DNA of 64,000 nucleotides from Bacteroidota bacterium. GTDB lineage: Bacteria > Bacteroidota > Bacteroidia > AKYH767-A > OLB10. The DNA lies in contig JADKFA010000001.1 of assembly GCA_016717725.1 (NCBI GenBank), forward strand, positions 200,437-264,436, written 5' to 3'. The notes under the pieces were generated by a model, which made no database searches, was not told the origin of the DNA, and saw nothing but the letters and a program-made list of their open reading frames with translations. How positions within the stretch are numbered: position 1 is the stretch's first letter; the number at the start of each line of letters is the position of its first letter. Both the position numbers and the translations under genes were made by a program. Below, one piece after another: positions 1 to 64,000 of the stretch.

Positions 1-1
1 T

Positions 2-3000
2 GCTAAAATTGCAGGTGGCGCATCATTAGGATATTCTGCTCCTTCCCTTATCAACAACGGAACAATTGACTTGAGTTTTTTAAGTTATGCCGGTAGCACT
101 GACAATCAGACCATTTTTGGAAATGGAACCATTAGTCAATTGATCACATTCAATAGTAGCTTTGGTATTTACTTAGGTGGCAATTTGACCATTTCTAATA
201 CCCTCAATTTTAATTATGGAAATTTAAATACTGGAATTTACAAAGTAATTATTCAACCTAGTGCAACCATTCAAAACAACTCAGGAACTGATTGGTTTGT
301 TAATGGAAACTTAGAAATGATTTTTCCGGTAGGTTCTTACGGATTAAATTATAGAGTTGGAGATGCCTCTGGATATAGACCTGTTCAATTAACCTTACAA
401 AATAATACTACCCAAGGTGGAGTTGTTGTTTCTACAACCAATACCGAACATCCTGATGTTGCCAATGTAAATATTAATCCTTCGAAAAGTGTAAATCGTT
501 TTTGGACATTTGCGAATAATGGTGTTAGTTTTTCTAATGCTTTTGCAGGATTTAGTTGGGATCCAACAGAACTTGATGCAGGCGTAATTTCTGGAAATTT
601 AATTGTCGGAAAAAAAGACGGCTCTACATGGACATATCCTCAAGTGACTTCTACCTCTTCAACATTTATATCAATAGCTGGAATTTCCTCATTTAGTGAA
701 TTTGCGGTGGGCGAACCACTTGTTTTTACTGATATTGATGTAATAGGAACCTTTGGTCCTTTTTGTTCCGGCGATGCTTTCTCCATTCCATTTACTGCAA
801 CAGGAATATTTAATCCAGGAAATATTTTTACTGCTTACTTAAGTGATGAAAACGGAGGATTTGGTTTGCAAAATGCAATTGGATCAGTTCCAGGTACTGG
901 ATCGGGAATAATTAGTGCTACTCTCCCTCCTTTTATTTCTGGCACTGGATATAGAATTCGAGTTGAAAGTGATAATCCTTCATTTATCAGTGACGATAAT
1001 GGCTCTGATATCATCATTAATCCTAGTATTAATTATTATGCAGATACTGATCAGGATGGATATGGTGATTTGGCAGTAACGCAAACATCATGTATTGGAA
1101 ATCCTCCAGGTTATGTACTTGACAATACAGATTGTGATGATAACAATTCATTAATTTCAACTATCAATCCTATTCTGTTAACTGACGGTGATCCTTTAGT
1201 AAATTGTTTAAATGATAGTCTTGAATTAAGTGTTGCCCAATTAATCGATCAACGATTTGTTTCGGCGGTGATTGATTTCAGTAGCGAAAATCCAGGTGCG
1301 GCATTTTCCTCTGGCCCATTTGCAGCGGATCAAATTATTGGAAGTCCAAATTTTTATCCGAATTATGGAAATAGTTCAGATGCTTGGAATCCCTATTCAG
1401 AAGATGATCAACGAGAATACATTGTTGTTTCATTTACTAATCCTGCCCCAATTAACTTCATCGATATTTATGAGACGAACCATCCAGGATCTGTTGATAC
1501 AGTTTATATCAAAAACCCGAATACACAATTATGGGAAATTGTATATTCAAATACAGCAAGCAGTAATTTAAACAATGCCTACAAATTACACATAAGCTTT
1601 CCACTGACTTTATTTGCTGTTTCTGAAGTGCGGGTTGCTATGAATTCGCCTCTTACAATTGGAAGGAATGAAATTGATGCTATTGGTATTGGAGAAATTG
1701 CACCATTTGCTTTTACTACTTATAGTTGGTCGAACTATTCTACTACACCCACTATATTTGTTACAGCAGCGGGAAACCACAATGTAACAGTTCAATATGG
1801 ATCATGTAATGTAACAAGTAGTGACCTCGCTATTTCCTATAATCCATCAACGCAAGTTCAGTACTTCAACGATTATGATGGAGATGGATATGGAGATCCG
1901 AATTTAAGTTATTATTCCTGCAATCCAATAAATTATTACGTCACCAACAATACAGATTGTGATGATTACAATATTTCAATAAATCCTGGAGCTACTGAAA
2001 TTTGTCAAAACCAAATTGATGACAACTGCGACAATATCGTTGATAATGCCGAATTGCAATTTCCTCCTATGATTACTTATAACGGATCATTAACACTTCC
2101 TTCATGTACTTCGGGCTCTATGGTGTTAGGTGTTGCCGAGGTAACTGATTTACGTTATGCCAGCAGCGTTATAAACTTTAGCAGTGAATATTCTCCATTT
2201 TCATGGTCTGCACAAGCTATTTTAGGCACTCCAAATGTTCCTACATACAATGACGATCCAAATGCTTGGTCTGGCTCAACAGAAAATAATGTAAGAGAAT
2301 TTATTGAGATTGCTTTTGACAATCCAGCACCAATTAACTTTATTAATATACATCAAACTTTTACTCCTGGAAGTATTGATACTGTCTATATTAAAAATCC
2401 AAATACACAATTATTTGAAGTGGTTTATACTAATACAGCTGGACCACAAGAAGGTGTACTAACTGTGTTAAATATTACCTTTCCAACAACATCCTTTAAT
2501 GTTTCGGAAGTAAGATTAGCATTAAATACACCAGCTGCACCAGGATGGAATGAAATAGACGCTGTAGGAATAGGATTATCTGCATCAACTACCTTCGACT
2601 CCTATCTTTGGTCAAATGGATCCTCTTCTAGTACCATTTATGTAAACTCAACCAATGACTATTTTGTTGATGTAACATTAAATGGATGTAGTGCTACGAG
2701 CAATACCGTTTCGGTTACAAATCCCGTCTTAATTGCAGGACAAGAATTTACTGCCAATGCCTGTTTCGGTATGCCATCAACGTTATATGCTTCTCCAAAC
2801 TTTATTAGTTACGTTTGGAGCAACGGAGACAGTACTCAATCAACAGTAATTAATCCTAGCACTGACTCAACTTATTCAGTAATAGCAACCGATTCATATG
2901 GTTGTACCTATGCTGATACCGTTTTTGTTAATTTAGATGATCCATTTGTATTTAGTTATTTAACGATAACCAATGCAGATTGTTTTGGTCAAGTTGGAGG

Positions 3001-6000
3001 TGTTGTTGATGCTGGAACATTTGAAGGCGGCGGTGGTGAAGTTATTCCAGAGGGCATATACGACGATTACAATTTATATGGCAACAACTACGCACAAGGA
3101 AATAACACTGGAATTTTCGAAAATTTAATTCCAGGAACATATACTCTAACCTATAATGACAACGGATGTATTTATGATTCTACTTTTGTTGTTGGCCAAG
3201 ATGCGACTCCAAATGCTACTATAACTTCATCGAGTTTACTATGTCCCGATTTAGGTTCTACTGATTTGAGTGTAGACTCCGTAGCAGGTTCAACATTTTA
3301 TTGGTTACCTGGAAATGAAACTACAAGTACCATTACAATTACCACTCCCGGAACTTATTATGTTGAAGTAATTAACCAGTCTTGCTATGCAACTGATTCA
3401 ATTGTGATTGTACTTGAAACATCGCCTTGCATCATACCCGGATACGAACCTCCTGCAAATGGCGCTGTTCCCAATTTGATTGGCGCTGAACTTTTTCAAT
3501 TAGCGAATGGAACTAATGTTGCAGATACAATTACCGAAAACAATACAGTGTTTTTATTGGATAGTACAGAAGTGTTTATAGAAATAATATGCGAATTCGG
3601 GCAACATGATAGCGTATACGCTTTAATGCAAACGCCTAATTATGGAATGAATAGTTTCATTGACAATGGAGACACTACTTTCATTATTACAGGAATGATT
3701 CCGATTGTTAACTTACCGAAACTAGATTCTCTTCCTTCACTTATTAACTACGTTCGACCTTATTATCCACCACTTGTAAGTAGTCAAGCGGTTGTTAACT
3801 CGATTAACACGGGCTTAACCAAAACCCAAGGTGATAAAGCGATGCGTTCGGACACCGCTAGTTTAGCTTGGGATGTTTATGGTGATGGAATAAAAATTGG
3901 AGTTATATCTGATAGCTACAATACACTTTTCGGAGATCCAGCTGGCACCGATTTATTGAATGGAGATTTACCGGGAGTAGGAAATCCTAATTACACTACA
4001 CCTGTTGAAATAGTTCAAGAATACCCTTATGGAAGAAGAACCGATGAAGGGCGAGCGATGTTACAAATCATACATGACATAGCACCTAAAGCTACCTTAG
4101 CATTTCACACGGGGTTTGTGAGTGCAGGAAATTTTGCGGAGGGAATTGCTGCATTAGATAGTATAGGTTGTGATGTTATTGTTGATGATGTAACTTATAT
4201 AACAGAACCTTTCTTTGACGATGGTGTAGTATCCAAAGCTGTAGATAAGGTGGTAGAAAATGGAACCACCTATATTTCTGCTGCAGGTAATTTTGGTACT
4301 GCTTCTTACGAAGGGATTTTTTCACCTACAGCTGCACCTGCAGGATACACGGGAACAGCTCATAATTTTGGCGGTGGTGATATCTATCAAAATATAAATT
4401 TAAAAGCTGGTACCTATACCATCGCTCTGCAATGGCAAGATTCTATTTATTCATTAGGACAATTGCCTGGAGTAGTAAACGACCTCGATATTTATTTAAT
4501 TGACAATGCTGGCAATCGTTTATTTGGTTTCAACAGAAATAATATTTGGGGAGATCCATTAGAAATTCTTCCCTTCGTTGTGAATGGAAACACGAATGCA
4601 AACATTATGATCACACGTAAATGGGGATCACAAAATGTGAAATTCAAATATGTAATTTTCCGTGGAGATGCAACCATCAATGAATATGCAAATGGTGGAT
4701 CAACTGTAGTTGGACAACCCAATGCAGCAGGTGCTATTGCCGTTGGTGCGGTTTTATATACGAATACACCTGCATTTGGTGTAAGTCAACCATCTGCAGC
4801 TTCATTCTCCTCTAGAGGAGGAGTAGAAGTAAAAGGAGCGGTAAGACAAAAGCCCGATATTATGGCACCGAACGGAGTAAACACGACAGTTTATTTAGGT
4901 GGACAAAATATTGACGGAGATTTATTTCCAAATTTCTTTGGAACATCAGCAGCTGCACCACATATTGCAGCGGTAGCAGCATTACTTCAAGAAGCGAATA
5001 AGAAATTCTCGGGAGTAGAACTCAGCCCTGCACAAATGAAATCGACTTTATTGAATACCACATTGAACATGTATGATCCAGGGTATGATGTAATTTCTGG
5101 ATTTGGATTTGTGCAACCCGACTCTGCCTTAATAACGCTTGGCCGACCACAACCGATTGCACTTAACAGATACTTGCAAGACTCCTTACTTACACCTGGT
5201 GTAGATACTGTTGAAGTATTGGTTGTAGGGAAGTTTATAAGTGAAGATGCAAAAGTTATATTTAGATATGACACTTTACCAACTACTGTTATCAATCAAG
5301 GACTACTCAGTGTAATTATTCCTCCTTTTGTAGGGAATCCACCATTAAGAATATACAATCCGCCTGCTTCTCTTACTGGATTAGATGGTGGTGCTTCTTC
5401 TGATAGCTTATATTTATTGGGGACACAAGCCATCAATGTTGTGATCACAGCGAACAATGCAATCAAGAAATATGGTGAACAATTACCTGCATTTAGTGCT
5501 ACCATTTCGATTGATGGACAGGATCTATCCAGCACTTCACTTACGCTTGCTGATTTAGGATTAGAAAACAACATTACATTTACTAGCTCTGCAACCAGCA
5601 GCAGTAATACTGGATTGTATTTTATACGTCCTGCATCTGATGTTACGAATTTATCATTACCCGCTTCTCAACTCTTAGCTGCTACTTACAACTATCAGTT
5701 TGATGATGGTGTTTTATCGGTACAAAAAATGCCTTTAGTTATAAAACCGAATGATACTACCATTACTTATGGAGATTTAATCGAAAATTTAAACTTCACG
5801 TATACTTATCCGGACGGTATGATAACGCTTTCGGAAAAAGTTGCCTTTGCCAATGAAATTAAAGCAGCTCATGAACTTGATTTAGCCAGTGAGGTTGCCT
5901 TAGTAGATGCACGAGCGTTAGTAAATGGAAGAGCGTTAGTAAATGCGGATATCGATCAATTAAGTTGCATGGCCAGTGCTCGAGCATTAGTAAATGCACG

Positions 6001-8107
6001 TGCACTCGTTAACGCAAGAGCATTGGTGAATGGATCCTATGTATTAGACACAAACCATGTGGTAGATGTTGCAGTAGCTTCTGTATTCAATTACCAAGAT
6101 GATAATGACACCACCGTTTTAGTTAATGCACGAGCGTTAGTAAACGGCAGAGCACTTGTAAATGCACGTGCTCTTGTAAATGGCCGAGCATTGGTGAATG
6201 GAAGAGCGCTTGTTAATGCAAGAGCTTTAGTAAACGGAAGAGCTTTAGTGAATGGTGAAACAGTTGCCGATGAAAATGACGAAGACATGTTTATTATTAT
6301 TGACGAAGATGATATTTCAGCTCCTGTTGACGATTCACTTACTTTCAATTCTATCAATTTAATTACAGGAATGGAAGTGGGAGTACATTCAATTGTTCCA
6401 GGCGCATTACTCAACGAAAACTTCGACATCAGCTATGAATTAGGTGTCCTAACTATTGTTCCTGCTGAATTAACATTTACTGCCGATGATCAATATGTAT
6501 CCTGTGATGGTATTGCAGATCCATTTACTCATACAGTTGAAGGATATCGTTACCAAGATGTAGATAGTAATTTGGTAATTTCAGGACCAACCTATGAAAT
6601 ACTAAATGCATTAAATGTTCCGGTTCCACCAACAGGAATTGCTCCAGGACTTTATTCCATCGTTCCATCGAATGTAAACATGGTACAACCATCAAATTAT
6701 ATTGTAAACTATGTGAATGGCGAAATGATAAGTGGAGCATCTCCTATTGTTCTTGTAACACCAGGACCTGTTGCTATTAGCGGTGGCATAGCTCAAGGAT
6801 GCGTTCCGGGAGTTGCAGGATCTAGAAGCTTCTCCATTCCATCTTTCCCTGAAGCTGATACTTATTTATGGACTGTTCCTACAGGTTGTACCATTACAGC
6901 TGGACAAGGAACCAACTCCATTGTAATAAGCTGGACCAATGTGGCTATACAAAATGGAATCGCGGGAAATATTTGCGTGAAGGGAGTGGATTCATGTGCT
7001 GAGAGTGTTTCGGCTTGTTTACCGCTCGAATTTCAAGTGGCAGCTCCCGTAACCCCACCTTCTATCTCTGGACCAAGTAAAAACTGTTCTGGCGATGTTG
7101 CAACCTATAGCATTGCTAATGTTGCACGAGCATCGAGTTATATTTGGAGTCCGCCAGCAGGTGTACAAATAGTAAGTGGACAAGGAACCAATATTATCAC
7201 TGCTCAATTCTTATCCAATTATGCTGGTGGGTCATTAACCGTAAAAGGTTCTAATATTTGTGGAGATAGTCCAGTTCGTATTAAGACACTTACTCTAAAC
7301 GTTCCTTCTGCACCGAGTGTAATATCAGGAGCTGCATCTGGCCTTTGCAATTTGAATGATGTTGTTTATACCATCACTCCAATTGTTGGTGCAACTTCAT
7401 ATAGTTGGAATGCTGGAGCAGGAACTATTGTGTCGGGAGCAGGATCCAATTCTATCCATGTAAATTTTGGTAATTTCACTACTAGTAGTATCTCTGTAAA
7501 AGCAATAAACAACTGCGGAGAAAGCACCACTCGTATCTTGAATATTACAGGAAAACCTGCCATTGCGAGTCCTATTTCGGGTATCAGCAATTTAATTTGC
7601 ACAAACAGTGTTGGCAACTATAGTGTTGCAACCGTAACAGGTGCATCCAGCTACAATTGGTCAACCTCTACGGGAGGAAGTGTTACGGCTGGTCAAGGCA
7701 CTAAAAATGTTACTATACAATGGTCAAATATTGCTTATGTAAATCAAAGTGTATCTGTAACCACAACGAACAGTTGCGGAACGAGTCCAATACGAACTTA
7801 CTCAGGAATTACCATGTACAATTGTGCTAAGATCGATGACGATGCTACAAGTTTGCAATTATTAGTTTATCCAAATCCTACTCAAGAAATTGTAAATGTG
7901 CAATTCTATGCAGAGAAAGAAGGTGAATATATCATACGTTTGGTTGACAACATTGGTCGTACATTAATTACTAAAACTGGAAATGCTATTAACGGTGTAA
8001 ATACGGCGATAGTAAATACCGATGGGTTTGCAAAAGGAGTTTATCATGTAAGCATTGTGATGAATGAAAAACAGCAGCAGATTATCTTGTTAAGAAGAAA
8101 GAATTAA
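2..8107 (+). CDS. Giant secreted multidomain surface protein, 5'-partial (the reading frame is open from base 2; the first in-window start, TTG at 71, is probably internal). It contains MopE-like Cys/Asp-rich metal-binding motifs (DCDDYNISINPGATEICQNQIDDNCDN), SprB-like repeat (GTYTLTYNDNGC), a central subtilisin-like S8 peptidase module (GTSAAAPHIAAVAALL), two blocks of [A/G]RALVN hexapeptide repeats, PKD-like repeats (SYxW...GQGTNxI) and a C-terminal T9SS sorting domain (LLVYPNPTQEIVNVQFYAEKEGEYIIRLVDNIGR...)
   Basis: ORF track 71..8107, with sense codons and no stop from position 2 upstream. The S8 active-site serine motif GTSAAAP and the T9SS C-terminal domain consensus were recognised by eye. 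Confidence 0.8.
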   Translation, partial: AKIAGGASLGYSAPSLINNGTIDLSFLSYAGSTDNQTIFGNGTISQLITFNSSFGIYLGGNLTISNTLNFNYGNLNTGIYKVIIQPSATIQNNSGTDWFVNGNLEMIFPVGSYGLNYRVGDASGYRPVQLTLQNNTTQGGVVVSTTNTEHPDVANVNINPSKSVNRFWTFANNGVSFSNAFAGFSWDPTELDAGVISGNLIVGKKDGSTWTYPQVTSTSSTFISIAGISSFSEFAVGEPLVFTDIDVIGTFGPFCSGDAFSIPFTATGIFNPGNIFTAYLSDENGGFGLQNAIGSVPGTGSGIISATLPPFISGTGYRIRVESDNPSFISDDNGSDIIINPSINYYADTDQDGYGDLAVTQTSCIGNPPGYVLDNTDCDDNNSLISTINPILLTDGDPLVNCLNDSLELSVAQLIDQRFVSAVIDFSSENPGAAFSSGPFAADQIIGSPNFYPNYGNSSDAWNPYSEDDQREYIVVSFTNPAPINFIDIYETNHPGSVDTVYIKNPNTQLWEIVYSNTASSNLNNAYKLHISFPLTLFAVSEVRVAMNSPLTIGRNEIDAIGIGEIAPFAFTTYSWSNYSTTPTIFVTAAGNHNVTVQYGSCNVTSSDLAISYNPSTQVQYFNDYDGDGYGDPNLSYYSCNPINYYVTNNTDCDDYNISINPGATEICQNQIDDNCDNIVDNAELQFPPMITYNGSLTLPSCTSGSMVLGVAEVTDLRYASSVINFSSEYSPFSWSAQAILGTPNVPTYNDDPNAWSGSTENNVREFIEIAFDNPAPINFINIHQTFTPGSIDTVYIKNPNTQLFEVVYTNTAGPQEGVLTVLNITFPTTSFNVSEVRLALNTPAAPGWNEIDAVGIGLSASTTFDSYLWSNGSSSSTIYVNSTNDYFVDVTLNGCSATSNTVSVTNPVLIAGQEFTANACFGMPSTLYASPNFISYVWSNGDSTQSTVINPSTDSTYSVIATDSYGCTYADTVFVNLDDPFVFSYLTITNADCFGQVGGVVDAGTFEGGGGEVIPEGIYDDYNLYGNNYAQGNNTGIFENLIPGTYTLTYNDNGCIYDSTFVVGQDATPNATITSSSLLCPDLGSTDLSVDSVAGSTFYWLPGNETTSTITITTPGTYYVEVINQSCYATDSIVIVLETSPCIIPGYEPPANGAVPNLIGAELFQLANGTNVADTITENNTVFLLDSTEVFIEIICEFGQHDSVYALMQTPNYGMNSFIDNGDTTFIITGMIPIVNLPKLDSLPSLINYVRPYYPPLVSSQAVVNSINTGLTKTQGDKAMRSDTASLAWDVYGDGIKIGVISDSYNTLFGDPAGTDLLNGDLPGVGNPNYTTPVEIVQEYPYGRRTDEGRAMLQIIHDIAPKATLAFHTGFVSAGNFAEGIAALDSIGCDVIVDDVTYITEPFFDDGVVSKAVDKVVENGTTYISAAGNFGTASYEGIFSPTAAPAGYTGTAHNFGGGDIYQNINLKAGTYTIALQWQDSIYSLGQLPGVVNDLDIYLIDNAGNRLFGFNRNNIWGDPLEILPFVVNGNTNANIMITRKWGSQNVKFKYVIFRGDATINEYANGGSTVVGQPNAAGAIAVGAVLYTNTPAFGVSQPSAASFSSRGGVEVKGAVRQKPDIMAPNGVNTTVYLGGQNIDGDLFPNFFGTSAAAPHIAAVAALLQEANKKFSGVELSPAQMKSTLLNTTLNMYDPGYDVISGFGFVQPDSALITLGRPQPIALNRYLQDSLLTPGVDTVEVLVVGKFISEDAKVIFRYDTLPTTVINQGLLSVIIPPFVGNPPLRIYNPPASLTGLDGGASSDSLYLLGTQAINVVITANNAIKKYGEQLPAFSATISIDGQDLSSTSLTLADLGLENNITFTSSATSSSNTGLYFIRPASDVTNLSLPASQLLAATYNYQFDDGVLSVQKMPLVIKPNDTTITYGDLIENLNFTYTYPDGMITLSEKVAFANEIKAAHELDLASEVALVDARALVNGRALVNADIDQLSCMASARALVNARALVNARALVNGSYVLDTNHVVDVAVASVFNYQDDNDTTVLVNARALVNGRALVNARALVNGRALVNGRALVNARALVNGRALVNGETVADENDEDMFIIIDEDDISAPVDDSLTFNSINLITGMEVGVHSIVPGALLNENFDISYELGVLTIVPAELTFTADDQYVSCDGIADPFTHTVEGYRYQDVDSNLVISGPTYEILNALNVPVPPTGIAPGLYSIVPSNVNMVQPSNYIVNYVNGEMISGASPIVLVTPGPVAISGGIAQGCVPGVAGSRSFSIPSFPEADTYLWTVPTGCTITAGQGTNSIVISWTNVAIQNGIAGNICVKGVDSCAESVSACLPLEFQVAAPVTPPSISGPSKNCSGDVATYSIANVARASSYIWSPPAGVQIVSGQGTNIITAQFLSNYAGGSLTVKGSNICGDSPVRIKTLTLNVPSAPSVISGAASGLCNLNDVVYTITPIVGATSYSWNAGAGTIVSGAGSNSIHVNFGNFTTSSISVKAINNCGESTTRILNITGKPAIASPISGISNLICTNSVGNYSVATVTGASSYNWSTSTGGSVTAGQGTKNVTIQWSNIAYVNQSVSVTTTNSCGTSPIRTYSGITMYNCAKIDDDATSLQLLVYPNPTQEIVNVQFYAEKEGEYIIRLVDNIGRTLITKTGNAINGVNTAIVNTDGFAKGVYHVSIVMNEKQQQIILLRRKN
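5906..6258 (+). repeat. In-frame 18-nt tandem repeat (GCN CGN GCN YTN GTN AAY) inside the giant CDS, encoding ARALVN/GRALVN hexapeptides in blocks of 2, 3 and 7 or 8 copies. Third codon positions are degenerate, so the protein repeat is conserved rather than the DNA.
   Basis: Read directly from the sequence and the translation VDARALVNGRALVNADID...ARALVNARALVNARALVNG...NARALVNGRALVNARALVNGRALVNGRALVNARALVNGRALVNGETV. Confidence 0.9.
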
Positions 8108-8135
8108 GAATTAAGAATTAAGAATTAAGAATTAA
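8101..8135. repeat. (GAATTAA)x5 heptanucleotide tandem repeat. The TAA stop of the giant gene lies inside the first unit.
   Basis: gaattaagaattaagaattaagaattaagaattaa read directly. Confidence 0.95.
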
Positions 8136-8173
8136 GCCCTGAAGCAGAGTAAACACGCTTCAGGGCTTTTTTT
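8136..8173 (+). terminator. Rho-independent terminator hairpin (gccctgaagc-N11-gcttcagggc) followed by T7.
   Basis: Perfect 10-bp inverted repeat plus a T run immediately after the repeat and stop; it sits between convergent genes. Confidence 0.85.
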
Positions 8174-8179
8174 GTGGAC

Positions 8180-9081
8180 TTATTTTTTCCATGATTGCAC
8201 GGCTCGATCATCACCTGCAGAAAGCAGTGTTCCGTCATCCAACCACAATAATTTATTAACTGAGTTGATATGTCCTTTTCCATCATTACCTTCTAGTCTT
8301 TCCAACACAGAAAGTGAATTGTAATCCCATATCTTTACCGATTTATCTCTACTGGCTGTAGCAAAATAATTTCCAGTAGGATCAAAAGCAATATCATAAA
8401 TGGCGTAATTGTGCGCAGGAATAGATGAGATCAATTCATAGTTGTTCAACTGAAAAATATTTAAATGTGCATCTCTCGATCCGCTTAATAATTTTGTTTC
8501 ATCGGGCGACAAACACAGTGCATTTACAGAAAAATCCAAACCATGAGCTTGAAAACGATGTGTTATTTCAAGTAATGGCAATGACAATTCAACAATACTT
8601 CCATCTCCACAACCGATAAAGACTTTATCCTGCCGATTATTGATTACAATTGCTCTCAACTTTTTTTCACTCAGTCGAATTCGTTGAATCACTTCAAAGC
8701 TTTGATCGCTTAGAATACATAGAATTCCATCTCCACCCAACGTAAAAATTAAATTATGTTTAATACTTGACAGTAAACCAAACAGGGCTTGATCATGCAA
8801 CTTTAATAATCGTTCTTCTTTGTTTTCTGTTAAATCAATGATGTGTACGCCACCGTTACCTTGTCCGATGAGCAATCGATTTTGCTCTGGCAGAAAATGC
8901 ATACAATAAATAGAATCGGTTGCTTTTGCAATCAAATTCCCATCACCGGGATGATGGAGGTTCCATTGAGCGACAATCTTATCTCCCGCACCACTATAAA
9001 AATACCCTCACCTTGACCTTTTACAAGCGCATAAATGGAACCCTGATGACCGGCAAAACGATGTTGAAACTGTAGATGCAT
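8180..9081 (-). CDS. WD40-repeat protein, about 300 aa. The N-terminal 28 codons (MHLQFQHRFAGHQGSIYALVKGQGEGIF, ATG at 9081) are in a different frame from the 8180..8935 ORF. One extra A in the A5 run at 9003-9007 would fuse them (GIF-YSGAGDKIVAQWNL...).
   Basis: WD dipeptides and the repeat architecture (KIWDY, QSWKK, FAGHQGSIYAL); manual three-frame reading across 8935-9081. Confidence 0.7.
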
Positions 9082-9220
9082 AGGTGCAAAAGTAAAGGAA
9101 ATACAAATCAATAGTTGAATTGTCCAATTAATAAAAATCGAAAGAACTATTTATTCATTTTACTGTGTATATTAAAAAAAATTATACTTTTAACTACTTA
9201 ATCTTCTAAATTTTAAAATC

Positions 9221-10981
9221 ATGAAAAAAACACTACTAACCCTTTTAATGTTCTTCATTGCGATTTATTCCAATGCACAAAACTGCCCATCGCCATCAGC
9301 ACAAATTGATCTTGATGTTAACAATGTCAGAGCAAAAATATTGAATGGCGGCGACCTTTGGTGGAACCCAACCACTCAGATAAATACTTATGAGGTTCCT
9401 ATAGGAAGTTCAAAAAACGCTCTTTTTTGTGGCAGCATTTGGATAGGTGGTTTTGATGCTAGTAATCAACTTTTGACGGCGGCTCAAACGTATAGACAAG
9501 CTGGTGCAAACGATTTTTGGGCTGGACCTATTAGTGTTGCTCCAGGATCAGGGAATCTTTCTATCGCTCCTGCAACTTGCACTTTATACAACAACTTATT
9601 TGCGATTACAAAAGCAGAAATAAACACTTTTGTTACTTTCGGAATTGCATCTTCAGGTATCGTTAGTTGGCCAGGTAACGGTAATGTATCGGCAGGGCAA
9701 CTACCCTTTTTAGCCCCATTTTTTGATGCCAACAATGATGGAATATATAACCACACTTCTGGAGATTATCCTTATTTTAATTTGAGCGGCAATTATCCTG
9801 TGAATCAAACTACAGGTTTAACGGAATGCAATGATTATTTATTCGGAGATAAATCCATTTGGTGGGTATTCAATGATATTGGAAATGTAAAAACAGAAAC
9901 CAACAGCGGTCCGATCGGTTTGGAAATTCGTGCACAAGCTTTTGCTTATAGTGCTACCAATTCTGCTATTAACAATACTACTTTTTACAAATATCAAATC
10001 ATCAATCGCAGCAGCGGAACCTTATTTCAAACGCATCTTGGATCATGGGTTGATGCTGATTTGGGAAATGCTTCTGATGATTATGTTGGATGTGATGTTG
10101 GTCGCGATTTAGGCTATGTTTATAATGGAGATCCGGATGATGATGGAGGTGGAGGTTATGGAATAAACCCTCCTGCCTGTGGTCTTGATTTTTTGCAAGG
10201 ACCACTTGCTGATGCAAATGATGGCATCGATAATAATCACAATGGAATTACCGATGAGTTAGGAGAGGTTTGTTTAATGTCATCATTTATGTATTACAAT
10301 AATGTTAACGGCACACCAACTGGAAATCCCAATAACACACTTGACTATTATAATTACTTGAAATCAATTTGGATTGATGGTACTCCTGTAACTTATGGTG
10401 GAGATGGAAGAGGTTCTGGTACTGGAGCTACTACAACACCAACCACATTTATGTATCCCAATAATACGAATCCCTTATTTCCTACACCATGGACGATGGG
10501 CAATTCTGGTACCCAAGCGAACGACATGCGTTTTATTGTCAGTTCAGGCCCCTTCACCATGCAGCCTGGAGAAGTTTGTTATATGACTAATGCTGTAGTT
10601 TGGGCAAGAACAACTGTATCTGGCAATCCCTTACCGTCCGTTTCAGAATTACAAGCTGCATCCGATGTAGTTCAATTGTTTTTTGATAGTTGTTTTAAAT
10701 TCTCAGCAATAAGTGGTATTAATAATCATGAAGAAATTTCAGGAGTAAAGATTTCTCCTAATCCATTTAAAACAAGCTGTACTATTCATCTTGAACAGAC
10801 CAACCTAAAAAGTGCTGAAATTAGTTTGCATACAGTAGCCGGAAAACTAATCTCACTATCAAAATATAATCAAGTACCAGACGTCATCAACCTTGGCGAT
10901 GACCTAAAAGCCGGTGTTTATATTATCAACATTCGAGAAGGAAGTCGCATTTACGCTGAGAAAATTATCAAGTTAGAGTAA
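9221..10981 (+). CDS. Secreted hypothetical protein with an N-terminal signal peptide (MKKTLLTLLMFFIAIYSNAQ), Asp/Gly-rich Ca-binding-like segments and a C-terminal T9SS sorting domain.
   Basis: ORF track; signal peptide and C-terminal domain motif (KISPNPFKTSCTIHLEQ...GVYIINIREGSRIYAEKIIKLE). Confidence 0.7.
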   Translation: MKKTLLTLLMFFIAIYSNAQNCPSPSAQIDLDVNNVRAKILNGGDLWWNPTTQINTYEVPIGSSKNALFCGSIWIGGFDASNQLLTAAQTYRQAGANDFWAGPISVAPGSGNLSIAPATCTLYNNLFAITKAEINTFVTFGIASSGIVSWPGNGNVSAGQLPFLAPFFDANNDGIYNHTSGDYPYFNLSGNYPVNQTTGLTECNDYLFGDKSIWWVFNDIGNVKTETNSGPIGLEIRAQAFAYSATNSAINNTTFYKYQIINRSSGTLFQTHLGSWVDADLGNASDDYVGCDVGRDLGYVYNGDPDDDGGGGYGINPPACGLDFLQGPLADANDGIDNNHNGITDELGEVCLMSSFMYYNNVNGTPTGNPNNTLDYYNYLKSIWIDGTPVTYGGDGRGSGTGATTTPTTFMYPNNTNPLFPTPWTMGNSGTQANDMRFIVSSGPFTMQPGEVCYMTNAVVWARTTVSGNPLPSVSELQAASDVVQLFFDSCFKFSAISGINNHEEISGVKISPNPFKTSCTIHLEQTNLKSAEISLHTVAGKLISLSKYNQVPDVINLGDDLKAGVYIINIREGSRIYAEKIIKLE

Positions 10982-11004
10982 TCTAAATTAGTGTATTAAC
11001 AAGA

Positions 11005-11054
11005 ACAATTCCCGGATCGTAACATATCTTACATACTTCCGGGAATTGTTTTTA
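11005..11054 (+). terminator. Terminator hairpin caattcccgga-N21-tccgggaattg followed by TTTTT.
   Basis: 11-bp inverted repeat plus T run, 25 nt after the stop of the 9221..10981 gene. Confidence 0.7.
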
Positions 11055-11066
11055 TAAATTTGTAGG

Positions 11067-11925
11067 ATGAAGCCTGAGGTAAAAAAATATAATTAGCAGT
11101 TTCATTCCGGGTACACTATTCGTTGGACTTTTAAGTCTGATTAAGTATTATGAAGTTTCACAGCAGGTCAGCTTTTCTACGTATGGTGTTTTCCCACGGT
11201 CGTTAGATGCGATCACGGGTATTTTAACTTTTCCGTTAGTACACAAAGACTACGATCATCTTTTCTCCAATGCGGTACCGTTATTTGTCTTGATGGGCAT
11301 GTTAAACTATTTCTACAAGGACATGGCTGGCAAAGTATTTTTATATTTATGGGTCATTGGAGGTGCTTGGCTCTGGATAGGCGGTCGACCTTCGTTTCAT
11401 ATTGGAGCTAGCGGACTGGTTTATGGATTAGCATCCTTTATTTTTTTTAGCGGGATCTGGAGAAAGTGGAGAAGCATGTTAGCGGTGAGTATGATTATCG
11501 TTTTCCTTTATGGAAGTATGATATGGGGAATTTTTCCTTGGTTCAAAGAAACGAGTTGGGAAGGGCATTTGTTTGGTGGATTAGCTGGGCTATTATTATC
11601 ATGGGTGTATCGGAAAGAGGGTCCGCAAAGGCCGAAATTTGTTTGGGAAGATGAGATTGAGGATAATAAAATTTATGATGAAGAGGGGAATGAAATTGAT
11701 TTGAAAATTAATCAATTTGAAGATTTGAAAATGGAAGATGATTTGAAGATGGATCAATTTGAAAATTTGAAAATGAGTGATGACCTCACTTTTGAGGAAA
11801 CTGGTTTGAAAATAGTTGATAATTCTCCTAAAACAGAGACCCCTCCACAAATTTTATATACTTATGTGGAGAAGAACCCAAAATTGAACACGGATGACGC
11901 AGATGAAACGGATAAAATAGGATAA
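11067..11925 (+). CDS. Rhomboid-family intramembrane serine protease with a C-terminal acidic repeat tail (QFEDLKMEDDLKMDQFENLKMSDDL). The rhomboid frame (HxxxxHLxxN ... GASGLVYGL ... GHLFGGLAGLL) is open from 11086 with no ATG before 11293. An ATG at 11067 joins it if the A7 run at 11081-11087 is read as A6.
   Basis: Rhomboid motifs LVHKDYDHLFSNAVPLF, HIGASGLVYG and EGHLFGGLAG; manual frame analysis upstream of the 11290 ORF. Confidence 0.65.
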
Positions 11926-12042
11926 CTCATTGATGAATCAAATTTGTTTTAAGTCACAAAATTGATTTAACCTCAGTAATTTTAAGATTTAGAATAAATA
12001 CAAATACAATCAGTACATCAAAAATTATTATAAATTTGCCTT

Positions 12043-12444
12043 ATGAATAAAATAGAGCATATCGGTATTGCAGTAAAATCACTTTCTGAATCCAATGAAC
12101 TTTTCAAAAAATTATTCAATGTGCCACATTATAAAATTGAAGAGGTAGAATCGGAAGGGGTAAAAACTTCTTTTTTTCAAGTGGGTCCGAATAAGATTGA
12201 GTTATTGGAAGCTACTTCGCCTGATAGTCCGATTGCTAAATTCATCGATAAAAAAGGAGAAGGCATGCATCACATTGCCATTGATGTAGATGATATTTTA
12301 GCGGAGATGAAAAGACTGGAAGGAGAAGGATTTATTTTATTAAACAAAGAGCCCAAAGTGGGAGCGGATAATAAACTGATTTGTTTTTTACATCCGAAGA
12401 GTACGAATGGAGTTTTGGTGGAGTTGTGTCAGGAGAAGAAATAA
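12043..12444 (+). CDS. mce: Methylmalonyl-CoA epimerase (VOC/glyoxalase-fold), 133 aa.
   Basis: Length, and the N-terminal IEHIGIAVKSL plus central GMHHIAIDVDDI motifs typical of MCE. Confidence 0.75.
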   Translation: MNKIEHIGIAVKSLSESNELFKKLFNVPHYKIEEVESEGVKTSFFQVGPNKIELLEATSPDSPIAKFIDKKGEGMHHIAIDVDDILAEMKRLEGEGFILLNKEPKVGADNKLICFLHPKSTNGVLVELCQEKK

Positions 12445-12582
12445 TTTGAAAATGTTGCAATTTGAAGATTTGAAGATGGATAAATTTGATCCCGAAGTCT
12501 CGAGATTGATGATAGAACCCTAAATATTTTTCCTTTATTTTTCCCGATTGAATATCGCATAGCTAGGCAATAACCATATCTT

Positions 12583-14734
12583 TTAATCGTGTTGAATGAT
12601 CAATTTATTTAATAATGAAGTTTCGCCGAATGCTTTGAGGAAATAGCAACCATTTGGATAATTTAGTGTAGAGAAATTCAATACTGATTCGCCTTCTTTA
12701 ACATCAAATCTAGAAATCACTTGTCCTGTTAAATTCATTAGATCGATTTGGTGAATCTTGCTTGATGGAGGAATTGAAACAAAAACCATGTTGCTTGTTG
12801 GATTCGGGTAAATCAATAACTCTTGTTCCGAAACTTCATTTAATACAGTTGTCAACGACGAAATGGTAATACTAAAAGGGGAGGTGCAGTTCTCGACAGA
12901 ATCTGTAACTGTTGCAGAAAAATACAAGGAAGATGTAGATAAAGGAACGCTAATTTGAAATTGAGCATAGCCTGAAGCATCCGTTACAAAACCAACTGTA
13001 TCTAGAAATGTTTCTCCTTCGCCAAAACCTGAACTATCAGGAATTGAATTTGTAAATATTTCCGCGATGTATTTAGTTAGAGGCTGGCTACTTAGATGAC
13101 CGTACAAATTTCCATTTATTGATCCATAAACGACAGAATCAAGAACCGCAACAGGAATTACAGGGTTGGCGTATCCATTATTAAAATCTGTTGTTACAAT
13201 TCCTCTTAATCCATTTCCATAGATACTATTTCTTCTAAAATTAACACCGCGCATATTCCACATATAATTATCTACATTAATTCCTGATAACGAATTATTA
13301 TAAATAGAATTTTCATGAATTGAAATATTACTTATGTTATTCATTGCAGTAGAAAAACCTACTCCATTTATTATAATACCGCCAGAAATATTATTATAAA
13401 TTTCATTGCTTCGGATAAAAATATTAGAGACGGAACCAGAAATAGATGAAGGGCTTATCCCAAATTCAATTCCAGATAAATTTCCGTTACTAACAACATT
13501 ACTATCAATTGCAACATTCGAAACACTATAGCTAAAAAAACCTGTAGCATAAATATGTGTATAGATTCCAAAATTGCAATTATCTATTGTATTATTTTGA
13601 ACATATACTGTGTCCATGTCAACTTGACAATTACCAGTTCCACCCAATGAAAAATGAATTCCAATATTGCAAGACTGAATATTATTATTTTTTATAGACA
13701 ATTGATACAATTTCAAATTATCAACACCAGTACCTCCTACATTAATAAATATAGCCTCATTATTTAAATTAGAAATTTGGTTGTTAGAAATTTCAACATT
13801 AGCAATCTTGCTATCTAGTGAACCACCACCCAAATTGACTTGAATTGCTCGACTTGTATTAGAAGCACTAAACTGATTTCCTCGTACTGCTACATCATCA
13901 ATAGAAGTTCGAATCGAACCAACATTATTAATGAATATTGACAAATTTCCTATATTAATAAAACTATTGCTATCCAACTCAATATTACTACCAAAGCCAC
14001 CTAGCCCGACAATTAATGCAGTACCGAAATTTGAAAAAGAATTTCCAACAAAAGAAACCCCAGACCAGGGCAATGTATCAGATGGTATTACCTCAAATAC
14101 AACTGCAATTCCTAAACCACTAGTACCAATAAAAACATTATCCCTAAAAGAAAAATTAGAAGATTCAGAATATGATTGAATATACAATCCGTCCACTGAA
14201 TTCTCTATTCTATTATTACTAAAAATAAAATTATTAAATTTTCCATTATTAAGATTAACACATAACGTCCAATTAGTAAATTTGCTATTATGTATAGTTA
14301 CATTATTAAGCGAAGAACTGAATGACATTGGACTCAAATTAACCGCATTGCTATTGCCATTTCCAGTATCAAAATGAAGTCCACGCAAGGTGGTTCCCGA
14401 AGTTGTAATATTTAAGGCAGTCGGATTTGAAAGTACAAGTAACTTTAATCAAATTATTAGGGTACGAACTACCAGGCTGACTCAACCCATCTATCCAAAC
14501 AGTATCAATAATTGTTGGAAGCGTACTAGAAAGGGTAATATTCCAACTTCCTGCACCTGGCAAACTAAATAAAATAGTGTCTATTCCAGGAGATGCATTT
14601 GCATCTACAATTGATTGCCTCAAAGAACCAGGACCAATACCAGCCGTATTACTAACTACAAAACTAGAACTATAAAGCTTAATTGGAATGCTTAGTAAAA
14701 CAAAGCAAAAGATTAAAACAACATTACGTTTCAT
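12583..14734 (-). CDS. Right-handed parallel beta-helix repeat protein with a signal peptide (MKRNVVLIFCFVLLSIPIKLYSS) and a T9SS C-terminal domain. The two ORFs 14369..14734 and 12583..14388 are joined by a single frameshift near 14400-14430.
   Basis: Repetitive N/G/I-rich beta-helix rungs, a C-terminal domain (LLIYPNPTSNMVFVSI...GCYFLKAFGETSLLNKLIIQHD), overlapping ORFs in different frames and three-frame reading. Confidence 0.65.
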
Positions 14735-14944
14735 AAGAAGATCTGATTTAAAAGTTTAAATAATGAATCAAATCTAATAATAACTCTTCAAACCAACAAA
14801 CATTGAAAATTATTTAGGCCTAAAACTAATAAAATTTACAATTCGATTATATTTGACTTCACTCGAGATCTTTTTATAACTCTTCATTTTAAGTATTAAA
14901 ATGAATTCCCTTAGACTTCAAATACCGATTGCAAAATAGCTTTG

Positions 14945-15574
14945 TCAGATCAAGTTATCAAACTTCTCTTCAACCCTTTCTCCCCTTTCCACATTCAACA
15001 GCTCAGCGTGGAGACCAATTTTCAACGCGCCTTCAATATGTTGTTTGCTGTCATCAATGAACAACGTTTTAGTGCGGTTGAGGTTGTTGTCGGCTATTAC
15101 TTTTTCGAAGATTTCTGCATCGGGTTTACGCATGCCCATCTCACAAGACAAATAATACTTTTCAAAAATTTCGAGGAAATTATTTTTACCAAAAATATCA
15201 TCGGCCATTTTGGAAAATGCCTTTACATGAATATGATTGGTGTTGCTCAATAAAAAAATTCGATACTGCTGGCCTAATTTTTTAATGAACTCCACTCGGT
15301 GAACTGGAATGTCTAAAAGCATGGCATTCCATGCTTGATCGATTTCAAGGTCGCTTGTGTTTTTGGGGAGATGTTTTTTAAGTTCGGCTCTAAAACCATC
15401 TATCGACATGATACCCTTTTCAAAATCATCAAACAAATTACTTTGCTTCGCTTTGGAATAGATATCATCAAAATTTTCAAGTCCCAATTTTATGAATGCT
15501 TCTGCTGTGCGTTGATAACTAAGGTCGATGATAACACCTCCGAGGTCGAAGATGATGGCTTCATATTTTTGCAT
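14945..15574 (-). CDS. HAD-superfamily hydrolase (subfamily IA-like).
   Basis: Motif I AIIFDLGGVIIDL at the N-terminus; the size and layout are typical of HAD phosphatases. Confidence 0.7.
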   Translation of the reverse strand: MQKYEAIIFDLGGVIIDLSYQRTAEAFIKLGLENFDDIYSKAKQSNLFDDFEKGIMSIDGFRAELKKHLPKNTSDLEIDQAWNAMLLDIPVHRVEFIKKLGQQYRIFLLSNTNHIHVKAFSKMADDIFGKNNFLEIFEKYYLSCEMGMRKPDAEIFEKVIADNNLNRTKTLFIDDSKQHIEGALKIGLHAELLNVERGERVEEKFDNLI

Positions 15575-15687
15575 AACCCTGCAAAACTAAATAAAATCGA
15601 AACAAAAGAATCAATTCGACGATTCTTAATTAGCAGATCGAAGAGTTAATTAATCTAAAAAAACTAATTAACTCTTCGATTCACAAA

Positions 15688-18600
15688 CTAATACTTCAGC
15701 ATCTTCAAGACCTTACTTTCATTGTCACATCTCAATTCAATAAAATAAATTCCATTTGCAAAAGTCTCCGCAACTACTTCCACACGGTTACTACCGTAAT
15801 GTGGTATTAACTGAATTGGATTGCCTACTATTCTTCCGGAAAGATCCAGCACTCGAATCGACATTTTATCTGTGCCATTTCCCTTCCAATTAAATAAAAT
15901 GGTGCTTAACGATTTAGTTGGATTTGGAAACAAGCGAACTCCATCCATCAATGATAACTCTTCTACCGATGTATTTACAATGGTGATAGTTCCGCCATTG
16001 GTTGTAAACGGCATGGCAGTAGAAATAGGATCAAATGCTTGGTAGGGATTAATATTTACATTCACTGTGGGATTACCGCTATAACCTGCATTCACCACAA
16101 AACTCACATCCGCTACTTCTCCAAAGCCAGTTACGCCAGTTCCATCTTTTCGCGCCATGCTGATTGCAGCAACTCCAGTACTCTCATCCATATTTGCAAA
16201 TAAAATACAGTTGGTATCTGGACACATCCAATTGTTAACATACGTTACCACAAATGTGTTAGGCACAATTAAAGATGGTGGGATTTCTAATTTAAATCCA
16301 AGCGCACCAATATCATTCACCATTAATCCTGATGTACCTGCCATCAATTTTAAATGAACAGTATCACCACCCGTAAAAGTAGTTCCAACAGGAAATATAC
16401 TCAAATCGGGTCCAACAGAAATACTTTGTACTTGTGGGTTTGCAGCAGGGTGCGACATTCCATAATTATTAAAAATGGCGACGGTATCTAATAAATTAAT
16501 GAGTCCATCTCCATTACAATCTACATGATTCATGTTCGTTCCATTGCCTTGTTGTTTATTCCAAAGCAAGGAGGGCTGTGAAACCCATGCATCCGATAAA
16601 GTAGGACGAGAAGTATAGTACTTATTAAAGTTCAAACCAACTTGTAAAATATCAAAATTATCGACGCTCTTCGTACTGTCACAATCGCCTGGCCATACTG
16701 AAGACAATAGTGTAGCTACACTAAACTCATCAGCACCAATAGTTGGAGTTGTTACACTTCTAATCTCACCATCCATATCGGTAGTAATTCCAGCAAACGG
16801 AACTCCTGGCATTGCCACTGCATTCAGCAAATGCATATCAGACAACGTACGGAACGACGCCGTCACAGAATCTGATTGCAAGTCGAGACCTGAGAATGCT
16901 TTCCAAGTGCCTAAGTCATAATCAACATTGTCATTAATTATTTTGATGGGAACTCCGTTAGAAATATAACGATTATGATTCATTTCAATAAAATCTATTT
17001 CATCGTAAGAATCGATTGCAAAGGAGCTATTAGAACGAACGACATTATTATTGAAGCGGAAAGTAGGCGCATTCATACCTCCACCAATGGCAACTCCATT
17101 ACCAAAACTATTATGAATAATATCTAGATTCAGTCCAGAGAGAGTAGCGGACTCAAAGGGCAACCAGGAAGGTTGGTAACCGACGCTATTATTATAAACT
17201 AAACATGGTGATACTGTTTGACAATCACATCCAGTTAAATAGAGAGAAGCACCACCCCATACTTCGGAGCTGATCAAATTATTCTTCACTACAAAAGAAT
17301 CACATTGAAACATATGTAAACTTGTTCCTCCGGATCCTGCAGAAGAAATATATCGAATTTTATTTCCATCTCCCAACAATCGTTTCAACCCCGATAATTG
17401 GATCTCATTTGTTTGCCATAACTCGTTACGCAAAACAAAAACATCATATCCCCCAGTAGTTACATAATTCATTTCAATTCCAACTTCCCCTCCATCAATA
17501 AAATTGTCAGCAATTACCACATTATTCATAATTCCTACCATCACAATTGCTTGTGCTACACTACCCGCCGAATTGGATCGCTTTGGCGCATGTATAACAT
17601 TATTCAATATTCTTATTCTCGAACTTGCGTTAACAGAAATAGAAGCTCTGCATCCATGATCCAATTGCATGGCATCAAATGGAGCAGCAGAGGTATTCTG
17701 AATTGTCATATTTTCGAAACTACAATAATGCGCTCTGTTTAAACGAATCGTATTTCGGTAATAGTTTATATTATTAGCAGCGAAGTCAAGTACCACAGAT
17801 TCTTTAATTCCATTCGCCGATGTCCAAACGATGGAATCAGTAGAGGAAGAAAATGGAATTGAATCAACAGTAAGTTGTTCATAGTACGTACCAGGAACAA
17901 CAGCAATTTTAACAGGTTCGGAAACACCGCATCGCTTCAATGTTTTTGAAGAAGACATGAACGTATCAAAATAACAAGTGTCACATCCTAATGAATAAGT
18001 ACCACTTAATGGAGCAGAGCAAACAATTTGCGACAACTTTACAGTGTCGTTGCCTTGCTGATTATCGGTACTACCATTCACTTGATTTACCCAAACTTTA
18101 ACGTGATTATACGAGCGATTAAAATTATAGGCTGTCAATAAAATACTATCGGAAGCACCTGTACTTAAATTACCATTCCATGCAAAATTTTGAATCGCGT
18201 TATTGTTGATTTGATAACGAATATCCATTGCTGTTATTGGCAAGGATGCATTATTCATAATTTTTACGAATAGATTTCTATTGCTAGGTCCATTAATGGT
18301 GGTATCGCTAATGCTCAGTGAAAGGGCCGAAGCATCCAGGCTATTTGGATCATAAGCAGCGTAACAACTAGGCGAACAATTATTGTTCATAGACAAAGTA
18401 GAAACAATAAAGCTATACCCAACAGGGATTCCACCTTTAAACAACGAATGATAATTTCCACATACATCTTGACGGCTGTCGATGATTGGATAAAAATTAA
18501 CATTATCACCATATTGAAATGCTCCAGTAGCACTAAATCGTAACATGTATGAACCTATGGAAGCTGCTGGAGACACATTATAAGCTTGATTTAGTGCATC

Positions 18601-21600
18601 TACTAATAAAAATTTTGTGTTCATATATACACCTACAGAAACAGATCCATCTGCATTAGAACCCACCGAATTAAAAGTCATACTATCAGCATACACAATC
18701 CAATTTAAATTTCCATTGGGATTAAATGAAGCTAGATATTGATAATCATAAGTCGAGTTACTAAAAATATTTTCACCTGCTGAAGTAATTATTCGATCTT
18801 TCGTTTTACCGATGATGACATAGTTTCCATTTACATCTTCTACAAAATTTGTAATAAAACTTGGACTTCCATTCAACAAATTAACTGCAGAAGTGAATCC
18901 TTGTGATGCATTATATCTCGTCATAAAAATACTTTTTTGCTGACCGTTGCTGTTTGCAGGTAGATTATTCGACAAAGTTGCATTTCCAAATTTCATTATT
19001 TGTCCTGCTGTAGGTGTCGTGATCATACCACAAATTAACATATCGCCATTACTTGCTTTGCTTGCCATTAAATTTTGACGTAAGGTGTCTACATCAAAAA
19101 ACTGATTTACTAATGGCACATTCGCACGAAACGGAACGGGACCTGTTACACCTGCACTACCGGTTCCGCCGAATGCATCAAAATCAAGAATTTTTCCGGT
19201 ATCATCCCATTCCATTACAAAAGCATCACCTTTATTATTAACGGTAGGCGTATACGTAAATCCACCTTTGGGTGTTTGCATCATACATCCATCCCAAACG
19301 TTTCTACCTACTGCATACATTCTATTATTGATGGTAATAAGATCTGTAAATTCTGCTGCTGGGCTTTCGATCGCCCATTGAAACTTTCCTTTACGGTCAA
19401 GCTTAATAAGTGCATTCTTATTTCGAATATAATTTCCTTGAAAATCCCAATATGCATTCGCTACCATATGAGCAGAAATATATGTATTTCCCAATCGATC
19501 GTACGTTATACCCGTAGGCAATCCTTGCATTCCCGACGAGTTGGAAAGTTGCTGAAACGAATTAAAATGAACCCAATTTCCTGCAGAATCTAATTTCCCT
19601 ACAGTTGGAATAAATAAGAAATTAGAGGAAGAAGCATTATAATTCATAAAATAAAAATTATTATAATCATCCATTCTCACTTTCAACGTTAACAAGGAAC
19701 CCCCATTTGAGGTATCCAATTTACAAGTATCCATGGATGATGCTACAGGAACACCATAGATATATACAGGACGCTTGACAATTTTCTCACACGTATTATT
19801 CAATTTTGCGGTGATAATAATGGTATCCACCATTTGAGTATTGAATGATACAGGTGTTGGATTTGCGCCACTAAAACTTGCAGGAGTAGCATTGGGTCCA
19901 AAATCCCAATCCCAACTATTAAATCCACTACCGGAACTGGTGATAGCGATGGGTTGATTCACGGCTCCCATCAATGTACCAGGTAAAATATTTACGGAAG
20001 CAAACATGTAGGTAAGTAAGTAGGTACCTCCAATTTGTGAAGTACAACCATGCGAAATCAAACTAGCAATTACAGTATGATTTTTATTGCTGCTAATAGC
20101 AGGGACAGGAATTCCAATGGTACCACCATTCCCTTGGATCTTTATAAAACTTTGAGTTCCCAAATAATACTCCCATCCCGGTTGAGAGTTATAAACCAAC
20201 ATATACGTAGTATCACCTGTACAAACGGTATCGCGGTAATACGCCGCCGTTACATTCGTTGCAGGCTTACTAATAAAAATTGAATCAATAACTTCCAACG
20301 TATCATCGCCACATACATTAGTAATGATTCCCCTAATTTTATATGGCTTAACTATCGTTTGATTGGCAGCTGTTGAAAGTACAATACTATTTCCATTTCC
20401 CATAGTTCCAGTACCAACGGCTATGTTACCATCATACACTCGATAAAAAACATTAGGTTGACTATTTGGAATAGTAAAATGCCCAGTACCGCCAGTACAG
20501 ATGGTGTCACGAATTACAGAAAATGGTTGTGCTACTGGAATTGGTGAAATGAAAAATGAAGTAGAGGATGTATCTGAAAAGCCATTATTTGAAGCAATGA
20601 GAGAAAGCACAACATTGCCACCTGGACTCAATACTAAGGATGGAGAATGCAACGTGCTTACCACACTTCCGTTCATCAGCCATTGATAAGTCCATGCAGG
20701 ATCACCTAGATTGTTTGGCTGAAAGGTGCCGCCTTCGCAATTGTTTCCTCCTGTTAAATTAAAAGATGAAATTGGCATCGGTAAGCCACCACCGTTAGAT
20801 GTGATTGCTACATAACCGCTATCGCCAGCTACCATTCCATTATTTGCGTCATAGAAAGTGATATCGTTCACCCATTTCACATTCGGCATATTGAACTTTT
20901 CCCAATAGGTACCTCCTGTGATGGTGCGATACACTCCATCATAAGCACCAACATAAACAGTGTCGGGGCTAAAAGTAAAAATGGTGCGAATGTTATACGC
21001 TGGCAAATTCATGGACACCCAAGTAAGACCCCCATCGGTTGATTTTTTCAGTGTACCGAAACCTCCAGCATATCCCGTATTTGTACCACGCGCAAATGAA
21101 ATATTTTCGATATTAGTTTGAAGACTGAGTACGGATGTCCAGTTAGTACCATTGTTCGTAGAGCGATAAATATTGGACCCTGACACCGATACAAACGTAG
21201 AACCATTTACCCATGAAACATCTTCAAGTAAGGTTGTTGTTCCAGAAGTAACCGCTACCCATGTTGTACCGTTGTCAGAAGATTTATATGCACGTCCTGC
21301 ACCACCTACGGCGACACCATTTCCAGCCCCGTCAAAATCCATAGCACTAATGTATCGCGGAAGTGCGCCACTGTTTGTGTGGTAATTATGCGACCATGAA
21401 GCTCCGTTGTTAGAAGTTCCAAAAATGATCAAATCATTTCCTAGATAAAAATATCCCGACGAGATAGCAGAATTAGGTCCGGTCACATGAATATCTTCAA
21501 AGCTACCGATGATCTGCGAATTTCCCAGCGTTGAATTAATGCCAGTCACAAAATTAAAAGTGGAACCACTGTTTGAAGAACGATAAATTCCATTCCAGGT

Positions 21601-21747
21601 CCCAGCCCATACATCCCCAGAGGGAGCATAACGAACACAGTGAATATGTTCATTAGTACCAGGGGATAATTGAGTCCATTGTGCAAAGCTTGTATTCGTA
21701 TTTACAAGCAGTAGAGCGACTGAAAGCAGTCGAAGGAAATGATTCAT
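15688..21747 (-). CDS. Giant secreted surface protein, about 2020 aa, with signal peptide MNHFLRLLSVALLLVNTNTSFAQ (an alternative upstream start lies at 21801). It has an N-terminal BNR/Asp-box beta-propeller (SSNSGSTF, TSNNGASWSH, SSDNGTTWVAV, STNNGTNWTSV, STDGGLTWVSM), a parallel beta-helix region, a dockerin-like Ca-binding loop (VDCNGDGLINLLD) and a T9SS C-terminal domain.
   Basis: ORF track; BNR motifs S-x-D/N-x-G-x-T-W and C-terminal domain (VRLFPNPTKSLSTILFNW...GIYFIELRCDNESKVLKMLKY) recognised by eye. Confidence 0.8.
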   Translation of the reverse strand: MNHFLRLLSVALLLVNTNTSFAQWTQLSPGTNEHIHCVRYAPSGDVWAGTWNGIYRSSNSGSTFNFVTGINSTLGNSQIIGSFEDIHVTGPNSAISSGYFYLGNDLIIFGTSNNGASWSHNYHTNSGALPRYISAMDFDGAGNGVAVGGAGRAYKSSDNGTTWVAVTSGTTTLLEDVSWVNGSTFVSVSGSNIYRSTNNGTNWTSVLSLQTNIENISFARGTNTGYAGGFGTLKKSTDGGLTWVSMNLPAYNIRTIFTFSPDTVYVGAYDGVYRTITGGTYWEKFNMPNVKWVNDITFYDANNGMVAGDSGYVAITSNGGGLPMPISSFNLTGGNNCEGGTFQPNNLGDPAWTYQWLMNGSVVSTLHSPSLVLSPGGNVVLSLIASNNGFSDTSSTSFFISPIPVAQPFSVIRDTICTGGTGHFTIPNSQPNVFYRVYDGNIAVGTGTMGNGNSIVLSTAANQTIVKPYKIRGIITNVCGDDTLEVIDSIFISKPATNVTAAYYRDTVCTGDTTYMLVYNSQPGWEYYLGTQSFIKIQGNGGTIGIPVPAISSNKNHTVIASLISHGCTSQIGGTYLLTYMFASVNILPGTLMGAVNQPIAITSSGSGFNSWDWDFGPNATPASFSGANPTPVSFNTQMVDTIIITAKLNNTCEKIVKRPVYIYGVPVASSMDTCKLDTSNGGSLLTLKVRMDDYNNFYFMNYNASSSNFLFIPTVGKLDSAGNWVHFNSFQQLSNSSGMQGLPTGITYDRLGNTYISAHMVANAYWDFQGNYIRNKNALIKLDRKGKFQWAIESPAAEFTDLITINNRMYAVGRNVWDGCMMQTPKGGFTYTPTVNNKGDAFVMEWDDTGKILDFDAFGGTGSAGVTGPVPFRANVPLVNQFFDVDTLRQNLMASKASNGDMLICGMITTPTAGQIMKFGNATLSNNLPANSNGQQKSIFMTRYNASQGFTSAVNLLNGSPSFITNFVEDVNGNYVIIGKTKDRIITSAGENIFSNSTYDYQYLASFNPNGNLNWIVYADSMTFNSVGSNADGSVSVGVYMNTKFLLVDALNQAYNVSPAASIGSYMLRFSATGAFQYGDNVNFYPIIDSRQDVCGNYHSLFKGGIPVGYSFIVSTLSMNNNCSPSCYAAYDPNSLDASALSLSISDTTINGPSNRNLFVKIMNNASLPITAMDIRYQINNNAIQNFAWNGNLSTGASDSILLTAYNFNRSYNHVKVWVNQVNGSTDNQQGNDTVKLSQIVCSAPLSGTYSLGCDTCYFDTFMSSSKTLKRCGVSEPVKIAVVPGTYYEQLTVDSIPFSSSTDSIVWTSANGIKESVVLDFAANNINYYRNTIRLNRAHYCSFENMTIQNTSAAPFDAMQLDHGCRASISVNASSRIRILNNVIHAPKRSNSAGSVAQAIVMVGIMNNVVIADNFIDGGEVGIEMNYVTTGGYDVFVLRNELWQTNEIQLSGLKRLLGDGNKIRYISSAGSGGTSLHMFQCDSFVVKNNLISSEVWGGASLYLTGCDCQTVSPCLVYNNSVGYQPSWLPFESATLSGLNLDIIHNSFGNGVAIGGGMNAPTFRFNNNVVRSNSSFAIDSYDEIDFIEMNHNRYISNGVPIKIINDNVDYDLGTWKAFSGLDLQSDSVTASFRTLSDMHLLNAVAMPGVPFAGITTDMDGEIRSVTTPTIGADEFSVATLLSSVWPGDCDSTKSVDNFDILQVGLNFNKYYTSRPTLSDAWVSQPSLLWNKQQGNGTNMNHVDCNGDGLINLLDTVAIFNNYGMSHPAANPQVQSISVGPDLSIFPVGTTFTGGDTVHLKLMAGTSGLMVNDIGALGFKLEIPPSLIVPNTFVVTYVNNWMCPDTNCILFANMDESTGVAAISMARKDGTGVTGFGEVADVSFVVNAGYSGNPTVNVNINPYQAFDPISTAMPFTTNGGTITIVNTSVEELSLMDGVRLFPNPTKSLSTILFNWKGNGTDKMSIRVLDLSGRIVGNPIQLIPHYGSNRVEVVAETFANGIYFIELRCDNESKVLKMLKY

Positions 21748-21924
21748 GATTTTGGTTTTGGTATGGTGAAGGTAGGGAAAAAGTTGTTTTGTTAAAGCCA
21801 AGAAAAATCAAGACCATATAAACAAAAATGCCCTCCGTCAAGACTTCGCTAAAGCTTTGTCTTGCGAAGCGCTAAAGCTATGGAGGATAAAAAAAGCCCT
21901 CCTTCGCCATAAAGTAGAAACTGC

Positions 21925-22035
21925 GTTACCCGGAAGTATACACTTCATGACCCAGAAGTAGAAACTTCGTTACACTTCTGGGCTAACAAGGGCACACTTC
22001 TGAGCAAACGAGGGCACAGCCCAGAAGTGTGAGGC
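21925..22035. repeat. Cluster of REP-like palindromes built on CCCAGAAGT ... ACTTCTGGG (plus GAAGTATACACTTC), immediately beside the tRNA-Met 3' end. A related copy lies at 42060-42140.
   Basis: Perfect 9-bp inverted repeats read directly. The 15-mer tacttctggggtgg occurs at both 22108 and 42122. Confidence 0.8.
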
Positions 22036-22119
22036 TTATAAAAATTCGATTTATTCCAGAATTTAAAATATTAGAAAAAAGCAAAAGGCCAAGATATTCT
22101 CCTGGCCTCTCTACTTCTG

Positions 22120-22196
22120 GGGTGGGCCCAGTAGGACTTGAACCTACGACCGACGGATTATGAGTCCGGCGCTCTAACCAACTGAGCTATAGGCCC
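22120..22196 (-). tRNA. tRNA-Met (anticodon CAT; elongator, initiator and Ile2-lysidine types cannot be separated by eye), 77 nt.
   Basis: Reverse complement GGGCCTATAGCTCAGTTGGTTAGAGCGCCGGACTCATAATCCGTCGGTCGTAGGTTCAAGTCCTACTGGGCCCACC. The acceptor, D and T arms pair, the T-loop is TTCAAGT and the anticodon loop is CTCATAA. Confidence 0.85.
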
Positions 22197-22260
22197 GATT
22201 CAATAGCCTTTGACCGATTGGTCGCTTGCTTATGGAATTTAAGAGGGACAAAAATAAAAC

Positions 22261-23460
22261 TTAAGCCGATACAGACTTCAAAACACCCAATTCTTTTCCA
22301 ACTTTTGTAAAAGCGGCGATGGCTTTGTCGATATGGTGGCGTTCGTGTCCGGCTGAGATCTGTACTCGAATGCGTGCATTCCCCTTAGCCACAACGGGAT
22401 AGAAGAATCCAACGACATAAATTCCTTCTTCTAAAAGACGGGATGCAAAATCTTGAGCTAATTTGGCATCGTAAAGCATTATAGGAACAATAGGGTGAGT
22501 TCCAGGTTTGATATCGAATCCCGCCGCCAAAATTTGAGTTCGGAAATAGTCGGTATTCTCCCATAATTTATCACGTAAAGCAGTGCTCGCACTCAACATT
22601 TTCAACACTTCGATGCTGGCACCCACAATACTTGGAGCCAATGAATTTGAGAATAAATAGGGACGAGAACGTTGGCGCAACATCTCCACAATTTCCTTTC
22701 TGCCAGAAGTAAATCCACCCATCGCACCACCTAATGCTTTTCCAAAAGTTCCAGTGATGATATCGATGCGACCCATCACATTATGATGCTCATGCGTTCC
22801 TCTTCCTGTTTTCCCCATAAATCCGGAGGCGTGACATTCATCCACCATGATCAGTGCATTATACTTATCCGCTAAGTCACAAATTTTATCAAACTGAGCG
22901 ATGGTACCATCCATACTAAATACACCATCGGTAACAATCATGCGATGACGCAGATGTTGAGTTGCTTTTAGTTGCTCCTCTAAATCTGACATATCATTAT
23001 GCTTGTAACGATAACGCTGTGCTTTACACAAACGAATACCATCAATGATTGATGCGTGATTCAACTCATCACTGATGATGGCATCTTGCTCATTGAGTAA
23101 TGGCTCGAACACACCACCATTTGCATCGAATGCAGCAGCATATAAGATGGTATCTTCTGTTCCCAAAAATTCAGAAACCTTTTTTTCCAATTCCTTATGA
23201 ATATCCTGTGTACCACAAATAAAACGCACACTACTCATTCCAAAACCATGAGTATCGATTGCATTTTTTGCAGCGTCGATTACACGTTGATGTGATGATA
23301 ATCCTAAATAATTATTCGCACAAAAATTGATTACTTCTAAGTTATTGGCAGTGATATCGGCACCTTGTGCAGTGCTAATTACTCTTTCATTTTTATAGAG
23401 TCCGGCTTCCTTAATTTCTTGTAATTCCTTAACAAGCACAGGTTTTAGCGTATTATACAT
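22261..23460 (-). CDS. kbl: Glycine C-acetyltransferase / 2-amino-3-ketobutyrate CoA ligase (PLP-dependent).
   Basis: Near-canonical Kbl N-terminus and core ([37 protein letters not shown]), 399 aa. Confidence 0.85.
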
Positions 23461-23557
23461 AGTTGTCTTTTAAGAGCATAAAGTTAAAGAATCTTCTTGA
23501 ATGAAAGAACTAATTAAAAATATACAATTATCTTTACTCCAATTGAAAATATTAAAA

Positions 23558-24928
23558 ATGAAAAAAATCTTCCTTCTTCAGATGATCTCTATTCTCATTC
23601 TGCTTTCTCCACATTCCTTCGCCCAAGGTCCTGTTTCCCTTCACTGTGCCAATATTTTGCCCAATGGAAACATCCAAATCAAGTGGGTCAATCCAACACC
23701 AAATGCCAACCTTATCTTTCGTGCTATTTATAAAGACGGCATAAATATCGCCACCATAAACGTTGACACCGTGACTACTTATCTGGATACGCAAGGAGAT
23801 GGAAATATACAGGCTACTTTCGACATTCTCAGCTCCTACCTCCCATCAGTTTTCAAAGCAATTACTCTCCACTATTTTCTAACGAGCGTAAATGATTTCA
23901 ACTGCTAATCCAGGACAGGCCACCTTAACCTGGAACATGTTGCCCTGCAATCCTCCTCCGAAATTGCAGCTTTTTCCGACTATCAAACAGGCAGTATGAC
24001 TCAACTGGGTAATTTCTGGCCAAATTTGACTGCCACTGAAACGATTACAGATTGCCAACATACTATTCACCATCAAATAGTGGTAACTGATGCGACTGGA
24101 TGCGTCTCTAACTCAAACATCACCACTGGTGTATTTTCTCAATTAGGAAATGTAGTATCTAATCCAGACTTGCGATGTGTAAGCGTTTTACCAAATGGAA
24201 ATGTCCAAATAACGTGGCTTACTCCCTCTGGATCTGCAACAGATTTTAACAATTACAAAATCAAAAGAAATAATGTAATCATTGATTCTGTTGGCACTTT
24301 TCCTCAAACATCCTTTATCGATGCCGGCATCAATGCCAATAATTTCAAGTATGATTACGAGGTAGTTTCCAATTCAGGTTGCTCCGGAAAAAATGCTGGA
24401 AGTAATTCAACCAATACCTTATCAAGTATTCATCTCGTCACCTCTACTCCTACCGCTTCCTCTTGTCAGGTAGATTGGAATGCAATGCCCTTGCTGTCAG
24501 GAGCTGGCTTTTACGAAGTAAACAGAGATATCGGAAGTGGATTTGTGTTAATCAACAACACTTTAAATCTAACTTATTTAGACGCCAATATTCCGGGACC
24601 TGCAACGGCATTATACAAAATCAGTGTGAACGACATTAGTGGTTGTATTTCCAGATCAAATGTTAGCAATCCGATTACTATTACTTCCCTGTTTGAAAAT
24701 TCAGGATACCCGAAACTTATTACCACTTTTCCAAATCCAGTTACGGATAAAATAAATTTTTCAAAACCAGTTCAACAACTAATTATTTACGATGTACTTG
24801 GTAAATGTGTATTAGTAGACACCAATGAAATTACTGGGCTGGATGTTTCTAATTTAAAAGTGGGTCGTTACACAGCGAAGATGATTGTTGATGATCAATT
24901 GGTCGTCATCCCTTTTATCAAAAATTAA
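23558..24928 (+). pseudogene. T9SS-secreted repeat protein (signal MKKIFLLQMISILILLSPHSFAQ; repeated module L[HR]C..(I/V)LPNGN(I/V)QI.W; C-terminal T9SS domain) interrupted by at least two frameshifts or stops between 23800 and 24000.
   Basis: Two co-oriented ORFs (23501..23908 and 23996..24928) share a repeated domain. A third frame in the gap reads TANPGQATLTWNMLPCNPPPKLQLFPTIKQAV. Confidence 0.6.
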
Positions 24929-25177
24929 ATGATCACCCACTTAATTCGAGACATATCTTTTACTGGTTTTAAATTGAACAACATTTTTATTTCTAGTTGC
25001 AATAACGTATTCGCCAATTTAGAAAAGGAAATCTCAGTAGCGGAGGCAACAGCATCGAAAGGCTAATAAATTCTATCTCTAAAAAATCTTAACGATGAGA
25101 TTCATTCTTCAGTGACTCTAAATTCTTAAGGGAAGTCAAATATTTATACTAATTTGGTCATTAAATATCAGTAAAAC

Positions 25178-25615
25178 ATGAAACACAATATTCTTTTTAT
25201 CCTACTTATTATGTTGTCCGCCTGCACTAAAAAAGGTGATCCTGGAGCACAGGGTCCTATTGGATTATCCGGAGAAGATGGAAATGCAAATGTATTTACG
25301 CATCATTTTAGCATTTCTCCTCAAGATTGGCTTTCTCAAGGTACACCTGGAGTTAATTCCATAAGATACTTTAAACTTCCCTTTTCAGAACTAGACAGTC
25401 AAATGGTATCCAACGGAGCAATAAATGTTTATCATTTTGAAAACAATTACTATAAAAGTTTACCGTTTAGTTGGAATTATGTAAGTACCGCTCTCAATTT
25501 TAATTTCCAATACACAATTGATACGCTCATGATAACAACTTACTATAGCAACAACTCTGCTGCTGGAATACCACAGAGTTTTAATTTTAAAGCTGTTTTT
25601 GTGGATGGAAATTAA
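25178..25615 (+). CDS. Small lipoprotein (lipobox LSAC) with a collagen-like GDPGAQGPIGLSGEDG segment; function unknown.
   Basis: Signal peptide with Cys, Gly-X-Y triplets; ORF track. Confidence 0.55.
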   Translation: MKHNILFILLIMLSACTKKGDPGAQGPIGLSGEDGNANVFTHHFSISPQDWLSQGTPGVNSIRYFKLPFSELDSQMVSNGAINVYHFENNYYKSLPFSWNYVSTALNFNFQYTIDTLMITTYYSNNSAAGIPQSFNFKAVFVDGN

Positions 25616-25706
25616 TAAATCTTAACCATAAAAGTAAAAATCAATTGACCTAAGACACATTTTTTTTAAAATAGAATATTGTTTACACTTTTCTCCTATA
25701 TACATC

Positions 25707-25746
25707 AAAAAAAAGAGGCTGAACCACAACTTGGTCCAGCCTCTTT
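25707..25746. terminator. Bidirectional terminator: A8-gaggctg-N15-cagcctc-TTT between convergent genes.
   Basis: 7-bp inverted repeat flanked by A and T runs. Confidence 0.6.
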
Positions 25747-25765
25747 AATTTAATAAATAATTTAA

Positions 25766-28700
25766 TTATGGAGTCGTAAAATCAAAAACCTCAATAGGAA
25801 CATCCATTAACAGTGGAAGCTTACTCCATGTTTCAATTCCATTTCGAGATTTCACAACGATGTAATATTGTTTAGAAAGTAAATTTCCGGGGAATACAAA
25901 TTGACCATTCCCAGAGGTGCTAAGCACTCCTTCGACACTACTTTCTAAATTATACGGTGAGATATTATTACGCAACTCAACTGTAATTGTATCACACAAT
26001 GTTGGATAAAGCAAGGGATCCACAACGGCTTGCATCAGACCTCCACCTAAATAATAACCTTCAATGAACGCTTTTAAATTAAGCTGAAGAGGACATAAAT
26101 ACATTAAAGTATTGACAGCAGCCGTTCCAGAACAACCATTCGCTGTAGTTACAGTAACTGCATAATTTCCTGGTGAGGCAATAGCAATAGATGATGTATT
26201 TGCTCCATTCGACCAGAGGTAAGTACCCACACCAGCGCCTGTAGAGAATGTTAAACCACTTCCGCTACAAAAATTAACACTTGAATTAGAAATCATAGCA
26301 ACACTATCGATTTGCATTCCCAGAAAACTGTTTGCAACTGCATCAACCGTATTATAATTCCAACTAATGACAACCGAACTACCAGCGTAACTACTCATAT
26401 CAAATTGTGCGGCCAACCAGTTTCCGTTAGATCCTGTATTGCTTAAATAACCTAACAAAGTAGAAGGACCACCATTCACACTAATATTGGCGCTTGCGAA
26501 ATCCCATCCTGAAGGAGGAATACCTGCTTCACCAGCATAAGCGTAATTAAAACGCAACTTAACATCAGTAGCATTAGAAGGAATAGAAATTGAAGGTGTG
26601 TAAATATCTCCAGCATTTGTTGCGCCTGTATTAAATGTACATGTACCATCCAAACCATAATACGCCCAATAACTAGGATTAGTAGGTGTACCCGAAACAC
26701 AAGCATTCGTTACGTGCCATAATCCTGTAGCCGACCATCCTGAAGGCATACTTCCCGTTTCAAAATTTTCGTAAAACAACAATTGCGCATTGTTCGTAGT
26801 AATACTTGGCGTTGGTGTTGGATTACTCGCTACAGCAGCCGTAGCACTGCTTGTACATGAACCAGAAGTTACAGTTACTGTATAATTTCCTGCAGATGTG
26901 ACCAAAATATTATTTGTATTTGCTCCAGTGGACCAAGCATAGCTAGAATAACCTCCGCTTGCATTTAACTGTACTGAACCACCTGCACAAAAAGAAAATC
27001 CATTATTTGAATTGATTGAAATACTATCAACTTGCATTCCCAAATTATCATTACCAATAGCATCTATTGTATTAAAGTTCCATTGCAACGTTACGGAGCT
27101 ACCTGCATACGGTGTTAAGTTCAATGAAGCATTTTGCCAATTACCAAAAGAACCTGTTGTACTCAAACTAATAACTTGTGTAAATGGACCTCCATTTATA
27201 CTAATACGCAATGAGGCATTATCATATCCTGATGGTGGCGTTCCTGCTTCTCCAAAATATACATATTTAAAACTCAATGTAGCGGAGGTAGCTGCAGTCG
27301 GAATGTTAACTGTATTGGAAGTTAGATCTCCAGAATTACTAGAACCATTATTAAAGGTACAAGAACCATCTATTCCGTAGTAAGCCCAATGCGTTGGATT
27401 TGGAGGAGTGCCTGATGTACAAGAATTCGTAACATGCCATAAACCAGTTGCTGTCCAACCTGGAAGGCAACATGCCCGATTCAAAATTTTGCGACATCAG
27501 TTTAATATTTTCCGACGAAGTAATTGTTGGAGGTGCAATTGGTGCTATTGATGTTGTTGCACTTGTTGATCCTGTACATCCATTTGCATTGGTTACGGTA
27601 ACCGTAAAAGTATTGGCTGTATTTACCACAATGGTTTGAGTAATTGCACCTGTAGACCAAATATAACTTGAAAATGAACCTGCATTTAAAGTTGTGGAAC
27701 CGCCAGCACAAAATGTTAAACTTCCTGTGATACTCGGTGTAGGTAAAGCATTAACTGTACCGCTTGCAAATACATTTTGAGTGGTAGCACCCGTAGAAGC
27801 ACAAGTAATATTTCCGGATGGAGTACCTACCGCTGTTGATGTCATTCTTACAAAAATTGTAGTCGTGCTTACACTTCCTGATGATGGAGTAAGCGGTAAT
27901 GAACTCGCGTATCCACTACCTGAAGTTAAAGAAACTTCAAATCCTGTAGGAGGCGTTACAATCAAATTTGAAGTAAGTCCAGTTCCAGAAACTGTAAATG
28001 ATTGCTGTGCAGAAGCAGTTCCTGAACACGCAGTAAATGGAGTTAGTGTACCTGAAGTAATAATAGTTGCAGCGGCACCGAAAGGACTATTTACTGGTCC
28101 TAGAATTTCGAAGTCATCTACCATAAATCCATCTGCTAAATAAGAACTCGCACCATATCCAGGTTTAACCGACAACACAAAACGGAAAGTAACTTCTCCT
28201 TGACCCACCAATGCAGGTACACCAGTAGTCAGATTATAAGTACACAAAGTATTATTTCCGGTTAAAGTCCATCCATAACGATCAGTAAAAATTGAAGCGT
28301 CAATTGGACAACCTGTTGATGGACCACGATTATACCAATTCGTAGCGTTTGCATCCGCATTTACTCCTAATCGAGTCCATGTTGCACCTCTATCCGTTGA
28401 ATATTGAAGTTGAACGGCAAGTGGTGCATTACAAAAAATCACTTCCATACTTCTTCTGAAACGCAAAGTATAAGTTCCTGCTGTTGTCATATTATAAGAT
28501 GGCGTTTGCAATGCGCATGCATAATCACCTTCTGTAACATCCAGCATCCAAATCGGTTTTCCAAGCATTCACTGGAGAGTTCACTGTTATTAAAGCATTC
28601 GATGGCACTCCGCTCTCCCATTTGTTGACACCTCCACTGATGGATTGCGAACCAAAATCATTTGGATTAATTTCAAATGTACCTCCATCAGAAGCGACAA

Positions 28701-31000
28701 CATAAGGCGTTCCTCTATTGGGAAGAATATGAATATATAAATTTTTTGTTAATACTGAAGCACCTCCATTAATGGTAAGTGTAACATTAAATTTTCCGGC
28801 GGTAGTATAACTATGTGTAGGATTCTCAAGTGTAGAAACGGGAGATCCATCTCCAAAATTCCATGACCATGAAGTTGCCGAATAACTATCACTCGTAAAT
28901 TGTATCGATTTATTTATATACGATAATTGTATATCTGAATGAAACAAAGAAGTAGGCACCGTAAATAAATCAGAGGCATACAAACCACGTCCATGTGTTG
29001 CTGCAATTACGTATTTATCACTTTGACGTATTTGCAACATATCAATTCTTACATTAGCTAAACCTGTATTGGTTGCCCCCAAACAGTTGCGCCTGCATTT
29101 AAATTATCGGTACTCCATACTCCCAATTCCAGTAGCTAAAATAACCTGATCATTATTATTGGGGTTAAAGAGTGCCCAACGAATAGGCATATCTGGCAAA
29201 TTACCTTCAACAGAAGTCCAACTGGTTCCACCATTTATACTTTCCCAAACACTATTTATTCCATAGTTAGAAAAAGTTACGAGTAAGTGATTATCGTTTC
29301 CTGTTTCCACTTCTACACAAGCAACATATGCGCCTGCAGGAAGTCCAGTACTAATATTTGTGATGGTAGGTGCACCAGTATGTGCATTATCTACTCGTAT
29401 TACACGACCATTATCACTTCCAAAGAAAACTTTATTTGCAGTATTTGGTGATACTTTCACTGCGGAAACCCATCCGTTCAAAGCTGAAGCGGTAATCGTT
29501 ACAAATGTAGAACCTGATTGTGGATTATCCCATCTTACGAATTGATTTGATGCACTAGCTGCGTACATTTTATTATTTGTATCATCATAATCAGAAGGAT
29601 TAATGAAAGATCCGCCAGCCGTTACCACATTGGTCCATGTATTTCCGCCATCACTAGAGCGATAATAATCGTTATATACATATTGGGTAAATTGAAACAA
29701 TGGTTGATCTTGATCGATATGACAAAAGCACCATCTCCACCTGTAGCTTGAGTAGTGGCTTGGTTACCTGAATTTACAAACTTATGGGTTCCGTTATCCT
29801 GCGCACCGGCAAGATAGTAAGGTGTTAGCGCTGTAGGATGCATGGCACAAGCGTAAAATTGTGCCGTCCGATAACTTAAGATTTATCACTAATGGTTGGC
29901 ATCACTGCATTTGCATCCGTACTTCGATAAACACCACCATCATTTACAAAATAAGCAATGCTAGAACTTCCATTTTGAAAAACAATATTATGTTGATCGG
30001 CATGAACATATTGAAAAGTAAATCCTCCATACCAATGACTCACTTGAGACCATGTTCCTGCACCATCCCCACTCACAAAAAGATCGATACCACCCACAAA
30101 CAATCTATCTTTATTTAGGATCTACAGCGCAATGTAAATCATACCATGCTTGTCCTCTAGAAAATCATCAGCAGGAATACCAGGATCAGCATCAGCGGGT
30201 TCCGTTCTTACCGTCCACGAAGTTCCCCATTAATTGTTCTAATAATTCCAGCAACAGCACCACCTGACTCCACAATAGCATACACATAATTCGAATCGTT
30301 AGGTGCACATGCCAATTCAATTCTGTTTCCCACTACTCCGAGTGTTTGCGCCGAAGCAAAAGTTACCCCAGCATTTATTGACTTATGAATAGAACCATTT
30401 AAAGAACTGTATACATTACCATTCGCGGCTACTTCTACATCATAACAAAAATTGCTTAAAGCACCTGTAATGGCTAGGCCTGTCCCAAGAACTTTTGTCC
30501 AAGTAGTTCCCCCATTTGCTGAACGCTGTAAACCTCCAGAGGATGTTGCTACAAAAACAACACCTGTACTATTGACAACTACTTTTTGACAATAATGAAA
30601 AGTGGAATTATTAGTTGATGCCAGTTGTGTCCAAGTGGTTCCTCCGTTAGTACTTTTAAAAACACCTAATCCTCGAATCGCATCAATATTATTATATCCT
30701 TCTCCAGTGCTGAAATACATGATTTGTGTATTTGTTGGATCATAAGCAATAGAAGAAATAGCCAAATTACTCAACAAATCATTTACTGGTGTCCAATTAG
30801 GAACCGCAGCATTTATGTTTGTAGTTTTCCATAATCCACCTCCCACACTGCCAGCAAAAACAGTATTGCCTGTTACATCATTAGGATCAACCATAATGCG
30901 CTCGTTCGTCCACCTTGATTATTTGGACCTTGTTCATCCCAACCCACTCCAGCTAATGGGCCAAAGTTTTGATGATTGCATCAATTGATCTTTGTATTTT
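25766..31000 (-). pseudogene. Frameshift-fragmented giant surface protein of about 1700-1800 aa if repaired. The N-terminus is a sortilin/VPS10-like BNR beta-propeller (WDEQGPNNQGGRTSA|MVDPNDVTGNTVFAGSVGGGLWKTTN; STNGGTTWTQL, SANGGTTWTKV, SSDGGNTWTNV, SINGGTSWTSV, STDRGATWTRL). It is followed by three copies of an MAM/choice-of-anchor-like module (QNFESGMLPSGWTATGLWHVTNSCTSG...) alternating with Ig-like SY(I/A/L)WS(T/N)GA repeats. At least seven ORF pieces are found (30208..30894, 29876..30103, 29622..29843, 29104..29700, 28525..29082, 27351..28568, 25766..27484), and the region up to about 31283 is further degraded.
   Basis: Consecutive co-oriented ORFs overlap in different frames. The junction at 27351-27484 was checked by hand: QNFESGMLPS is followed by a 1-nt shift, then GWTATGLWHVTNSC, which matches an internal paralogous repeat. 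Confidence 0.6.
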
Positions 31001-31560
31001 TAGCAACTAGAATCTTTCAGTTGGAACAAATCCCAAAGCAGGATCTTTCATCATCATAACATCTCTTTGGATGGCCTGTAATGCGCCATCTCTTTCTTTC
31101 AAATTTGATTTTTCATCTTTTCCTCCCTTTCACGATCTAAGGCCTTTCTCGTTCATTCCTCCTTTTGGCTTTAACTTCCTCTAGAAGGCACTTTTGGAAT
31201 AGGTTGCTGACAGAATCATGTTGAAAATTCACAAGGATGTAAGAAGATGGATAGTGAGATTAAGTGTAAAAATTTTTTCATATTGATTAAGATTAGATAA
31301 TTTTCAAGCTTAGATTAGACAATAAAATTAAATAGATAATACAACAAAAAATTAGATCATTTTTTTTTGCTTCATTCACAATTATATCGGATGAATGATG
31401 TTGCAATTTATCTAAAATTTATTTGAGTTCCTATAGCTATTAACTAAAAGAAATCATACATTTTAAACCCAATAAAATTGATTTATTTCATTGAAAATCA
31501 ATAACTATACAACAATTAAAACTAAAAAGATGTAAATAACCATTAAACCAGACTCCTTTT

Positions 31561-32667
31561 TTATAAACTATACCTCTTCCCTGCTTTCAATTTAATAGCA
31601 TTTTTCAATTCTAACTGAAGTAAGGTATTTGCAAGTTTAGAGAATGGTAATGCTGTTGCTGATGAAATTACATCAATACCACATTCCCCTTTTTCTTTAA
31701 GAACATCAACTACACGAATTTCATCTTCGTTCAATTCAAAAAATAATTGTGTTTGCTTAACTACTTGTTCTTTCTTTTTATCGTCGCTCCATCCCATCAA
31801 CCAAATTAAATCATGCGCACAAGTGATGAGTGCAGCTTTATTATCTCGGATATACTCATTGCATCCTTTACTAAACTCATCGCTTACTCTACCCGGAAAA
31901 GCAAAAACTTCACGATCGTAACCTTGCGCTAAATCAGCAGTGATGAGTGCTCCTCCTTTCGAACTCGCTTCCACCACCACCACTGCATCGCACATTCCAG
32001 CAACAATTCGATTTCGAGAAGGAAAATTCTCACGATCGGGAGGTGTTTGACTCGGATACTCTGTTAAAATCCCACCCTGTGATAACATCTTTCCAGCTAC
32101 CGTACGATGCAACTGCGGATAAATGCGATCCATTCCATGTGCTGTTACGCCGATGGTAGGAATACCAAACTGAAGAGCTGCTTCGTGGGCACAAATATCA
32201 ATTCCATAAGCCAATCCACTTACCATAGTCACTTCTAACCCTTGCAACTCCTCCACCAACTTTTTCGTTACCTCCTCACCGTTAGTGGTGGATGAACGAG
32301 TACCAACGATAGCAACAAATCGACCCAGATTCAAAGTGGCATTCCCTTTATAGTACAAAAGACACGGAGCATCGGCACATTGTTGCAAGCGATTTGGATA
32401 GGCATCGTCAGTATAAAATAAAACTTGAAGTTTATGTTTTTTCACAAAAGCTAATTCCTTTGCAGCCCGATCCATTATAGAAACATTAAATGCATTTTGA
32501 ATTCGCTTTGGTCCGACTCCCGGAATTTTTGATAATAGAGATTTCCGTTCCTTAAACACAGAAACAGCAGAGCCACAATGACTATAAAGTGCTCTGGCAA
32601 TGACAGGTCCTACGTTGGGTAATAAACTTAATGCAATACGATGCAATAACTCTTCTTCTGATTCCAT
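31561..32667 (-). CDS. dprA: DNA-processing protein DprA (Smf).
   Basis: Rossmann-like core with GxxVAIVGTRSST...GLAYGIDICAHEAAL...ASSKGGALITA; 368 aa. Confidence 0.85.
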   Translation of the reverse strand: MESEEELLHRIALSLLPNVGPVIARALYSHCGSAVSVFKERKSLLSKIPGVGPKRIQNAFNVSIMDRAAKELAFVKKHKLQVLFYTDDAYPNRLQQCADAPCLLYYKGNATLNLGRFVAIVGTRSSTTNGEEVTKKLVEELQGLEVTMVSGLAYGIDICAHEAALQFGIPTIGVTAHGMDRIYPQLHRTVAGKMLSQGGILTEYPSQTPPDRENFPSRNRIVAGMCDAVVVVEASSKGGALITADLAQGYDREVFAFPGRVSDEFSKGCNEYIRDNKAALITCAHDLIWLMGWSDDKKKEQVVKQTQLFFELNEDEIRVVDVLKEKGECGIDVISSATALPFSKLANTLLQLELKNAIKLKAGKRYSL

Positions 32668-32818
32668 ATTAAAATCACCGCCGGGATTGGATTAAAATTC
32701 ACCGATTGGGACACTGCAAATATAGATATGTGTACAAAAAAATACTAAATTATTAAACCAATTGATATTAATAAAAAAATGATGATCTTTTGGGCGAATT
32801 ATATTATGAAGTAATCAA

Positions 32819-35098
32819 ATGTCCCGAAACAAAAATTATATCCTTTCACTATTATGCCTCTTATTTTTCACAAATGCGTATGGGCAAGAAGGAATAATCA
32901 AAGGAAAAATACAAGATGCCATCACGAATGAATCACTCCCTTTTGCGAGTGTTGCGCTGAAAAATAGTGCAATAGGAACTATAGCCGATGCAAACGGCTA
33001 TTTTGAATTAAAAGTTCAATCTGGCAAAGCGACTCTTGTGTTTAGCTTTTTAGGATACACCCCCCTCGAAAAACAAGTTTCCATTGAATCCCTTCAAACC
33101 ATTGAACTAACGATTCATCTTAGTAAAAATGAAGTATCAAACACCTGGAAACCCGTTGTTATCACCGCTGGTCGACTTGAACAAAATCTGGAACAAACCG
33201 TAACATCGATGGAAGTTTTGCCATCAAGGTTATTAGAATCGCGCGTCGAAAATTCATTAGAAACGGCCATCGAACAAGTACCAGGCGTTACGGTTATTGA
33301 TGGACAAGCGAATATTCGAGGTGGTTCAGGATTTAGCTATGGTGCTGGCTCCAGAGTGTTGGTGATGGTGGATGACTTACCGATGTTAGCAGGAGATGCA
33401 AATGATGTAAAATGGAATTTCATACCGATTGAACAAATGGAACAAGTAGAAGTGTTGAAAGGAGCTTCTTCAGCATTGTTCGGATCATCTGCATTGAATG
33501 GTGTTATCAACATGCGCACTGCCATGCCCGGAGAAAAGCCGACAACAATTTTAACTTTGTACACTGGAATTTATGATGACCCAAAAGATCCACAAAAAAA
33601 GTGGTGGGGCAGCGAAACACAAATGACCAGTGGAGCCCATTTCGCGCACCGACAAAAATTTAAAAATCTTTCTGTTGTGCTGGGAGCACATGTTTATGAG
33701 GATGAAGGATATCGTCAAGGAGAAACAGAAAAAAGAATTCGTGCAAATACTAACCTACGTTATGCCTTCGAAAAAATTAAAGGACTAACGGTAGGACTAG
33801 CCGCCAATGTTCAACAATCGAAAGGCGGAACTTTTTTAATATGGCAAGACGATACCACGGGGGCATACTTACCCTTAGGAGGAATTGGATTGCCTGGATC
33901 AACATTAAGTGAATATACCTCTGAACGAGTTACAATTGACCCGTATATAATTTATAATCCAGGAAAATGGATTCACAAATTAAGAATGCGCTACTTCTTT
34001 ACAAAAAATGAAAACAATACTCAACAAGGTGCGACATCGAATTTATATTATGCAGAATATTTAGTTCAACGAAGAATTAAAGATAACATTAATATTTCCG
34101 TTGGTGCTTCTGCAAGTGAGACCGAAGTCAAAGGTGATTTATACGATAAACAAAGTGGACAAAATATGGCGATTTATTCGCAAGCGGATGGAAATTTTGG
34201 AAAACTGAATATTAGTGTAGGTGGTAGAATTGAACAAGGAAAAATTTCTGGCAAATCTTTCGATCCTCAATATCTCTTCAGAACTGGTGTGAGTTATCAA
34301 GCTTGGAAAGGTGGATTCATTCGTAGTTCCTACGGACAAGGTTTTCGCTTTCCATCCATTGCCGAAAAATTTATTCGTACACAAGTGGGAAGCATTGTAA
34401 TTTATCCGAATGATTCATTAGAAATAGAAAGAGGATGGTCGGCAGAAGTTGGAATTAAACAAGTCATTCAACTAAAATCGTGGCGCGGATTGGCCGATGT
34501 AAGTTACTTCATTACTGAATTTAAGGATATGATGGAATTCACTTTTGGTCCTTGGGGAAAACCAGGCATTGATCCCTTATTTGGCTTAGGATTTAAATCA
34601 GTGAATATTGGCAATGCACGCATCTCTGGTTTTGAAATAAACTTAGCGGGAGAAGGAAAAATAGGAAGTGTAGGTCAAACTATTTTGGCGGGTTATACTT
34701 GGATTGATCCCATACAAACCGATTTTTTAGCTTCGCGCGATACAGCTAGAAACTCTTCCAAAGAAAATATATTAAAATACAGATTTAGAAATTTGTTCAA
34801 GTTCGATTGTGAAACCAGCTACAAAAAACTTAGTATCGGCATCAGCGGTCGATACTATACTAATATTGAAAATATTGATGCAGCATTTGAAGGAACCATA
34901 CCTGGCGTTAAAACATATCGAGAGCAACAACCCAAAGACAATTGGATTTTTGATGCACGCATCGGTTGGCAAATCATTAAAATTTTACGTTGCAATTTCA
35001 TTGTCAAAAATGTGTTAAACGAAGAATTCATGACACGTCCAGCCGATCTTCAAGCACCAAGAACTTATTCTGTTTCACTCAATATGAAAATAGGGTAA
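32819..35098 (+). CDS. TonB-dependent outer-membrane receptor with an N-terminal carboxypeptidase-regulatory-like domain, plug and beta-barrel.
   Basis: Signal peptide, GIIKGKIQDAITNESLPFASVAL...NGYFEL (CarbopepD_reg-like), plug motifs and a C-terminal aromatic residue pattern; 759 aa. Confidence 0.8.
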   Translation: MSRNKNYILSLLCLLFFTNAYGQEGIIKGKIQDAITNESLPFASVALKNSAIGTIADANGYFELKVQSGKATLVFSFLGYTPLEKQVSIESLQTIELTIHLSKNEVSNTWKPVVITAGRLEQNLEQTVTSMEVLPSRLLESRVENSLETAIEQVPGVTVIDGQANIRGGSGFSYGAGSRVLVMVDDLPMLAGDANDVKWNFIPIEQMEQVEVLKGASSALFGSSALNGVINMRTAMPGEKPTTILTLYTGIYDDPKDPQKKWWGSETQMTSGAHFAHRQKFKNLSVVLGAHVYEDEGYRQGETEKRIRANTNLRYAFEKIKGLTVGLAANVQQSKGGTFLIWQDDTTGAYLPLGGIGLPGSTLSEYTSERVTIDPYIIYNPGKWIHKLRMRYFFTKNENNTQQGATSNLYYAEYLVQRRIKDNINISVGASASETEVKGDLYDKQSGQNMAIYSQADGNFGKLNISVGGRIEQGKISGKSFDPQYLFRTGVSYQAWKGGFIRSSYGQGFRFPSIAEKFIRTQVGSIVIYPNDSLEIERGWSAEVGIKQVIQLKSWRGLADVSYFITEFKDMMEFTFGPWGKPGIDPLFGLGFKSVNIGNARISGFEINLAGEGKIGSVGQTILAGYTWIDPIQTDFLASRDTARNSSKENILKYRFRNLFKFDCETSYKKLSIGISGRYYTNIENIDAAFEGTIPGVKTYREQQPKDNWIFDARIGWQIIKILRCNFIVKNVLNEEFMTRPADLQAPRTYSVSLNMKIG

Positions 35099-35103
35099 TT
35101 ATC

Positions 35104-35433
35104 ATGCGCATAAAAGGAATAAATGTGATTACTGCATGGCTACCCGTTGCTGGAATGGCTTTGTTTCCATTTATACTTTTTAAACGAAAAGATTTTTCAC
35201 TTTCGCCGTCATTGATAAACCATGAACGCATCCATCTGCAACAACAATTAGAATTATTGATTTTTCCATTTTACATTTGGTACCTAACAGAATACCTCTT
35301 TTTCCGAATGACTGGAAAGAAACATCAGCAGGCTTACCGTTCCATCTCCTTCGAGAAAGAAGCTTATCAAAATGAAAATGATATGAATTATTTAAAAACA
35401 AGAAAACGATGGGCCTATCTACGTCCATCCTAA
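35104..35433 (+). CDS. Small membrane protein carrying a lone HExxH motif (HERIH), starting 5 nt after the TonB-dependent receptor stop; function unknown.
   Basis: ATG at 35104 directly follows the receptor stop at 35096-35098. One hydrophobic segment, then SLINHERIHLQQQ. Confidence 0.45.
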   Translation: MRIKGINVITAWLPVAGMALFPFILFKRKDFSLSPSLINHERIHLQQQLELLIFPFYIWYLTEYLFFRMTGKKHQQAYRSISFEKEAYQNENDMNYLKTRKRWAYLRPS

Positions 35434-35500
35434 TTTCCAACTAAATACCTTTACCCTTCGAATAAATCCATTCTACTTACAAAGATCTATCTTTGCCCTT

Positions 35501-36265
35501 ATGAACTCCACCCCCGTTATTACTGTAAAGAACTTAAAAAAGAGTTACGATAAATTCGAAGCGGTCAAAGGAGTAAGTTTTGAAGTGTATGATTGCGAAA
35601 TTTTTGGATTATTAGGACCCAATGGTGCGGGAAAAACAACTACGCTGGAAATCATTGAGACGCTAAGAGAAAAATCGTCCGGTGAAATTACAGTGGCTGG
35701 ACTTAACGTTGATCAGCATCAAAACGAAATCAAAAAAATTATTGGTGTTCAACTTCAAGCAGCGGGATATTATCCCAGTTTAACTTTGACTGAACTCATC
35801 GACTTGTTTGCGGGATTATATAATGCCAATGTTGATCCGATGGAGATGCTAAAGCAAGTAGGATTAGAAGACAAACACAAAGCGAAATTCAAAGAGCTGA
35901 GTGGTGGACAAAAACAGCGATTTAGCATTGCAACAACTTTAATCAATCAACCTAAAATTGTTTTTTTAGATGAGCCCACAACAGGACTCGATCCACAAGC
36001 AAGAAGAAATCTGTGGGACTTAATTCGTAAAATAAGAGACAACGGAACTACGGTTGTCATCACTACGCACTACATGGATGAAGCCGAACAACTCTGTGAT
36101 CGCGTTGCTGTGATGGAAGCCGGAAAAATTATAGCCTTGGATGCACCCGATGCACTCATCGATCAATTGGTATCAACCGGATTTGAAAGGAAGAAGGAAG
36201 TGAAGAAAGCGAATTTGGAAGATGTATTTATTCAGTTGACAGGACATGAGTGGCGCGAAGGGTAG
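35501..36265 (+). CDS. ABC transporter ATP-binding protein (ABC-2 type).
   Basis: Walker A GPNGAGKTTT, signature LSGGQKQR, Walker B FLDEPTTGLD. Confidence 0.9.
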   Translation: MNSTPVITVKNLKKSYDKFEAVKGVSFEVYDCEIFGLLGPNGAGKTTTLEIIETLREKSSGEITVAGLNVDQHQNEIKKIIGVQLQAAGYYPSLTLTELIDLFAGLYNANVDPMEMLKQVGLEDKHKAKFKELSGGQKQRFSIATTLINQPKIVFLDEPTTGLDPQARRNLWDLIRKIRDNGTTVVITTHYMDEAEQLCDRVAVMEAGKIIALDAPDALIDQLVSTGFERKKEVKKANLEDVFIQLTGHEWREG

Positions 36266-36461
36266 CTGCTGGCTGCTGGCTTCTAGCTGCTGGATTTTGT
36301 AATTAGAAGATTAACTGAAGAAGAGCGCTTGCCCTGCTGCCGTACGAAGGACGTAATGAAGATGAGAGCGAAGAGCGGAGAAGCTAGAAGCTAATAGTCA
36401 GAAGCTAGAAGCTAGAAGCTAGAAGCTAGAAGCTAGAAGCTAGAAGCTAAAAGCTAAAAGC
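36263..36461. repeat. Satellite-rich intergenic spacer inside the ABC operon: TAGCTGCTGGCTGCTGGCTTCTAGCTGCTGG (36263-36293) and its inverted partner (AGAAGCT)n (about 9 units, 36376-36461).
   Basis: Read directly; gcttctagc is the reverse complement of the gctagaagc units, so the two ends can pair across about 100 nt. Confidence 0.9.
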
Positions 36462-36521
36462 ACACAATAGCGAGGAGAGTATTTATTATAACAAAAATTA
36501 ATTGCGTAAAAAAAAACTACA

Positions 36522-37622
36522 TTGAAAAATAATTATTCACAATACAGGGCCATGATGGCTATTGCTCGGGCGAGTTTTAGGTCTATCATGCGGAGTCCAT
36601 CGGCGGTAGTTTTTACATTGCTATTTCCATTGATCTTTATTTTGGTTTTTGGATTTATAAATGGCGGAGGCATTCGTTTAGATGTTGCTTTAGCTGGGGA
36701 AAGTGATTTAAAAAACCCAGTATTTGATAGTATTGCGAGTATGCAAGGAATTCATTTAGTTCCTGGATTAACGAAAGCAGAGATTAATCACAATTTACAA
36801 AAAGGCGATATTGATGCTATCATTAACATACAAAAAAGGTTAGCAGACAATACGATTTCGTATAACGTTGAAGTCACTACGAACATGGCTTCGCGTGAGA
36901 AGGGAATAATTATTCGATCCATGTTAGAACATTTAGTGGACAAAGCAAATTTGCGGGCCGCAGCGATGGAAAAACCAATGGTCGTTTTAAGTTCAAAAGA
37001 GATTCAAGTTCGAGAATATAAAACGATTGATTTTATTTTACCCGGACAACTTGGATTTTCGCTTCTTAGTTCTGGTGTTTTCGGAACAGCATTCGTATTT
37101 TTCAATTTACGACAAACCTTAGTCATCAAAAGATTTTTTGCAACGCCGATACGCAAACCTTTTATCGTTATGGGAGAAGCAATAAGCAGACTTGTATTTG
37201 CACTATTAGGAGCTGCCTTTTTGATATTAGTGGGCTATTTCGCTTTTGGATTTACACTTATTCATGGTTTTGCCACCTTCGCTACCATGCTGTTTTTGTC
37301 AGCCCTAGGACTAATTGTCTTTATGGGATTTGGCTTTGTGGTATCCGGAATTGCCAAAAGTGAGAGCACCATTCCTCCCTTAGCCAACATTGTCACCTTG
37401 CCTCAATTTCTTCTTTCAGGAACTTTTTTCGGGATTGAAAATTTTCCGGAATGGCTTCAACCCATCTGTAAAGTATTGCCTCTCACCTATTTAAATAATG
37501 CGATGCGACTCGTTGCCTTTGAAGGAGCTGGATTGAGCGACATTCTAGTTCCCTTGGCTATTATCTCAGCATGGGGTATTTTCATCTATGCATTAGCTGT
37601 TAAGTTTTTCCGTTGGGAATAA
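36522..37622 (+). CDS. ABC-2 family transporter permease (6 TM). An alternative start lies at 36552 (MMAIARA...).
   Basis: Multi-TM protein immediately downstream of the ABC ATPase; ABC-2 length and topology. Confidence 0.75.
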   Translation: MKNNYSQYRAMMAIARASFRSIMRSPSAVVFTLLFPLIFILVFGFINGGGIRLDVALAGESDLKNPVFDSIASMQGIHLVPGLTKAEINHNLQKGDIDAIINIQKRLADNTISYNVEVTTNMASREKGIIIRSMLEHLVDKANLRAAAMEKPMVVLSSKEIQVREYKTIDFILPGQLGFSLLSSGVFGTAFVFFNLRQTLVIKRFFATPIRKPFIVMGEAISRLVFALLGAAFLILVGYFAFGFTLIHGFATFATMLFLSALGLIVFMGFGFVVSGIAKSESTIPPLANIVTLPQFLLSGTFFGIENFPEWLQPICKVLPLTYLNNAMRLVAFEGAGLSDILVPLAIISAWGIFIYALAVKFFRWE

Positions 37623-37740
37623 ATGACGTAATGACATTAACTTTGCACAGGCATTCTAATTGATAGACTGAATGTGTAAAACAAAAAGTAGGAACAATCG
37701 TTTCTACCTATAACAACAAAAATTAAAAACTGAAAAAGCC

Positions 37741-38421
37741 ATGATGGGGATTTATTTGATTTCGATTGCATTTATGATTATTGGTTGGTTGGTGAGTCGC
37801 CAATTGAAAAGCAAATTCGAAAAGTATTCACAAACACCAATTAGTTCGGGGTTAAGTGGACAACAAATTGCCGAGAAAATGTTACGTGATCACAATATTC
37901 ACGATGTAAAAGTAATATCTGTAGAGGGAAGATTAACCGACCACTACAATCCGCTCGATAAAACTGTGAACTTAAGTCACGATGTATATTATGGAAGAAA
38001 CGCTGCTTCAGCAGCCGTTTCTGCTCATGAATGTGGTCATGCCGTACAACATGCGCGTGCATATAGCATGTTACAATTAAGATCTGCATTAGTTCCGATG
38101 GTTAGCTTTGCTTCCAAATGGGTGCATTGGGTGTTACTTGCCGGAATCGTGATGGTAAATACGTTTCCAAGTTTATTATTATTAGGCATCACGCTCTTTG
38201 CTGCAACAACAGCATTTAGTTTTGTGACGCTACCTGTTGAATTTGATGCCAGCAAGAGAGCTTTAGTTTGGTTAGAAAGTTCCAATGTCACTACCTCCCA
38301 AGAGCATGTTCAATCGAAAGATGCATTGTGGTGGGCTGCTATGACCTACGTAGTTGCTGCTTTAGCTGCCTTAGCTACATTGATGTACTATGTGATGATT
38401 TATATGGGTCGTAGAGATTAA
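37741..38421 (+). CDS. YugP-like neutral zinc metallopeptidase (membrane-anchored, HExxH).
   Basis: SAHECGHAVQH motif and overall layout of the Zn_peptidase_2/YugP family; 226 aa. Confidence 0.8.
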   Translation: MMGIYLISIAFMIIGWLVSRQLKSKFEKYSQTPISSGLSGQQIAEKMLRDHNIHDVKVISVEGRLTDHYNPLDKTVNLSHDVYYGRNAASAAVSAHECGHAVQHARAYSMLQLRSALVPMVSFASKWVHWVLLAGIVMVNTFPSLLLLGITLFAATTAFSFVTLPVEFDASKRALVWLESSNVTTSQEHVQSKDALWWAAMTYVVAALAALATLMYYVMIYMGRRD

Positions 38422-38445
38422 TTTCTTCAAACTAAAATTAATATA

Positions 38446-38472
38446 AGCCTCCTAACATAGGGGGCTTTTTTT
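38446..38472 (+). terminator. Terminator hairpin agcctcc-N7-gggggct followed by T7.
   Basis: Inverted repeat plus T run 25 nt after the stop. Confidence 0.6.
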
Positions 38473-38866
38473 ATGCGATCACTTTTATTTAATAACCATG
38501 TTCAAGCATTCGCTAATAGCAAATCCAATTATATTTTAGGTCGATCTGCTTCACGATAGCTATCCATCGGCCGCCAAAGGCTTGCCGACGGCGCTGCGGG
38601 ACTCTTTTTCACCAATACTTTTAAAGAAATTGTTCCGTAAGCAATGGCTATACAACAATTTTTTCAATTTGTTTAAGTAATAAAACACATCGCAGCTTTG
38701 AACTAAAATAGAATTGGAATTGGTATAAAATACTACATCTGCGTTATTGCACCCTCTTCACTAATAGCAGTACTTTGCTATTAATTTATCTTGAGATATT
38801 CAGGAATGACTAAGAGCTTATCTTAAAATTATTAAATCAATCACACAATAAATAACAAAGAAGTGG

Positions 38867-40885
38867 ATGTCAATGAAATTAACAATGAAAAAACTTCTCC
38901 TCTTTATTGTAAAAAAATTAGTTGGATTTAACCTTCTACTTTGGGGGATTACGTACACCTCCAACGCACAATCCTTAAATTTTGAGTGGGTAAATCAAGT
39001 GGCGGGCCTTTCAATCTTAAAATCTACAACGCAAGATGTCGCAGGAAATGTTTATGCTATTGGCCGATTTAATAATACAGTGGACATGGATCCATCTGCT
39101 GGTGTTTTCAATTTAACTTCAATCGGTGGAACTGATGTTTTTATTTCAAAATTCGATGCCTTTGGTAATTTAGTATGGGCAAAGCAATTTGGAAGTAATG
39201 GTAATGATGATGGATATAATATTTCTGTTGATGCAGTTGGAAATATTTTAACAACCGGTTATTTTCAATTCACTTCAGATTTTGATCCAGGTCCTGCTAT
39301 TTATAATTTAGTTTCTGTTGGAAGTACGGATATTTTTGTTTTAAGTTTAGACGCATCGGGTAATTTCATTTGGTCATTTTCCCTTGGTGGAACTGCGTCA
39401 GATTATGGACTTTCAGCAACAGTTGATCATACAGGAGATATAATTGTGACAGGTCAATTTGCAAGTGCTGTTGACTTTGATCCAGGTCCTGCGGTATTCA
39501 CTCTAAATTCGTTGGGCGGAGCTGATGTTTTTATCTTAAAAATAAATTCGACTGGAAATTTTATTTGGGCAAAAAGTATTGGAGGCATATTTTCAGATTT
39601 TGGAAATTCAATAACGGTTGATGGAAGTAATAATATCCTAATAACAGGATACTTTGCTGGAACCGTCGATTTTAATCCGACAATAGGTGTTTTCAATTTA
39701 ACATCTGTTTCATCGACTACCGATATTTTCCAATTAAAATTAGATCTCAATGGCAATTTTCAATGGGCAATAGCTTATGGAAATCCTGGTTTTGATTTTG
39801 GCGCAAGCATTTCTACTGATGGTTTTGCCAATGTATATTCTACTGGTATGTTTACAGGAACGATCGACTTTGATCCTGGACCAGGAGTTTTCAATCTCAC
39901 AGCATCAGGAAGTGGAAATGCATACATAACAAAACTAGATGCTGCTGGGAATTTAATCTGGGCAAAAAGTATTAGTGGCACGAGTACTAGTGCAGGATCC
40001 GCCCTTTGCATTACGGGAAGTAACGACATCTATTGCACTGGAACATTTTTAGGAACTTCCGACTTAGACCCTGGAATAGGTATTTCAACAATGACATCAT
40101 TAGGAAGTTCAGATGTATATATAATCAAACTTGATCAAAACGGTAATTTCGTTTGGGGAAATCAATTTGGAAATTTAAGCAGTGACAATTCACTTTGTAT
40201 TTTTGCAACTACTTTTGGAAATTTACTTTTAACAGGCTCCTTTGGAGGTACTGTTGATTTCAATCCAGGAGTTGGTGTTTATAATTTGACAGCCGTGGCG
40301 GTTCAAAGTGGATACATCGTAAAATTCAATCAATCTTCTCCATTACCAATAGAATTACTTTCTTTTGATGGAATGCAATCGCAAGAAAAAATTGAACTAA
40401 AATGGACAACTCAATCTGAAAAAAACAACGAGTATTTTACTATTGAAAAAAAGTCCCAGTTAAATGAATGGATAACTATTAATAAAGTTAACGGTGCGGG
40501 TACATCACATACTCAAAAAAATTATCAATCATTTGATGAACGTCCAATAGTTGGAATTCAATATTATCGATTAAAACAAGTTGACTATAATGGTACATAT
40601 AGTTACTCGAAAATAATTGCAGTTGACTTCAAAAGTAAATCAGCATTAACATTATCAATCTTCCCAAATCCTGCGATAGAAACCATAGTAATAAAATTAG
40701 AGCCTTTCTTCTCACAAGAAAATTACACATTAAGAATTCTTGATGCCTGCGGAAGAGTCATAATAAACAACAGCATTATAACTCCTATCATTGACATTGA
40801 TATTGCACTATTGGAACCAGGTGGATATTTGGCTGAAGTTGTTTCGGGTAATCAAATTCATCGACAAAAATTCATTAAAAAATAA
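38867..40885 (+). CDS. Secreted SBBP (beta-propeller) repeat protein with a T9SS C-terminal sorting domain.
   Basis: About 10 repeats of GxxxDxGxx(I/V)xxDxxGNxYxTGxFxGTVDFDPG, a signal peptide and a C-terminal domain (LSIFPNPAIETIVIKLEP...GGYLAEVVSGNQIHRQKFIKK). Confidence 0.75.
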   Translation: MSMKLTMKKLLLFIVKKLVGFNLLLWGITYTSNAQSLNFEWVNQVAGLSILKSTTQDVAGNVYAIGRFNNTVDMDPSAGVFNLTSIGGTDVFISKFDAFGNLVWAKQFGSNGNDDGYNISVDAVGNILTTGYFQFTSDFDPGPAIYNLVSVGSTDIFVLSLDASGNFIWSFSLGGTASDYGLSATVDHTGDIIVTGQFASAVDFDPGPAVFTLNSLGGADVFILKINSTGNFIWAKSIGGIFSDFGNSITVDGSNNILITGYFAGTVDFNPTIGVFNLTSVSSTTDIFQLKLDLNGNFQWAIAYGNPGFDFGASISTDGFANVYSTGMFTGTIDFDPGPGVFNLTASGSGNAYITKLDAAGNLIWAKSISGTSTSAGSALCITGSNDIYCTGTFLGTSDLDPGIGISTMTSLGSSDVYIIKLDQNGNFVWGNQFGNLSSDNSLCIFATTFGNLLLTGSFGGTVDFNPGVGVYNLTAVAVQSGYIVKFNQSSPLPIELLSFDGMQSQEKIELKWTTQSEKNNEYFTIEKKSQLNEWITINKVNGAGTSHTQKNYQSFDERPIVGIQYYRLKQVDYNGTYSYSKIIAVDFKSKSALTLSIFPNPAIETIVIKLEPFFSQENYTLRILDACGRVIINNSIITPIIDIDIALLEPGGYLAEVVSGNQIHRQKFIKK

Positions 40886-41099
40886 ACTTTTCGATCTTTT
40901 GATTCTTTTACTTAGAGAATTGCTCTAATTTAAAATTCAGAAACCTACCTACTTAAACAGACTTATAGGCTATCTCTTTTAGTCAAAATTTGACATCAAG
41001 AACTTAGTAAATACTCACTTTTTCTATAAACAAAGAATAATTCACTAATTAATGATATAAATCAAAAGGCCTAAAAGCCATATTTACTATTTTCGCTCC

Positions 41100-42053
41100 A
41101 TGAGTCTACCACAACCGATCATTGACCGAATAAAACTTCTCGAAGAGAAATATACTGCCATGGGGCAGGATCTTCTCAGCTACCTTGATGGATTATTGTA
41201 TGCTGATGTATGTACCTATTGGGACTATATTCATATTGATACTTTACTTAGTCTTCAGCAACCTCGAACAAAATTTCCTGATGAAGAAGTGTTCATCATG
41301 TATCATCAAGTGACGGAGTTGTATTTTAAATTAGCGCTTCATGAGTTACAGCAAATCGTTGACAGAGGTCCGGATGCTACATTTATGGCTGCACGACTTC
41401 AACGTGTGAATCGTTATTTTGCAGTCCTCACCAGCTCGTTCGATATTATGGGTGACGGAATGGAGCGTGAGCAATTCCAAAAATTCAGAATGAGTTTATT
41501 GCCGGCTAGTGGTTTTCAAAGTGCACAATATCGTACGATAGAAATTTACGCCACCGACTTTATCCGATTAGTTGATAAAGATGTTCGTGCATCCTTTGAA
41601 GGAAAGAATTCCTCACTAGAAGAATTGTTTGAACATATTTACTGGAAAGCAGGTGCTACTGAATTATCGACTGGTAAAAAAACACTTACGCTTAGACAGT
41701 TTGAAGAAAAATATTCGAAACAACTGATTGAAACGGCTCAACGTTTACAAACCACAAACATGTGGGCTATTTTTAAATCGCTACCACAAGCTGATCAGGA
41801 TCGTGATGATTTACGAATTGCCATGAAACAATTAGATGTGAATGTAAATATTAATTGGCCGTTGGTACACTATAAATCAGCTGCTAAATACTTACAAGCA
41901 GATCCAGCTGACATTGCCGCTACAGGTGGTACTAATTGGCAAAAATACCTACCTCCCCGTTTTCAAAAAAGAATTTTTTATCCTGAGCTATGGAGCCAAG
42001 ATGAAATGGACAATTGGGGCAAAGGTTGGGTGGACGAAGTGTTCGCGAAATAA
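41100..42053 (+). CDS. kynA: Tryptophan 2,3-dioxygenase.
   Basis: YWDYIHIDTLLSLQQP and the helical TDO core; 317 aa. Confidence 0.7.
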   Translation: MSLPQPIIDRIKLLEEKYTAMGQDLLSYLDGLLYADVCTYWDYIHIDTLLSLQQPRTKFPDEEVFIMYHQVTELYFKLALHELQQIVDRGPDATFMAARLQRVNRYFAVLTSSFDIMGDGMEREQFQKFRMSLLPASGFQSAQYRTIEIYATDFIRLVDKDVRASFEGKNSSLEELFEHIYWKAGATELSTGKKTLTLRQFEEKYSKQLIETAQRLQTTNMWAIFKSLPQADQDRDDLRIAMKQLDVNVNINWPLVHYKSAAKYLQADPADIAATGGTNWQKYLPPRFQKRIFYPELWSQDEMDNWGKGWVDEVFAK

Positions 42054-42059
42054 ATTGCC

Positions 42060-42165
42060 GCGCCCAGAAGTCTGTCCAGAACCCAGAAGTTGAAGCATAG
42101 CGAAATACTTCTGGGAAGGACTGTACTTCTGGGGTGGATTGGTGTCGCGAGGCTTCGCGATGGTA
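42060..42165. repeat. REP-like palindrome cluster (CCCAGAAGT x2 ... ACTTCTGGG x2) followed by the GTCGCGAGGCTTCGCGAT hairpin. The latter is the left arm of an inverted repeat whose right arm lies at 43088-43109.
   Basis: Direct reading; a 15/15 inverted match gtcgcgaggcttcgc at 42144 and 43090 (reverse complement). Confidence 0.8.
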
Positions 42166-42399
42166 AATTGGTAAACCTCTCTACTTGGAAATTGTAGCGT
42201 GAAGTTTTATTGGGCTAAATTCTAATGATAAGCGGTAAATTTTTGTGGTTCCTTAGACTTTTGCAGCTTAATTTTGAATTTTTTCAATTACCACTTTAAT
42301 TTTTTAAGATTGATTATCAATATTGTATGACTTTATTTGAATTTATAAATTGGTTTATTATATAAACTACTTTATATTTGCACCATACAAAAAAACAAC

Positions 42400-43074
42400 A
42401 TGAAAAAAATTATCTATTCAATCATCACGGCTCTACTTCTAGTAGGCACTTATCAAGAAGTTGCTGCACAAGCAGGGAATAATGTACCGTCTGAAAAAAC
42501 GCGCAGATTTTTACTACGCTACATTAGTTTTATGGATACAGCAACTACAGCTGAGACTAAAGCTAATTTATTAAAAGGTATTGAAATGGTTGCGAACTCA
42601 TCGAAATCGGATTGGGTATCTCAATATCATGCTTCCTTTCAAAATGCAGTATTATCCATTGAGAAAAAAGACACTGCAGAGGCAAGTAAGATGTTGAACA
42701 AGGCAGAAGAGTATATTAAAACAGCTAATTCCATTCAACCGAATGAATCAGAAATTGTTTTACTAAGAGCTATGATTAACGGAATGCGTATTGGACAGAA
42801 TCCATCACTTGGAGCAATCTTAGGTCCAGATGTGATGAAAGGATATGCAGAAGCAAAAAAATTGAATGCAGAAAATCCGCGTGTATATTTAGTGTTTGCT
42901 GAATCATATATGCATATGCCAGAAGAAGCAGGTGGTGGAATGAAAGTAGCAAAAGCCAACTTGGAAATTGCTTTAAAGAAATACGAAAACGACAAACACG
43001 AAGATCCAGCATGGCCAACATGGGGAAAAGATCGCGCTCTGAAATTACTGGCTGAAATTGACAGTAAAAAATAA
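42400..43074 (+). CDS. Secreted alpha-helical hypothetical protein (signal MKKIIYSIITALLLVGTYQEVAAQ).
   Basis: ORF track; signal peptide; no recognisable motif. Confidence 0.5.
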   Translation: MKKIIYSIITALLLVGTYQEVAAQAGNNVPSEKTRRFLLRYISFMDTATTAETKANLLKGIEMVANSSKSDWVSQYHASFQNAVLSIEKKDTAEASKMLNKAEEYIKTANSIQPNESEIVLLRAMINGMRIGQNPSLGAILGPDVMKGYAEAKKLNAENPRVYLVFAESYMHMPEEAGGGMKVAKANLEIALKKYENDKHEDPAWPTWGKDRALKLLAEIDSKK

Positions 43075-43092
43075 TAATACTCACTAGCATAA

Positions 43093-43749
43093 TTGCGAAG
43101 CCTCGCGACAACAATTAAAAAAATCAAAATCATGGAAAACGAAAAATCAATGATGAGTAACGAAGAAAGTTTACGCATTATCCGTTCAATGATTGAATCT
43201 ACTAAACAAGATTTACGAGATAACGGATCCTGGTTCTTACTTTGGGGATGGTTGGTATTTATTGCTTGCATGACACATTATATTTTGATGGAAATAGGTT
43301 ATGATAAGCCACACCTTGCCTGGATGCTGATGATTCTTGGAGGAGTGTTGAGTTTCATAAAAGGTTTGCGTGAGGAAAAATCACAAAAAGTAAAAACGCA
43401 TATTGATGAATTCATGAAACATGTGTTGGTTGCCTTTCTGGTTTCTCTATTCATCGTTCTTGGATTTATGTCAAAGCTTGGACTCAGTACCTACCCATTA
43501 ATCATGATGGTCTACGGGTTTTGGCTCTACATAAGTGGCGGTGTTATTAATTTTCGTCCGCTACGAATAGGTGGTATCATCAATTGGGTTTTGGCCATTG
43601 CAGCCTTCTTTGTAGAATTTGAATTGCAATTGGTATTGTTAGGAGCAGCTGTACTTTTTGGTTATATTATTCCAGGATATATCTTAAGAAATAATTATAA
43701 CAAAGCTGTTAAATTAAACCCGAATACATCAAAGGAAAGTTATGTTTAA
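43093..43749 (+). CDS. Integral membrane protein (about 5 TM), hypothetical. The likely start is MENEKS at 43132.
   Basis: Hydrophobic segments; overlaps the downstream regulator gene by 8 nt (operon). Confidence 0.5.
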   Translation: MRSLATTIKKIKIMENEKSMMSNEESLRIIRSMIESTKQDLRDNGSWFLLWGWLVFIACMTHYILMEIGYDKPHLAWMLMILGGVLSFIKGLREEKSQKVKTHIDEFMKHVLVAFLVSLFIVLGFMSKLGLSTYPLIMMVYGFWLYISGGVINFRPLRIGGIINWVLAIAAFFVEFELQLVLLGAAVLFGYIIPGYILRNNYNKAVKLNPNTSKESYV

Positions 43750-44032
43750 TGATCTCAATCCTTTATTGCATCAACAGTTGCGCTTGTCGGTAATGTCATT
43801 GCTGATGAATGTGAAAGAAGCGGACTTTACTTATATCCGTGAGAAAACAGGTGCGACCGCAGGGAATTTGAGTGTGCAGATTAATAAATTGGCAGAAGCA
43901 GAATATATTCAAGTAAAGAAAAGTTTCAAAGAAAATTATCCATTGACAACATGTTCTATTACATCGAATGGAAGGATAGCATTTGAAGAGTATGTAACTT
44001 CATTACAAGAATATTTGAAGCCAACTAAATAA
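43742..44032 (+). CDS. Small winged-helix transcriptional regulator (PadR/HTH_34-like).
   Basis: LRLSVMSLL...TGATAGNLSVQINKLAEAEYIQV pattern typical of wHTH regulators; 96 aa. Confidence 0.5.
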   Translation: MFNDLNPLLHQQLRLSVMSLLMNVKEADFTYIREKTGATAGNLSVQINKLAEAEYIQVKKSFKENYPLTTCSITSNGRIAFEEYVTSLQEYLKPTK

Positions 44033-44215
44033 TTTCTTCTAAAATTAGAAAATTTACCAACTTTTGAACACTAAGAGCACGAGAGGCTCCCGGGGGGCGT
44101 GTTAGATTATCGCTTAATAGAATAAGAGCACTAGAGAACACAAAAGATCTAAACTTTGTGTTTTCATGTGCTCTTGATAATTTTCTAAATTTTTCCTTTT
44201 AATTCAAATACCTTT

Positions 44216-44252
44216 TGTGACCTCTAGTGTCCTCTAGTGCCCTCTAGTGTTA
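44216..44252. repeat. (C)CTCTAGTG x3 tandem decamers with an inverted partial copy (gcactagag) at 44128-44140, in a convergent intergenic region.
   Basis: gacctctagtgtcctctagtgccctctagtg read directly. Confidence 0.8.
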
Positions 44253-44281
44253 AAAAATTGAATTACCTAGCATCAAAAATA

Positions 44282-45565
44282 TCATTTGACAGAATATTTT
44301 TCTTTATATCTGAGGTAAAGCTCTTTTTGATAGTTATCCAAATCAATCATCCTCCCTTGCACAAACGCCATCTCCACTTTATTTCCTGTCATGTCTAATG
44401 CATCACCTGATGAAATAAATAACGTTGCGTCTTTTTCATCTTCCAGTGACCCACATGTTTTATCTATTCCCAAAATTAGCGCTGACGATAACGTGATGCA
44501 TTGCAAGGCTTCTTCTTTTGTTAAGCCATACCCAGCCACAGTTCCCGCTTGAAATCCCAAATTGCGCTGTTGCCAAAATCCTTCATCGGTGATACTAACC
44601 CTAATTCCTGCTTTAAATAAAATAGCTGGTAACTTATAAGACATATCAATATCATCATCTTCACGATAAGGAAGAGCATGCGTACGCGTGATGATTACAG
44701 GAACATTTTTTTCTTTCAATAAATCCACCACTCTCCAACTATCGTTACCTCCTACAATCACTACTTTTAATTTGTATTTATCGCCAAAGTTGATGGCTTC
44801 AATAATTTCTCTTGCAAATTCACATCGCACATATAAATTCATGCTGCCATCAAATAATCCTTTCATGGCTTCTAAGTGTCTGTTTTTTACAGATGGATTT
44901 GATTTTGCATAACCAGCAGCATCGTCGAATTGTTTGTACAAACTTTGCATCGCTTTTTCATTTTTTGCTTTTTGCTCCGCTTCCGCGTCCGGTGTAGCCA
45001 TTCGCTGTTGACGCATCGACGGCCAATTCACCCAAATACCATCATCGGCTTTTACGGTTGCATCTTCCCAATTCCATGCATCCAATTGCACCACCGATGA
45101 ACTACCAGAAAGTAATCCGCCTTGTGGTGCCACCTGTGCCATCAATACACCATTATCACGCACTGTTGGGATCACTCTTGAATCTGGATTGTAAGCAATC
45201 AGTGTTCGCGCACTTGGATTAATACTTCCACTTTCTCTATAATCATTGGTAGCACGTACCGCCTCTAAGTCACTCAATCCTAAAATGGAATTTAAGGCGA
45301 TGAAACCAGGATAGGCATGTTTGTCGTTCACATAGATTATAGTATCGAACGCTTTTGGATCAGGTTTATACCCCTTGGCATCCATCACGAAACTTAGTTT
45401 CCCTCCTGTAATTCCAATTGCACTCATCGGTATCATTTGTCCATTGCCAATATGCGCTGTTGCACCTAATAATAATATGCGTTGCTTATTTGTTGTTGCT
45501 GGTGTGGGACGTTGTGCCATCACCGCTTGAGAAATCAATAATAGAAATATGAATATCTTTTTCAT
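44282..45565 (-). CDS. Secreted amidohydrolase-family protein (427 aa).
   Basis: Signal peptide MKKIFIFLLLISQAVMAQ and amidohydrolase-like architecture; it is adjacent to a second amidohydrolase gene. Confidence 0.65.
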   Translation of the reverse strand: MKKIFIFLLLISQAVMAQRPTPATTNKQRILLLGATAHIGNGQMIPMSAIGITGGKLSFVMDAKGYKPDPKAFDTIIYVNDKHAYPGFIALNSILGLSDLEAVRATNDYRESGSINPSARTLIAYNPDSRVIPTVRDNGVLMAQVAPQGGLLSGSSSVVQLDAWNWEDATVKADDGIWVNWPSMRQQRMATPDAEAEQKAKNEKAMQSLYKQFDDAAGYAKSNPSVKNRHLEAMKGLFDGSMNLYVRCEFAREIIEAINFGDKYKLKVVIVGGNDSWRVVDLLKEKNVPVIITRTHALPYREDDDIDMSYKLPAILFKAGIRVSITDEGFWQQRNLGFQAGTVAGYGLTKEEALQCITLSSALILGIDKTCGSLEDEKDATLFISSGDALDMTGNKVEMAFVQGRMIDLDNYQKELYLRYKEKYSVK

Positions 45566-45576
45566 CGTATGTTGAA

Positions 45577-48500
45577 TTAATGAGGTGCGTTTTCCATATC
45601 GTTACAATGGTATTCTTCATGAGGTGCACTTCCTCCCTTTTGAATAGGTCCACCAGCTGCTTTATCATCTTGCATTTTTTTAATGATGCGTTGACGTTCT
45701 GATTGAATATCGTTGCGAAGTTGTTCGTCACGTTTCAAATCATAATAGCAAATTCCATCTACAAATGTCTTCACTGGTTTTGAATAAACCGATAATGGCG
45801 GACCATTCCACAACACTATATCGGCATCTTTTCCTATTTTAATACTTCCTACCTGATCACTTATATGCAATAATTTCGCGGGATTCAACGTAACAAATTT
45901 CAGTGCTTCTTCCTCCGATACATTTCCATATTTGCAAGCTTTTGCAGCTTCCTGATTTAACCGTCGTGCCATTTCTGCATCATCGCTATTAAATCCTGTT
46001 ACTATTCCAATATTATGCATTATTGCTCCATTATACGGAATGGCGTCAATCACTTCATACTTGTACGCCCACCAATCGGAAAAAGTAGATGCTCCTACTC
46101 CATGCGCCTTCATTTTATCGGCTACTTTATAACCTTCCAAAATATGCGTGAACGTATTCACACGAAATTGAAATGAATCAGCAACATGCATCAACATATT
46201 TATTTCACCTTGTTGGTAGCTATGACAAGTGATGAATCTTTTCTTATTTAATATTTCAGCCAAGGCATCCAATTCTAAATCGCGGCGAGGTGCGATGCCT
46301 TTCGATTTGCTTGCGTTGAATTTTTTCCAAGTTGCATCGTATTCTTTAGCTCTCGTAAACGCATCCATGTAAATTTGCTCTACTCCCATTCGTGTTTGCG
46401 GATAGCGAGTAACGTTATTATCGCCCCAGTTCGATTGTTTTACATTTTCTCCCAAAGCAAATTTTATGAAACCATCTGCTCCCTTAAACTTCATTTCTTC
46501 CGCTGTTTGTCCCCAACGCAATTTTATTAAGATGGTTTGACCGCCAATGGCATTTGCACTTCCATGTAATAAATGCGAAGTGGTAACGCCTCCTGCTAAC
46601 TGTCTGTAAATATTGATATCATCTGGATTAATTACGTCTCCAATGCGCACTTCCGATGTTACACTTTGAGTTCCTTCATTTACTCCTTCGTTGATGGCAA
46701 TATGTGAATGCTCGTCGATGATTCCCGGAGTCAGGTGCATTCCAGTACCATCAATCATTTCCATTCCATCATATTTAACTTTATCGGTATCACTGAACTT
46801 TCCAACGGCAACAATTTTTCCGTCTTTCATGATCACATCTGCATTTTGCAAAATTCCTTGTTCTTCGCATGTCCATACCGTTACATTTTTAATCCAAACG
46901 CTTCCTGCCGATGGGATATCCGCTTTCGATTTCCATCCGTAAGCCATGTTCGGAAGCCATGTTTGTGGCATCACAAATGCAGAATCCTTTTTGGTGGTAT
47001 CTTTCTTTGCTTCTGATGGGCCCATTTTCTCCGCCGACCAAGTCATCCATTTCCCGTCTGGATTTTGTGCTTGACCGCTGATGCGACTACCGTTCAAATT
47101 AAAACTTCCATTCAATCGATACGCTCCTTTTCCTTTCTTCGGTTCAAAACGAAATGTCCATTGTGAGTTAAAAGAAGTGGCTTCCACTTTTACCTTGATG
47201 GTATCGCGAACCAAAGTCCACTCAGGTGCAAATTGATCACCACTCGCAGATAAATTCCATCCTTGCAACGTATCTAAAGTTAACTTGTATTTATTTCGAA
47301 TCTCAATACTATCTGGATTTTTGATGATGTATCGCTCTCCAGAAATCCAGTGCTCCACAATTACATTTTCTTTTTCGAAATAATCTTTTGTGCAGATAAA
47401 AAAGTTAGCTAGCATTCCTGATTTCAATGATCCCACTTGATTCTCGATGCCTAATAACTTTGCAGGAAGTGTAGTCAACGCCTTCAATGCTTGGTCTTTC
47501 GACAAACCACACTTCAACGCTTTTTGCAATGCAGATGGAAATTCCTTCTTTTCCTTTAATCCATCTGTTGTTAAAACAAAATTAACGCCTGCTTTTTCTA
47601 ACACGCTCGCATTTGCTGGGGCCATTTCCCAATGACGCAAATCGTCCAAGTTAATATTTAATGCATCAAAAGGATTTGAAACATCATATGCTTTTGGAAA
47701 ATTTAGTGTAACGATGAATGTCGATTTACTCTTCGCAATTTCATCCACACGTTTGTACTCATCACCTCCTCCGCGAATACAATAATTTTGACCAAACTCT
47801 TTTCCAATTAGATTTGCTCTTAATGCAGAACGATAATCATTCACTTCAAAAAGTTGCAGTAAATTTTGATTCGCATTCCATGCCGCTAAGGAAATATCAA
47901 AATCTTTTTCCTTCGCATAATTATACCATTGTGCATCCAAATACGTTTGGCGAATCAAAGCAATACTACCCATCAAAGAAGAGGGATAATCTTGCGTTGA
48001 TGTTCCTTTATTAAATGAAAGAGCATTTACTGCTTTGTCTTTTAAAATAAGTTTATGGATATCGCCATCGCCCATCAACACAACAGCTCCTGTTCCTCTC
48101 GCAATACCATCTTTCTGTAATGACAAGCCAATACCAAAACCAAGTTTACGAAATTCTTGTGCTTCTTTGCATTAGCAACGAAAGCCACATACGCATCAAA
48201 TTCCGGATGAATCGCTTGATTCCAGCTAGTAGCTCCTGCCGCAGTCGACTCCGCTTGCGGTTTGCGCTCACGACGATTTACGGGTGCTGCGATCTTCGTA
48301 TCTGCCTGACCGTAGTCGGTGTAAGCATCGATAAAAGAAGGATAAATATATTGTCCTTGCACATCATAAACGATAGCATCCGAAGGAATATTAATTGCAT
48401 TTCCAACACCAATCACTTTACCTTTTTGGATAAGCAAGGTAGCGTCCTTCAACATATTTCCGGGTTCAATGACAATGTTGGCATGCTTAAAAGCATAAAC

Positions 48501-48605
48501 CAATTCACGTTCATCGGCAAGGCCAATAACGGGTTGGGTAGATTGCGCATGAAGAGATTGAATCCCAAAAAACAACGTGCATAACAATGTTAGTATTTTT
48601 TTCAT
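45577..48605 (-). CDS. Large secreted amidohydrolase (about 1010 aa if repaired; metal-binding HSHIAINEG). The N-terminal 183-aa ORF (48075..48626, signal MKKILTLLCTLFFGIQSLHAQ) and the 849-aa ORF join across a single-base shift in the aaag run at about 48150 (FVANAK|EAQEFRKLGFGIGLSLQKDG...).
   Basis: Overlapping co-oriented ORFs and manual frame reading, plus the HxH motif. Confidence 0.65.
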
Positions 48606-48701
48606 GGGGATATGAGGGCAGGGCAACGAAGGTAATAGTTTTATAAGCGTAAGGGATTCCTCCCACTCAAAAAAATGAGGTAGGAGAATTAACTGCCAAC
48701 C

Positions 48702-50201
48702 ATGAACTCAGCCGAGCTAAGAAACTCTCAAGAAGCGTCATTTCAATTGTTTCGACTTCCGAAAGAAAAGATTGTCCTCGACTTTGTGGTTCAAAAGTTA
48801 GGCGAAGGAGCGAGTCCCGAACGCTATGAAATCTTAGAATCGGTGCTGGACATGTACCGTACTTCCACGGGCTTCGACCCTTTTGCGCTATCGAAAGGGC
48901 GCTTCAAACGACTTAAAGCAGCCGAATTCAGAGCTTCCCTTTTTGAGCTTGACAAAGAAATTGGCCAACTGATTTCAAGCGATGAATACAAACAATTTAT
49001 TGCTGAAAAATCAAATTTCACACCGCTCTTCAAAGAATATGTGGAGCTCGGACAAGCCATTCAAATTCATCCTGCACTTTCCCTAACCAGCGAATTAGAA
49101 TCGTTTGAAGCCAAATGCGAAAATGCGGAATCGGAAGAAATATTATTGTGCTTATATCGACAACAAACCCATTTTTTAGAAGTAGTACATCAAGGTGACG
49201 GAATCGAAAAATTTATTGAGAAGTACGATACGTTAGTGGAGCGACAAAGTCAACGCCAGCGTGAAGTTCGTTTAGGTTTTGAATTAATTCGATTGGAGCA
49301 ATCGGCCGACAAAGGACAACAACAAGAAGAACAAGTTGTAAAAGTATATGAAGAATTGGGAGTGCTCCTTACCTTGGCTTCCTCAACACTTAATAAATAC
49401 CAGCTACTTTTAAAAATAATACGTGCAAGCCTACTAACGGCATCGCCATACCGTTATTTAGCTACTTACCTCGACTACCTCCAATCATCACATCAAGAGA
49501 TCCTACTCTTTCTTCCAGAAGCAAAGCGAAAAATCTTTACAGTACTTGCGCAATACAGCGTTTCTTCATCTAAAGAACAACGTTTAGCATGGCTTGATGC
49601 AGCGGAATTAGAAGCAAAACATCAAGAATTACATGATGAGCGTCCGGGCTTTCGTTTCATTCGTTGCATCATTGAATCCGATGCTGGAAAAATTGATGCG
49701 GCTATTAAATGCCTCAACGAAGCCGAACATCTAATTTACAAAGCCAGCACACGAAGTTTAAGTTCTCGCAATAATTGGATTCGACTCAGTGAATATCGCA
49801 GTTTACTTTTTGCATTGAAAGTGTTGCAAGGAGAAACCATACCCACCGAACGCTTTTTACAATTGCAGCAATTGGCAGAAGACATGGGTCGACATCGTCA
49901 AGAAATTTCAGTTTTACTTTTAGAATGGAAAGGCTTGCAACATTATATTTTCAATGATTTGGAGCAAGCTTTAACTTGCTTTGATAGAGCTAAATCCTAT
50001 CGCAAAAATAAAGGGGAGCATCCTTGGGAAATATTCGATAAATACTTCTGTTCGAAACTAAGCAAATCGAAAAAGAAAAGTGAGTCGGCTCAGTACGCAC
50101 TGCTTCTTCGGGAAATGAAAGAACCTTTTTATTCGGCTATTATGGGAGAAATAATCGAACTCATTGAATCAAAGAAAGCAACCAAAGCTATTGTGGAATA
50201 A
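48702..50201 (+). CDS. Cytoplasmic alpha-helical (TPR-like?) hypothetical protein, 499 aa.
   Basis: ORF track only; no signal peptide and no recognisable catalytic motif. Confidence 0.45.
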   Translation: MNSAELRNSQEASFQLFRLPKEKIVLDFVVQKLGEGASPERYEILESVLDMYRTSTGFDPFALSKGRFKRLKAAEFRASLFELDKEIGQLISSDEYKQFIAEKSNFTPLFKEYVELGQAIQIHPALSLTSELESFEAKCENAESEEILLCLYRQQTHFLEVVHQGDGIEKFIEKYDTLVERQSQRQREVRLGFELIRLEQSADKGQQQEEQVVKVYEELGVLLTLASSTLNKYQLLLKIIRASLLTASPYRYLATYLDYLQSSHQEILLFLPEAKRKIFTVLAQYSVSSSKEQRLAWLDAAELEAKHQELHDERPGFRFIRCIIESDAGKIDAAIKCLNEAEHLIYKASTRSLSSRNNWIRLSEYRSLLFALKVLQGETIPTERFLQLQQLAEDMGRHRQEISVLLLEWKGLQHYIFNDLEQALTCFDRAKSYRKNKGEHPWEIFDKYFCSKLSKSKKKSESAQYALLLREMKEPFYSAIMGEIIELIESKKATKAIVE

Positions 50202-50306
50202 ATTTATTTTCTGAAGATAAATAGGCTTCCTTTAAAATTCCATCCAAAAAATAAATGAAAGAACTTTAATCTGTTCTTCCTATCTTTATTCCATAGAAAA
50301 CATACT

Positions 50307-51287
50307 ATGAAAATTCCGAATCGCAAATCCATATTGTTTATACTTTTACTTAGCATTCATTTTCTCCTTTCATCATGTCAATCCACCCATGATAAAAACA
50401 TTCCTGTTATTGGCTTCATCGATTTTGTTGAAGATGCAACGCTGGCACAAGCTCGACAAGGATTTTACGATGCACTTAAAATTTCAGGATACAGTGAAGA
50501 CCGAGGCACCTTAAAAATAATTTACAGAAACGCACAAGGAGATCAGGCGGTATTACTTCAAGCAGTGGATTATATCATTTCACAAAAACCTACCTTCATT
50601 GCAACCAATACTACTTTGTCTACCATCAACACCGTTCAGCGCAACAAAGAAATTCCAATTTTTATGATGGTTGCACCTCGACCTGATATAGCAGGTCTCA
50701 CCAATAAAGCTGGAGAAAATCCGCCTAACTTATTTGGTGTGTATGAAACCTTAGATTATATTGATACTTCTGCTGCTTTGATTCAACAATTATTTCCTAC
50801 TGCTAAAAAAGTGGGGACCATTTACAGTGCATCCGAATCGCAAAGCATCGACGCTTTGAATCGACTCAAAGCAAGTTGCAAAAAAATGGGAATTGAATTA
50901 GAAGCGATTCCAGTTACCAATTCATCGGAGACACAACTCATCACTGAATCTTTACTCAGCAAAAACATTGATGTATTCTTTGCATTGCCCGACAATGTTA
51001 TTTTTTCTTCCTTTGAAACCGTAGTGAAATCTTGCAACGATAAAAACATTCCCATCATCACCAGCGAAGCCGGATTGGTGAGCAGAGGAGCATTAGCCAG
51101 TTTTGGTGCCGACATGTATCAATGGGGATATCAATCGGGTTTACAGGCAGCGCAGTTCTTAAAAGAAAAATCGACAAAAAATCTACAACCTCAACTTGTA
51201 AACAATCGAAAAAAAGTAATGAACGAACAAGTTGCCAAGCAATTCAAAATAATTCCTGATAGTTCATTCACATTAATCACCCCATAA
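50307..51287 (+). CDS. ABC transporter substrate-binding lipoprotein (ABC_sub_bind/PF04392-like).
   Basis: Signal peptide and lipobox (LSSCQS), periplasmic-binding-protein fold pattern, followed by cognate permease and ATPase genes. Confidence 0.6.
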   Translation: MKIPNRKSILFILLLSIHFLLSSCQSTHDKNIPVIGFIDFVEDATLAQARQGFYDALKISGYSEDRGTLKIIYRNAQGDQAVLLQAVDYIISQKPTFIATNTTLSTINTVQRNKEIPIFMMVAPRPDIAGLTNKAGENPPNLFGVYETLDYIDTSAALIQQLFPTAKKVGTIYSASESQSIDALNRLKASCKKMGIELEAIPVTNSSETQLITESLLSKNIDVFFALPDNVIFSSFETVVKSCNDKNIPIITSEAGLVSRGALASFGADMYQWGYQSGLQAAQFLKEKSTKNLQPQLVNNRKKVMNEQVAKQFKIIPDSSFTLITP

Positions 51288-51829
51288 GTTTATCCTACAA
51301 AAAATAAAGCCAAAAAAGTTGGCAGTCCTATTTTAAATATAAATTTTAGTTTTAATTAAGATTTCAATCTCATTTTACTTGTTACTTTCTTTTACGTGAA
51401 AAGAAAGTAACCAAAGAAAGCACGCCACCCAACACCAACCCATTTTTGCAGTTTCTGCTTTCTACAATCTTTTGCAACAACTGAACATTCTTTTGTGCTA
51501 TCTCTTTTCTTCATCTGTACAGCAAAAATCGGTTCGCGCTGTTGCGTGGACGACCTCCGCACTGTACCGAACGAAACTTAATATTATTAATATTTATTGC
51601 TCGAAATATGCTCACTTTTGCGTATAATTAATTGGACGACCTATTAAATATAATTGGTATTAAATAATGTTGACCAAGAATTGCCTCAAAATTAATGTCA
51701 GTGCTAATCACGACAAATCATAGATTTATCAATGAATTTTCACCCTAAGGATTTCCGTTCTCGACCAAAGTGACGGGGTACAACTGTCATTTCTAATGAC
51801 AATTAAAGTATAAATATTATTTTAGCAAG

Positions 51830-52702
51830 ATGAACGCAGCCTTCCTTCTCACTGCCATTTTACAAGGGCTTGCTTTTGCGGGATTAGGTTATGGGATTTA
51901 TATTTCACTTCGCATCTTTAACATTCCGGATATCACTACGGATGGAAGTTATGCATTAGGTGGAGTTGTCACTGCAATATGCATTACATCGGGCATGCAT
52001 CCACTTTATGCCATGAGCATTGCTGCGGTGGCAGGCGCTCTTGCCGGAATGTGCAGCGGACTCATCCACACTTTACTAAAAGTAAATGCGCTGTTGGCTG
52101 GAATCTTAGTCATGACCGCGTTATACTCTGTTAATTTAATTTTACTAGGTCGGCCTAATTTACCATTGATCGATATTCCTTCCTTCTTTACGTTAATCCC
52201 GTTTGGTTCAGCTTTAAGCAAATCCATATTTGCATTACTTGCATTTTTAATCTTCATCACAATTCTTCTCCGCTACCTCTTAAAAAGCGACTTCGGTATT
52301 GCCATGCGTGCTACGGGAAACAACGAAGCCATGGTACGTGCGATGGGCGTAAACGTGTCGAGCATGAAAGTGATCGGATTGTCCATAGCCAATGCACTCA
52401 CGGCGTTGAGTGGATCACTCATCACCCAATACCAAGGCTTTGCCGATATCAATATGGGAATTGGAATTGTTATTTCAGGATTGGGTGCGGTGATGATAGG
52501 CGAAGCGGTTTTTGGTAAAATAATAAAACGAAATATTTATCTTCATTTAATTGCCGTTGCCACGGGATGCATCCTTTTTCGATTAGCCATCGCCGGAGCA
52601 TTATCGGCAGGTGTTGATCCCAACTACCTTCGACTCATTACTTCACTCATCGTATTAGTCATCATTGCCTTGGCCAGTACAAAAAAGAAACAAGTGATAT
52701 GA
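51830..52702 (+). CDS. ABC transporter permease (BPD_transp_2-like).
   Basis: Multi-TM, Gly/Ala/Ile-rich, overlaps the ATPase gene by 4 nt. Confidence 0.7.
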   Translation: MNAAFLLTAILQGLAFAGLGYGIYISLRIFNIPDITTDGSYALGGVVTAICITSGMHPLYAMSIAAVAGALAGMCSGLIHTLLKVNALLAGILVMTALYSVNLILLGRPNLPLIDIPSFFTLIPFGSALSKSIFALLAFLIFITILLRYLLKSDFGIAMRATGNNEAMVRAMGVNVSSMKVIGLSIANALTALSGSLITQYQGFADINMGIGIVISGLGAVMIGEAVFGKIIKRNIYLHLIAVATGCILFRLAIAGALSAGVDPNYLRLITSLIVLVIIALASTKKKQVI

Positions 52703-53448
52703 TCCAGTTGCAACATATCAGCAAAACTTTTCATTCGGGAGAAGCGATGGAAGTAAAAGCCATTCAGGATTTGCAATTACAAATTGAATCGGAAGATTTT
52801 ATTGTGGTGGTGGGTGCGAATGGTTCCGGGAAATCGACATTATTAAATTTGCTTGCTGGGACTTGTGCGCCTGATGCAGGAAATATTCTTTTTGATGGAT
52901 TTTCTGTCAACCATTTACAGGAACATCAACGAAGCAAATACATTGCTCGACTCTTTCAAAATCCATTGATGGGCACGGCGCCTGACTTAAGCATACTCGA
53001 AAATTTTCGCCTAGCCGCATTGCGCACTTCCTCAAAAAAATTGCATATTGGCATCAATGCCACTTTTCGGCAAGGCGTGGCCAAAAGTATCCAACGCGTG
53101 GGGATGGGATTAGAGAACAAATTAGATACACCCATGGGACAGCTCAGCGGCGGACAACGTCAAGCGCTTACTCTCCTCATGAGTACCATGGACAACTGCA
53201 AAATACTGTTGATGGACGAACCCACATCTGCTCTCGATCCCCGCTCATCAGAGCTCATCATGAATCTCGCCAAAAACATCATACAAGAAAAAAAGATTTG
53301 CGCTTTACTCGTAACACATCGCTTAAAAGATTGTATTCAATTTGGGAATAGGATCCTTTTTATGAAAGAAGGGAAGGTGGAACAAGATATTTCTGACGTA
53401 TCAAAAAAAGAAATTTCGTTGGAAAAACTTTATGCGTGGTTTGAGTAA
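52699..53448 (+). CDS. ABC transporter ATP-binding protein.
   Basis: Walker A GANGSGKSTLLN, signature LSGGQRQAL, Walker B LLMDEPTSALD. Confidence 0.9.
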   Translation: MIQLQHISKTFHSGEAMEVKAIQDLQLQIESEDFIVVVGANGSGKSTLLNLLAGTCAPDAGNILFDGFSVNHLQEHQRSKYIARLFQNPLMGTAPDLSILENFRLAALRTSSKKLHIGINATFRQGVAKSIQRVGMGLENKLDTPMGQLSGGQRQALTLLMSTMDNCKILLMDEPTSALDPRSSELIMNLAKNIIQEKKICALLVTHRLKDCIQFGNRILFMKEGKVEQDISDVSKKEISLEKLYAWFE

Positions 53449-53461
53449 TAGCTTTAAAAAA

Positions 53462-53611
53462 TGAACGCGGATGACACGGATAAAACGGATTTTCACGGAT
53501 TCGTTCATCGCACATTGAAAAGAAGTAGATAGTCACAATGCATCATATTAGTGGATTCGCGCTTTCGTAAATTCGTAATTCGTACATTCGTATCGATTCG
53601 TAATTCGTAAC
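53462..53611. repeat. A conserved ~50-nt motif (GAACGCGGATGACACGGATAAAACGGATTTTCACGGATTCG; ACGGAT x3 at 11-bp spacing) followed by an (ATTCGTA)n heptamer satellite (53560-53611).
   Basis: Direct reading. A paralogous copy lies at 62961-63010 and degenerate relatives at 58190-58330. Confidence 0.8.
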
Positions 53612-53615
53612 CTTC

Positions 53616-55157
53616 CTAGAATTTCATTATTTTCCCTTGCACTTTATCCTTCTCAGTACTTAACGAAACAATATAAACTCCAGATGCAATATCATTCATA
53701 AAAATTTCAGTTGTAAAATACCCACCCGCTATAACATCCACTTTCCTTTCATAAACCACTCTCCCCTCCATATCAAACAACCTCAACACCCCGCTCTTCC
53801 CTTTTAACTTCGAAGCATTAACATGAATCATATTCCACTCGGGATTGTACCAGGCTTGGAAGAAAACATCATTCTTTTCATCATTTTCGGTTAGACCTAC
53901 CGTTAGTGTATCGCACGGACTCCCCACCCATGCACCGAGCTCATAATCGGGATTGTTGGGAAGGCCATTGTATGTTCTTGCACCACCGAGGTAGAAATTG
54001 AAGGGTTGAAAATCGCAGGCAAGACCTAGGGAATCGGGTTGGTTGATGACGCTGAGATTTGTGTTATAAACGTTGTATGAGGTGTCTTGATAAGGGTAAT
54101 AATTTAAATAATTAGCAGCTAAGTATATATTATCATCAGGAGCTTTTCTTAATGCTCCAAGACCAATATACGTATTTGGAGCTCCATATATATGTGTTTT
54201 ACTAGCAGAAATATTTGCGGCTATTAAATCAAACTGGTACAAAGAATCGGTACCACCTAAGGAGCTATATTGAGAATATGCAGACACATATAGCTTTGTT
54301 TCATCTGGTGATAAAGCCAATGAATTATAATAAGGGTATGGTTGAGCACTTCTTGTTGGTTCTATTACAGTTGGATTAGAAAATAAACCGGTACACCTGT
54401 CAAAATCAATATACTCAATGACACCTCCCCAACTGCAAATATACATCTTCGATCCTTCTGAGTTAAAAAATAAATGTCCACCATTTTCGTAAAATAAAGC
54501 ACCTATATTCTGTGTGTGATGCAAGGAAGGCCCATTTTCATTGACCAAATAAACATAAAATTTATTACTCAAAGAATATGGTGGAGTTGGGTCGTAATCC
54601 TTAAATATTACCCACCAATCCCTACCGTTTCCATGCTTTACCGCAGCTAAACCATCAAATGCAGGTAAGTTATTTAACTGGATATTTTTTTGTGTTACAA
54701 TTCCTGAATCACTGTTGGCCTTGAAATTAATAATAGAATAATAAAGACCGAAGGGATCAATACCGTTTACAACAATGTTCGTGAAAAATAAAGCTACTGA
54801 ATCGTTGTTAGGCTTTGGAATAAATAGTGCGGAGTGATACCAGTCTTCCCCAAAAATGGAGTCACCATTTTCAACTAATTTATGAAAACGGTTGTAAGCG
54901 TTATATCTTAACTGTGATGTTAAGCCATTAAAAACATAACCGGAATATAGCAATAAATTATTTGCACTATCACATAAACTTGCTGTCCCACTTCTTCCTT
55001 TATTCATAGAAATAAACGTAGCAGGATTTGAAGGAACACTCCAATCTATACCCGACGAATCTCCAAAGCACCAAACATTACCTTTGAATTTTTGGGCATG
55101 ACACAAACGTGTAAACAACAATAAGTATAATATTATACTAAAATTTCTCATGACCAA
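53616..55157 (-). CDS. T9SS-secreted protein, paralog A (513 aa; signal peptide, C-terminal T9SS domain).
   Basis: C-terminal domain (VLRLFDMEGRVVYERK...GVYIVSLSTEKDKVQGKIMKF) and about 90% protein identity to the 55998..57518 product. Confidence 0.75.
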   Translation of the reverse strand: MVMRNFSIILYLLLFTRLCHAQKFKGNVWCFGDSSGIDWSVPSNPATFISMNKGRSGTASLCDSANNLLLYSGYVFNGLTSQLRYNAYNRFHKLVENGDSIFGEDWYHSALFIPKPNNDSVALFFTNIVVNGIDPFGLYYSIINFKANSDSGIVTQKNIQLNNLPAFDGLAAVKHGNGRDWWVIFKDYDPTPPYSLSNKFYVYLVNENGPSLHHTQNIGALFYENGGHLFFNSEGSKMYICSWGGVIEYIDFDRCTGLFSNPTVIEPTRSAQPYPYYNSLALSPDETKLYVSAYSQYSSLGGTDSLYQFDLIAANISASKTHIYGAPNTYIGLGALRKAPDDNIYLAANYLNYYPYQDTSYNVYNTNLSVINQPDSLGLACDFQPFNFYLGGARTYNGLPNNPDYELGAWVGSPCDTLTVGLTENDEKNDVFFQAWYNPEWNMIHVNASKLKGKSGVLRLFDMEGRVVYERKVDVIAGGYFTTEIFMNDIASGVYIVSLSTEKDKVQGKIMKF

Positions 55158-55159
55158 GT

Positions 55160-55960
55160 TTATCTAATAATTACAAGTTTACATTGAGATAATGATCCTT
55201 CAGCACCGTACACTTTAACAAAGTAAATTCCTTGAAGTAAGGACTTAACATCTAAAAACCCATTTATAATTACTTTATCCATTGATAAATTACTATTAAC
55301 ATCAAATAATTGAATTCTTCCGGAAAACAATTCATCATTCAGCCGTATTTGAGAATAAACGGAAGCAGGATTTGGTTGAATCAGTAATTTAATTTCATCC
55401 AGTTGCTTGCTGAAAACAGCTCTTCTTAAATTGCTTTCGAGAGTTACATCATGAATTTCTAAGAACAATACATTACGGGCTAAATAAACTGCATCTCCAT
55501 ATAATAGTGAATGAGAATAGGCCATATCTAAAAGGAAGGAACTGTCCTGAGCGCTCAAAGTAGAATCAAAAACAATTTTGGTGAGATATAAATTATAAAA
55601 AGCAGATAAATATTCTTCCTGTTCGTTGGTATCATTAATTCCTGCTAATATTGCAGCTGCATTGCTATATTCTCTTTGTGATATCAAAACGGCAATGGAA
55701 TCGTATTTTTCAAGGTTACTTTGCTTCATAGAATAGTAAAAATCGATAAAGGAAGCATCACTTTCATCGTCCATATCGATTAATGAAGTATCACTTTTAA
55801 GCACTTTATAGGTGATTACTTTTCCGTTATACCTAAAACCACTTTGATAATTTTCATCATAACGGGCAGAATCCGCAACTACAGCACCAAACAATTCATT
55901 GCGGATGTTAAGGGATAATGGAACACCGGTATTTAGTCTCATGAGTTTACTTCGGAACAA
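55160..55960 (-). CDS. Hypothetical protein with a T9SS-like C-terminal domain (LIQPNPASVYSQIRL...GIYFVKVYGAEGSLSQCKLVIIR) but no recognisable signal peptide at the ORF start; it may be N-terminally truncated.
   Basis: ORF track plus C-terminal domain motif; the first Met follows an in-frame stop 37 nt from the neighbouring gene. Confidence 0.5.
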   Translation of the reverse strand: MFRSKLMRLNTGVPLSLNIRNELFGAVVADSARYDENYQSGFRYNGKVITYKVLKSDTSLIDMDDESDASFIDFYYSMKQSNLEKYDSIAVLISQREYSNAAAILAGINDTNEQEEYLSAFYNLYLTKIVFDSTLSAQDSSFLLDMAYSHSLLYGDAVYLARNVLFLEIHDVTLESNLRRAVFSKQLDEIKLLIQPNPASVYSQIRLNDELFSGRIQLFDVNSNLSMDKVIINGFLDVKSLLQGIYFVKVYGAEGSLSQCKLVIIR

Positions 55961-55997
55961 TTTTTCCGAACCGTTTTTGCGAAAAACACCTTATTCA

Positions 55998-57518
55998 TCA
56001 TTTCATAACTTTACCTGAAAGATAATCTTTTTCCGTTAATAAATTAACAATATATATCCCTTTTGTTATCCCTTGCATGCCAATTTCAGTGGTCACATAT
56101 CCACCCGAAATCACTTCAATTTTTTTATCATATATCAATCTTCCCTCTAAATCATACAACCTTAAACTCCCTGAATTCCCTTTCAATTTCGACGCATTCA
56201 CATGAATCATATTCCACTCGGGATTGTACCATGCTTGAAAGAACACATCATTTTTTTCATCGTTTTCGGTTATGCCTACCGTTAGTGTATCGCACGGACT
56301 CCCTACCCATGCTGCTAGTTCGTAATCGGGATTGTTGGGAAGGCCATTGTATGTTCTTGCACCACCGAGGTAGAAATTGAAGGGTTGAAAATCGCAGGCA
56401 AGACCTAGGGAATCGGGTTGGTTGATGACGCTGAGATTTGTGTTATAAACGTTGTACGAGGTGTCTTGATAAGGGTAATAATTTAAATAATTAGCAGCTA
56501 AGTATATATTACCATCAGGAGCTTTTCTTAATGCTCCAAGACCAATATACGTATTTGGAGCACCATATATATGTGTTTTACTAGCAGAAATATTTGCGGC
56601 TGTTAAATCAAACTGGTACAAAGAATCGGTACCACCTAAGGAGCTATATTGAGAATATGCAGACACATATAGCTTTGTTTCATCTGGTGATAAAGCCAAT
56701 GAATTATAATAAGGGTATGGTTGAGCACTTCTTGTTGGTTCTATTACAGTTGGATTAGAAAATAAACCGGTACACCTGTCAAAATCAATATACTCAATGA
56801 CACCTCCCCAACTGCAAATATATATCTTCGATCCTTCTGAGTTGAAAAATAAATGTCCACCATTTTCGTAAAATAAAGCACCTACATTCTGTGTATGCTG
56901 CAAAGCAGGTCCATTTTCATTGACTAAATATACATAAAATTTATTACTCAAAGAATATGGTGGAGTTGGGTCGTAATCCTTAAATATTACCCACCAATCC
57001 CTACCGTTTCCATGCTTTACCGCAGCTAAACCATCAAATGCAGGTAAGTTATTTAACTGGATATTTTTTTGTGTTACTATTCCGGAATCATTGTTGGCTT
57101 TGTAATTGACGATAGAATAATAAAGACCATAATTCAAAGAGTTTGTAACACTTACCGAAAATAAATAAATTATTGAATCATTCACACCCGGAATAAGGAT
57201 AACTGAATGATACCAGTCTTGAAAATATATTGTATCACCATTGGGTATTAATTGATGGAATTTATTTAAAACCCATCCTCTATTATTCGCAGGCTCCTTT
57301 TTATACACGGAATAAATTAATAAGTTCCCTAAACTATCGCAAATACTTGCCGTCCCACTCCTACTGTGAATCATTGATCTAAAAAAATTAGGAGAACTAG
57401 GAGATGTCCAATCAATTCCTGCCGAATCACCGAAGCACCAGACGTCGCCTTTATATTTTTGAGCCTCCATCTCCCCAAATCCAAAAAGGAATAAAAACAA
57501 AAGGAGTAGGTGCTTCAT
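55998..57518 (-). CDS. T9SS-secreted protein, paralog B (506 aa).
   Basis: Signal peptide MKHLLLLFLFLFGFGEMEAQ and C-terminal T9SS domain. Its central ~850 nt are near-identical to paralog A. Confidence 0.75.
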   Translation of the reverse strand: MKHLLLLFLFLFGFGEMEAQKYKGDVWCFGDSAGIDWTSPSSPNFFRSMIHSRSGTASICDSLGNLLIYSVYKKEPANNRGWVLNKFHQLIPNGDTIYFQDWYHSVILIPGVNDSIIYLFSVSVTNSLNYGLYYSIVNYKANNDSGIVTQKNIQLNNLPAFDGLAAVKHGNGRDWWVIFKDYDPTPPYSLSNKFYVYLVNENGPALQHTQNVGALFYENGGHLFFNSEGSKIYICSWGGVIEYIDFDRCTGLFSNPTVIEPTRSAQPYPYYNSLALSPDETKLYVSAYSQYSSLGGTDSLYQFDLTAANISASKTHIYGAPNTYIGLGALRKAPDGNIYLAANYLNYYPYQDTSYNVYNTNLSVINQPDSLGLACDFQPFNFYLGGARTYNGLPNNPDYELAAWVGSPCDTLTVGITENDEKNDVFFQAWYNPEWNMIHVNASKLKGNSGSLRLYDLEGRLIYDKKIEVISGGYVTTEIGMQGITKGIYIVNLLTEKDYLSGKVMK

Positions 57519-57757
57519 GATATAAAGGTAAGGAAAATAATTATTTGAGTTACATAAAAATTGAGCTTCGGATCGGAGTATGCTTCAAGCTACTAGCTTC
57601 AAGCTTCAAGGGTGAACAGAGGAGATAGGTATTTTACTTCCAACAATCTTTACCCCTGCGCCCCCTGCGCATCTCCGCGTTCCTTGCGCCTGCCTGCCGG
57701 CAGGCAGGGTTAAACTGTGAGTTATATGCAGTAGAATACTATTTAGAAGAAGGTATT

Positions 57758-58171
57758 CTAAATAGTTGCAATCACTTTCAACTCTATCCCAATCGGCGTA
57801 GGCAAACAATTAATCTCAACCGTAGTACGGCAAGGTTGGTTGTCTTTGAAGTACTCGGCATAGATGCGGTTGTAAATTGCGAAGTCGTCTTTCATATTCG
57901 TTAAGAAAACCGTGACGTCAATAATTTTATCCCAACTACTGCCTGCATCTTCCAAAATGTATTTGATGTTTCGAAAAACAGAATGACATTGTGCTTCGAT
58001 ATCGTAAGAAATTACTTTGCCGTCTGCATCTTGTTCAACACCTGGAATAATTTTGGTTCCGCGTTCTCTGGGTCCTACTCCCGATAAAAATAATAAATCG
58101 CCAACACGGCGCGCATGAGGGTAAAGTCCGACAGGTTCGGGGGCTTTCGAGGAGTTAATTTTAGAGTTCAT
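57758..58171 (-). CDS. ridA: RidA/YjgF-family reactive-intermediate deaminase (137 aa). The ORF track's extension to 58480 is read-through of a satellite region.
   Basis: MNSKINSSKAPEPVGLYPHARRVGDLLFLSGVGP...CRTTVEINCLP; ATG at 58171. Confidence 0.8.
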   Translation of the reverse strand: MNSKINSSKAPEPVGLYPHARRVGDLLFLSGVGPRERGTKIIPGVEQDADGKVISYDIEAQCHSVFRNIKYILEDAGSSWDKIIDVTVFLTNMKDDFAIYNRIYAEYFKDNQPCRTTVEINCLPTPIGIELKVIATI

Positions 58172-58460
58172 AATAGTAATACAAATATAAGCGAAATGGG
58201 ACAGACGCGAAATGCGAATGAACACGAAAATGCGAAAATGCGAAAAAATGGACGCGATCCCGATAGCTATAGGGAACGAATCGATACGAATGTACAAATT
58301 ACGAAAATACGGATACGCGAATTTACTAAAATCTCTTGACGCGAAACACGAATTATCACGAAATGCGAAATATACGAAAAGGCGAAAAAATTGTCCTGAA
58401 TATAGTTGAAAGGGCGAAAGCCTAAGAAATTCAAAAAAAATTCGCCAATCCACCAATACA
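58172..58460. repeat. A-rich degenerate satellite block: (CGAAAATG), (TACGAAT) and (CACCAAT)-type heptamers.
   Basis: gcgaaatgcgaatgaacacgaaaatgcgaaaatgcgaaaaaatgg ... ccaatccaccaatacaccaacccgccaattcaccaat. Confidence 0.8.
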
Positions 58461-58517
58461 CCAACCCGCCAATTCACCAATTTTTTAATGCGGGAGAGAA
58501 ACTAGATGTAGCAAAAA

Positions 58518-60143
58518 CTACTGCGGTGCAACGAACACGACCTCGAGTTCCCAATTGGCTCTTAGGGTGATGGGTTCGGGATAGATGAATACTTTTTCGG
58601 GTTGGCGCTTTTGGGCGAAATGGGAATAGGTATAGCGATGGTCGCGGTTGGCGTCTTCTATAATTCGCAGTTTGATGGGAACGGTGTTGAGATAGGAAAA
58701 GGTGTACGTAGAATCTTTATTGATCTCCATCTCGCGGATGAGTTCAAATTTTTCGGAAAGGATCTGGAGTAAATAATTTTTATCTGAATCTAAATTCTGT
58801 GTTTTGATGCTGAGCATCGCCATATTTTCTTCGGTAGGTACTAAGAAATCAAGCTTGAGCGTGTCGTTGGTGATGGCGTATATGTCTCTTATGGCTCCAG
58901 GAAAGATCGTCAACTTATACTTTTTTCCGTTTTGCCAAGGATAATCAATCTTAAAAAAACCAGTAGTGGGATCAATCATTTGTAAGGGCAAACGAATTGC
59001 TTTAGAACTATCTTCTACCACCTCTGCCGAATCTAATTTCAATTGCAAAGGGTGATTTGCATTGAAAACAAAAGCGGTGGAAGGTCCAAAAGAAGCTGGT
59101 GATTGTCGTGGATTTATTCGAAGACGTGTTTTCGTCCCCACCACTCCTGCTGGCGGCATTAAATTTTGCAATAAAGTATCTATCAATTTATCACCATCAT
59201 ACATCAGCAACGACAATGAATCGGAAAGGGTATCGGGCGAATAAAAATAAAAGGTATCTCGATTAGCGAGAGAATACTTCAACCCCATCCATGATGTGCC
59301 TTCTAAATTTTTTAGCACCAAAGAATCAATTCGTTTGTTAAAAGAAATCATGGCCGAGTAACGATCGAGTCGTAACGCTTTTAAGAATCGTGGTGCTGCT
59401 GGTTCTAAGTTCGAGAGTCGTAAAATAGGATGTTCGTCACCAGGCAATACAATAGTAGAATCCATAAAAGCCAAAGGCTCTTCCCCACTGCTATCACATA
59501 CGTAATTGCTGTTCTTATCATCAACCGCATACAGTCGGTATTCACCGGCTGCCATATTATCAATTTTAAATTCGCCCTTCTCATTGGATTTAGCGAAATA
59601 ATCGGGACGCTTCCTAAAAACAATACTGTCTTCTTTAGTGTCTATCGATTTACGGTACACCAATACCGTTATACTCTTTAATGCAACAGCAGTAGAAGCC
59701 TCTGCTACATTCCCTTCCACTTTTAACGAATCTAGAAAATCGCCCGTAGAGAAAACATATTGAAAATTGTCCAATGGATTCGCCTCATGCACATCCACAA
59801 TTGACTTTCCGAAATTGAGTGTGTACGTTGTATTGAGAGCTAAATCATCGGGCAATGTGATGATGACTTCTCGCTTGTTTGATTTCACTTCAGGTAATTT
59901 ACTCATGAGCGGACTCACGAAGAACTGACCCTGCAAATCATTTAACGTGATATTCTCATCAAAATGTAAATGGATTTCTTTGCTATTAAAATGAATGCTT
60001 TTATTCTCTGGAATCGTTACCAATAATTTAGGTGCCTCCACATCTTTTTCCCCACCAGTCGGTGTAACTCTATTTGCACAAGATGCCAATAATAAAACGA
60101 AGAGACTATAAATTACTTTTTTCAACGGGAACAGATTTAGCAA
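58518..60143 (-). CDS. Hypothetical lipoprotein (signal MLNLFPLKKVIYSLFVLLLASC), 541 aa, probably an all-beta Ig-like fold.
   Basis: ORF track; lipobox; no catalytic motif seen. Confidence 0.5.
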   Translation of the reverse strand: MLNLFPLKKVIYSLFVLLLASCANRVTPTGGEKDVEAPKLLVTIPENKSIHFNSKEIHLHFDENITLNDLQGQFFVSPLMSKLPEVKSNKREVIITLPDDLALNTTYTLNFGKSIVDVHEANPLDNFQYVFSTGDFLDSLKVEGNVAEASTAVALKSITVLVYRKSIDTKEDSIVFRKRPDYFAKSNEKGEFKIDNMAAGEYRLYAVDDKNSNYVCDSSGEEPLAFMDSTIVLPGDEHPILRLSNLEPAAPRFLKALRLDRYSAMISFNKRIDSLVLKNLEGTSWMGLKYSLANRDTFYFYSPDTLSDSLSLLMYDGDKLIDTLLQNLMPPAGVVGTKTRLRINPRQSPASFGPSTAFVFNANHPLQLKLDSAEVVEDSSKAIRLPLQMIDPTTGFFKIDYPWQNGKKYKLTIFPGAIRDIYAITNDTLKLDFLVPTEENMAMLSIKTQNLDSDKNYLLQILSEKFELIREMEINKDSTYTFSYLNTVPIKLRIIEDANRDHRYTYSHFAQKRQPEKVFIYPEPITLRANWELEVVFVAPQ

Positions 60144-60624
60144 ATAAATTACTCATTAACGAAGCGAGTGATTGTAAGTAGTGTGCATCGACCTCATCAA
60201 AATCATTGATGATATCACTGTCTACATCCAATATCATCACTACACGATCCTTATACAATATAGGCAGTACGATTTCTGATTTCGACAAAGAACTGCAGGC
60301 AATATGTCCGGGAAACTGATTTACATCGGGAACTAAAATCACTCGAGCTTCTTTCCACGCTAAGCCACAAACTCCTTTTCCATATCCGATGCGTGTGCAT
60401 GCCAACGGTCCTTGAAAGGGACCCAACACTAGCTCTTCCGCTTTTACGAAATACACACCCACCCAGAAAAAATTAAATGCTTCTTTTAAAGCGGCCATGA
60501 TATTGGCGCAATTCGCGATCAAGTCATCTTCATCCTCCACCAAGTGTTTTAGTTGGGGCATTAGTATTTCATAACGCTCCTTTTTACTTGTTCCCAGTGG
60601 TGCCAATTCCAGTTCTTCAACCAT
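60106..60624 (-). CDS. msrC: GAF-domain protein of the free methionine-(R)-sulfoxide reductase (MsrC/YebR) family. The probable start is MVEELEL at 60624; the longest ORF starts at 60675.
   Basis: WVGVYFVKAEELVLGPFQGPLACTRIGYGKGVCG...FPGHIACSSLSKSEIVLPI closely tracks E. coli YebR. Confidence 0.7.
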   Translation of the reverse strand: MVEELELAPLGTSKKERYEILMPQLKHLVEDEDDLIANCANIMAALKEAFNFFWVGVYFVKAEELVLGPFQGPLACTRIGYGKGVCGLAWKEARVILVPDVNQFPGHIACSSLSKSEIVLPILYKDRVVMILDVDSDIINDFDEVDAHYLQSLASLMSNLFAKSVPVEKSNL

Positions 60625-60646
60625 CGGGCACAAAGATAGTCGCTCT

Positions 60647-61351
60647 CTAAAGGCGAGCAAAGGCAATGGTGACAATACTCACTTGCACACCCGGAATTTT
60701 TAAAAGGGCTTCGGCAGCGGCGATTAATGTTGATCCAGTGGTAATTACATCGTCTACTAATAGTATTTTCTTTCCTTTTAAGATATTCTCATCCATGGCT
60801 TCAAACACATTCGCCACATTAGCGGCACGTTCGAGGCGATGTTTACTCGTTTGACTGACGGTATTTCTTTTCCGTTGAAGCGCATCGGCGAGCTGCTGAA
60901 TTCCCATCACTTCCGCCAATCCTTTCCCAAAACTGGCAGCTTGATTGTATCCCCGAAAACGCAATTTGTGGGGATGCAAGGGAATCGGAATGACAAAATC
61001 GTGGCTAGCATATTGTGGCGATTTCAATAAACGATAACCACAAAGTTGACCGAGCTTTACACCCACATCCGACCTTCCTTCATATTTTAATTGATGAATC
61101 ATGCGTTGTATCCGCCCACCTTTACTGAAATGACAATAGGCAGTAGCGGCGCTGATAGGCACCTTACCCCAAAATTGTTTGATAACAGGATTATTCATAT
61201 CCTTTTCGAAAGAAGTAACTGGCATTGTCACCATACATCCCAAACAAATTCCATCTTCACCTTTCACTAAATGTTCGCTACAAGCAGCGCATAAATTCGG
61301 AAAAAAGAAATTGAGAAGATCTTCGATAATTATTTTTATTCCTGTCCACAT
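60647..61351 (-). CDS. comF: ComF-family phosphoribosyltransferase (competence protein F). The longest ORF extends to 61414.
   Basis: N-terminal Cys pairs (FFFPNLCAAC, CLGC) and PRPP-binding loop KKILLVDDVITTGSTL. Confidence 0.75.
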   Translation of the reverse strand: MWTGIKIIIEDLLNFFFPNLCAACSEHLVKGEDGICLGCMVTMPVTSFEKDMNNPVIKQFWGKVPISAATAYCHFSKGGRIQRMIHQLKYEGRSDVGVKLGQLCGYRLLKSPQYASHDFVIPIPLHPHKLRFRGYNQAASFGKGLAEVMGIQQLADALQRKRNTVSQTSKHRLERAANVANVFEAMDENILKGKKILLVDDVITTGSTLIAAAEALLKIPGVQVSIVTIAFARL

Positions 61352-61630
61352 GATGCAAGGATAGGGTGTTGGAAATGAAATACTCGGGGGATAAACGTTT
61401 ATAGTCGAATACAAGTGTTTAACAACGCATAAACCTATATCTAAATGGAAATTACTCCACGCAACTTTAGCTTCTAGCTGCTAGCTTCTGGCTGCTAGTT
61501 GCTCCATAAAACTTAGAAATTATCATTCCTTAAAAGCAAGTTAAATTATTCAAATAAATAAAATTCCTTGCGAACTTTGCGCCTCCCTTGCGCACCTAGC
61601 GGTTAAAATAATCACTCACCGAATAGAAAT

Positions 61631-62860
61631 TTATTCTTCAATTTCCTCATTTTGAAAATCAATGTCAGCATCCAATTGGTTGTGCGGGTAGCGGATAAAA
61701 TGTGTTTGTTTAACTAATCCCATGAGGGCAGCGCGAAGCTCGTCGATGTTTTGTTTATTCTTGGCTGAGATAAAAATAACTGGATGCGTGCCACGAGCTA
61801 TGTACGATTTTTTAAGATCGTCGAGGCTACGGTTTTCGGGTCCGGCTTCGAGTAAATCGTCTTCGTCTTTTTGGATGAAGGTGTAAGCATCAATTTTGTT
61901 GAAGACTAAAAGGATGGGCTTATCAATGGCTTTTAGCTCTTGCAACGTTTCATTCACGACATGAATGTGATCTTCAAAATTAGGATGTGAGATATCCACA
62001 ACATGCACGAGGATGTCGGCTTCACGCACTTCATCTAAAGTAGATTTAAACGATTCAATTAAATCATGAGGAAGCTTGCGAATGAATCCAACGGTATCGG
62101 ATAACAGAAAAGGAATGCGATCGATGACCACTTTGCGAACGGTAGTATCGAGTGTGGCGAATAATTTATTTTCAGCAAACACATCGCTCTTCGCGAGTAA
62201 GTTCATCAATGTACTTTTTCCTACATTGGTATAACCTACCAAGGCAACACGTACAACATCGGCTCTTCGCTTTCGTTGTGTTTTTGTTTGCTTTTCAATT
62301 TCATTGAGTTTTTCACGCAAGCGAGAAAGCTTTTCGCGAATCACACGACGATCGGTTTCAATTTCAGATTCTCCAGGACCACGTGCTCCAATTCCTCCCG
62401 CTTGCTTCTCTAAGTGAGTCCACATGCGTGTGAGTCGGGGAAGGAGATAGCGATACTGCGCCAACTCCACTTGCACTTTGGCTTGAGCGGTACGAGCACG
62501 CTTTGCAAAAATATCCAGGATGAGGTTGGTACGATCTAAAACTCTACAACCAATAATCTTTTCAATATTGCGTAGCTGCGAAGGCGTGAGTTCATCGTCA
62601 AAAATGGCAATTTGAATATTATTTTCTTTGATGAATGCAATGATCTCTTCCATCTTTCCTTTTCCCACAAAAGTTCGGATATCGGGGCGATCGAGACGTT
62701 GGGTAAATCGTTTTACGGTAAAACCGCCAGCAGTTTCTGCTAAAAATTCAAGTTCATCGAGATATTCGGTTACGCGATCCATGTCGGTGTCGCGGGTAGA
62801 AAGTCCGATGAGGATAATACGCTCAGGCGCTATGGATAAATCGTGGGGAGGATGTGGCAA
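61631..62860 (-). CDS. hflX: GTPase HflX.
   Basis: HflX N-domain plus G-domain: VALVGYTNVGKSTLMNLL, DTVGFI, NKID. Confidence 0.85.
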   Translation of the reverse strand: MPHPPHDLSIAPERIILIGLSTRDTDMDRVTEYLDELEFLAETAGGFTVKRFTQRLDRPDIRTFVGKGKMEEIIAFIKENNIQIAIFDDELTPSQLRNIEKIIGCRVLDRTNLILDIFAKRARTAQAKVQVELAQYRYLLPRLTRMWTHLEKQAGGIGARGPGESEIETDRRVIREKLSRLREKLNEIEKQTKTQRKRRADVVRVALVGYTNVGKSTLMNLLAKSDVFAENKLFATLDTTVRKVVIDRIPFLLSDTVGFIRKLPHDLIESFKSTLDEVREADILVHVVDISHPNFEDHIHVVNETLQELKAIDKPILLVFNKIDAYTFIQKDEDDLLEAGPENRSLDDLKKSYIARGTHPVIFISAKNKQNIDELRAALMGLVKQTHFIRYPHNQLDADIDFQNEEIEE

Positions 62861-62960
62861 TGAATGATATTTCTTTAGATAAATAGACTTGAATTGTCAT
62901 GCGAAGTTAAGGAAATTGGATGGATAGTAGAGAAGTTAAATTTCGATAAAATCGTACTTA

Positions 62961-63010
62961 TCGAAATGGAACACGAATGACACGGATTAAAAGGATTTCC
63001 ACGGATTTCT
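62961..63010. repeat. Second copy of the conserved phased ACGGAT motif (GAACACGAATGACACGGATTAAAAGGATTTCCACGGATTTC) upstream of hflX.
   Basis: About 40/50 identity to 53462-53511, with the same three half-sites at the same spacing. Confidence 0.75.
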
Positions 63011-63143
63011 TCTCAATACATAATAAAATATCGCCATTAATAATCATAATAAATCATCATACTCATAATAAATCAGTGTTCCATTACAAACTCTATTTAT
63101 TAATGGTATAATTAACTCTAGGAAATTAAATCTTCAGTAAAAA

Positions 63144-63602
63144 CTAAAACCAACCTCTGCCCAACCCTACTTCACGGAAGGGCCAAGGGATTGAGGCTAA
63201 TATGAGAATGAGTCCGAGGGTAAAATACATAGCCTGAGCTTTAAACTTCTCTTGATCACCTACAGCCTTCTTACTACGGATATGTCCTATGGTTAAAAAT
63301 GCAATGGCGATAATCATCATACTGATATGCTCTACAGCCCAGAAACGAGCTACACCATCTTTCATGGAAGCACCCATATTAGAGATGGCGTTTTGAACCG
63401 TTGGACTTACTGCATATAAAAATCCACCTAAAATCAATTGCAAATGTGCTGAAATCATGGTGAAAAGAGATATTTTCTTATCACCAGCAGTAAAATGAAC
63501 TCCGCCCTTTTTACCTCTAAAGGCTTTAATGATTGCGACAATTAAGAGAAGGAGCAATACCCATCTCAATAAACTGTGGAAGTGTAAGAGTCCGATAAAC
63601 AT
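63144..63602 (-). CDS. Small integral membrane protein (about 4 TM), hypothetical.
   Basis: ORF track; hydrophobicity pattern. Confidence 0.45.
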   Translation of the reverse strand: MFIGLLHFHSLLRWVLLLLLIVAIIKAFRGKKGGVHFTAGDKKISLFTMISAHLQLILGGFLYAVSPTVQNAISNMGASMKDGVARFWAVEHISMMIIAIAFLTIGHIRSKKAVGDQEKFKAQAMYFTLGLILILASIPWPFREVGLGRGWF

Positions 63603-63797
63603 AGCTTTCGATTTAGATTACAATAGTAGTAATTAGGGGCGAAAAATCAAGAGCTATGGAATTAAAATTTCAGAAAATGAAAAATATTCTGGCTGACTCA
63701 ATCAGGTCCCGTCTTCCATCGACCTAATCTGACAAAATGCTGACCAACGTATGGAATATGGGGATGACTTGCATCGTTATGCCCATATAATCTAACA

Positions 63798-64000
63798 AAA
63801 AAACCTTATGAAAACCGTTGGAAACGATTGGGACAACCCCATCTCCCCCGAAAGATTAGCCTTAGTATTTCAGGATAGAAATCAGGCTTACGGCGCTTAC
63901 ACATTGCGTCGAGATTACAACCGCACCGTTACAAAGGCAGTATTTTTAAGTTTTGCCGGATTACTTCTGCTTGTTTTCACTCCCAGCATCATTCACTATT
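63798..64000 (+). CDS. 3'-partial gene. The N-terminus (MKTVGNDWDNPISPERLALVFQDRNQAYGAYTLRRDYNRTV + TM) resembles Bacteroidetes TonB-family energy transducers.
   Basis: ATG at 63798; the (K/N)xAYGAYxLR N-terminal pattern then a hydrophobic helix; it runs off the window. Confidence 0.45.

Follow-up and report, generated by a model that had tools for sequence, protein, structure and literature searches.

A hexapeptide array at the core of a putative insert splitting an MBG domain in an S8 peptidase protein of Bacteroidota

Several described systems share features with the hexapeptide array reported here. MBG domains of the YGX type (PF18676) are ordinarily ~72 residues long with a single copy of a G-[FL]-V-N-G-[DE] motif, and no functional study of the MBG domain was found in literature searches. 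Subtilases are known with non-catalytic C-terminal accessory domains, namely the P-domain of kexin and furin and the C-terminal domain of KP-43, which follow the catalytic domain at a fixed position and are co-conserved with it. KP-43 is reportedly discussed as T9SS cargo in one paper (PMC11982257). Multi-copy peptide precursors of the kexin type, such as yeast alpha-factor with Kex2 and the fungal repeat precursors, hold identical short peptides of lineage-specific sequence in one polypeptide, with synonymous divergence between the copies and an association with an S8 protease. In periscope-type proteins, the repeats are whole domains of nearly identical DNA, and their number varies between strains. 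Left-handed beta-helix (LbH) hexapeptide repeats (PF00132; YdcK-type solenoids) have a six-residue period, an aliphatic residue with a small residue four positions on, and an Asn/Gly turn. Highly similar folded domains varying in number are described for periscope-type proteins in one account, in which MBG_2 is among the listed families (10.1101/2020.12.24.424174).

The array lies in a giant ORF at one end of the window, by which we mean the whole 64,000-nucleotide stretch of DNA analysed and to which all positions refer. The T9SS content and the relatives mark the source as a member of Bacteroidota. Frame 2 is stop-free from window base 2, and the protein is therefore truncated at the window start; the secreted host protein comprises ~2,700 residues within the window, with Pfam matches to Peptidase_S8, MBG_2, PKD_6 (four times) and Por_Secre_tail, as well as a match to TIGR04183. 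The features are:

2-8107, + strand: giant ORF encoding T9SS cargo; domains are S8 peptidase, MBG, PKD-like and C-terminal sorting (Pfam, translation)
3887-5140, + strand: S8 peptidase domain (PF00082, 62.1 bits against a cut-off of 21.8; profile positions 158-288 only)
5441-5641, + strand: ordinary MBG (YGX) domain, upstream of the module (MBG_2, 23.2 bits, slightly below the cut-off of 25)
5729-5818, + strand: N-terminal half of the split MBG domain (MPLVIKPNDTTITYGD...YPDG); the spliced halves match MBG_2
5819-6328, + strand: 170-residue insert, made up of a helix, three blocks of repeats plus conserved spacers, and an acidic beta-strand (alignments, AlphaFold)
5828-5878, + strand: predicted long helix LSEKVAFANEIKAAHEL, which opens the insert (DSSP helix 34-50, pLDDT ~90; also in the P0010 model)
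5891-5944, + strand: block 1, EVALVD (degenerate), ARALVN, GRALVN (sequence reading)
5978-6067, + strand: block 2, ARALVN three times, then degenerate GSYVLD and TNHVVD (sequence reading)
6110-6271, + strand: block 3, TTVLVN, seven units A,G,A,G,G,A,G-RALVN, then GETVAD (sequence reading)
6269-6313, + strand: acidic tail with a predicted buried strand (DENDEDMFIIIDEDD; strand 187-192 in the AlphaFold model)
6335-6466, + strand: C-terminal half of the split MBG domain (MBG_2 profile positions 37-72)
7865-8077, + strand: T9SS type A C-terminal sorting domain (PF18962, 33.6 bits, cut-off 27; TIGR04183, 25.2 bits, cut-off 23)

The S8 domain starts with a putative Asp motif, GVISDS, and carries the catalytic-Ser motif FFGTSAAAPH at 4934-4963, which is unchanged in 9 homologues. 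The domain order S8, MBG, module, C-terminal domain is common to 5 full-length homologues.

Sequence reading confirms 12 exact [AG]RALVN units in the frame of the giant ORF, two at 5909-5944, three at 5978-6031 and seven at 6128-6253. Together with five degenerate units in register (EVALVD at 5891-5908, GSYVLD and TNHVVD at 6032-6067, TTVLVN at 6110-6127, and GETVAD at 6254-6271), they span 5891-6271. The count of about 13 copies in three blocks given in the initial annotation is thus accurate, since the exact units are flanked by in-register degenerate ones. The blocks themselves are out of register with one another, with offsets of 5 and 8 residues; the Gly of the second unit in block 1 is kept family-wide in the alignment, and the block 2 segment is ~24 aa in most homologues. 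The array had been placed between the S8 module and an acidic stretch. It lies instead inside an MBG-type domain ~250 residues past the S8 Ser, and the acidic stretch, although present, is not a separate flank but belongs to the same insert.

On either side of the array stands one half of an MBG (YGX) domain. When the insert is left in place, MBG_2 matches only at profile positions 37-72 with 20 bits; when it is excised in silico, the match rises to 32.3 bits over profile positions 1-72 (cut-off 25), and to 38.9 bits when one unit, the final LVNGE, is kept. The insertion point is the exact site of G-[FL]-V-N-G-[DE] in ordinary MBG domains. Among 530 motifs of canonical MBG_2 domains in the same protein set, 404 have N third after the leading Gly, and FVNGD or LVNGD accounts for 254. 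The YG motif of the split domain is TITYGD and the last unit reads ALVNGE; it is evident that the unit ends share a hydrophobic-hydrophobic-Asn(-Gly) core, PhiVN(G), with the motif of the ordinary domain, and that the last unit is the native MBG motif. Further ordinary MBG domains occur in the host proteins. Unlike these, the split domain has ~170 residues added at the motif, which comprise a helix, an acidic strand and three blocks that together contain 12-17 reiterated units, and the insert lies outside the coverage of the Pfam MBG model. Scans of the segment at E<=10 against Pfam, which the initial annotation had proposed, and against NCBIfam gave noise and sub-threshold LbH matches only, with none above threshold; the module profile found no match among PDB sequences at E<=1, and a literature search with the unit strings returned one irrelevant match. 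By sequence, the array is the core of a previously undescribed ~170-aa insert dividing the MBG domain.

Structure prediction, also proposed at the outset, gave two AlphaFold models (pLDDT 80.7 and 81.9, pTM 0.80 and 0.82) with an identical order of secondary-structure elements. In these models, the units are predicted to be non-equivalent, contributing short strands and helices of one turn to a compact alpha/beta fold, of which the leading helix, the acidic strand and the conserved spacers are predicted to be part as well. Identical hexapeptides take different conformations in the models, which could be an artefact of ambiguous repeat alignment, and in the window model confidence falls to a pLDDT of 45-56 over the final units of block 3. 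In the acidic tail, D195 is invariant in the alignment. The number of basic residues in the units correlates with that of acidic residues in the tail (rho 0.64-0.68; rho 0.64, p=4e-7, with no phylogenetic correction), and a weaker charge correlation is also seen in a control region (rho 0.41). Burial, exposure and contacts we infer, because the models gave pLDDT and secondary structure only.

At the DNA level, the copies are strongly diverged. Tandem Repeats Finder reports periods of 18, 36 and 54 nt with matches of only 69-86%, the longest exact DNA word recurring in the array is 19 nt, and all 12 exact units are distinct DNA versions. Over 66 copy pairs, there are 218 synonymous and 35 non-synonymous codon differences, and all of the latter are the A/G choice at unit position 1. 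The RALVN parts share a mean nucleotide identity of 0.747; the value expected from independent random synonymous encodings with window codon usage is 0.740 ± 0.019, and no DNA-level repeat signal remains in this test. Synonymous saturation extends to 21 orthologous loci; in one example, SRAIVN is present in 16 exact copies, each with its own DNA version. The earlier preference for selection on the peptide over recent slippage holds, the copies being at full synonymous saturation: the array is ancient and has been retained by selection.

A match to the module is seen in 1653 representative clusters at E<1e-3 and in 82 at E<1e-30; among the best 150 matches, at least 60 clusters at 50% identity carry the insert, and an insert-only HMM covers >=70% of it in 60 of 152 proteins. 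Where Bacteroidota loci carry a close S8 relative, the module is present; none was detected in S8 relatives from outside Bacteroidota. One cultured carrier is Flavihumibacter soli (L005). Segment lengths of the module are kept across lineages. Other lineages have uniform units of their own, such as SRAIVN, TRGIVN and GKIVTN, or 8-residue variants such as GQAVTIVN, and in some lineages the units are degenerate (P0008, P0010). Across 84 modules, the modal core spacing is 6 in 37, 7 in 9, 8 in 15 and 11-12 in 14.

Three orthologues (L087, L088 and L090), 67-72% identical overall and 43-54% at third positions, have the same unit number (2/3/7 layout) and the same A/G pattern as the window. Because the A/G choice is conserved per position, the units are not equivalent. 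In these orthologues, all 72 array residues are unchanged, while 25 of the 188 other module residues differ (p=2.6e-4), and the insert is 97-98% identical whereas the S8 domain is 87-92% identical; in these alignments, the array stretch is the most conserved part of the protein. Recent transfer was excluded as the cause of this conservation, since the orthologous copies show a nucleotide identity of 0.755 and 43-46% identity at third positions. The locus resembles periscope-type proteins in being a giant bacterial surface protein with MBG_2 domains and tandem repetition; however, each of its units has only 6 residues, and the units are scrambled in their DNA and constant in number across the three orthologues. 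The array is a natural case of repeats that stay identical without DNA homogenisation. Units that are uniform and frozen here, together with a different uniform unit in other lineages, point to a strong constraint demanding uniformity, whose source could be a stacking structure, a multivalent partner or the protease.

The module stands 240-268 aa past the S8 catalytic Ser motif in 26 of the 28 representative clusters measured. In a second count, the Ser motif is upstream of the module in 43 of 46 proteins, and one of the three exceptions, P0068, has a variant, FFGTSCAAPH, that falls outside the search pattern. The S8 subfamily partnered with the module consists of T9SS-secreted Bacteroidota proteins. 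We give a little better than an even chance to the explanation, including the roles proposed below, in which the array forms the core of an insert not described before, nested in an MBG domain that is an obligate partner of this S8 subfamily. The array may have arisen by reiteration of the PhiVNG strand-turn motif of the MBG domain. In each unit, the two hydrophobic residues would be buried, Asn/Gly would form a turn, and positions 1-3 (A/G-R-A) would be exposed; the exposed residues might then make up a regular, arginine-rich face that is charge-matched by the acidic tail. Such a face would be an accessory surface of the neighbouring protease, for binding of substrate or partner or for regulation, rather than a spacer, and the function of the array would be that of a structural accessory or interaction surface. 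This recalls the accessory domains of kexin/furin and KP-43, to which no similarity of the module in sequence or fold was detected; here, the catalytic domain and the module are separated by an IPT-like segment and an MBG domain, and those accessory domains are without a repeat-built insert. A purely structural role does not readily explain why the exposed positions 1-3 are identical in all copies and differ as a set between lineages, and also why the array is conserved above the catalytic domain. The module is sizeable and unannotated, is present in several Bacteroidota groups and is coupled to an S8 subfamily of T9SS cargo that is itself poorly characterised. Its evolution is unusual in combining uniform peptide repeats, scrambled DNA, a frozen number and pattern, and conservation above the catalytic domain. 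For structural and biochemical studies of the giant surface proteases of Bacteroidota, the module is a concrete target.

A different role would follow if the units were recognised by the adjoining S8 peptidase, as a tethered substrate, as a pseudo-substrate gating the active site or as hexapeptides to be released, which we regard as rather unlikely. The array is obligately in cis with an S8 peptidase whose Ser motif is invariant, A-R-A-L resembles the P4-P1 residues of a subtilisin substrate, and units that are identical within a protein and lineage-specific, despite saturated DNA copies, would be expected from co-evolution with one recognising site. If so, a lineage-specific peptide ladder co-evolving with the S8 domain, which would gate it until arrival at the surface or serve as an in-cis hexapeptide precursor, would explain both why the units change jointly between lineages despite their long-independent DNA and why the array is conserved above the catalytic domain; we put this at no better than an outside chance. 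The units abut without spacers or dibasic sites, and are set between conserved elements predicted to be folded, in three blocks of fixed size, with AlphaFold placing blocks 1 and 2 in a confident fold. Moreover, the position-specific Ala/Gly pattern marks the units as non-equivalent, and they are degenerate in P0008 and P0010. In other lineages, a beta-branched residue (I or V), unfavourable for subtilases, is frequent at the would-be P1 position. Compared with kexin-processed precursors, the protease here is part of the polypeptide that carries the units, spacers and dibasic sites are absent, and the units are inside a predicted folded domain with their number and Ala/Gly pattern locked by position.

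It also seems improbable that the arrays of several chains pair with each other, as a triple beta-helix or a cross-beta stack, and so oligomerise the giant protein at the cell surface. In-register stacking is easier with uniform units, prediction of the monomer is poor over the later units of block 3, 8-residue variants such as GQAVTIVN recall octapeptide triple beta-helices, and extreme conservation fits an interface. However, blocks 1 and 2 are predicted within a monomeric globular fold, and unit periods from 6 to 12 in one family argue against a fixed inter-chain geometry.

The initial annotation noted a loose resemblance to left-handed beta-helix repeats, as in acyltransferases and YdcK-like solenoids, and a fold of this kind is in our estimate very unlikely. 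V-N-[AG]-R-A-L agrees with the Hexapep pattern used for comparison ([LIV]-[GAED]-X2-[STAV]-X) at positions i and i+4, though it has Asn at i+1; weak sub-threshold LbH matches were obtained (YdcK_fam, 18.9 bits with a threshold of 350; PaaY, 13.5 bits with a threshold of 319.6); GRALVNG words are shared with a true LbH-type protein (P0004); and the best period in Tandem Repeats Finder, 54 nt, equals one 18-residue turn. In contrast to LbH repeats, the module gives no profile match at threshold (none to PF00132 in the segment even at E<=10), its blocks are out of register, and the strict 6-residue period (18 per turn) is kept neither among the homologues nor across the window array. Neither AlphaFold model contains a triangular parallel beta-helix. 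The original interpretation is supported in part; the selection on the peptide stands.

The reading of the array as recent DNA slippage, or as a low-complexity, length-variable spacer with no sequence-specific role, might appeal for a tandem short-period array in a giant surface protein that has more copies in a few lineages (L003, L018), but it is already contradicted by the synonymous saturation of 12 distinct DNA versions, by saturated orthologues that keep an identical copy number and pattern, and by the array region being the best-conserved stretch of the protein, and we give it almost no weight. An antisense ORF at 6091-6429 is not open to the same extent in L088, and was rejected as a gene; it is a by-product of the stop-free antisense reading of the repeat codons.

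The [AG]RALVN hexapeptide array lies in a giant open reading frame (ORF) on the + strand that contains no stop from base 2 of the window until the stop codon at 8105-8107. Since the frame is already open at the window's first base, the window truncates the protein, whose N-terminus lies outside; ORF calling starts it at the first TTG, 71, with window 2-70 upstream also open, and the orthologous ORF piece in the metagenomic locus L088 is at least 2714 aa long. A Pfam search of the whole ORF identified a Peptidase_S8 domain, one MBG_2 domain (PF18676, YGX type), four PKD-like domains and a T9SS C-terminal sorting domain (CTD). The S8 catalytic serine motif is FFGTSAAAPH, and the array lies ~250 residues downstream of it. 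The S8 domain (3887-5140) is atypical, its Pfam alignment covering profile positions 158-288 only; the SAAGNFG motif and the serine motif are about 220 residues apart, and the nearest solved structures (8jmw and 3lpa) align around the serine only (E about 2e-5). This S8 subfamily appears structurally uncharacterised. In the N-terminal part (window about 1000-2100, ORF residues about 330-680), two similar segments each carry a D-x-D-G-Y-G-D ... C-D-D-x-N motif, one of them a match to Pfam Cu-binding_MopE. After this motif, both segments continue into a region of ~200 residues that includes nearly identical stretches (NPAPINFIDIYET / NPAPINFINIHQT), and the pair looks like an internal duplication.

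The giant ORF holds 12 exact units in total, located within a longer insert as follows:

5819-6328, + strand, insert of 170 residues: the array with a leading helix, two conserved spacers and an acidic strand
5909-5944, + strand, block 1, 2 exact [AG]RALVN units
5978-6031, + strand, block 2, 3 exact [AG]RALVN units
6128-6253, + strand, block 3, 7 exact [AG]RALVN units

Degenerate in-register units (EVALVD, GSYVLD, TNHVVD, TTVLVN and GETVAD) flank the exact ones, and the repeat array described in the initial annotation is confirmed in this form, in three groups. All 12 copies differ in DNA. Over the 66 copy pairs there are 218 synonymous and 35 non-synonymous codon differences, and each of these 35 is an exchange between Ala and Gly at unit position 1. 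Across the RALVN parts, nucleotide identity averages 0.747, versus 0.740 ± 0.019 in simulated independent synonymous encodings that drew on the window's own codon usage. The copies are thus at complete synonymous saturation with five of six residues invariant, which lends quantitative support to the earlier proposal of peptide-level selection rather than recent slippage. In each of the 21 loci tested, nearly every exact peptide copy has its own DNA version (mean identity 0.71-0.88). Recent DNA slippage is excluded by the synonymous saturation and by the equal copy number in orthologues. An antisense ORF overlapping block 3 (6091-6429, - strand, 112 aa, product …FTKALPFTKALALTSALPFTNARPFTRARAFT…) is a stop-free reverse-strand reading of the repeat codons; it was rejected as a gene, the longest open antisense stretch being 96 codons in L088 versus 113 in the window.

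The sequence before the array (PLVIKPNDTTITYGD...) and that after the acidic stretch (...GVHSIVPGALLNENFDISYELGVLTIVPA) resemble two halves of another MBG domain. In the intact segment, the Pfam MBG_2 match is limited to profile positions 37-72, 3' of the array. When the insert is excised in silico between ...YPDG and DDSLTF..., the match extends over the full profile (1-72) at 32.3 bits (cut-off 25), and the score rises to 38.9 bits if one unit (RALVNGETVA) is kept; the equivalent excision in one homologue likewise works. The retrieved proteins supplied 530 canonical MBG domains; at the insertion point their motif is G-[FL]-V-N-G-[DE], in the form FVNGD in 200 cases and LVNGD in 54. This motif is the same as the invariant core of the repeat unit: a hydrophobic residue, Val/Ile, Asn and often Gly. 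The sequence of the last unit is ALVNGE. Given the excision scores and this shared core, the array is best described as a reiterated native MBG strand-turn motif: the PhiVNG motif (Phi, hydrophobic residue), from which the array would be derived, may have been reiterated and then elaborated into the 170-residue insert. No Pfam, NCBIfam or PDB-sequence-set entry covers the insert, and no description of the insert and its repeat was found in the libraries and literature searched. The S8, MBG and T9SS CTD host domains are already known; what appears to be new is an MBG domain interrupted by an insert built from repeats, with an unusual evolutionary signature.

A profile of the module (the split MBG domain with its insert) was run with HMMER against the full set of 1.84 billion representatives; 1653 matched at E<1e-3, 82 of them at E<1e-30, and in many of the top 150 a single alignment stretch spans the whole 270-residue module. 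Of 152 retrieved proteins, 60 align with an insert-only profile over 70% or more of the insert. In five full-length homologues the S8 peptidase is followed by MBG, module, in some a further MBG, and T9SS sorting domain. The serine motif lies 240-268 residues 5' of the module in 26 of the 28 proteins with enough upstream sequence, and a second count found it in 43 of 46 proteins; of the other three, P0068 has the motif in a variant form overlooked by the search pattern. The link between the module and the S8 peptidase is tight. In a genome scan seeded with the S8 C-terminus, the module profile matches 27 of 80 loci (L003-L030 minus three, plus L046 and L072), and the three module-less loci among the top ones (L020, L022 and L025) stop <700 nt past the S8 match. 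L001 and L002, outside the 80 scanned loci, also carry the module. Module-bearing loci are all Bacteroidota (Chitinophagaceae, Sphingobacteriales, Flavobacteriales, Saprospiraceae and Cytophagales-like); among the 80 loci, the profile has no match in cyanobacterial, planctomycete, proteobacterial and other S8 relatives or in more distant Bacteroidota paralogues. Source labels of the module proteins are 'hypothetical protein' or 'S8 family serine peptidase' only. In the metagenome contigs L001 and L002, the orthologous giant gene is split among several called genes, with runs of X in the former and many short gene calls in the latter, so the database entries P0001 and P0003 are fragments, not small proteins.

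The three-block layout is conserved family-wide, with spacers D-L-x-N-L...S and D-T-T-x-V-V-D...F-N-Y-Q. In most lineages block 2 has about 24 residues and block 3 has 58-65, which indicates that the 2/3/7 layout in the window is near the family norm and not an expansion. The unit sequence differs by lineage and is often perfectly uniform inside one protein.

Repeat units in different lineages
6 residues: SRAIVN, A/GRAIVN, TRGIVN, GRAVAN, TKQAVN, SRALAN
6 residues, further: PRVVTN, GRTLIN, SIPLVN, QRGLVN, GKIVTN, xSLVNG
7 residues: GGHGIVN, KLRAAIN
8 residues: GQAVTIVN, GQLxALVN
11-12 residues: GSGATSRALVN

The modal core spacing is 6 in just 37 of 84 modules, and the conserved element of the repeat is the PhiPhiN core, not the period. 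In two loci (L012 and L019) and four database proteins (P0003 of L002, P0052, P0035 and P0113), longer units of 8 residues (GQAVTIVN, NGQLxALV) or 11-12 residues (GSGATSRALVN, GGTGTTRRALVN) occupy the same three positions as the hexapeptides.

Three closer orthologues (L087, L088 and L090), recovered by a degenerate DNA pattern scan of metagenomes, share 67-72% identity with the window protein over about 2000 residues, and their third codon positions are 43-54% identical. Their arrays equal the window's in copy number and Ala/Gly pattern (AG|AAA|AGAGGAG). In these orthologues, 0 of 72 array residues have changed versus 25 of 188 elsewhere in the module (p = 2.6e-4, Fisher's exact test). In 60-residue windows, the insert is the most conserved stretch of the whole protein (97-98%), the S8 domain being 87-92% and the N- and C-terminal parts 40-60% conserved. 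Recent transfer as the source of this conservation is excluded because orthologous array copies share only 0.755 nucleotide identity. Family-wide, particular units have one invariant Gly and near-invariant Arg and Asn, which, together with the conserved Ala/Gly pattern, shows that one unit cannot stand in for another. In the best-supported reading, purifying selection on the array is very strong and acts position by position.

AlphaFold2 models of the window module (28-sequence alignment; pLDDT 80.7, pTM 0.80) and of a 43%-identical homologue with degenerate units (pLDDT 81.9, pTM 0.82) agree in the order of their helices and strands. Confidence is high (pLDDT about 90) for blocks 1 and 2 as well as for the spacers, helix and acidic strand; later block 3 units are weak in the window model (pLDDT 45-56) but better in the homologue model (82-88 over the first four units). 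The likeness to a left-handed beta-helix suggested in the initial annotation fails four of its tests. P0004, an unrelated 255-aa protein with true hexapeptides of this type (…ALVNGEAHVGGRALVNGDAHVGG…), was retrieved only via shared GRALVNG words and shows that the unit sequence alone is beta-helix-compatible in another context.

The 12 arginines of the window array are followed by about 11 acidic residues in the DENDEDMFIIIDEDD...DD tail. Without correction for phylogeny, basic residues in the units correlate with acidic residues in the tail across 52-53 modules (rho 0.64-0.68, p about 1e-7), more strongly than unit basicity does with the head region (rho 0.41, likewise uncorrected); the correlation with the C-terminal MBG half is not significant (rho 0.24). 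Tails average 3.8 acidic residues with uncharged units versus 7.5 with basic units. There is thus a hint that the array's putatively exposed face and the acidic tail are charge-matched.

The best-supported reading of the array is a structural repeat at the heart of an accessory domain that sits inside an MBG domain and is coupled to the S8 peptidase, and we prefer a role in which it would offer the protease a regular, charge-matched interaction or regulatory surface. A plain scaffold role does not explain why the putatively exposed positions are uniform inside one protein yet replaced as a set from lineage to lineage, nor why conservation exceeds that of the catalytic domain. The same two features keep alive the idea that the protease reads the array as a ladder of substrates or pseudo-substrates, which we consider improbable, and that of an inter-chain assembly element, to which we give an equally small chance.

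Within 8090-8170, about 6.7 tandem copies of a 7-nt unit (AATTAAG/TTAAGAA) begin in the giant ORF's final codons and continue beyond its stop. Directly 3' of it, a GC-rich hairpin with a T-run (gccctgaagc...gcttcagggcttttttt) looks like an intrinsic terminator. Three further T9SS-CTD ORFs lie beside the giant gene at 9221-10981 (+), 12583-14388 (-) and 15688-21801 (-), one with a right-handed beta-helix region and one of 2037 aa, and together with it they constitute a T9SS cargo gene cluster. The first small cargo gene is flanked by a WD40-repeat ORF (8180-8935, -) and a rhomboid-family ORF (11290-11925, +), the latter with a 42-nt tandem repeat of 2.3 copies at its 3' end (11689-11783).

Follow-up and report, generated by a model that had tools for sequence, protein, structure and literature searches.

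Organization of the dprA-kbl interval

The genes examined here lie in a 64,000-nt stretch of Bacteroidota DNA (the window), within a variable island whose conserved left border is dprA (31561–32667, minus strand; NCBI MBK9636468) and whose conserved right border is kbl, encoding glycine C-acetyltransferase (22261–23460, minus strand; NCBI MBK9636459). Gene 1 (23558–24928, plus strand; ~1.4 kb) encodes a T9SS type A cargo protein with a signal-peptide-like N-terminus and a Por_Secre_tail. It is convergent with gene 2, a giant surface-protein gene of 5.5 kb (25766–31283, minus strand), and the original prediction was therefore wrong in calling the two co-oriented. Between them lie two features that it had not mentioned: an intact lipoprotein gene of 145 aa (25178–25615, plus strand; NCBI IPO63_01070), which also adjoins an intact giant gene in the Logan contig L090, and a decayed duplicate of the last ~115–190 nt of dprA (24924–25110, minus strand; '...FSKLANTLLQLEIK...'). 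An inverted repeat with 28-nt arms (25699–25759) separates the convergent lipoprotein gene and gene 2, and probably serves as a bidirectional terminator.

Among genomes that are 80–87% identical in the flanks, the dprA-kbl interval occurs in at least four gene arrangements. Gene 2 is truly deleted in the sister species L006, L007 and L088, and is thus dispensable in the clade; in L007, dprA is found directly beside kbl. The dprA remnant marks an older dprA/gene 1 junction of the kind seen in L006 and L088, with the block of giant and lipoprotein genes lying between the remnant and the live dprA, and it has diverged by about 30% substitution over an indel-poor 115 nt. In its varying arrangement and its trace of an old junction, the interval resembles the strain-variable surface-protein islands that occur between housekeeping genes. 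Unlike such islands, it shows no integrase, tRNA or IS element, and its turnover seems to proceed by homologous or illegitimate recombination at dprA.

Intact orthologs of gene 1, about 461–480 aa long, are present in L005, L006, L088 and L089. The frame-corrected gene 1 product carries a T9SS C-terminal sorting domain at residues 395–460 (PF18962, 31.2 bits with a cut-off of 27; TIGR04183, 24.8 bits with a cut-off of 23), its N-terminus MKKIFLLQMISILILLSPHSFAQ is signal-peptide-like by eye, and the fragment of 310 aa annotated by NCBI is named 'T9SS type A sorting domain-containing protein'. The T9SS label had been applied to both genes, and it is demonstrated for gene 1 only; the intact gene 2 ortholog P0002 (84% identical to gene 2) had no match to PF18962, TIGR04183 or another T9SS C-terminal domain at E ≤ 0.01 in Pfam and NCBIfam. 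PF18962 is likewise absent from the precomputed Pfam lists of the orthologs P0001–P0003, and present in relatives of ~1200 aa.

Gene 2 aligns with these three intact, syntenic orthologs (1840–1908 aa; loci L001–L003) at 78–84% identity across 99–100% of its length. The intact proteins comprise a Sortilin-Vps10/BNR-like propeller, PKD, and tandem MAM-like and Ig-like modules; in P0002, the scores are 44 bits for PF15902 (cut-off 33), 44.7 for PKD_4, 36.9 for PKD and 30.8 for InhA-like_MAM (cut-off 26.9). The sortilin/VPS10-like BNR propeller and MAM-like modules originally read from the stitched frames thus hold for the intact ortholog, where they are accompanied by PKD. Bacteroidota BNR/Sortilin-Vps10-like proteins with PKD form a large family, about 1200 aa in length, many of whose members have a C-terminal domain of T9SS type A. 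Thousands of these proteins match the first ~1000 aa of gene 2 at 55–73% identity, and the intact ortholog of gene 2 exceeds the Pfam thresholds for Sortilin-Vps10 and PKD. In contrast to the family, gene 2 and its 1840–1908-aa orthologs have an extra C-terminal extension of ~800 aa, built from tandem MAM-like/Ig-like modules of ~240 aa (720-nt repeats), and a different C-terminus without a Por_Secre_tail match. The similarity of gene 2 is a mosaic across different relatives, by which pattern of sequence it is judged to be an actively recombining surface-protein gene.

Frame-breaking indels in genes 1 and 2

In the window, gene 2 is represented by ORFs of 572, 405, 185, 198, 73, 75, 42 and 228 aa, along with debris at the 5′ end, in keeping with the seven or more pieces first reported. 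Comparison with the intact orthologs revealed 19 window-specific frame-breaking indels (14 deletions of 1–2 nt and five insertions of 1 or 4 nt), none of which is shared with the orthologs compared. Cluster A (30895–31237, minus strand, by ortholog alignment; net −6 nt) contains ten events, at 31237 (−2), 31217 (−1), 31173 (+4), 31144 (−1), 31115 (+1), 31094 (−2), 31014 (−1), 30997 (−1), 30970 (−2) and 30895 (−1). Cluster B (29728–30227, minus strand, by ortholog alignment; net −6 nt) consists of five deletions, at 30227 (−1), 30165 (−1), 30116 (−2), 29880 (−1) and 29728 (−1), in sequence that is otherwise 83–95% identical to L003. Pair C (29077–29130, minus strand; net 0) combines a +1 (G to GG) at 29130 with a −1 at 29077 (T lost from GGGGTGC). 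Single 1-nt insertions on the same minus strand follow at 28543 (GATGC-GGATG to GATGCTGGATG) and, as the final disruption, at 27465 (GCC-TCC to GCCTTCC); the last 1.7 kb before the stop codon is free of disruptions. The distribution is strongly uneven, with 10 of the 19 indels within 400 bp (p < 5e-5) and 18 of 19 in the 5′ half (p < 5e-5). Removal of the indels yields an uninterrupted ORF of 1841 aa, the length of the Logan ortholog in L090, with zero nonsense codons. The extreme 5′ end (30900–31283) had been described as riddled with stops in every frame; once its ten indels are removed, it encodes a normal signal peptide and N-terminus (signal-peptide-like by eye, MKKFLHLISLSIFL...), colinear with the orthologs.

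Gene 1 carries a single patch consisting of deletions only (23813–23965, plus strand). Relative to its closest relative, L088, about 10 separate deletions of 1–3 nt have removed 15 nt inside 175 nt, with no insertions in the patch; the remaining 1.2 kb of the gene is free of indels. At least five of them break the frame (23848–23946, within ~100 bp; net −9 nt), and the clustering of all five inside 98 bp is significant (p = 1.3e-4). The densest part is a micro-burst in which CCCTATTCAGGTTTTTC in L088 corresponds to CCCATCAGTTTTC in the window, that is, four single-base deletions in 14 nt with the remaining bases identical. Outside the patch, gene 1 shows no relaxed selection, its ratio of nonsynonymous to synonymous changes (N/S; 25/43) being like those of relatives (21/33 and 70/102).

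Together, the two genes hold 24 frame-breaking events (19 in gene 2 and at least five in gene 1), all of 1–4 nt, with 19 deletions to five insertions; the original estimate of at least ten disruptions was too low. Deletions of more than 4 nt and nonsense substitutions are both absent, and only about one third of the indels fall in homopolymers of three or more bases, with about two thirds outside. Comparison of ~27 kb of flanking coding DNA with relatives found at most one frameshift. No window-specific frame-breaking indel was present in the coding DNA of 15015–21811, 22122–23460, 31561–38406 or 38725–45417, and the only one in 9192–12445 is an A6 to A7 change at 11081. Three further single frameshifts affect ordinary genes in the window (a rhomboid, a T9SS beta-helix protein and an amidohydrolase), one of them at an A6 to A7 change. 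The contrast first drawn between this locus and the rest of the window is thus confirmed.

The net changes of the clusters are all multiples of three (A −6, B −6, C 0, gene 1 −9), so that the downstream frame is regained four times. Since surface proteins are a class that often phase-varies, a frame-switching device such as a phase-variable contingency locus, programmed ribosomal frameshifting or a localized hypermutation shower was considered. Such a device is very improbable. Every cluster contains main-frame stop codons, which leaves no frame, single or slipped, open throughout; most sites lack repeat tracts, with no slippery or repeat motif there; and the five intact orthologs show no such structure. 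Moreover, the multiple-of-three pattern was spotted post hoc and has a chance probability of about 1%.

Selection and the case for gene decay

Gene 2 as a whole is under constraint (dN/dS 0.09–0.12). However, its 5′ half has a window-specific N/S of 63/56 (1.12), vs. 0.50 in the orthologs (Fisher p = 2e-4), and an estimated ~59 neutral-like substitutions alongside 17 indels, i.e., about three substitutions per indel. Outside the indel clusters, the 5′ half still shows 34/42 vs. about 0.45 (p about 0.02); in the 3′ half, the excess is not significant.

These values bear on the possibility of genuine recent pseudogenization, in which gene 2, and perhaps gene 1, would be accumulating small, deletion-biased indels before outright deletion. 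Decay with a deletional bias is a familiar feature of pseudogenes in Rickettsia, Mycobacterium leprae and other bacteria. The window resembles these cases in its 19:5 excess of deletions over insertions, in the accessory nature of the gene, in the sister genomes that lack gene 2, and in the partly raised nonsynonymous change. Likewise, the flanking DNA is clean and the disruptions are limited to two accessory genes of an island that is partly or wholly lost in relatives. Nevertheless, we consider pseudogenization unlikely. In contrast to the Rickettsia and M. leprae type of decay, the lesions are extremely clustered, amino acid conservation is kept between the indels, and no medium or large deletion, nonsense substitution or relative-shared lesion is present. 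In place of a mixed lesion spectrum, all 24 events are of 4 nt or less, and the 1841 codons contain no nonsense substitution, although the estimated neutral substitutions predict about three. Neutral decay of the whole gene after a 5′ frameshift would give neither the concentration of 17–18 of the 19 indels in the 5′ half nor an untouched last 1.7 kb, and relaxation is not significant in the 3′ half. Gene 1 is unrelaxed outside a 175-nt patch of about 10 deletions. The dprA remnant, which is the one truly dead sequence in the vicinity, has the opposite ratio of substitutions to indels. Comparison with the orthologous locus, as originally suggested, supplied intact orthologs sharing no disruption with the window. 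Decay retains some support from the nonsynonymous excess in the 5′ half of gene 2 and the loss of the gene in sister species.

Less probable again is that the indels are real and that the adhesin island is decaying by local showers of 1–2-nt deletions, up to 10 per 175 nt, with few substitutions and with the frame restored. A mixture of causes, in which gene 2 is relaxed or diversifying and perhaps holds one or a few real inactivating indels while assembly errors account for most other frameshifts, appears more doubtful still. The raised N/S outside the clusters and the mosaic similarity of gene 2, a sign of active recombination, would fit its first part, and the burst-like patches together with the result for gene 1 indicate error. 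The out-of-cluster excess, at p about 0.02, could nevertheless be ordinary lineage variation of a surface protein, and assigning any single indel to the real or the error class needs reads.

Assembly provenance and probable consensus error

The ORFs of the window are exact matches to the NCBI proteins MBK9636459–MBK9636471 (locus tags IPO63_...) on a 335,535-bp contig of an activated-sludge MAG. Their accession and locus-tag block is common to the JADKIE and JADKJB MAGs and to the 'tig...' contigs of a Danish activated-sludge set, and from this series we infer that the IPO63 tag belongs to that study. On the same grounds, the window derives from a Nanopore-based assembly, the Danish set having been produced from R9.4.1 reads with Canu (corMinCoverage=0), Racon, two rounds of Medaka and one Illumina Racon round. 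Assemblies of (meta)genomes from Nanopore R9.4.1 reads are known to contain indel errors that fragment gene calls, the so-called 'IDEEL' problem (PMC9262707). A sister MAG of the Nanopore set (L004, a 'tig' contig) illustrates this. Compared with an independent, 99% identical ENA metagenome scaffold (L003), it has seven one-base deletions in 12 kb, all at base runs or repeated bases, and three of them break its gene 2 ortholog. Two further MAGs of the batch have homologs broken into three to four ORFs, on long contigs. No contig or protein of the same species as the window was found in the metagenome, genome and protein collections, where clusters were single-member and the best relatives of the window proteins were 88–95% identical at the amino acid level.

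Taken together, these results make it likely that most or all of the 24 disruptions are Nanopore R9.4.1 consensus errors left unrepaired by short-read polishing, rather than mutations of the organism. Two explanations were offered at the outset, decay of the locus and an assembly patch of low quality; the evidence (provenance, indels of only 1–4 nt, micro-bursts) favors the second, with some support remaining for decay. In agreement with 'IDEEL' errors, the indels are small and deletion-biased in a Canu/Racon/Medaka MAG and leave short co-linear ORF runs, gene 2 becomes a perfect ORF once corrected, and the sister MAG has comparable one-base deletions in the same gene. The technology is known to yield exactly the appearance that would otherwise suggest pseudogenes, and the micro-bursts are producible by no plausible mutational process. 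However, typical residual R9.4.1 errors are isolated and homopolymer-bound, while the window's lie largely off homopolymers, in dense patches of 100–500 bp on an otherwise well-polished contig; this off-homopolymer character, unlike the residual errors of L004, would also suit pseudogenization. Dense patches of this kind point to a locally unpolished consensus of very low coverage, not to ordinary residual error.

How such patches could arise is suggested by the variable island. Because the dprA-kbl gene content varies among close relatives, the segment was likely present in only some cells of a mixed population. At the island, very few long reads would then underlie the draft, low or mixed coverage being the presumed cause, and in its worst stretches too few short reads would map for correction. 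The outcome would be patches of 100–500 bp at read-level error amid well-polished stretches. Mixed strains and thin coverage are plausible at a structurally variable island.

Several observations sit less easily with consensus error. The flanks are essentially perfect, which means that polishing was effective elsewhere and that a local failure has to be assumed. The share of indels in homopolymers (about one third, vs. most in L004) requires patches of near-raw-read quality. In addition, the N/S excess in the 5′ half of gene 2 fits relaxed constraint, the ~3:1 ratio of substitutions to indels is unusual for Nanopore, and gene 2 is a dispensable gene with true deletions in sister species.

If the patches are consensus errors, both genes are probably intact in the cell, encoding an 1841-aa surface protein with a BNR propeller, PKD and MAM-like modules and a T9SS cargo protein of ~460 aa. 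The MAG annotation would then contain about eight 'hypothetical protein' fragments in place of two probably intact surface-protein genes, and pseudogene counts, pangenomes and adhesin inventories drawn from this genome or its batch would be distorted at strain-variable loci. The locus also provides a worked example of how error may be separated from decay without reads, by asking what kinds of lesion occur, whether nonsense codons are among them, how tightly the lesions cluster, whether N/S is raised on the lineage, and how a sister long-read MAG compares with a near-identical independent scaffold. If, on the other hand, the indels are real and fall as deletion showers, they would reflect an unrecognized, patch-wise deletion-prone process that affects dispensable surface-protein genes shortly before their excision, error-prone repair tracts at a recombination hotspot being one example. 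Real indels would mean that the locus captures an adhesin gene in the course of being lost, in a clade whose neighboring members have already deleted it; this would be of interest but would entail no new principle.

Layout and domains of the broken genes

Three genes and one remnant occupy the interval flanked by kbl (22261..23460) and dprA (31561..32667), both on the minus strand. Gene 1, a small T9SS cargo-protein gene (23558..24928, plus strand), begins with a signal-peptide-like sequence and carries a T9SS type A sorting domain (Por_Secre_tail, 31.2 bits with a cut-off of 27; TIGR04183, 24.8 bits with a cut-off of 23). It is followed by an intact lipoprotein gene of 145 aa (25178..25615, plus strand) and by gene 2, a giant surface-protein gene on the minus strand (31283..25766), which is broken into ORF pieces of 572, 405, 185, 198, 73, 75, 42, and 228 aa. 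Since gene 1 is on the plus strand and gene 2 on the minus strand, the broken genes are convergent, and their description as co-oriented in the original prediction was wrong. The T9SS label that it gave to both is supported by the sorting domain of gene 1 and is unsupported for gene 2. Its domain reading of the giant gene was borne out, as a BNR/Sortilin-Vps10-like propeller was found together with PKD and with MAM-like/Ig-like modules in tandem. Direct repeats at 26147-27490 are spaced by 720-721 nt with 65-82% identity, indicating that gene 2 consists, in its 3′ part, of ~240-aa modules (MAM-like plus Ig-like) arranged in tandem. The lipoprotein gene converges with gene 2, and between them (25699-25759) is an inverted repeat (28-nt arms, 5-nt loop) with A/T runs at its sides, probably a terminator that acts in both directions. 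T9SS type A cargo genes are dense in the window, with Por_Secre_tail matches in at least seven ORFs (at 9221-10981, 12583-14388, 38867-40885, and 53616-57518), of which the three in tandem at 53616-57518 score just under the Pfam cut-off (about 25 vs. 27 bits).

Frame-breaking indels and their clustering

The stitched translation of gene 2 matched thousands of relatives, of which three were full-length and intact (P0002, 1840 aa, 84% identity; P0003, 1840 aa, 82%; P0001, 1908 aa, 78%), each on a syntenic contig with the order dprA-giant-kbl. DNA alignment with these orthologs revealed 19 window-specific frame-breaking indels in gene 2, comprising 14 deletions of 1-2 nt and 5 insertions of 1 or 4 nt, and none of the 19 was common to any aligned ortholog. 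Ten form cluster A (31237, 31217, 31173, 31144, 31115, 31094, 31014, 30997, 30970, and 30895), five form cluster B (30227, 30165, 30116, 29880, and 29728), two form pair C (29130 and 29077), and single indels occur at 28543 and 27465. In gene 1, alignment with intact orthologs at three relatives' loci (L005, L006, and L088) revealed five deletions that break the frame (23848-23946) and, beside them, two of 3 nt. Relative to its closest relative, the Logan contig L088, this patch shows ~10 separate deletions within 175 nt (15 nt lost) and no insertions, and the other 1.2 kb of the gene has no indels. At one site, CCCTATTCAGGTTTTTC in L088 corresponds to CCCATCAGTTTTC in the window, i.e., four deletions of one base each within 14 nt, all other bases being identical. 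The predicted shattering is therefore confirmed, and with 19 plus 5 indels it is more severe than first stated; the proposed comparison with the orthologous locus showed that each gene has intact orthologs among relatives, those of gene 2 in syntenic position.

All 24 events measure 1-4 nt, and 19 are deletions. In simulations, it was improbable for 400 bp to hold 10 of the indels (p < 5e-5), for the 5′ half of gene 2 to hold 18 of its 19 (p < 5e-5), and for the gene 1 indels to fall within 98 bp (p = 1.3e-4). Correction of the indels restores a clean 1841-aa ORF with zero nonsense codons, equal in length to the intact ortholog on the Logan contig L090. No methylation motif or other common sequence context was evident at the indel sites, and the indels showed no clear relation to the borders of the mosaic blocks similar to L003, the locus of ortholog P0003. 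The net length change is divisible by three in each cluster (A, -6; B, -6; C, 0; gene 1, -9; chance about 1%, calculated post hoc), so that the downstream frame is recovered four times despite stops within each cluster. This pattern could hint at a biological frame-switching device. However, stops interrupt all frames within the clusters, on which ground programmed frameshifting and phase variation were rejected; such a device is extremely improbable. Since these stops also exclude read-through, we treat the multiple-of-three pattern as a post-hoc coincidence.

Assembly error or gene decay

A protein search matched the ORF at 30208..30894 exactly to a 228-aa NCBI protein, MBK9636467.1 (IPO63_01095), encoded on a MAG contig of 335,535 bp. 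Exact entries from the same contig also exist for DprA, kbl, the lipoprotein, the two gene 1 fragments, a TonB receptor, and an ABC ATPase of the window; the contig's locus tags include IPO63_01055-01100 (proteins MBK9636459-MBK9636468). From the accession and locus-tag series that link the batch (IPO01, IPP48, and IPP71; JADKIE and JADKJB) and the ‘tig...’ names given to contigs of relatives (L004 and L008), we infer that the window belongs to the Danish activated-sludge MAG set. That set was assembled from Nanopore reads with Canu 1.8 (corMinCoverage=0), then Racon, two rounds of Medaka (r941 model), and one Illumina Racon round. R9.4.1 assemblies are known to retain homopolymer indels that break up gene calls (PMC9262707). 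The sister MAG L004 (JADJMG010000014.1), a species representative, is 99% identical to the independent ENA metagenome scaffold L003 and, relative to it, has seven one-base deletions in 12 kb, located at base runs or repeated bases, three of which break its copy of the giant gene. L004 is the closest GTDB relative of the window, yet the two have no lesion in common, and its three breaks are absent from L003. In two further MAGs of the batch, long contigs carry homologs that are divided into 3-4 ORFs. L086 (JADKJB010000005.1), an unrelated genome of the same batch, has a similar shattered look, with seven small co-oriented ORFs of 49-201 aa with faint MORN matches at 1829-4334 and a BNR/PKD homolog in four ORFs at 6001-9732.

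Elsewhere in the window, ~27 kb of flanking coding DNA aligned to relatives held one candidate frameshift, in a rhomboid protease gene. In all, three isolated frameshifts, in the rhomboid protease (11081, an A6 to A7 run at the 5′ end of the gene), a T9SS beta-helix protein (~14369-14388, split into a 121-aa signal-peptide piece and 601 aa), and an amidohydrolase (~48075-48126, split into a 183-aa signal-peptide piece and 849 aa), are probably residual assembly errors. The rhomboid C-terminal tail also carries an in-frame 39-nt insertion relative to L003 (11739-11777), which duplicates an acidic ‘DLKMDQFENLKM’-like motif.

The original prediction left the choice between a decaying locus and a poor assembly patch. 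The small indels, clean corrected ORF, micro-bursts, and Nanopore batch favor the assembly patch and make decay less likely; the sequence file truly contains the frame disruptions, but the organism probably does not. The deletion pattern of gene 1 fits a near-raw Nanopore stretch, and no plausible in vivo process gives such a pattern; outside the patch, its lineage-specific nonsynonymous/synonymous (N/S) substitution count (25/43) is the same as in relatives. A likely cause is that the island, i.e., the variable dprA-kbl interval, was present in only part of the population, as its variability between species suggests. With no minimum coverage set, Canu would then have extended the contig across it from very few reads. 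In the worst stretches, too few short reads would have been recruited during the one Illumina Racon round, leaving read-level error in place, while adjoining stretches were repaired. Paralog-driven mis-polishing was rejected, as within the window the island resembles nothing but its own internal 720-nt module repeats.

Genuine decay of the broken genes would suit the clean flanks, the position of two thirds of the indels outside homopolymers, and the deletion of the gene in sister species. It would also suit the nonsynonymous excess among window-specific substitutions in the 5′ half of gene 2 (N/S 63/56 vs. 0.50 in the orthologs, p = 2e-4), which persists outside the indel clusters (34/42), and the estimated ratio in that half of about 59 neutral-like substitutions to 17 indels, which is suited to real mutation. 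In contrast, N/S in the 3′ half is no different from that of relatives, and neutral decay of the whole gene leaves unexplained why all but one of the indels avoid this half. Moreover, there are zero stop-creating substitutions where about 3 are expected and no lesion exceeds 4 nt, and the dprA remnant, the one certainly dead sequence of the island, combines ~30% substitution with one indel, the opposite of the ratio in the broken genes. We therefore regard decay as unlikely, and a mixture of error and decay acting together as more doubtful still. Transition/transversion and GC to AT bias of the window-specific substitutions were uninformative.

Neither reads nor a second assembly of the window's species were found in any collection searched. 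Exact-protein look-ups of kbl, dprA, and the 228-aa fragment, made in search of independent copies, gave no record. Metagenome contigs had no match to a degenerate DNA pattern spanning position 27465, a protein-guided metagenome scan gave distant matches only, and in 90%-identity clusters of seven window proteins no member exceeded 95.5% amino-acid identity. With 80-86% nucleotide identity, the Logan contigs L088, L089, and L090 belong to other species.

Variability and mosaicism of the dprA-kbl interval

A DprA scan of species-representative genomes yielded four close relatives. Five island arrangements were seen in all: dprA and kbl directly joined (L007); dprA, gene 1, kbl (L006, L088, and L089); dprA, giant, kbl (L001, L003, and L004); dprA, giant, lipoprotein (L090); and the composite of the window. 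At least four gene contents (none; gene 1; giant; giant plus lipoprotein) thus occur among genomes with 80-87% identical flanks, and the giant gene is wholly deleted in some neighbors. The L007 record (CALQEU020000020.1) is titled ‘MAG: Bifidobacterium breve’, yet it is syntenic with the window and 83-87% identical, and is mislabelled or mis-binned.

The remnant in the window composite comprises the last ~115-190 nt of a decayed dprA copy (24924-25110, minus strand; ‘DAVASATEISFSKLANTLLQLEIK...’), recognised by translation and local alignment, and is about 70% identical to the live copy at 31561-31680 over ~115 nt, with one indel. A search for direct repeats bordering the island did not detect it, and the interval (23506-31560) showed neither an integrase nor a tRNA or IS element. 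Since this dprA 3′ remnant marks the older dprA/gene 1 junction, the block of giant and lipoprotein genes appears to have been inserted through recombination at dprA. Gene 2 is itself mosaic, with 93-95% identity to L003 in patches within 30100-29050 and L002, the locus of ortholog P0002, closest at 28560-27480 (up to 94%), which suggests exchange by recombination among species-level lineages, or perhaps polishing with reads of another species. The dprA-kbl interval is an actively recombining accessory locus.

Follow-up and report, generated by a model that had tools for sequence, protein, structure and literature searches.

In the pilE/pilS and opa systems of Neisseria and in vlsE of Borrelia, variable segments are copied non-reciprocally between conserved anchors. 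In CDI (cdiA-CT/cdiI) and Rhs loci, the gene for a large secreted protein is followed by 5′-truncated copies of its own 3′ end; these orphan copies have no start or export signals and keep their downstream partner, and the conserved DNA they share permits recombination. Among T9SS-secreted surface proteins, the adhesin domains of Kgp, RgpA and HagA in Porphyromonas gingivalis are mosaic (PMC5266723). The locus described here lies in a 64-kb stretch of Bacteroidota DNA (the window) and is a new example of this known process, a surface-protein locus shuffled by recombination. As in P. gingivalis, the products are T9SS cargo with C-terminal sorting domains, internal segments are swapped between paralogs or alleles by homologous recombination, and the resulting mosaics depart from the genome phylogeny. 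The proteins themselves are unrelated, with proteinase and adhesin domains in P. gingivalis and beta-propeller and giant helical-tail proteins here, and the present hosts are environmental and uncultured, with exchange taking place between tandem neighbours 2.4 kb apart. We know of no link between this locus and immune evasion. In contrast to pilE/pilS, opa and vlsE, each partner is a complete and apparently expressible gene, exchange goes on without dedicated machinery or a signal sequence, and the event looks sporadic, being the one recent tract in about six tandem pairs examined (none of the roughly five other pairs holds a tract as recent).

The propeller genes A and B encode secreted beta-propeller proteins of uncultured sludge Bacteroidota and are separated by a shorter middle gene (Table 1). 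The open reading frame of gene A spans 53616-55157 on the minus strand, with ATG 55151 as its likely start, and in its AF2 model aa 25-350 form a propeller and aa 430-510 a C-terminal domain (CTD) sandwich; a CTD beta-sandwich is also seen in the model of the middle gene. All three products carry a type A sorting domain, with TIGR04183 scores of 28.4 bits for A, 31.8 for the middle gene and 23.1 for B against a cutoff of 23, while the Pfam sorting-domain scores, at 25 bits, fall just below the gathering score of 27. Both A and B begin with a hydrophobic N-terminal core followed by an A-Q cleavage-like site, and the maximal 10-aa Kyte-Doolittle value, which reflects hydropathy only, is 2.8 in A, 3.1 in B and 1.57 in the middle gene. 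Searched against Pfam and NCBIfam, A, B, the middle gene and two module genes introduced below (a giant gene and a 133-aa gene) showed nothing except the sorting domain. The window holds only these two copies of the propeller gene, and its proteins are singletons in the database. Foldseek with the gene A model retrieves PorZ and generic propellers, with PorZ (PDB 5m11) as the top match (E 9e-8); the two share a propeller joined to a type A sorting domain, but the TM-score is only 0.30/0.22, and PorZ itself is a core T9SS component encoded in single copy, with two propellers. Identity with PorZ (NF052228) was rejected at 14.1 bits against a cutoff of 260, with the match covering the CTD only.

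Table 1. Positions of the genes, exchanged segments and intergenic regions within the window.
Feature	Position (strand)	Copy in gene B	Description	Basis or accession
Gene A	53616..55151 (-)		511-aa T9SS cargo protein; predicted signal peptide, beta-propeller, invariant linker, type A sorting domain	ORF; MBK9636486.1; P0001 100% identical
High-identity tract, A copy	53944..54698 (-)		98.1% to B; dS 0.058	
High-identity tract, B copy	56323..57077 (-)		98.1% to A	
B-lineage sub-tract	53944..54282 (-)	56323-56661	Both genes of L016 type	
A-lineage sub-tract	54302..54512 (-)	56681-56891	Both genes of L023 type	Informative-site map
Unconverted island	54506..54552 (-)	56885-56931	47 nt, 8 differences	
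Middle gene	55160..55960 (-)		266 aa (260 aa in the annotation, which starts at ATG 55942)	MBK9636487.1
Middle gene, sorting domain	55169-55387			
Middle gene, helical domain	55466-55912			
Junction segment	55892..55997 (-)		Spacer from B to middle gene plus leader codons	LFRSKLMRLNTGVPLSLNIRNE
Gene B	55998..57518 (-)		506-aa paralog; own predicted signal peptide, own upstream region	MBK9636488.1
Intergenic region 5′ of B	57519..57757 (-)		Palindrome; presumed promoter region of B, a putative function	

Aligned at a constant offset of 2379 nt, the central parts of A and B agree at 741 of 755 positions, leaving 14 copy-specific differences. The two ends, which an earlier note on this DNA had rightly called diverged, share only 56% identity over the 5′ 411 alignment columns and 66% over the last 205 nt, and the 3′ boundary of the tract is graded, with 123 nt at 89% before the drop to 66%. 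That note had also put the identity above 97% over about 850 nt; the near-identity stands, but the figure is slightly generous (53880-54730 is 96.6% identical), and the interval given for B, 56270-57110, is about 10 nt off, the counterpart of 53880-54730 being 56259-57109. Uniform divergence along the genes, named in advance as an argument against gene conversion, is not what is seen: relative to the 5′ (1.32) and 3′ (1.02) parts, dS drops more than 20-fold inside the tract. The longest identical run measures 220 nt, against a maximum of 79 among 20,000 shuffles of the mismatch positions (0/20,000), and a two-breakpoint model gives a maximal chi-square of 344; chance is excluded as the origin of the tract. 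Both tract ends coincide with the family's two most conserved blocks, aa 136-180 and aa 361-420 (the latter span in A being the invariant, unfoldable linker), and the bulk of the tract, aa 181-360, is the variable part of the family (majority fraction 0.47-0.7).

Tract and flanks are phylogenetically incongruent. Inside the tract, the closest relative of A is B and that of B is A, while the 5′ end of A is nearest to P0002, P0003 and P0004 and that of B to P0009 and L016, and the sorting domain of A is nearest to P0004 and that of B to P0002 and P0019. Measured over the tract, A lies 10-26% from its positional ortholog in L023 and 1-2.5% from B. The drop in dS, the segment-specific relatives and the distance to L023 agree with one another, and gene conversion or partial copying between paralogs, as first proposed from the sequence, is upheld. 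The pair is a mosaic of two types. In the segment termed core1, A is 90% and B 89% identical to L023, with L016 at about 80%; because both genes are of L023 type over the A-lineage sub-tract, A would there have been copied into B. Across the B-lineage sub-tract, A carries the L016-type state at 80 of 89 informative sites and B at 78 of 89, and A is 95.6% identical to L016 and 74% to L023; because both genes are of L016 type here, B would have been copied into A. These directions presuppose unrecombined L023 and L016 references in a family that is mosaic as a whole, and they apply beyond the opening 146 nt of the tract, where a conserved block leaves few sites that tell the types apart. The opposite typing of the two sub-tracts, A into B in one and B into A in the other, implies at least two gene-conversion events. 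Within the island, A holds the L023-like and B the L016-like state, and the encoded residues agree with P0004 in A and with P0002 in B. Other members of the family are composite as well: P0003 joins an A-like 5′ end to the other core type, and P0002 combines an A-like N-terminus with a B-like sorting domain.

The middle gene is, judging by homology, the 5′-truncated 3′ end of a T9SS cargo gene of about 2,300 aa. It shares 62.5% identity with the final 255 aa encoded by genes of 2334 aa (L003) and 1032 aa (L002), and is 92.4% identical at the nucleotide level to the C-terminus of the giant gene in the syntenic L023. Its AF2 model (pLDDT 85) contains a well-folded helical domain, and the modelled CTD matches the T9SS substrate CTD 8glk_D (TMt 0.76) as well as the CTDs of NucA and RemA as seen in translocon structures (8glk, 8gl6). 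The original description of this gene as having a T9SS C-terminal domain and no signal peptide agrees with the sorting-domain score and the low hydropathy given above, and an N-terminal extension is ruled out by an in-frame TAA at 55991-55993; as encoded, the product would probably not be secretable. The frame is nevertheless intact, with dN/dS of 0.11-0.23 against its relatives, and the intact frame, confident fold and low dN/dS together leave three options for this healthy-looking gene, which may be recently truncated, refreshed by conversion or functional in some other way. The junction segment between B and the middle gene lacks homology to the giant gene, homology to L023 beginning at 55891, and its nucleotide sequence is conserved behind the propeller genes of L009 and L017 (by blastn, 55737-56237 matches L009 and 55887-56444 matches L017). 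A fusion of B and the middle gene by read-through or frameshifting was considered and rejected, as the two are in different reading frames and are separated by a double stop TGATGA and one more TAA. Scans of metagenome contigs with the middle protein and with 31 nt of the junction gave no match.

The giant gene belongs to a three-gene module that is widespread among uncultured Bacteroidota and consists of a 133-aa secreted protein, a giant T9SS cargo protein of ~2,300 aa and a beta-propeller T9SS cargo protein of ~510 aa. The spacer from giant to propeller gene is 8 nt in related genomes, among them L002, L003 and a syntenic locus, as it is from the middle gene to A, and in L023 (flanks 87% identical at the nucleotide level) and L014 (flanks 86-91%) a giant and a propeller gene adjoin the same ABC transporter as in the window. 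An exhaustive phmmer search of 1.84 billion representatives found the giant tail in 489 clusters with lengths of 103-2955 aa, where a word-index search with the middle gene had given only 3 proteins; the tail is C-terminal in the long proteins listed, and the short matches contain little besides it. The 510-aa propeller family has 1,893 matches among 8,000 candidates scored, and identity between propeller genes can be only 50% in genomes whose flanking genes are ~90% identical. A giant fragment flanked by two propeller genes also occurs in L022, L009, L006 and L017, all of which, like the window, keep the truncated fragment together with its downstream partner gene, and L017 carries an array of progressively 5′-truncated giant copies, each with a propeller gene. 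In the giant genes, patchy tracts of at least 96% identity connect paralogs within one MAG as well as genes of different MAGs, and the paralogous giants L013 and L019 of one MAG share 1.8 kb at 98.7%; these tracts were screened by sliding windows, as long alignments of lower identity mask short tracts in megablast at >=93%. The 64-kb window holds no other giant-gene homology.

The locus is probably a rearranged three-gene module in which A and B are old paralogs recently converted in their central part. In the copy next to the ABC transporter the small gene is gone, as are about 2,070 codons of the giant, whose last ~250 codons persist as the middle gene, still at the 8-nt distance upstream of A. 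Directly upstream of the middle gene lies B, a further propeller gene with a presumed promoter region of its own. A and B would be of long standing, their synonymous divergence being saturated at both ends, and their centres would have been exchanged recently by homologous recombination, presumably of RecA type, in the form of non-reciprocal gene conversion. About 210 nt would have been copied from A into B and about 340 nt from B into A, with the 47-nt island escaping conversion. The two conserved blocks supply near-identical DNA for recombination and may for that reason act as anchors around a variable cassette, which would correspond to roughly the second half of the propeller blades.

Other explanations of the tract fare less well. 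Purifying selection on a conserved protein core, with no recombination, is vanishingly unlikely: parts of the tract do overlap family-conserved blocks, but most of it covers variable residues, orthologs differ by 16-26% at the nucleotide level in the same region, and the reading is refuted by the dS contrast, since protein constraint cannot explain a dS of 0.06 inside the tract against 1.3 and 1.0 at the ends. We regard as very improbable that an assembly or polishing artefact, such as a strain-chimeric consensus or cross-polished repeats in a metagenome assembly, created the near-identity. The sequence is a MAG contig, and the many frameshifts in L016, L017 and L006 point to imperfect consensus quality; these three come from a CANU/Racon/medaka pipeline with final short-read Racon polishing (PMC8012365), and if that pipeline also made the present contig, short-read polishing could blur the exact count of differences between A and B. 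However, A and B are intact and in frame, their 14 differing sites include the clustered island, of which each version matches independent homologs, and polishing could not have brought sequences 40% apart to 98% identity across 755 nt. A 0.75-kb repeat with copies only 2.4 kb apart would, moreover, be spanned by long reads, a collapsed repeat at the locus is unlikely, and the trio arrangement is found independently in the ENA short-read contig L022. Recent tandem duplication of a unit of giant tail and propeller, whose ends in one or both copies were later replaced through recombination with further alleles of the family (paralogs or imported DNA) so that the middle is a leftover, is quite improbable. 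It would accord with the arrays of L017, which resemble products of unit duplication, with the end swapping evident across the family (P0002 being an example), and with the 5′ part of B, which at 93-98% identity to the L016 gene of another MAG fits recent import or exchange. Against duplication, the DNA 5′ of B holds no giant-tail homolog and is instead a spacer of promoter-like character that recurs at other B-like genes (those in L006 have 5′ DNA homologous to 57459-57669), and the tract is chimeric with an unconverted island, for which exchange between two pre-existing genes is simpler. Duplication would also need at least three replacement events, where conversion needs one or two.

How the middle gene is to be understood is a separate matter. 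That it is a maintained short gene or a silent cassette, serving as a recombination reservoir or in an intracellular role, seems unlikely. Its frame is open in L022 and L009 as well as in the window, although the proteins diverge by 24-60%, and the low dN/dS (0.11-0.29) and the confident fold would suit maintenance, as would the conservation of junction and leader in three genomes, the array of progressively truncated giants in L017 and the many signal-less forms of ~190-270 aa among the 489 clusters. On the other hand, gene callers report open frames only, which biases the sample to intact ones, many short database forms are possibly contig-end fragments, and recent truncation likewise predicts a low dN/dS; in addition, the window has no full-length giant to receive a cassette, and neither a recombinase nor an invertible element was found. 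In a more specific form, signal-less 3′ fragments of giants and their partner propellers would be stored cassettes that recombine through the anchors into expressed full-length loci, which we consider unlikely. If this form is true, the system would serve surface diversification, a T9SS equivalent of the orphan modules in CDI/Rhs loci or of pilS cassettes, and the tract in A and B would be a snapshot of exchange. The likeness to CDI and Rhs loci lies in a truncated fragment without export signal that is kept with its partner (here the middle gene and A), and in the array of L017. It is limited in that no full-length giant precedes the fragment in the window, whereas one does in L017 only, and by the nature of the partner, a secreted propeller protein where CDI and Rhs loci have an immunity protein; the Pfam and NCBIfam scans of the locus and module proteins brought up neither toxin nor immunity families.

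The flanks offer few regulatory features. RidA lies upstream of B, and the GC-rich perfect palindrome at about 57693-57712 is, from its sequence and position, likely the terminator of the RidA gene. A sigma-70 promoter and terminator scan, which does not model Bacteroidota promoters, gave no excess over shuffled sequence, and an Rfam scan found only a distant tRNA. A 57-nt inverted repeat bracketing the locus was tried as a sign of a mobile element and rejected: the repeat consists of intergenic DNA of low complexity and occurs in L023 too, and no transposase or recombinase was found near it.

Recombination at this locus is clear yet fairly ordinary for a surface-protein family. Its use lies in a clean case of gene conversion that ran in both directions between tandem genes for secreted proteins and can be dated: the anchors are visible, an unconverted island survives, and a positional ortholog allows comparison. 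It also flags a large gene module that evolves by segment shuffling. Should the truncated fragments act as donors, T9SS organisms would have a new way of varying their surface. From the 755-nt direct repeat, pop-out deletions and broken assemblies are to be expected in this family, and several related short-read contigs end inside module genes.

Genes A and B, neighbouring beta-propeller T9SS cargo paralogs separated by a 266-aa ORF (the middle gene), were compared by MAFFT alignment and by a fixed-offset comparison at 2379 nt. Identity is 56% over the first 411 alignment columns, rises to 84% across a 51-nt transition and to 98.1% in the core, then falls to 89% over the next 123 nt and 66% over the last 205 nt. 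Divergence is thus not uniform along the genes, and the diverged ends described in the earlier note are confirmed, as are its positions for the three ORFs, all on the minus strand. Its near-identical core also stands, although the figure of more than 97% over about 850 nt was slightly generous (53880-54730 against 56259-57109 gives 96.6%) and its B coordinates were about 10 nt off. Eight of the core differences cluster in a single 47-nt patch. Uninterrupted identity extends for up to 220 nt; in 20,000 shuffles of the mismatch positions, runs never exceeded 79 nt. No further copy occurs in the window.

Coordinates of genes, tracts and repeats in the window
Feature	Position	Strand	Description
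Gene A	53616-55157	minus	ORF; probable start ATG 55151
Middle gene	55160-55960	minus	ORF
Gene B	55998-57518	minus	ORF
A/B core	53944-54698 (A); 56323-57077 (B)		755 nt; 14 differences
A nt 640-850	54302-54512		L023-type in A and B
A nt 870-1208	53944-54282		L016-type in A and B
A aa 361-420	53892-54071		most conserved block of the family; same block in B
Start of giant-gene homology	~55891		in middle gene
Inverted repeat	53545-53601; 58276-58332		57 nt, 84%; low-complexity, intergenic, ATTCGTA/ACGAAT-rich
Short repeat	53459-53501; 62964-63007		intergenic; CACGGAT/ACGGAT-rich; 86% over 44 nt
GC palindrome and triple motif	57585-57712		downstream of RidA stop; palindrome perfect 10+10, CCTGCCTGCC/GGCAGGCAGG
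RidA-family gene	57758-58480		240-aa ORF; real start near 58168 (MNSKINSS)

Nei-Gojobori estimates on the A/B codon alignment give dS 1.32 and dN 0.46 for the 5′ part and dS 1.02 and dN 0.18 for the 3′ part, against dS 0.058 and dN 0.010 for the core. Selection on the protein cannot be the cause of the core similarity, since it would not produce this more than 20-fold drop at silent sites. Nearest neighbours, taken segment by segment among database homologs, also change along the genes. In the N-terminal 130 aa, where A and B share just 45-55% identity, A is closest to the homolog P0002 (about 90%) and B to P0009 (70-89%); in the sorting domain, A is closest to P0004 and B to P0002, P0016 and P0019; in the core (93-100% identity), A and B are closest to each other. 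The silent-site contrast and these shifting neighbours bear out the gene-conversion reading of the earlier note, and the tract appears to be a product of recombination, not constraint. An assembly or polishing artefact is an unlikely source of the tract. The 335,535-bp contig appears to belong to the Danish activated-sludge MAG set, built from Nanopore reads with CANU and polished with Racon, medaka and Illumina-Racon (PMC8012365). Long reads would span the A/B repeat. A few of the 14 differences might be changed by polishing with short reads, but the tract itself could not arise that way. Copy-specific differences that agree with independent homologs also speak against an artefact.

The direction of transfer was read against two related loci: L023, the positional ortholog of A, with the same ABC-transporter neighbours and flanks 87% identical in nucleotides, and L016, the closest relative of the 5′ part of B (93-98% nt). 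Positions where these two differ served as informative sites. Across the 5′ part, B carries the L016 type at 89 of 98 informative sites and A leans to L023. Both genes are then L023-type over A nt 640-850 and L016-type over A nt 870-1208 (80/89 sites in A, 78/89 in B), and A returns to L023-type in the last 200 nt. Within the 47-nt patch, A is still in the L023 state and B in the L016 state. Read most simply, sequence was transferred non-reciprocally at least twice and in opposite directions, from A to B and from B to A in either order, with the patch as an unconverted island between converted tracts. This presumes that L023 and L016 are unrecombined in these segments, which is not certain in so mosaic a family.

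Conservation along the protein, measured as majority fraction in 44 homologs, is high at aa 136-180 of A (0.79-0.90) and aa 361-420 (0.83-0.95) and variable between them (0.47-0.71). The tract begins within the first block and finishes within the second. We infer that the blocks would provide near-identical stretches for starting and resolving homologous recombination, with the variable propeller blades between them acting as an exchangeable cassette. The second block reads LSVINQPDSLGLACDFQPF.FYLGGARTY.GLPNNPDYELGAWVGSPCDTL, with two conserved Cys; despite its top conservation in the 510-aa family, its AlphaFold pLDDT is 25-45, and it may serve in partner binding or processing. In one MAG, three contigs from short reads (L018, L020 and L021) each start within a propeller gene, in its conserved 3′ part, suggesting that short-read assemblies break at the conserved block.

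The existing annotation of A and B (MBK9636486, MBK9636488) goes no further than T9SS type A sorting-domain protein. In the AlphaFold model of A (pLDDT 73), a signal peptide is followed by a beta-propeller (aa 25-350), then by a low-confidence stretch that corresponds to the most conserved block, and finally by a beta-sandwich CTD. Foldseek retrieves PorZ and generic propellers at low TM-scores, and A and B fall outside the PorZ family model. The family is large, with 1,893 matches among the 8,000 candidates scored, all in uncultured Bacteroidota or Bacteroidia, with several paralogs per genome.

Related genomes have a giant gene (2,334 aa in L003; split into 1,167 + 1,032 aa in L002) that ends 8 nt before the propeller gene and is itself preceded by a gene for a 133-aa secreted protein. 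The middle gene matches the last 255 residues of the L003 and L002 giants at 62.5%. In L023, which is syntenic, the A ortholog follows on from a giant gene of at least 937 aa, whose tail is 92.4% identical in nucleotides to the helical part of the middle gene (dS 0.30, dN/dS 0.11). The 8-nt spacer to A is retained as well, and no further giant-gene part occurs elsewhere in the 64-kb window. On this evidence the middle gene is the 3′ end of a giant gene left in place. Its model (pLDDT 85) contains an all-helical domain at aa 17-165, for which no PDB match was found, and a sorting domain that can be superposed on the CTDs of NucA and RemA in complex with the T9SS translocon. The N-terminus is not hydrophobic and an upstream in-frame stop rules out a longer ORF, in agreement with the earlier description of a signal-less T9SS-domain gene; as encoded, the predicted product could not enter the Sec/T9SS route, and the gene is best explained as a truncated remnant. 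An exhaustive phmmer search places the giant-tail module in 489 clusters. Among the proteins listed (103-2,955 aa), it is C-terminal in long ones and short matches hold little besides it, many being signal-less forms of about 190-270 aa.

The giant-gene homology of the middle gene begins at the motif RN..FG.VV.DS.RY. On its upstream side, 107 nt together with the 3′ end of B are instead homologous to DNA that in L009 and L017 follows propeller genes whose sorting domains are of the same type; this junction stretch covers a spacer and a leader, LFRSKLMRLNTGVPLSLNI. L022 carries the same trio (propeller, tail, propeller) with a different junction. In L015, a 339-aa gene (8969-9988) joins the beginning of the 133-aa protein, signal peptide included, to a giant tail at the same motif; this short version of the module is secretable. 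L017 (JADJPB010000009.1, 1-11523) holds an array of giant, propeller, ~720-aa giant without N-terminus, propeller, ~250-aa giant tail and propeller; two of its tail fragments have a 255-nt tract in common (97%), and its many frameshifts are either real decay or Nanopore errors. These arrangements indicate that truncated tails beside propeller genes are recurrent recombination products in this module. For the window, we infer that a pre-existing cassette of B and a tail fragment would have recombined with a resident giant-plus-A module within the conserved motif.

Other near-identical tracts were screened by sliding windows at a threshold of at least 96% identity. The giant genes of L013 (3720-5527) and L019 (5456-7261), on different contigs of one MAG, share 1.8 kb at 98.7% and are otherwise diverged, a mosaic behaviour like that of A and B but in the giant partner gene. 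Further patchy tracts at this threshold occur among fragments inside L017 and between MAGs; no tract as recent as that of A and B was found in the other tandem propeller pairs examined. L014 (JANOPQ010000247.1, 1-10718) is a positional ortholog of the locus, with ABC-transporter flanks 86-91% identical in nucleotides to the window. Protein identity is only 50% between its propeller and A and only 32% between its giant tail and the middle gene, so the module turns over far faster than its surroundings, and the ABC-transporter locus is hypervariable between related species.

Paralogous genes for surface proteins are a classic setting for gene conversion, and the locus is a well-resolved gene-conversion mosaic of this known kind in an uncharacterised T9SS cargo module. 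Mosaics generated by recombination are documented for T9SS-secreted surface proteins of Porphyromonas gingivalis (PMC5266723). The layout of truncated tail and partner gene resembles CDI/Rhs orphan cassettes, but neither of two features that define those systems was found here: no full-length gene precedes the fragment within the locus, and there is no toxin/immunity pair. We consider it unlikely that the locus truly serves as a reservoir of cassettes for surface variation.

The 57-nt inverted repeat encloses RidA, B, the middle gene and A, with no recombinase or transposase nearby; the element also occurs in the homologous L023 spacer (4377-4431). The CACGGAT/ACGGAT repeat resembles a REP-like element dispersed through this genome. 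The first 100 codons of the 240-aa RidA ORF are spurious and run through repeat DNA. The GC palindrome after RidA is likely a terminator, and is followed, upstream of B, by a triple CTTGAAGC motif.
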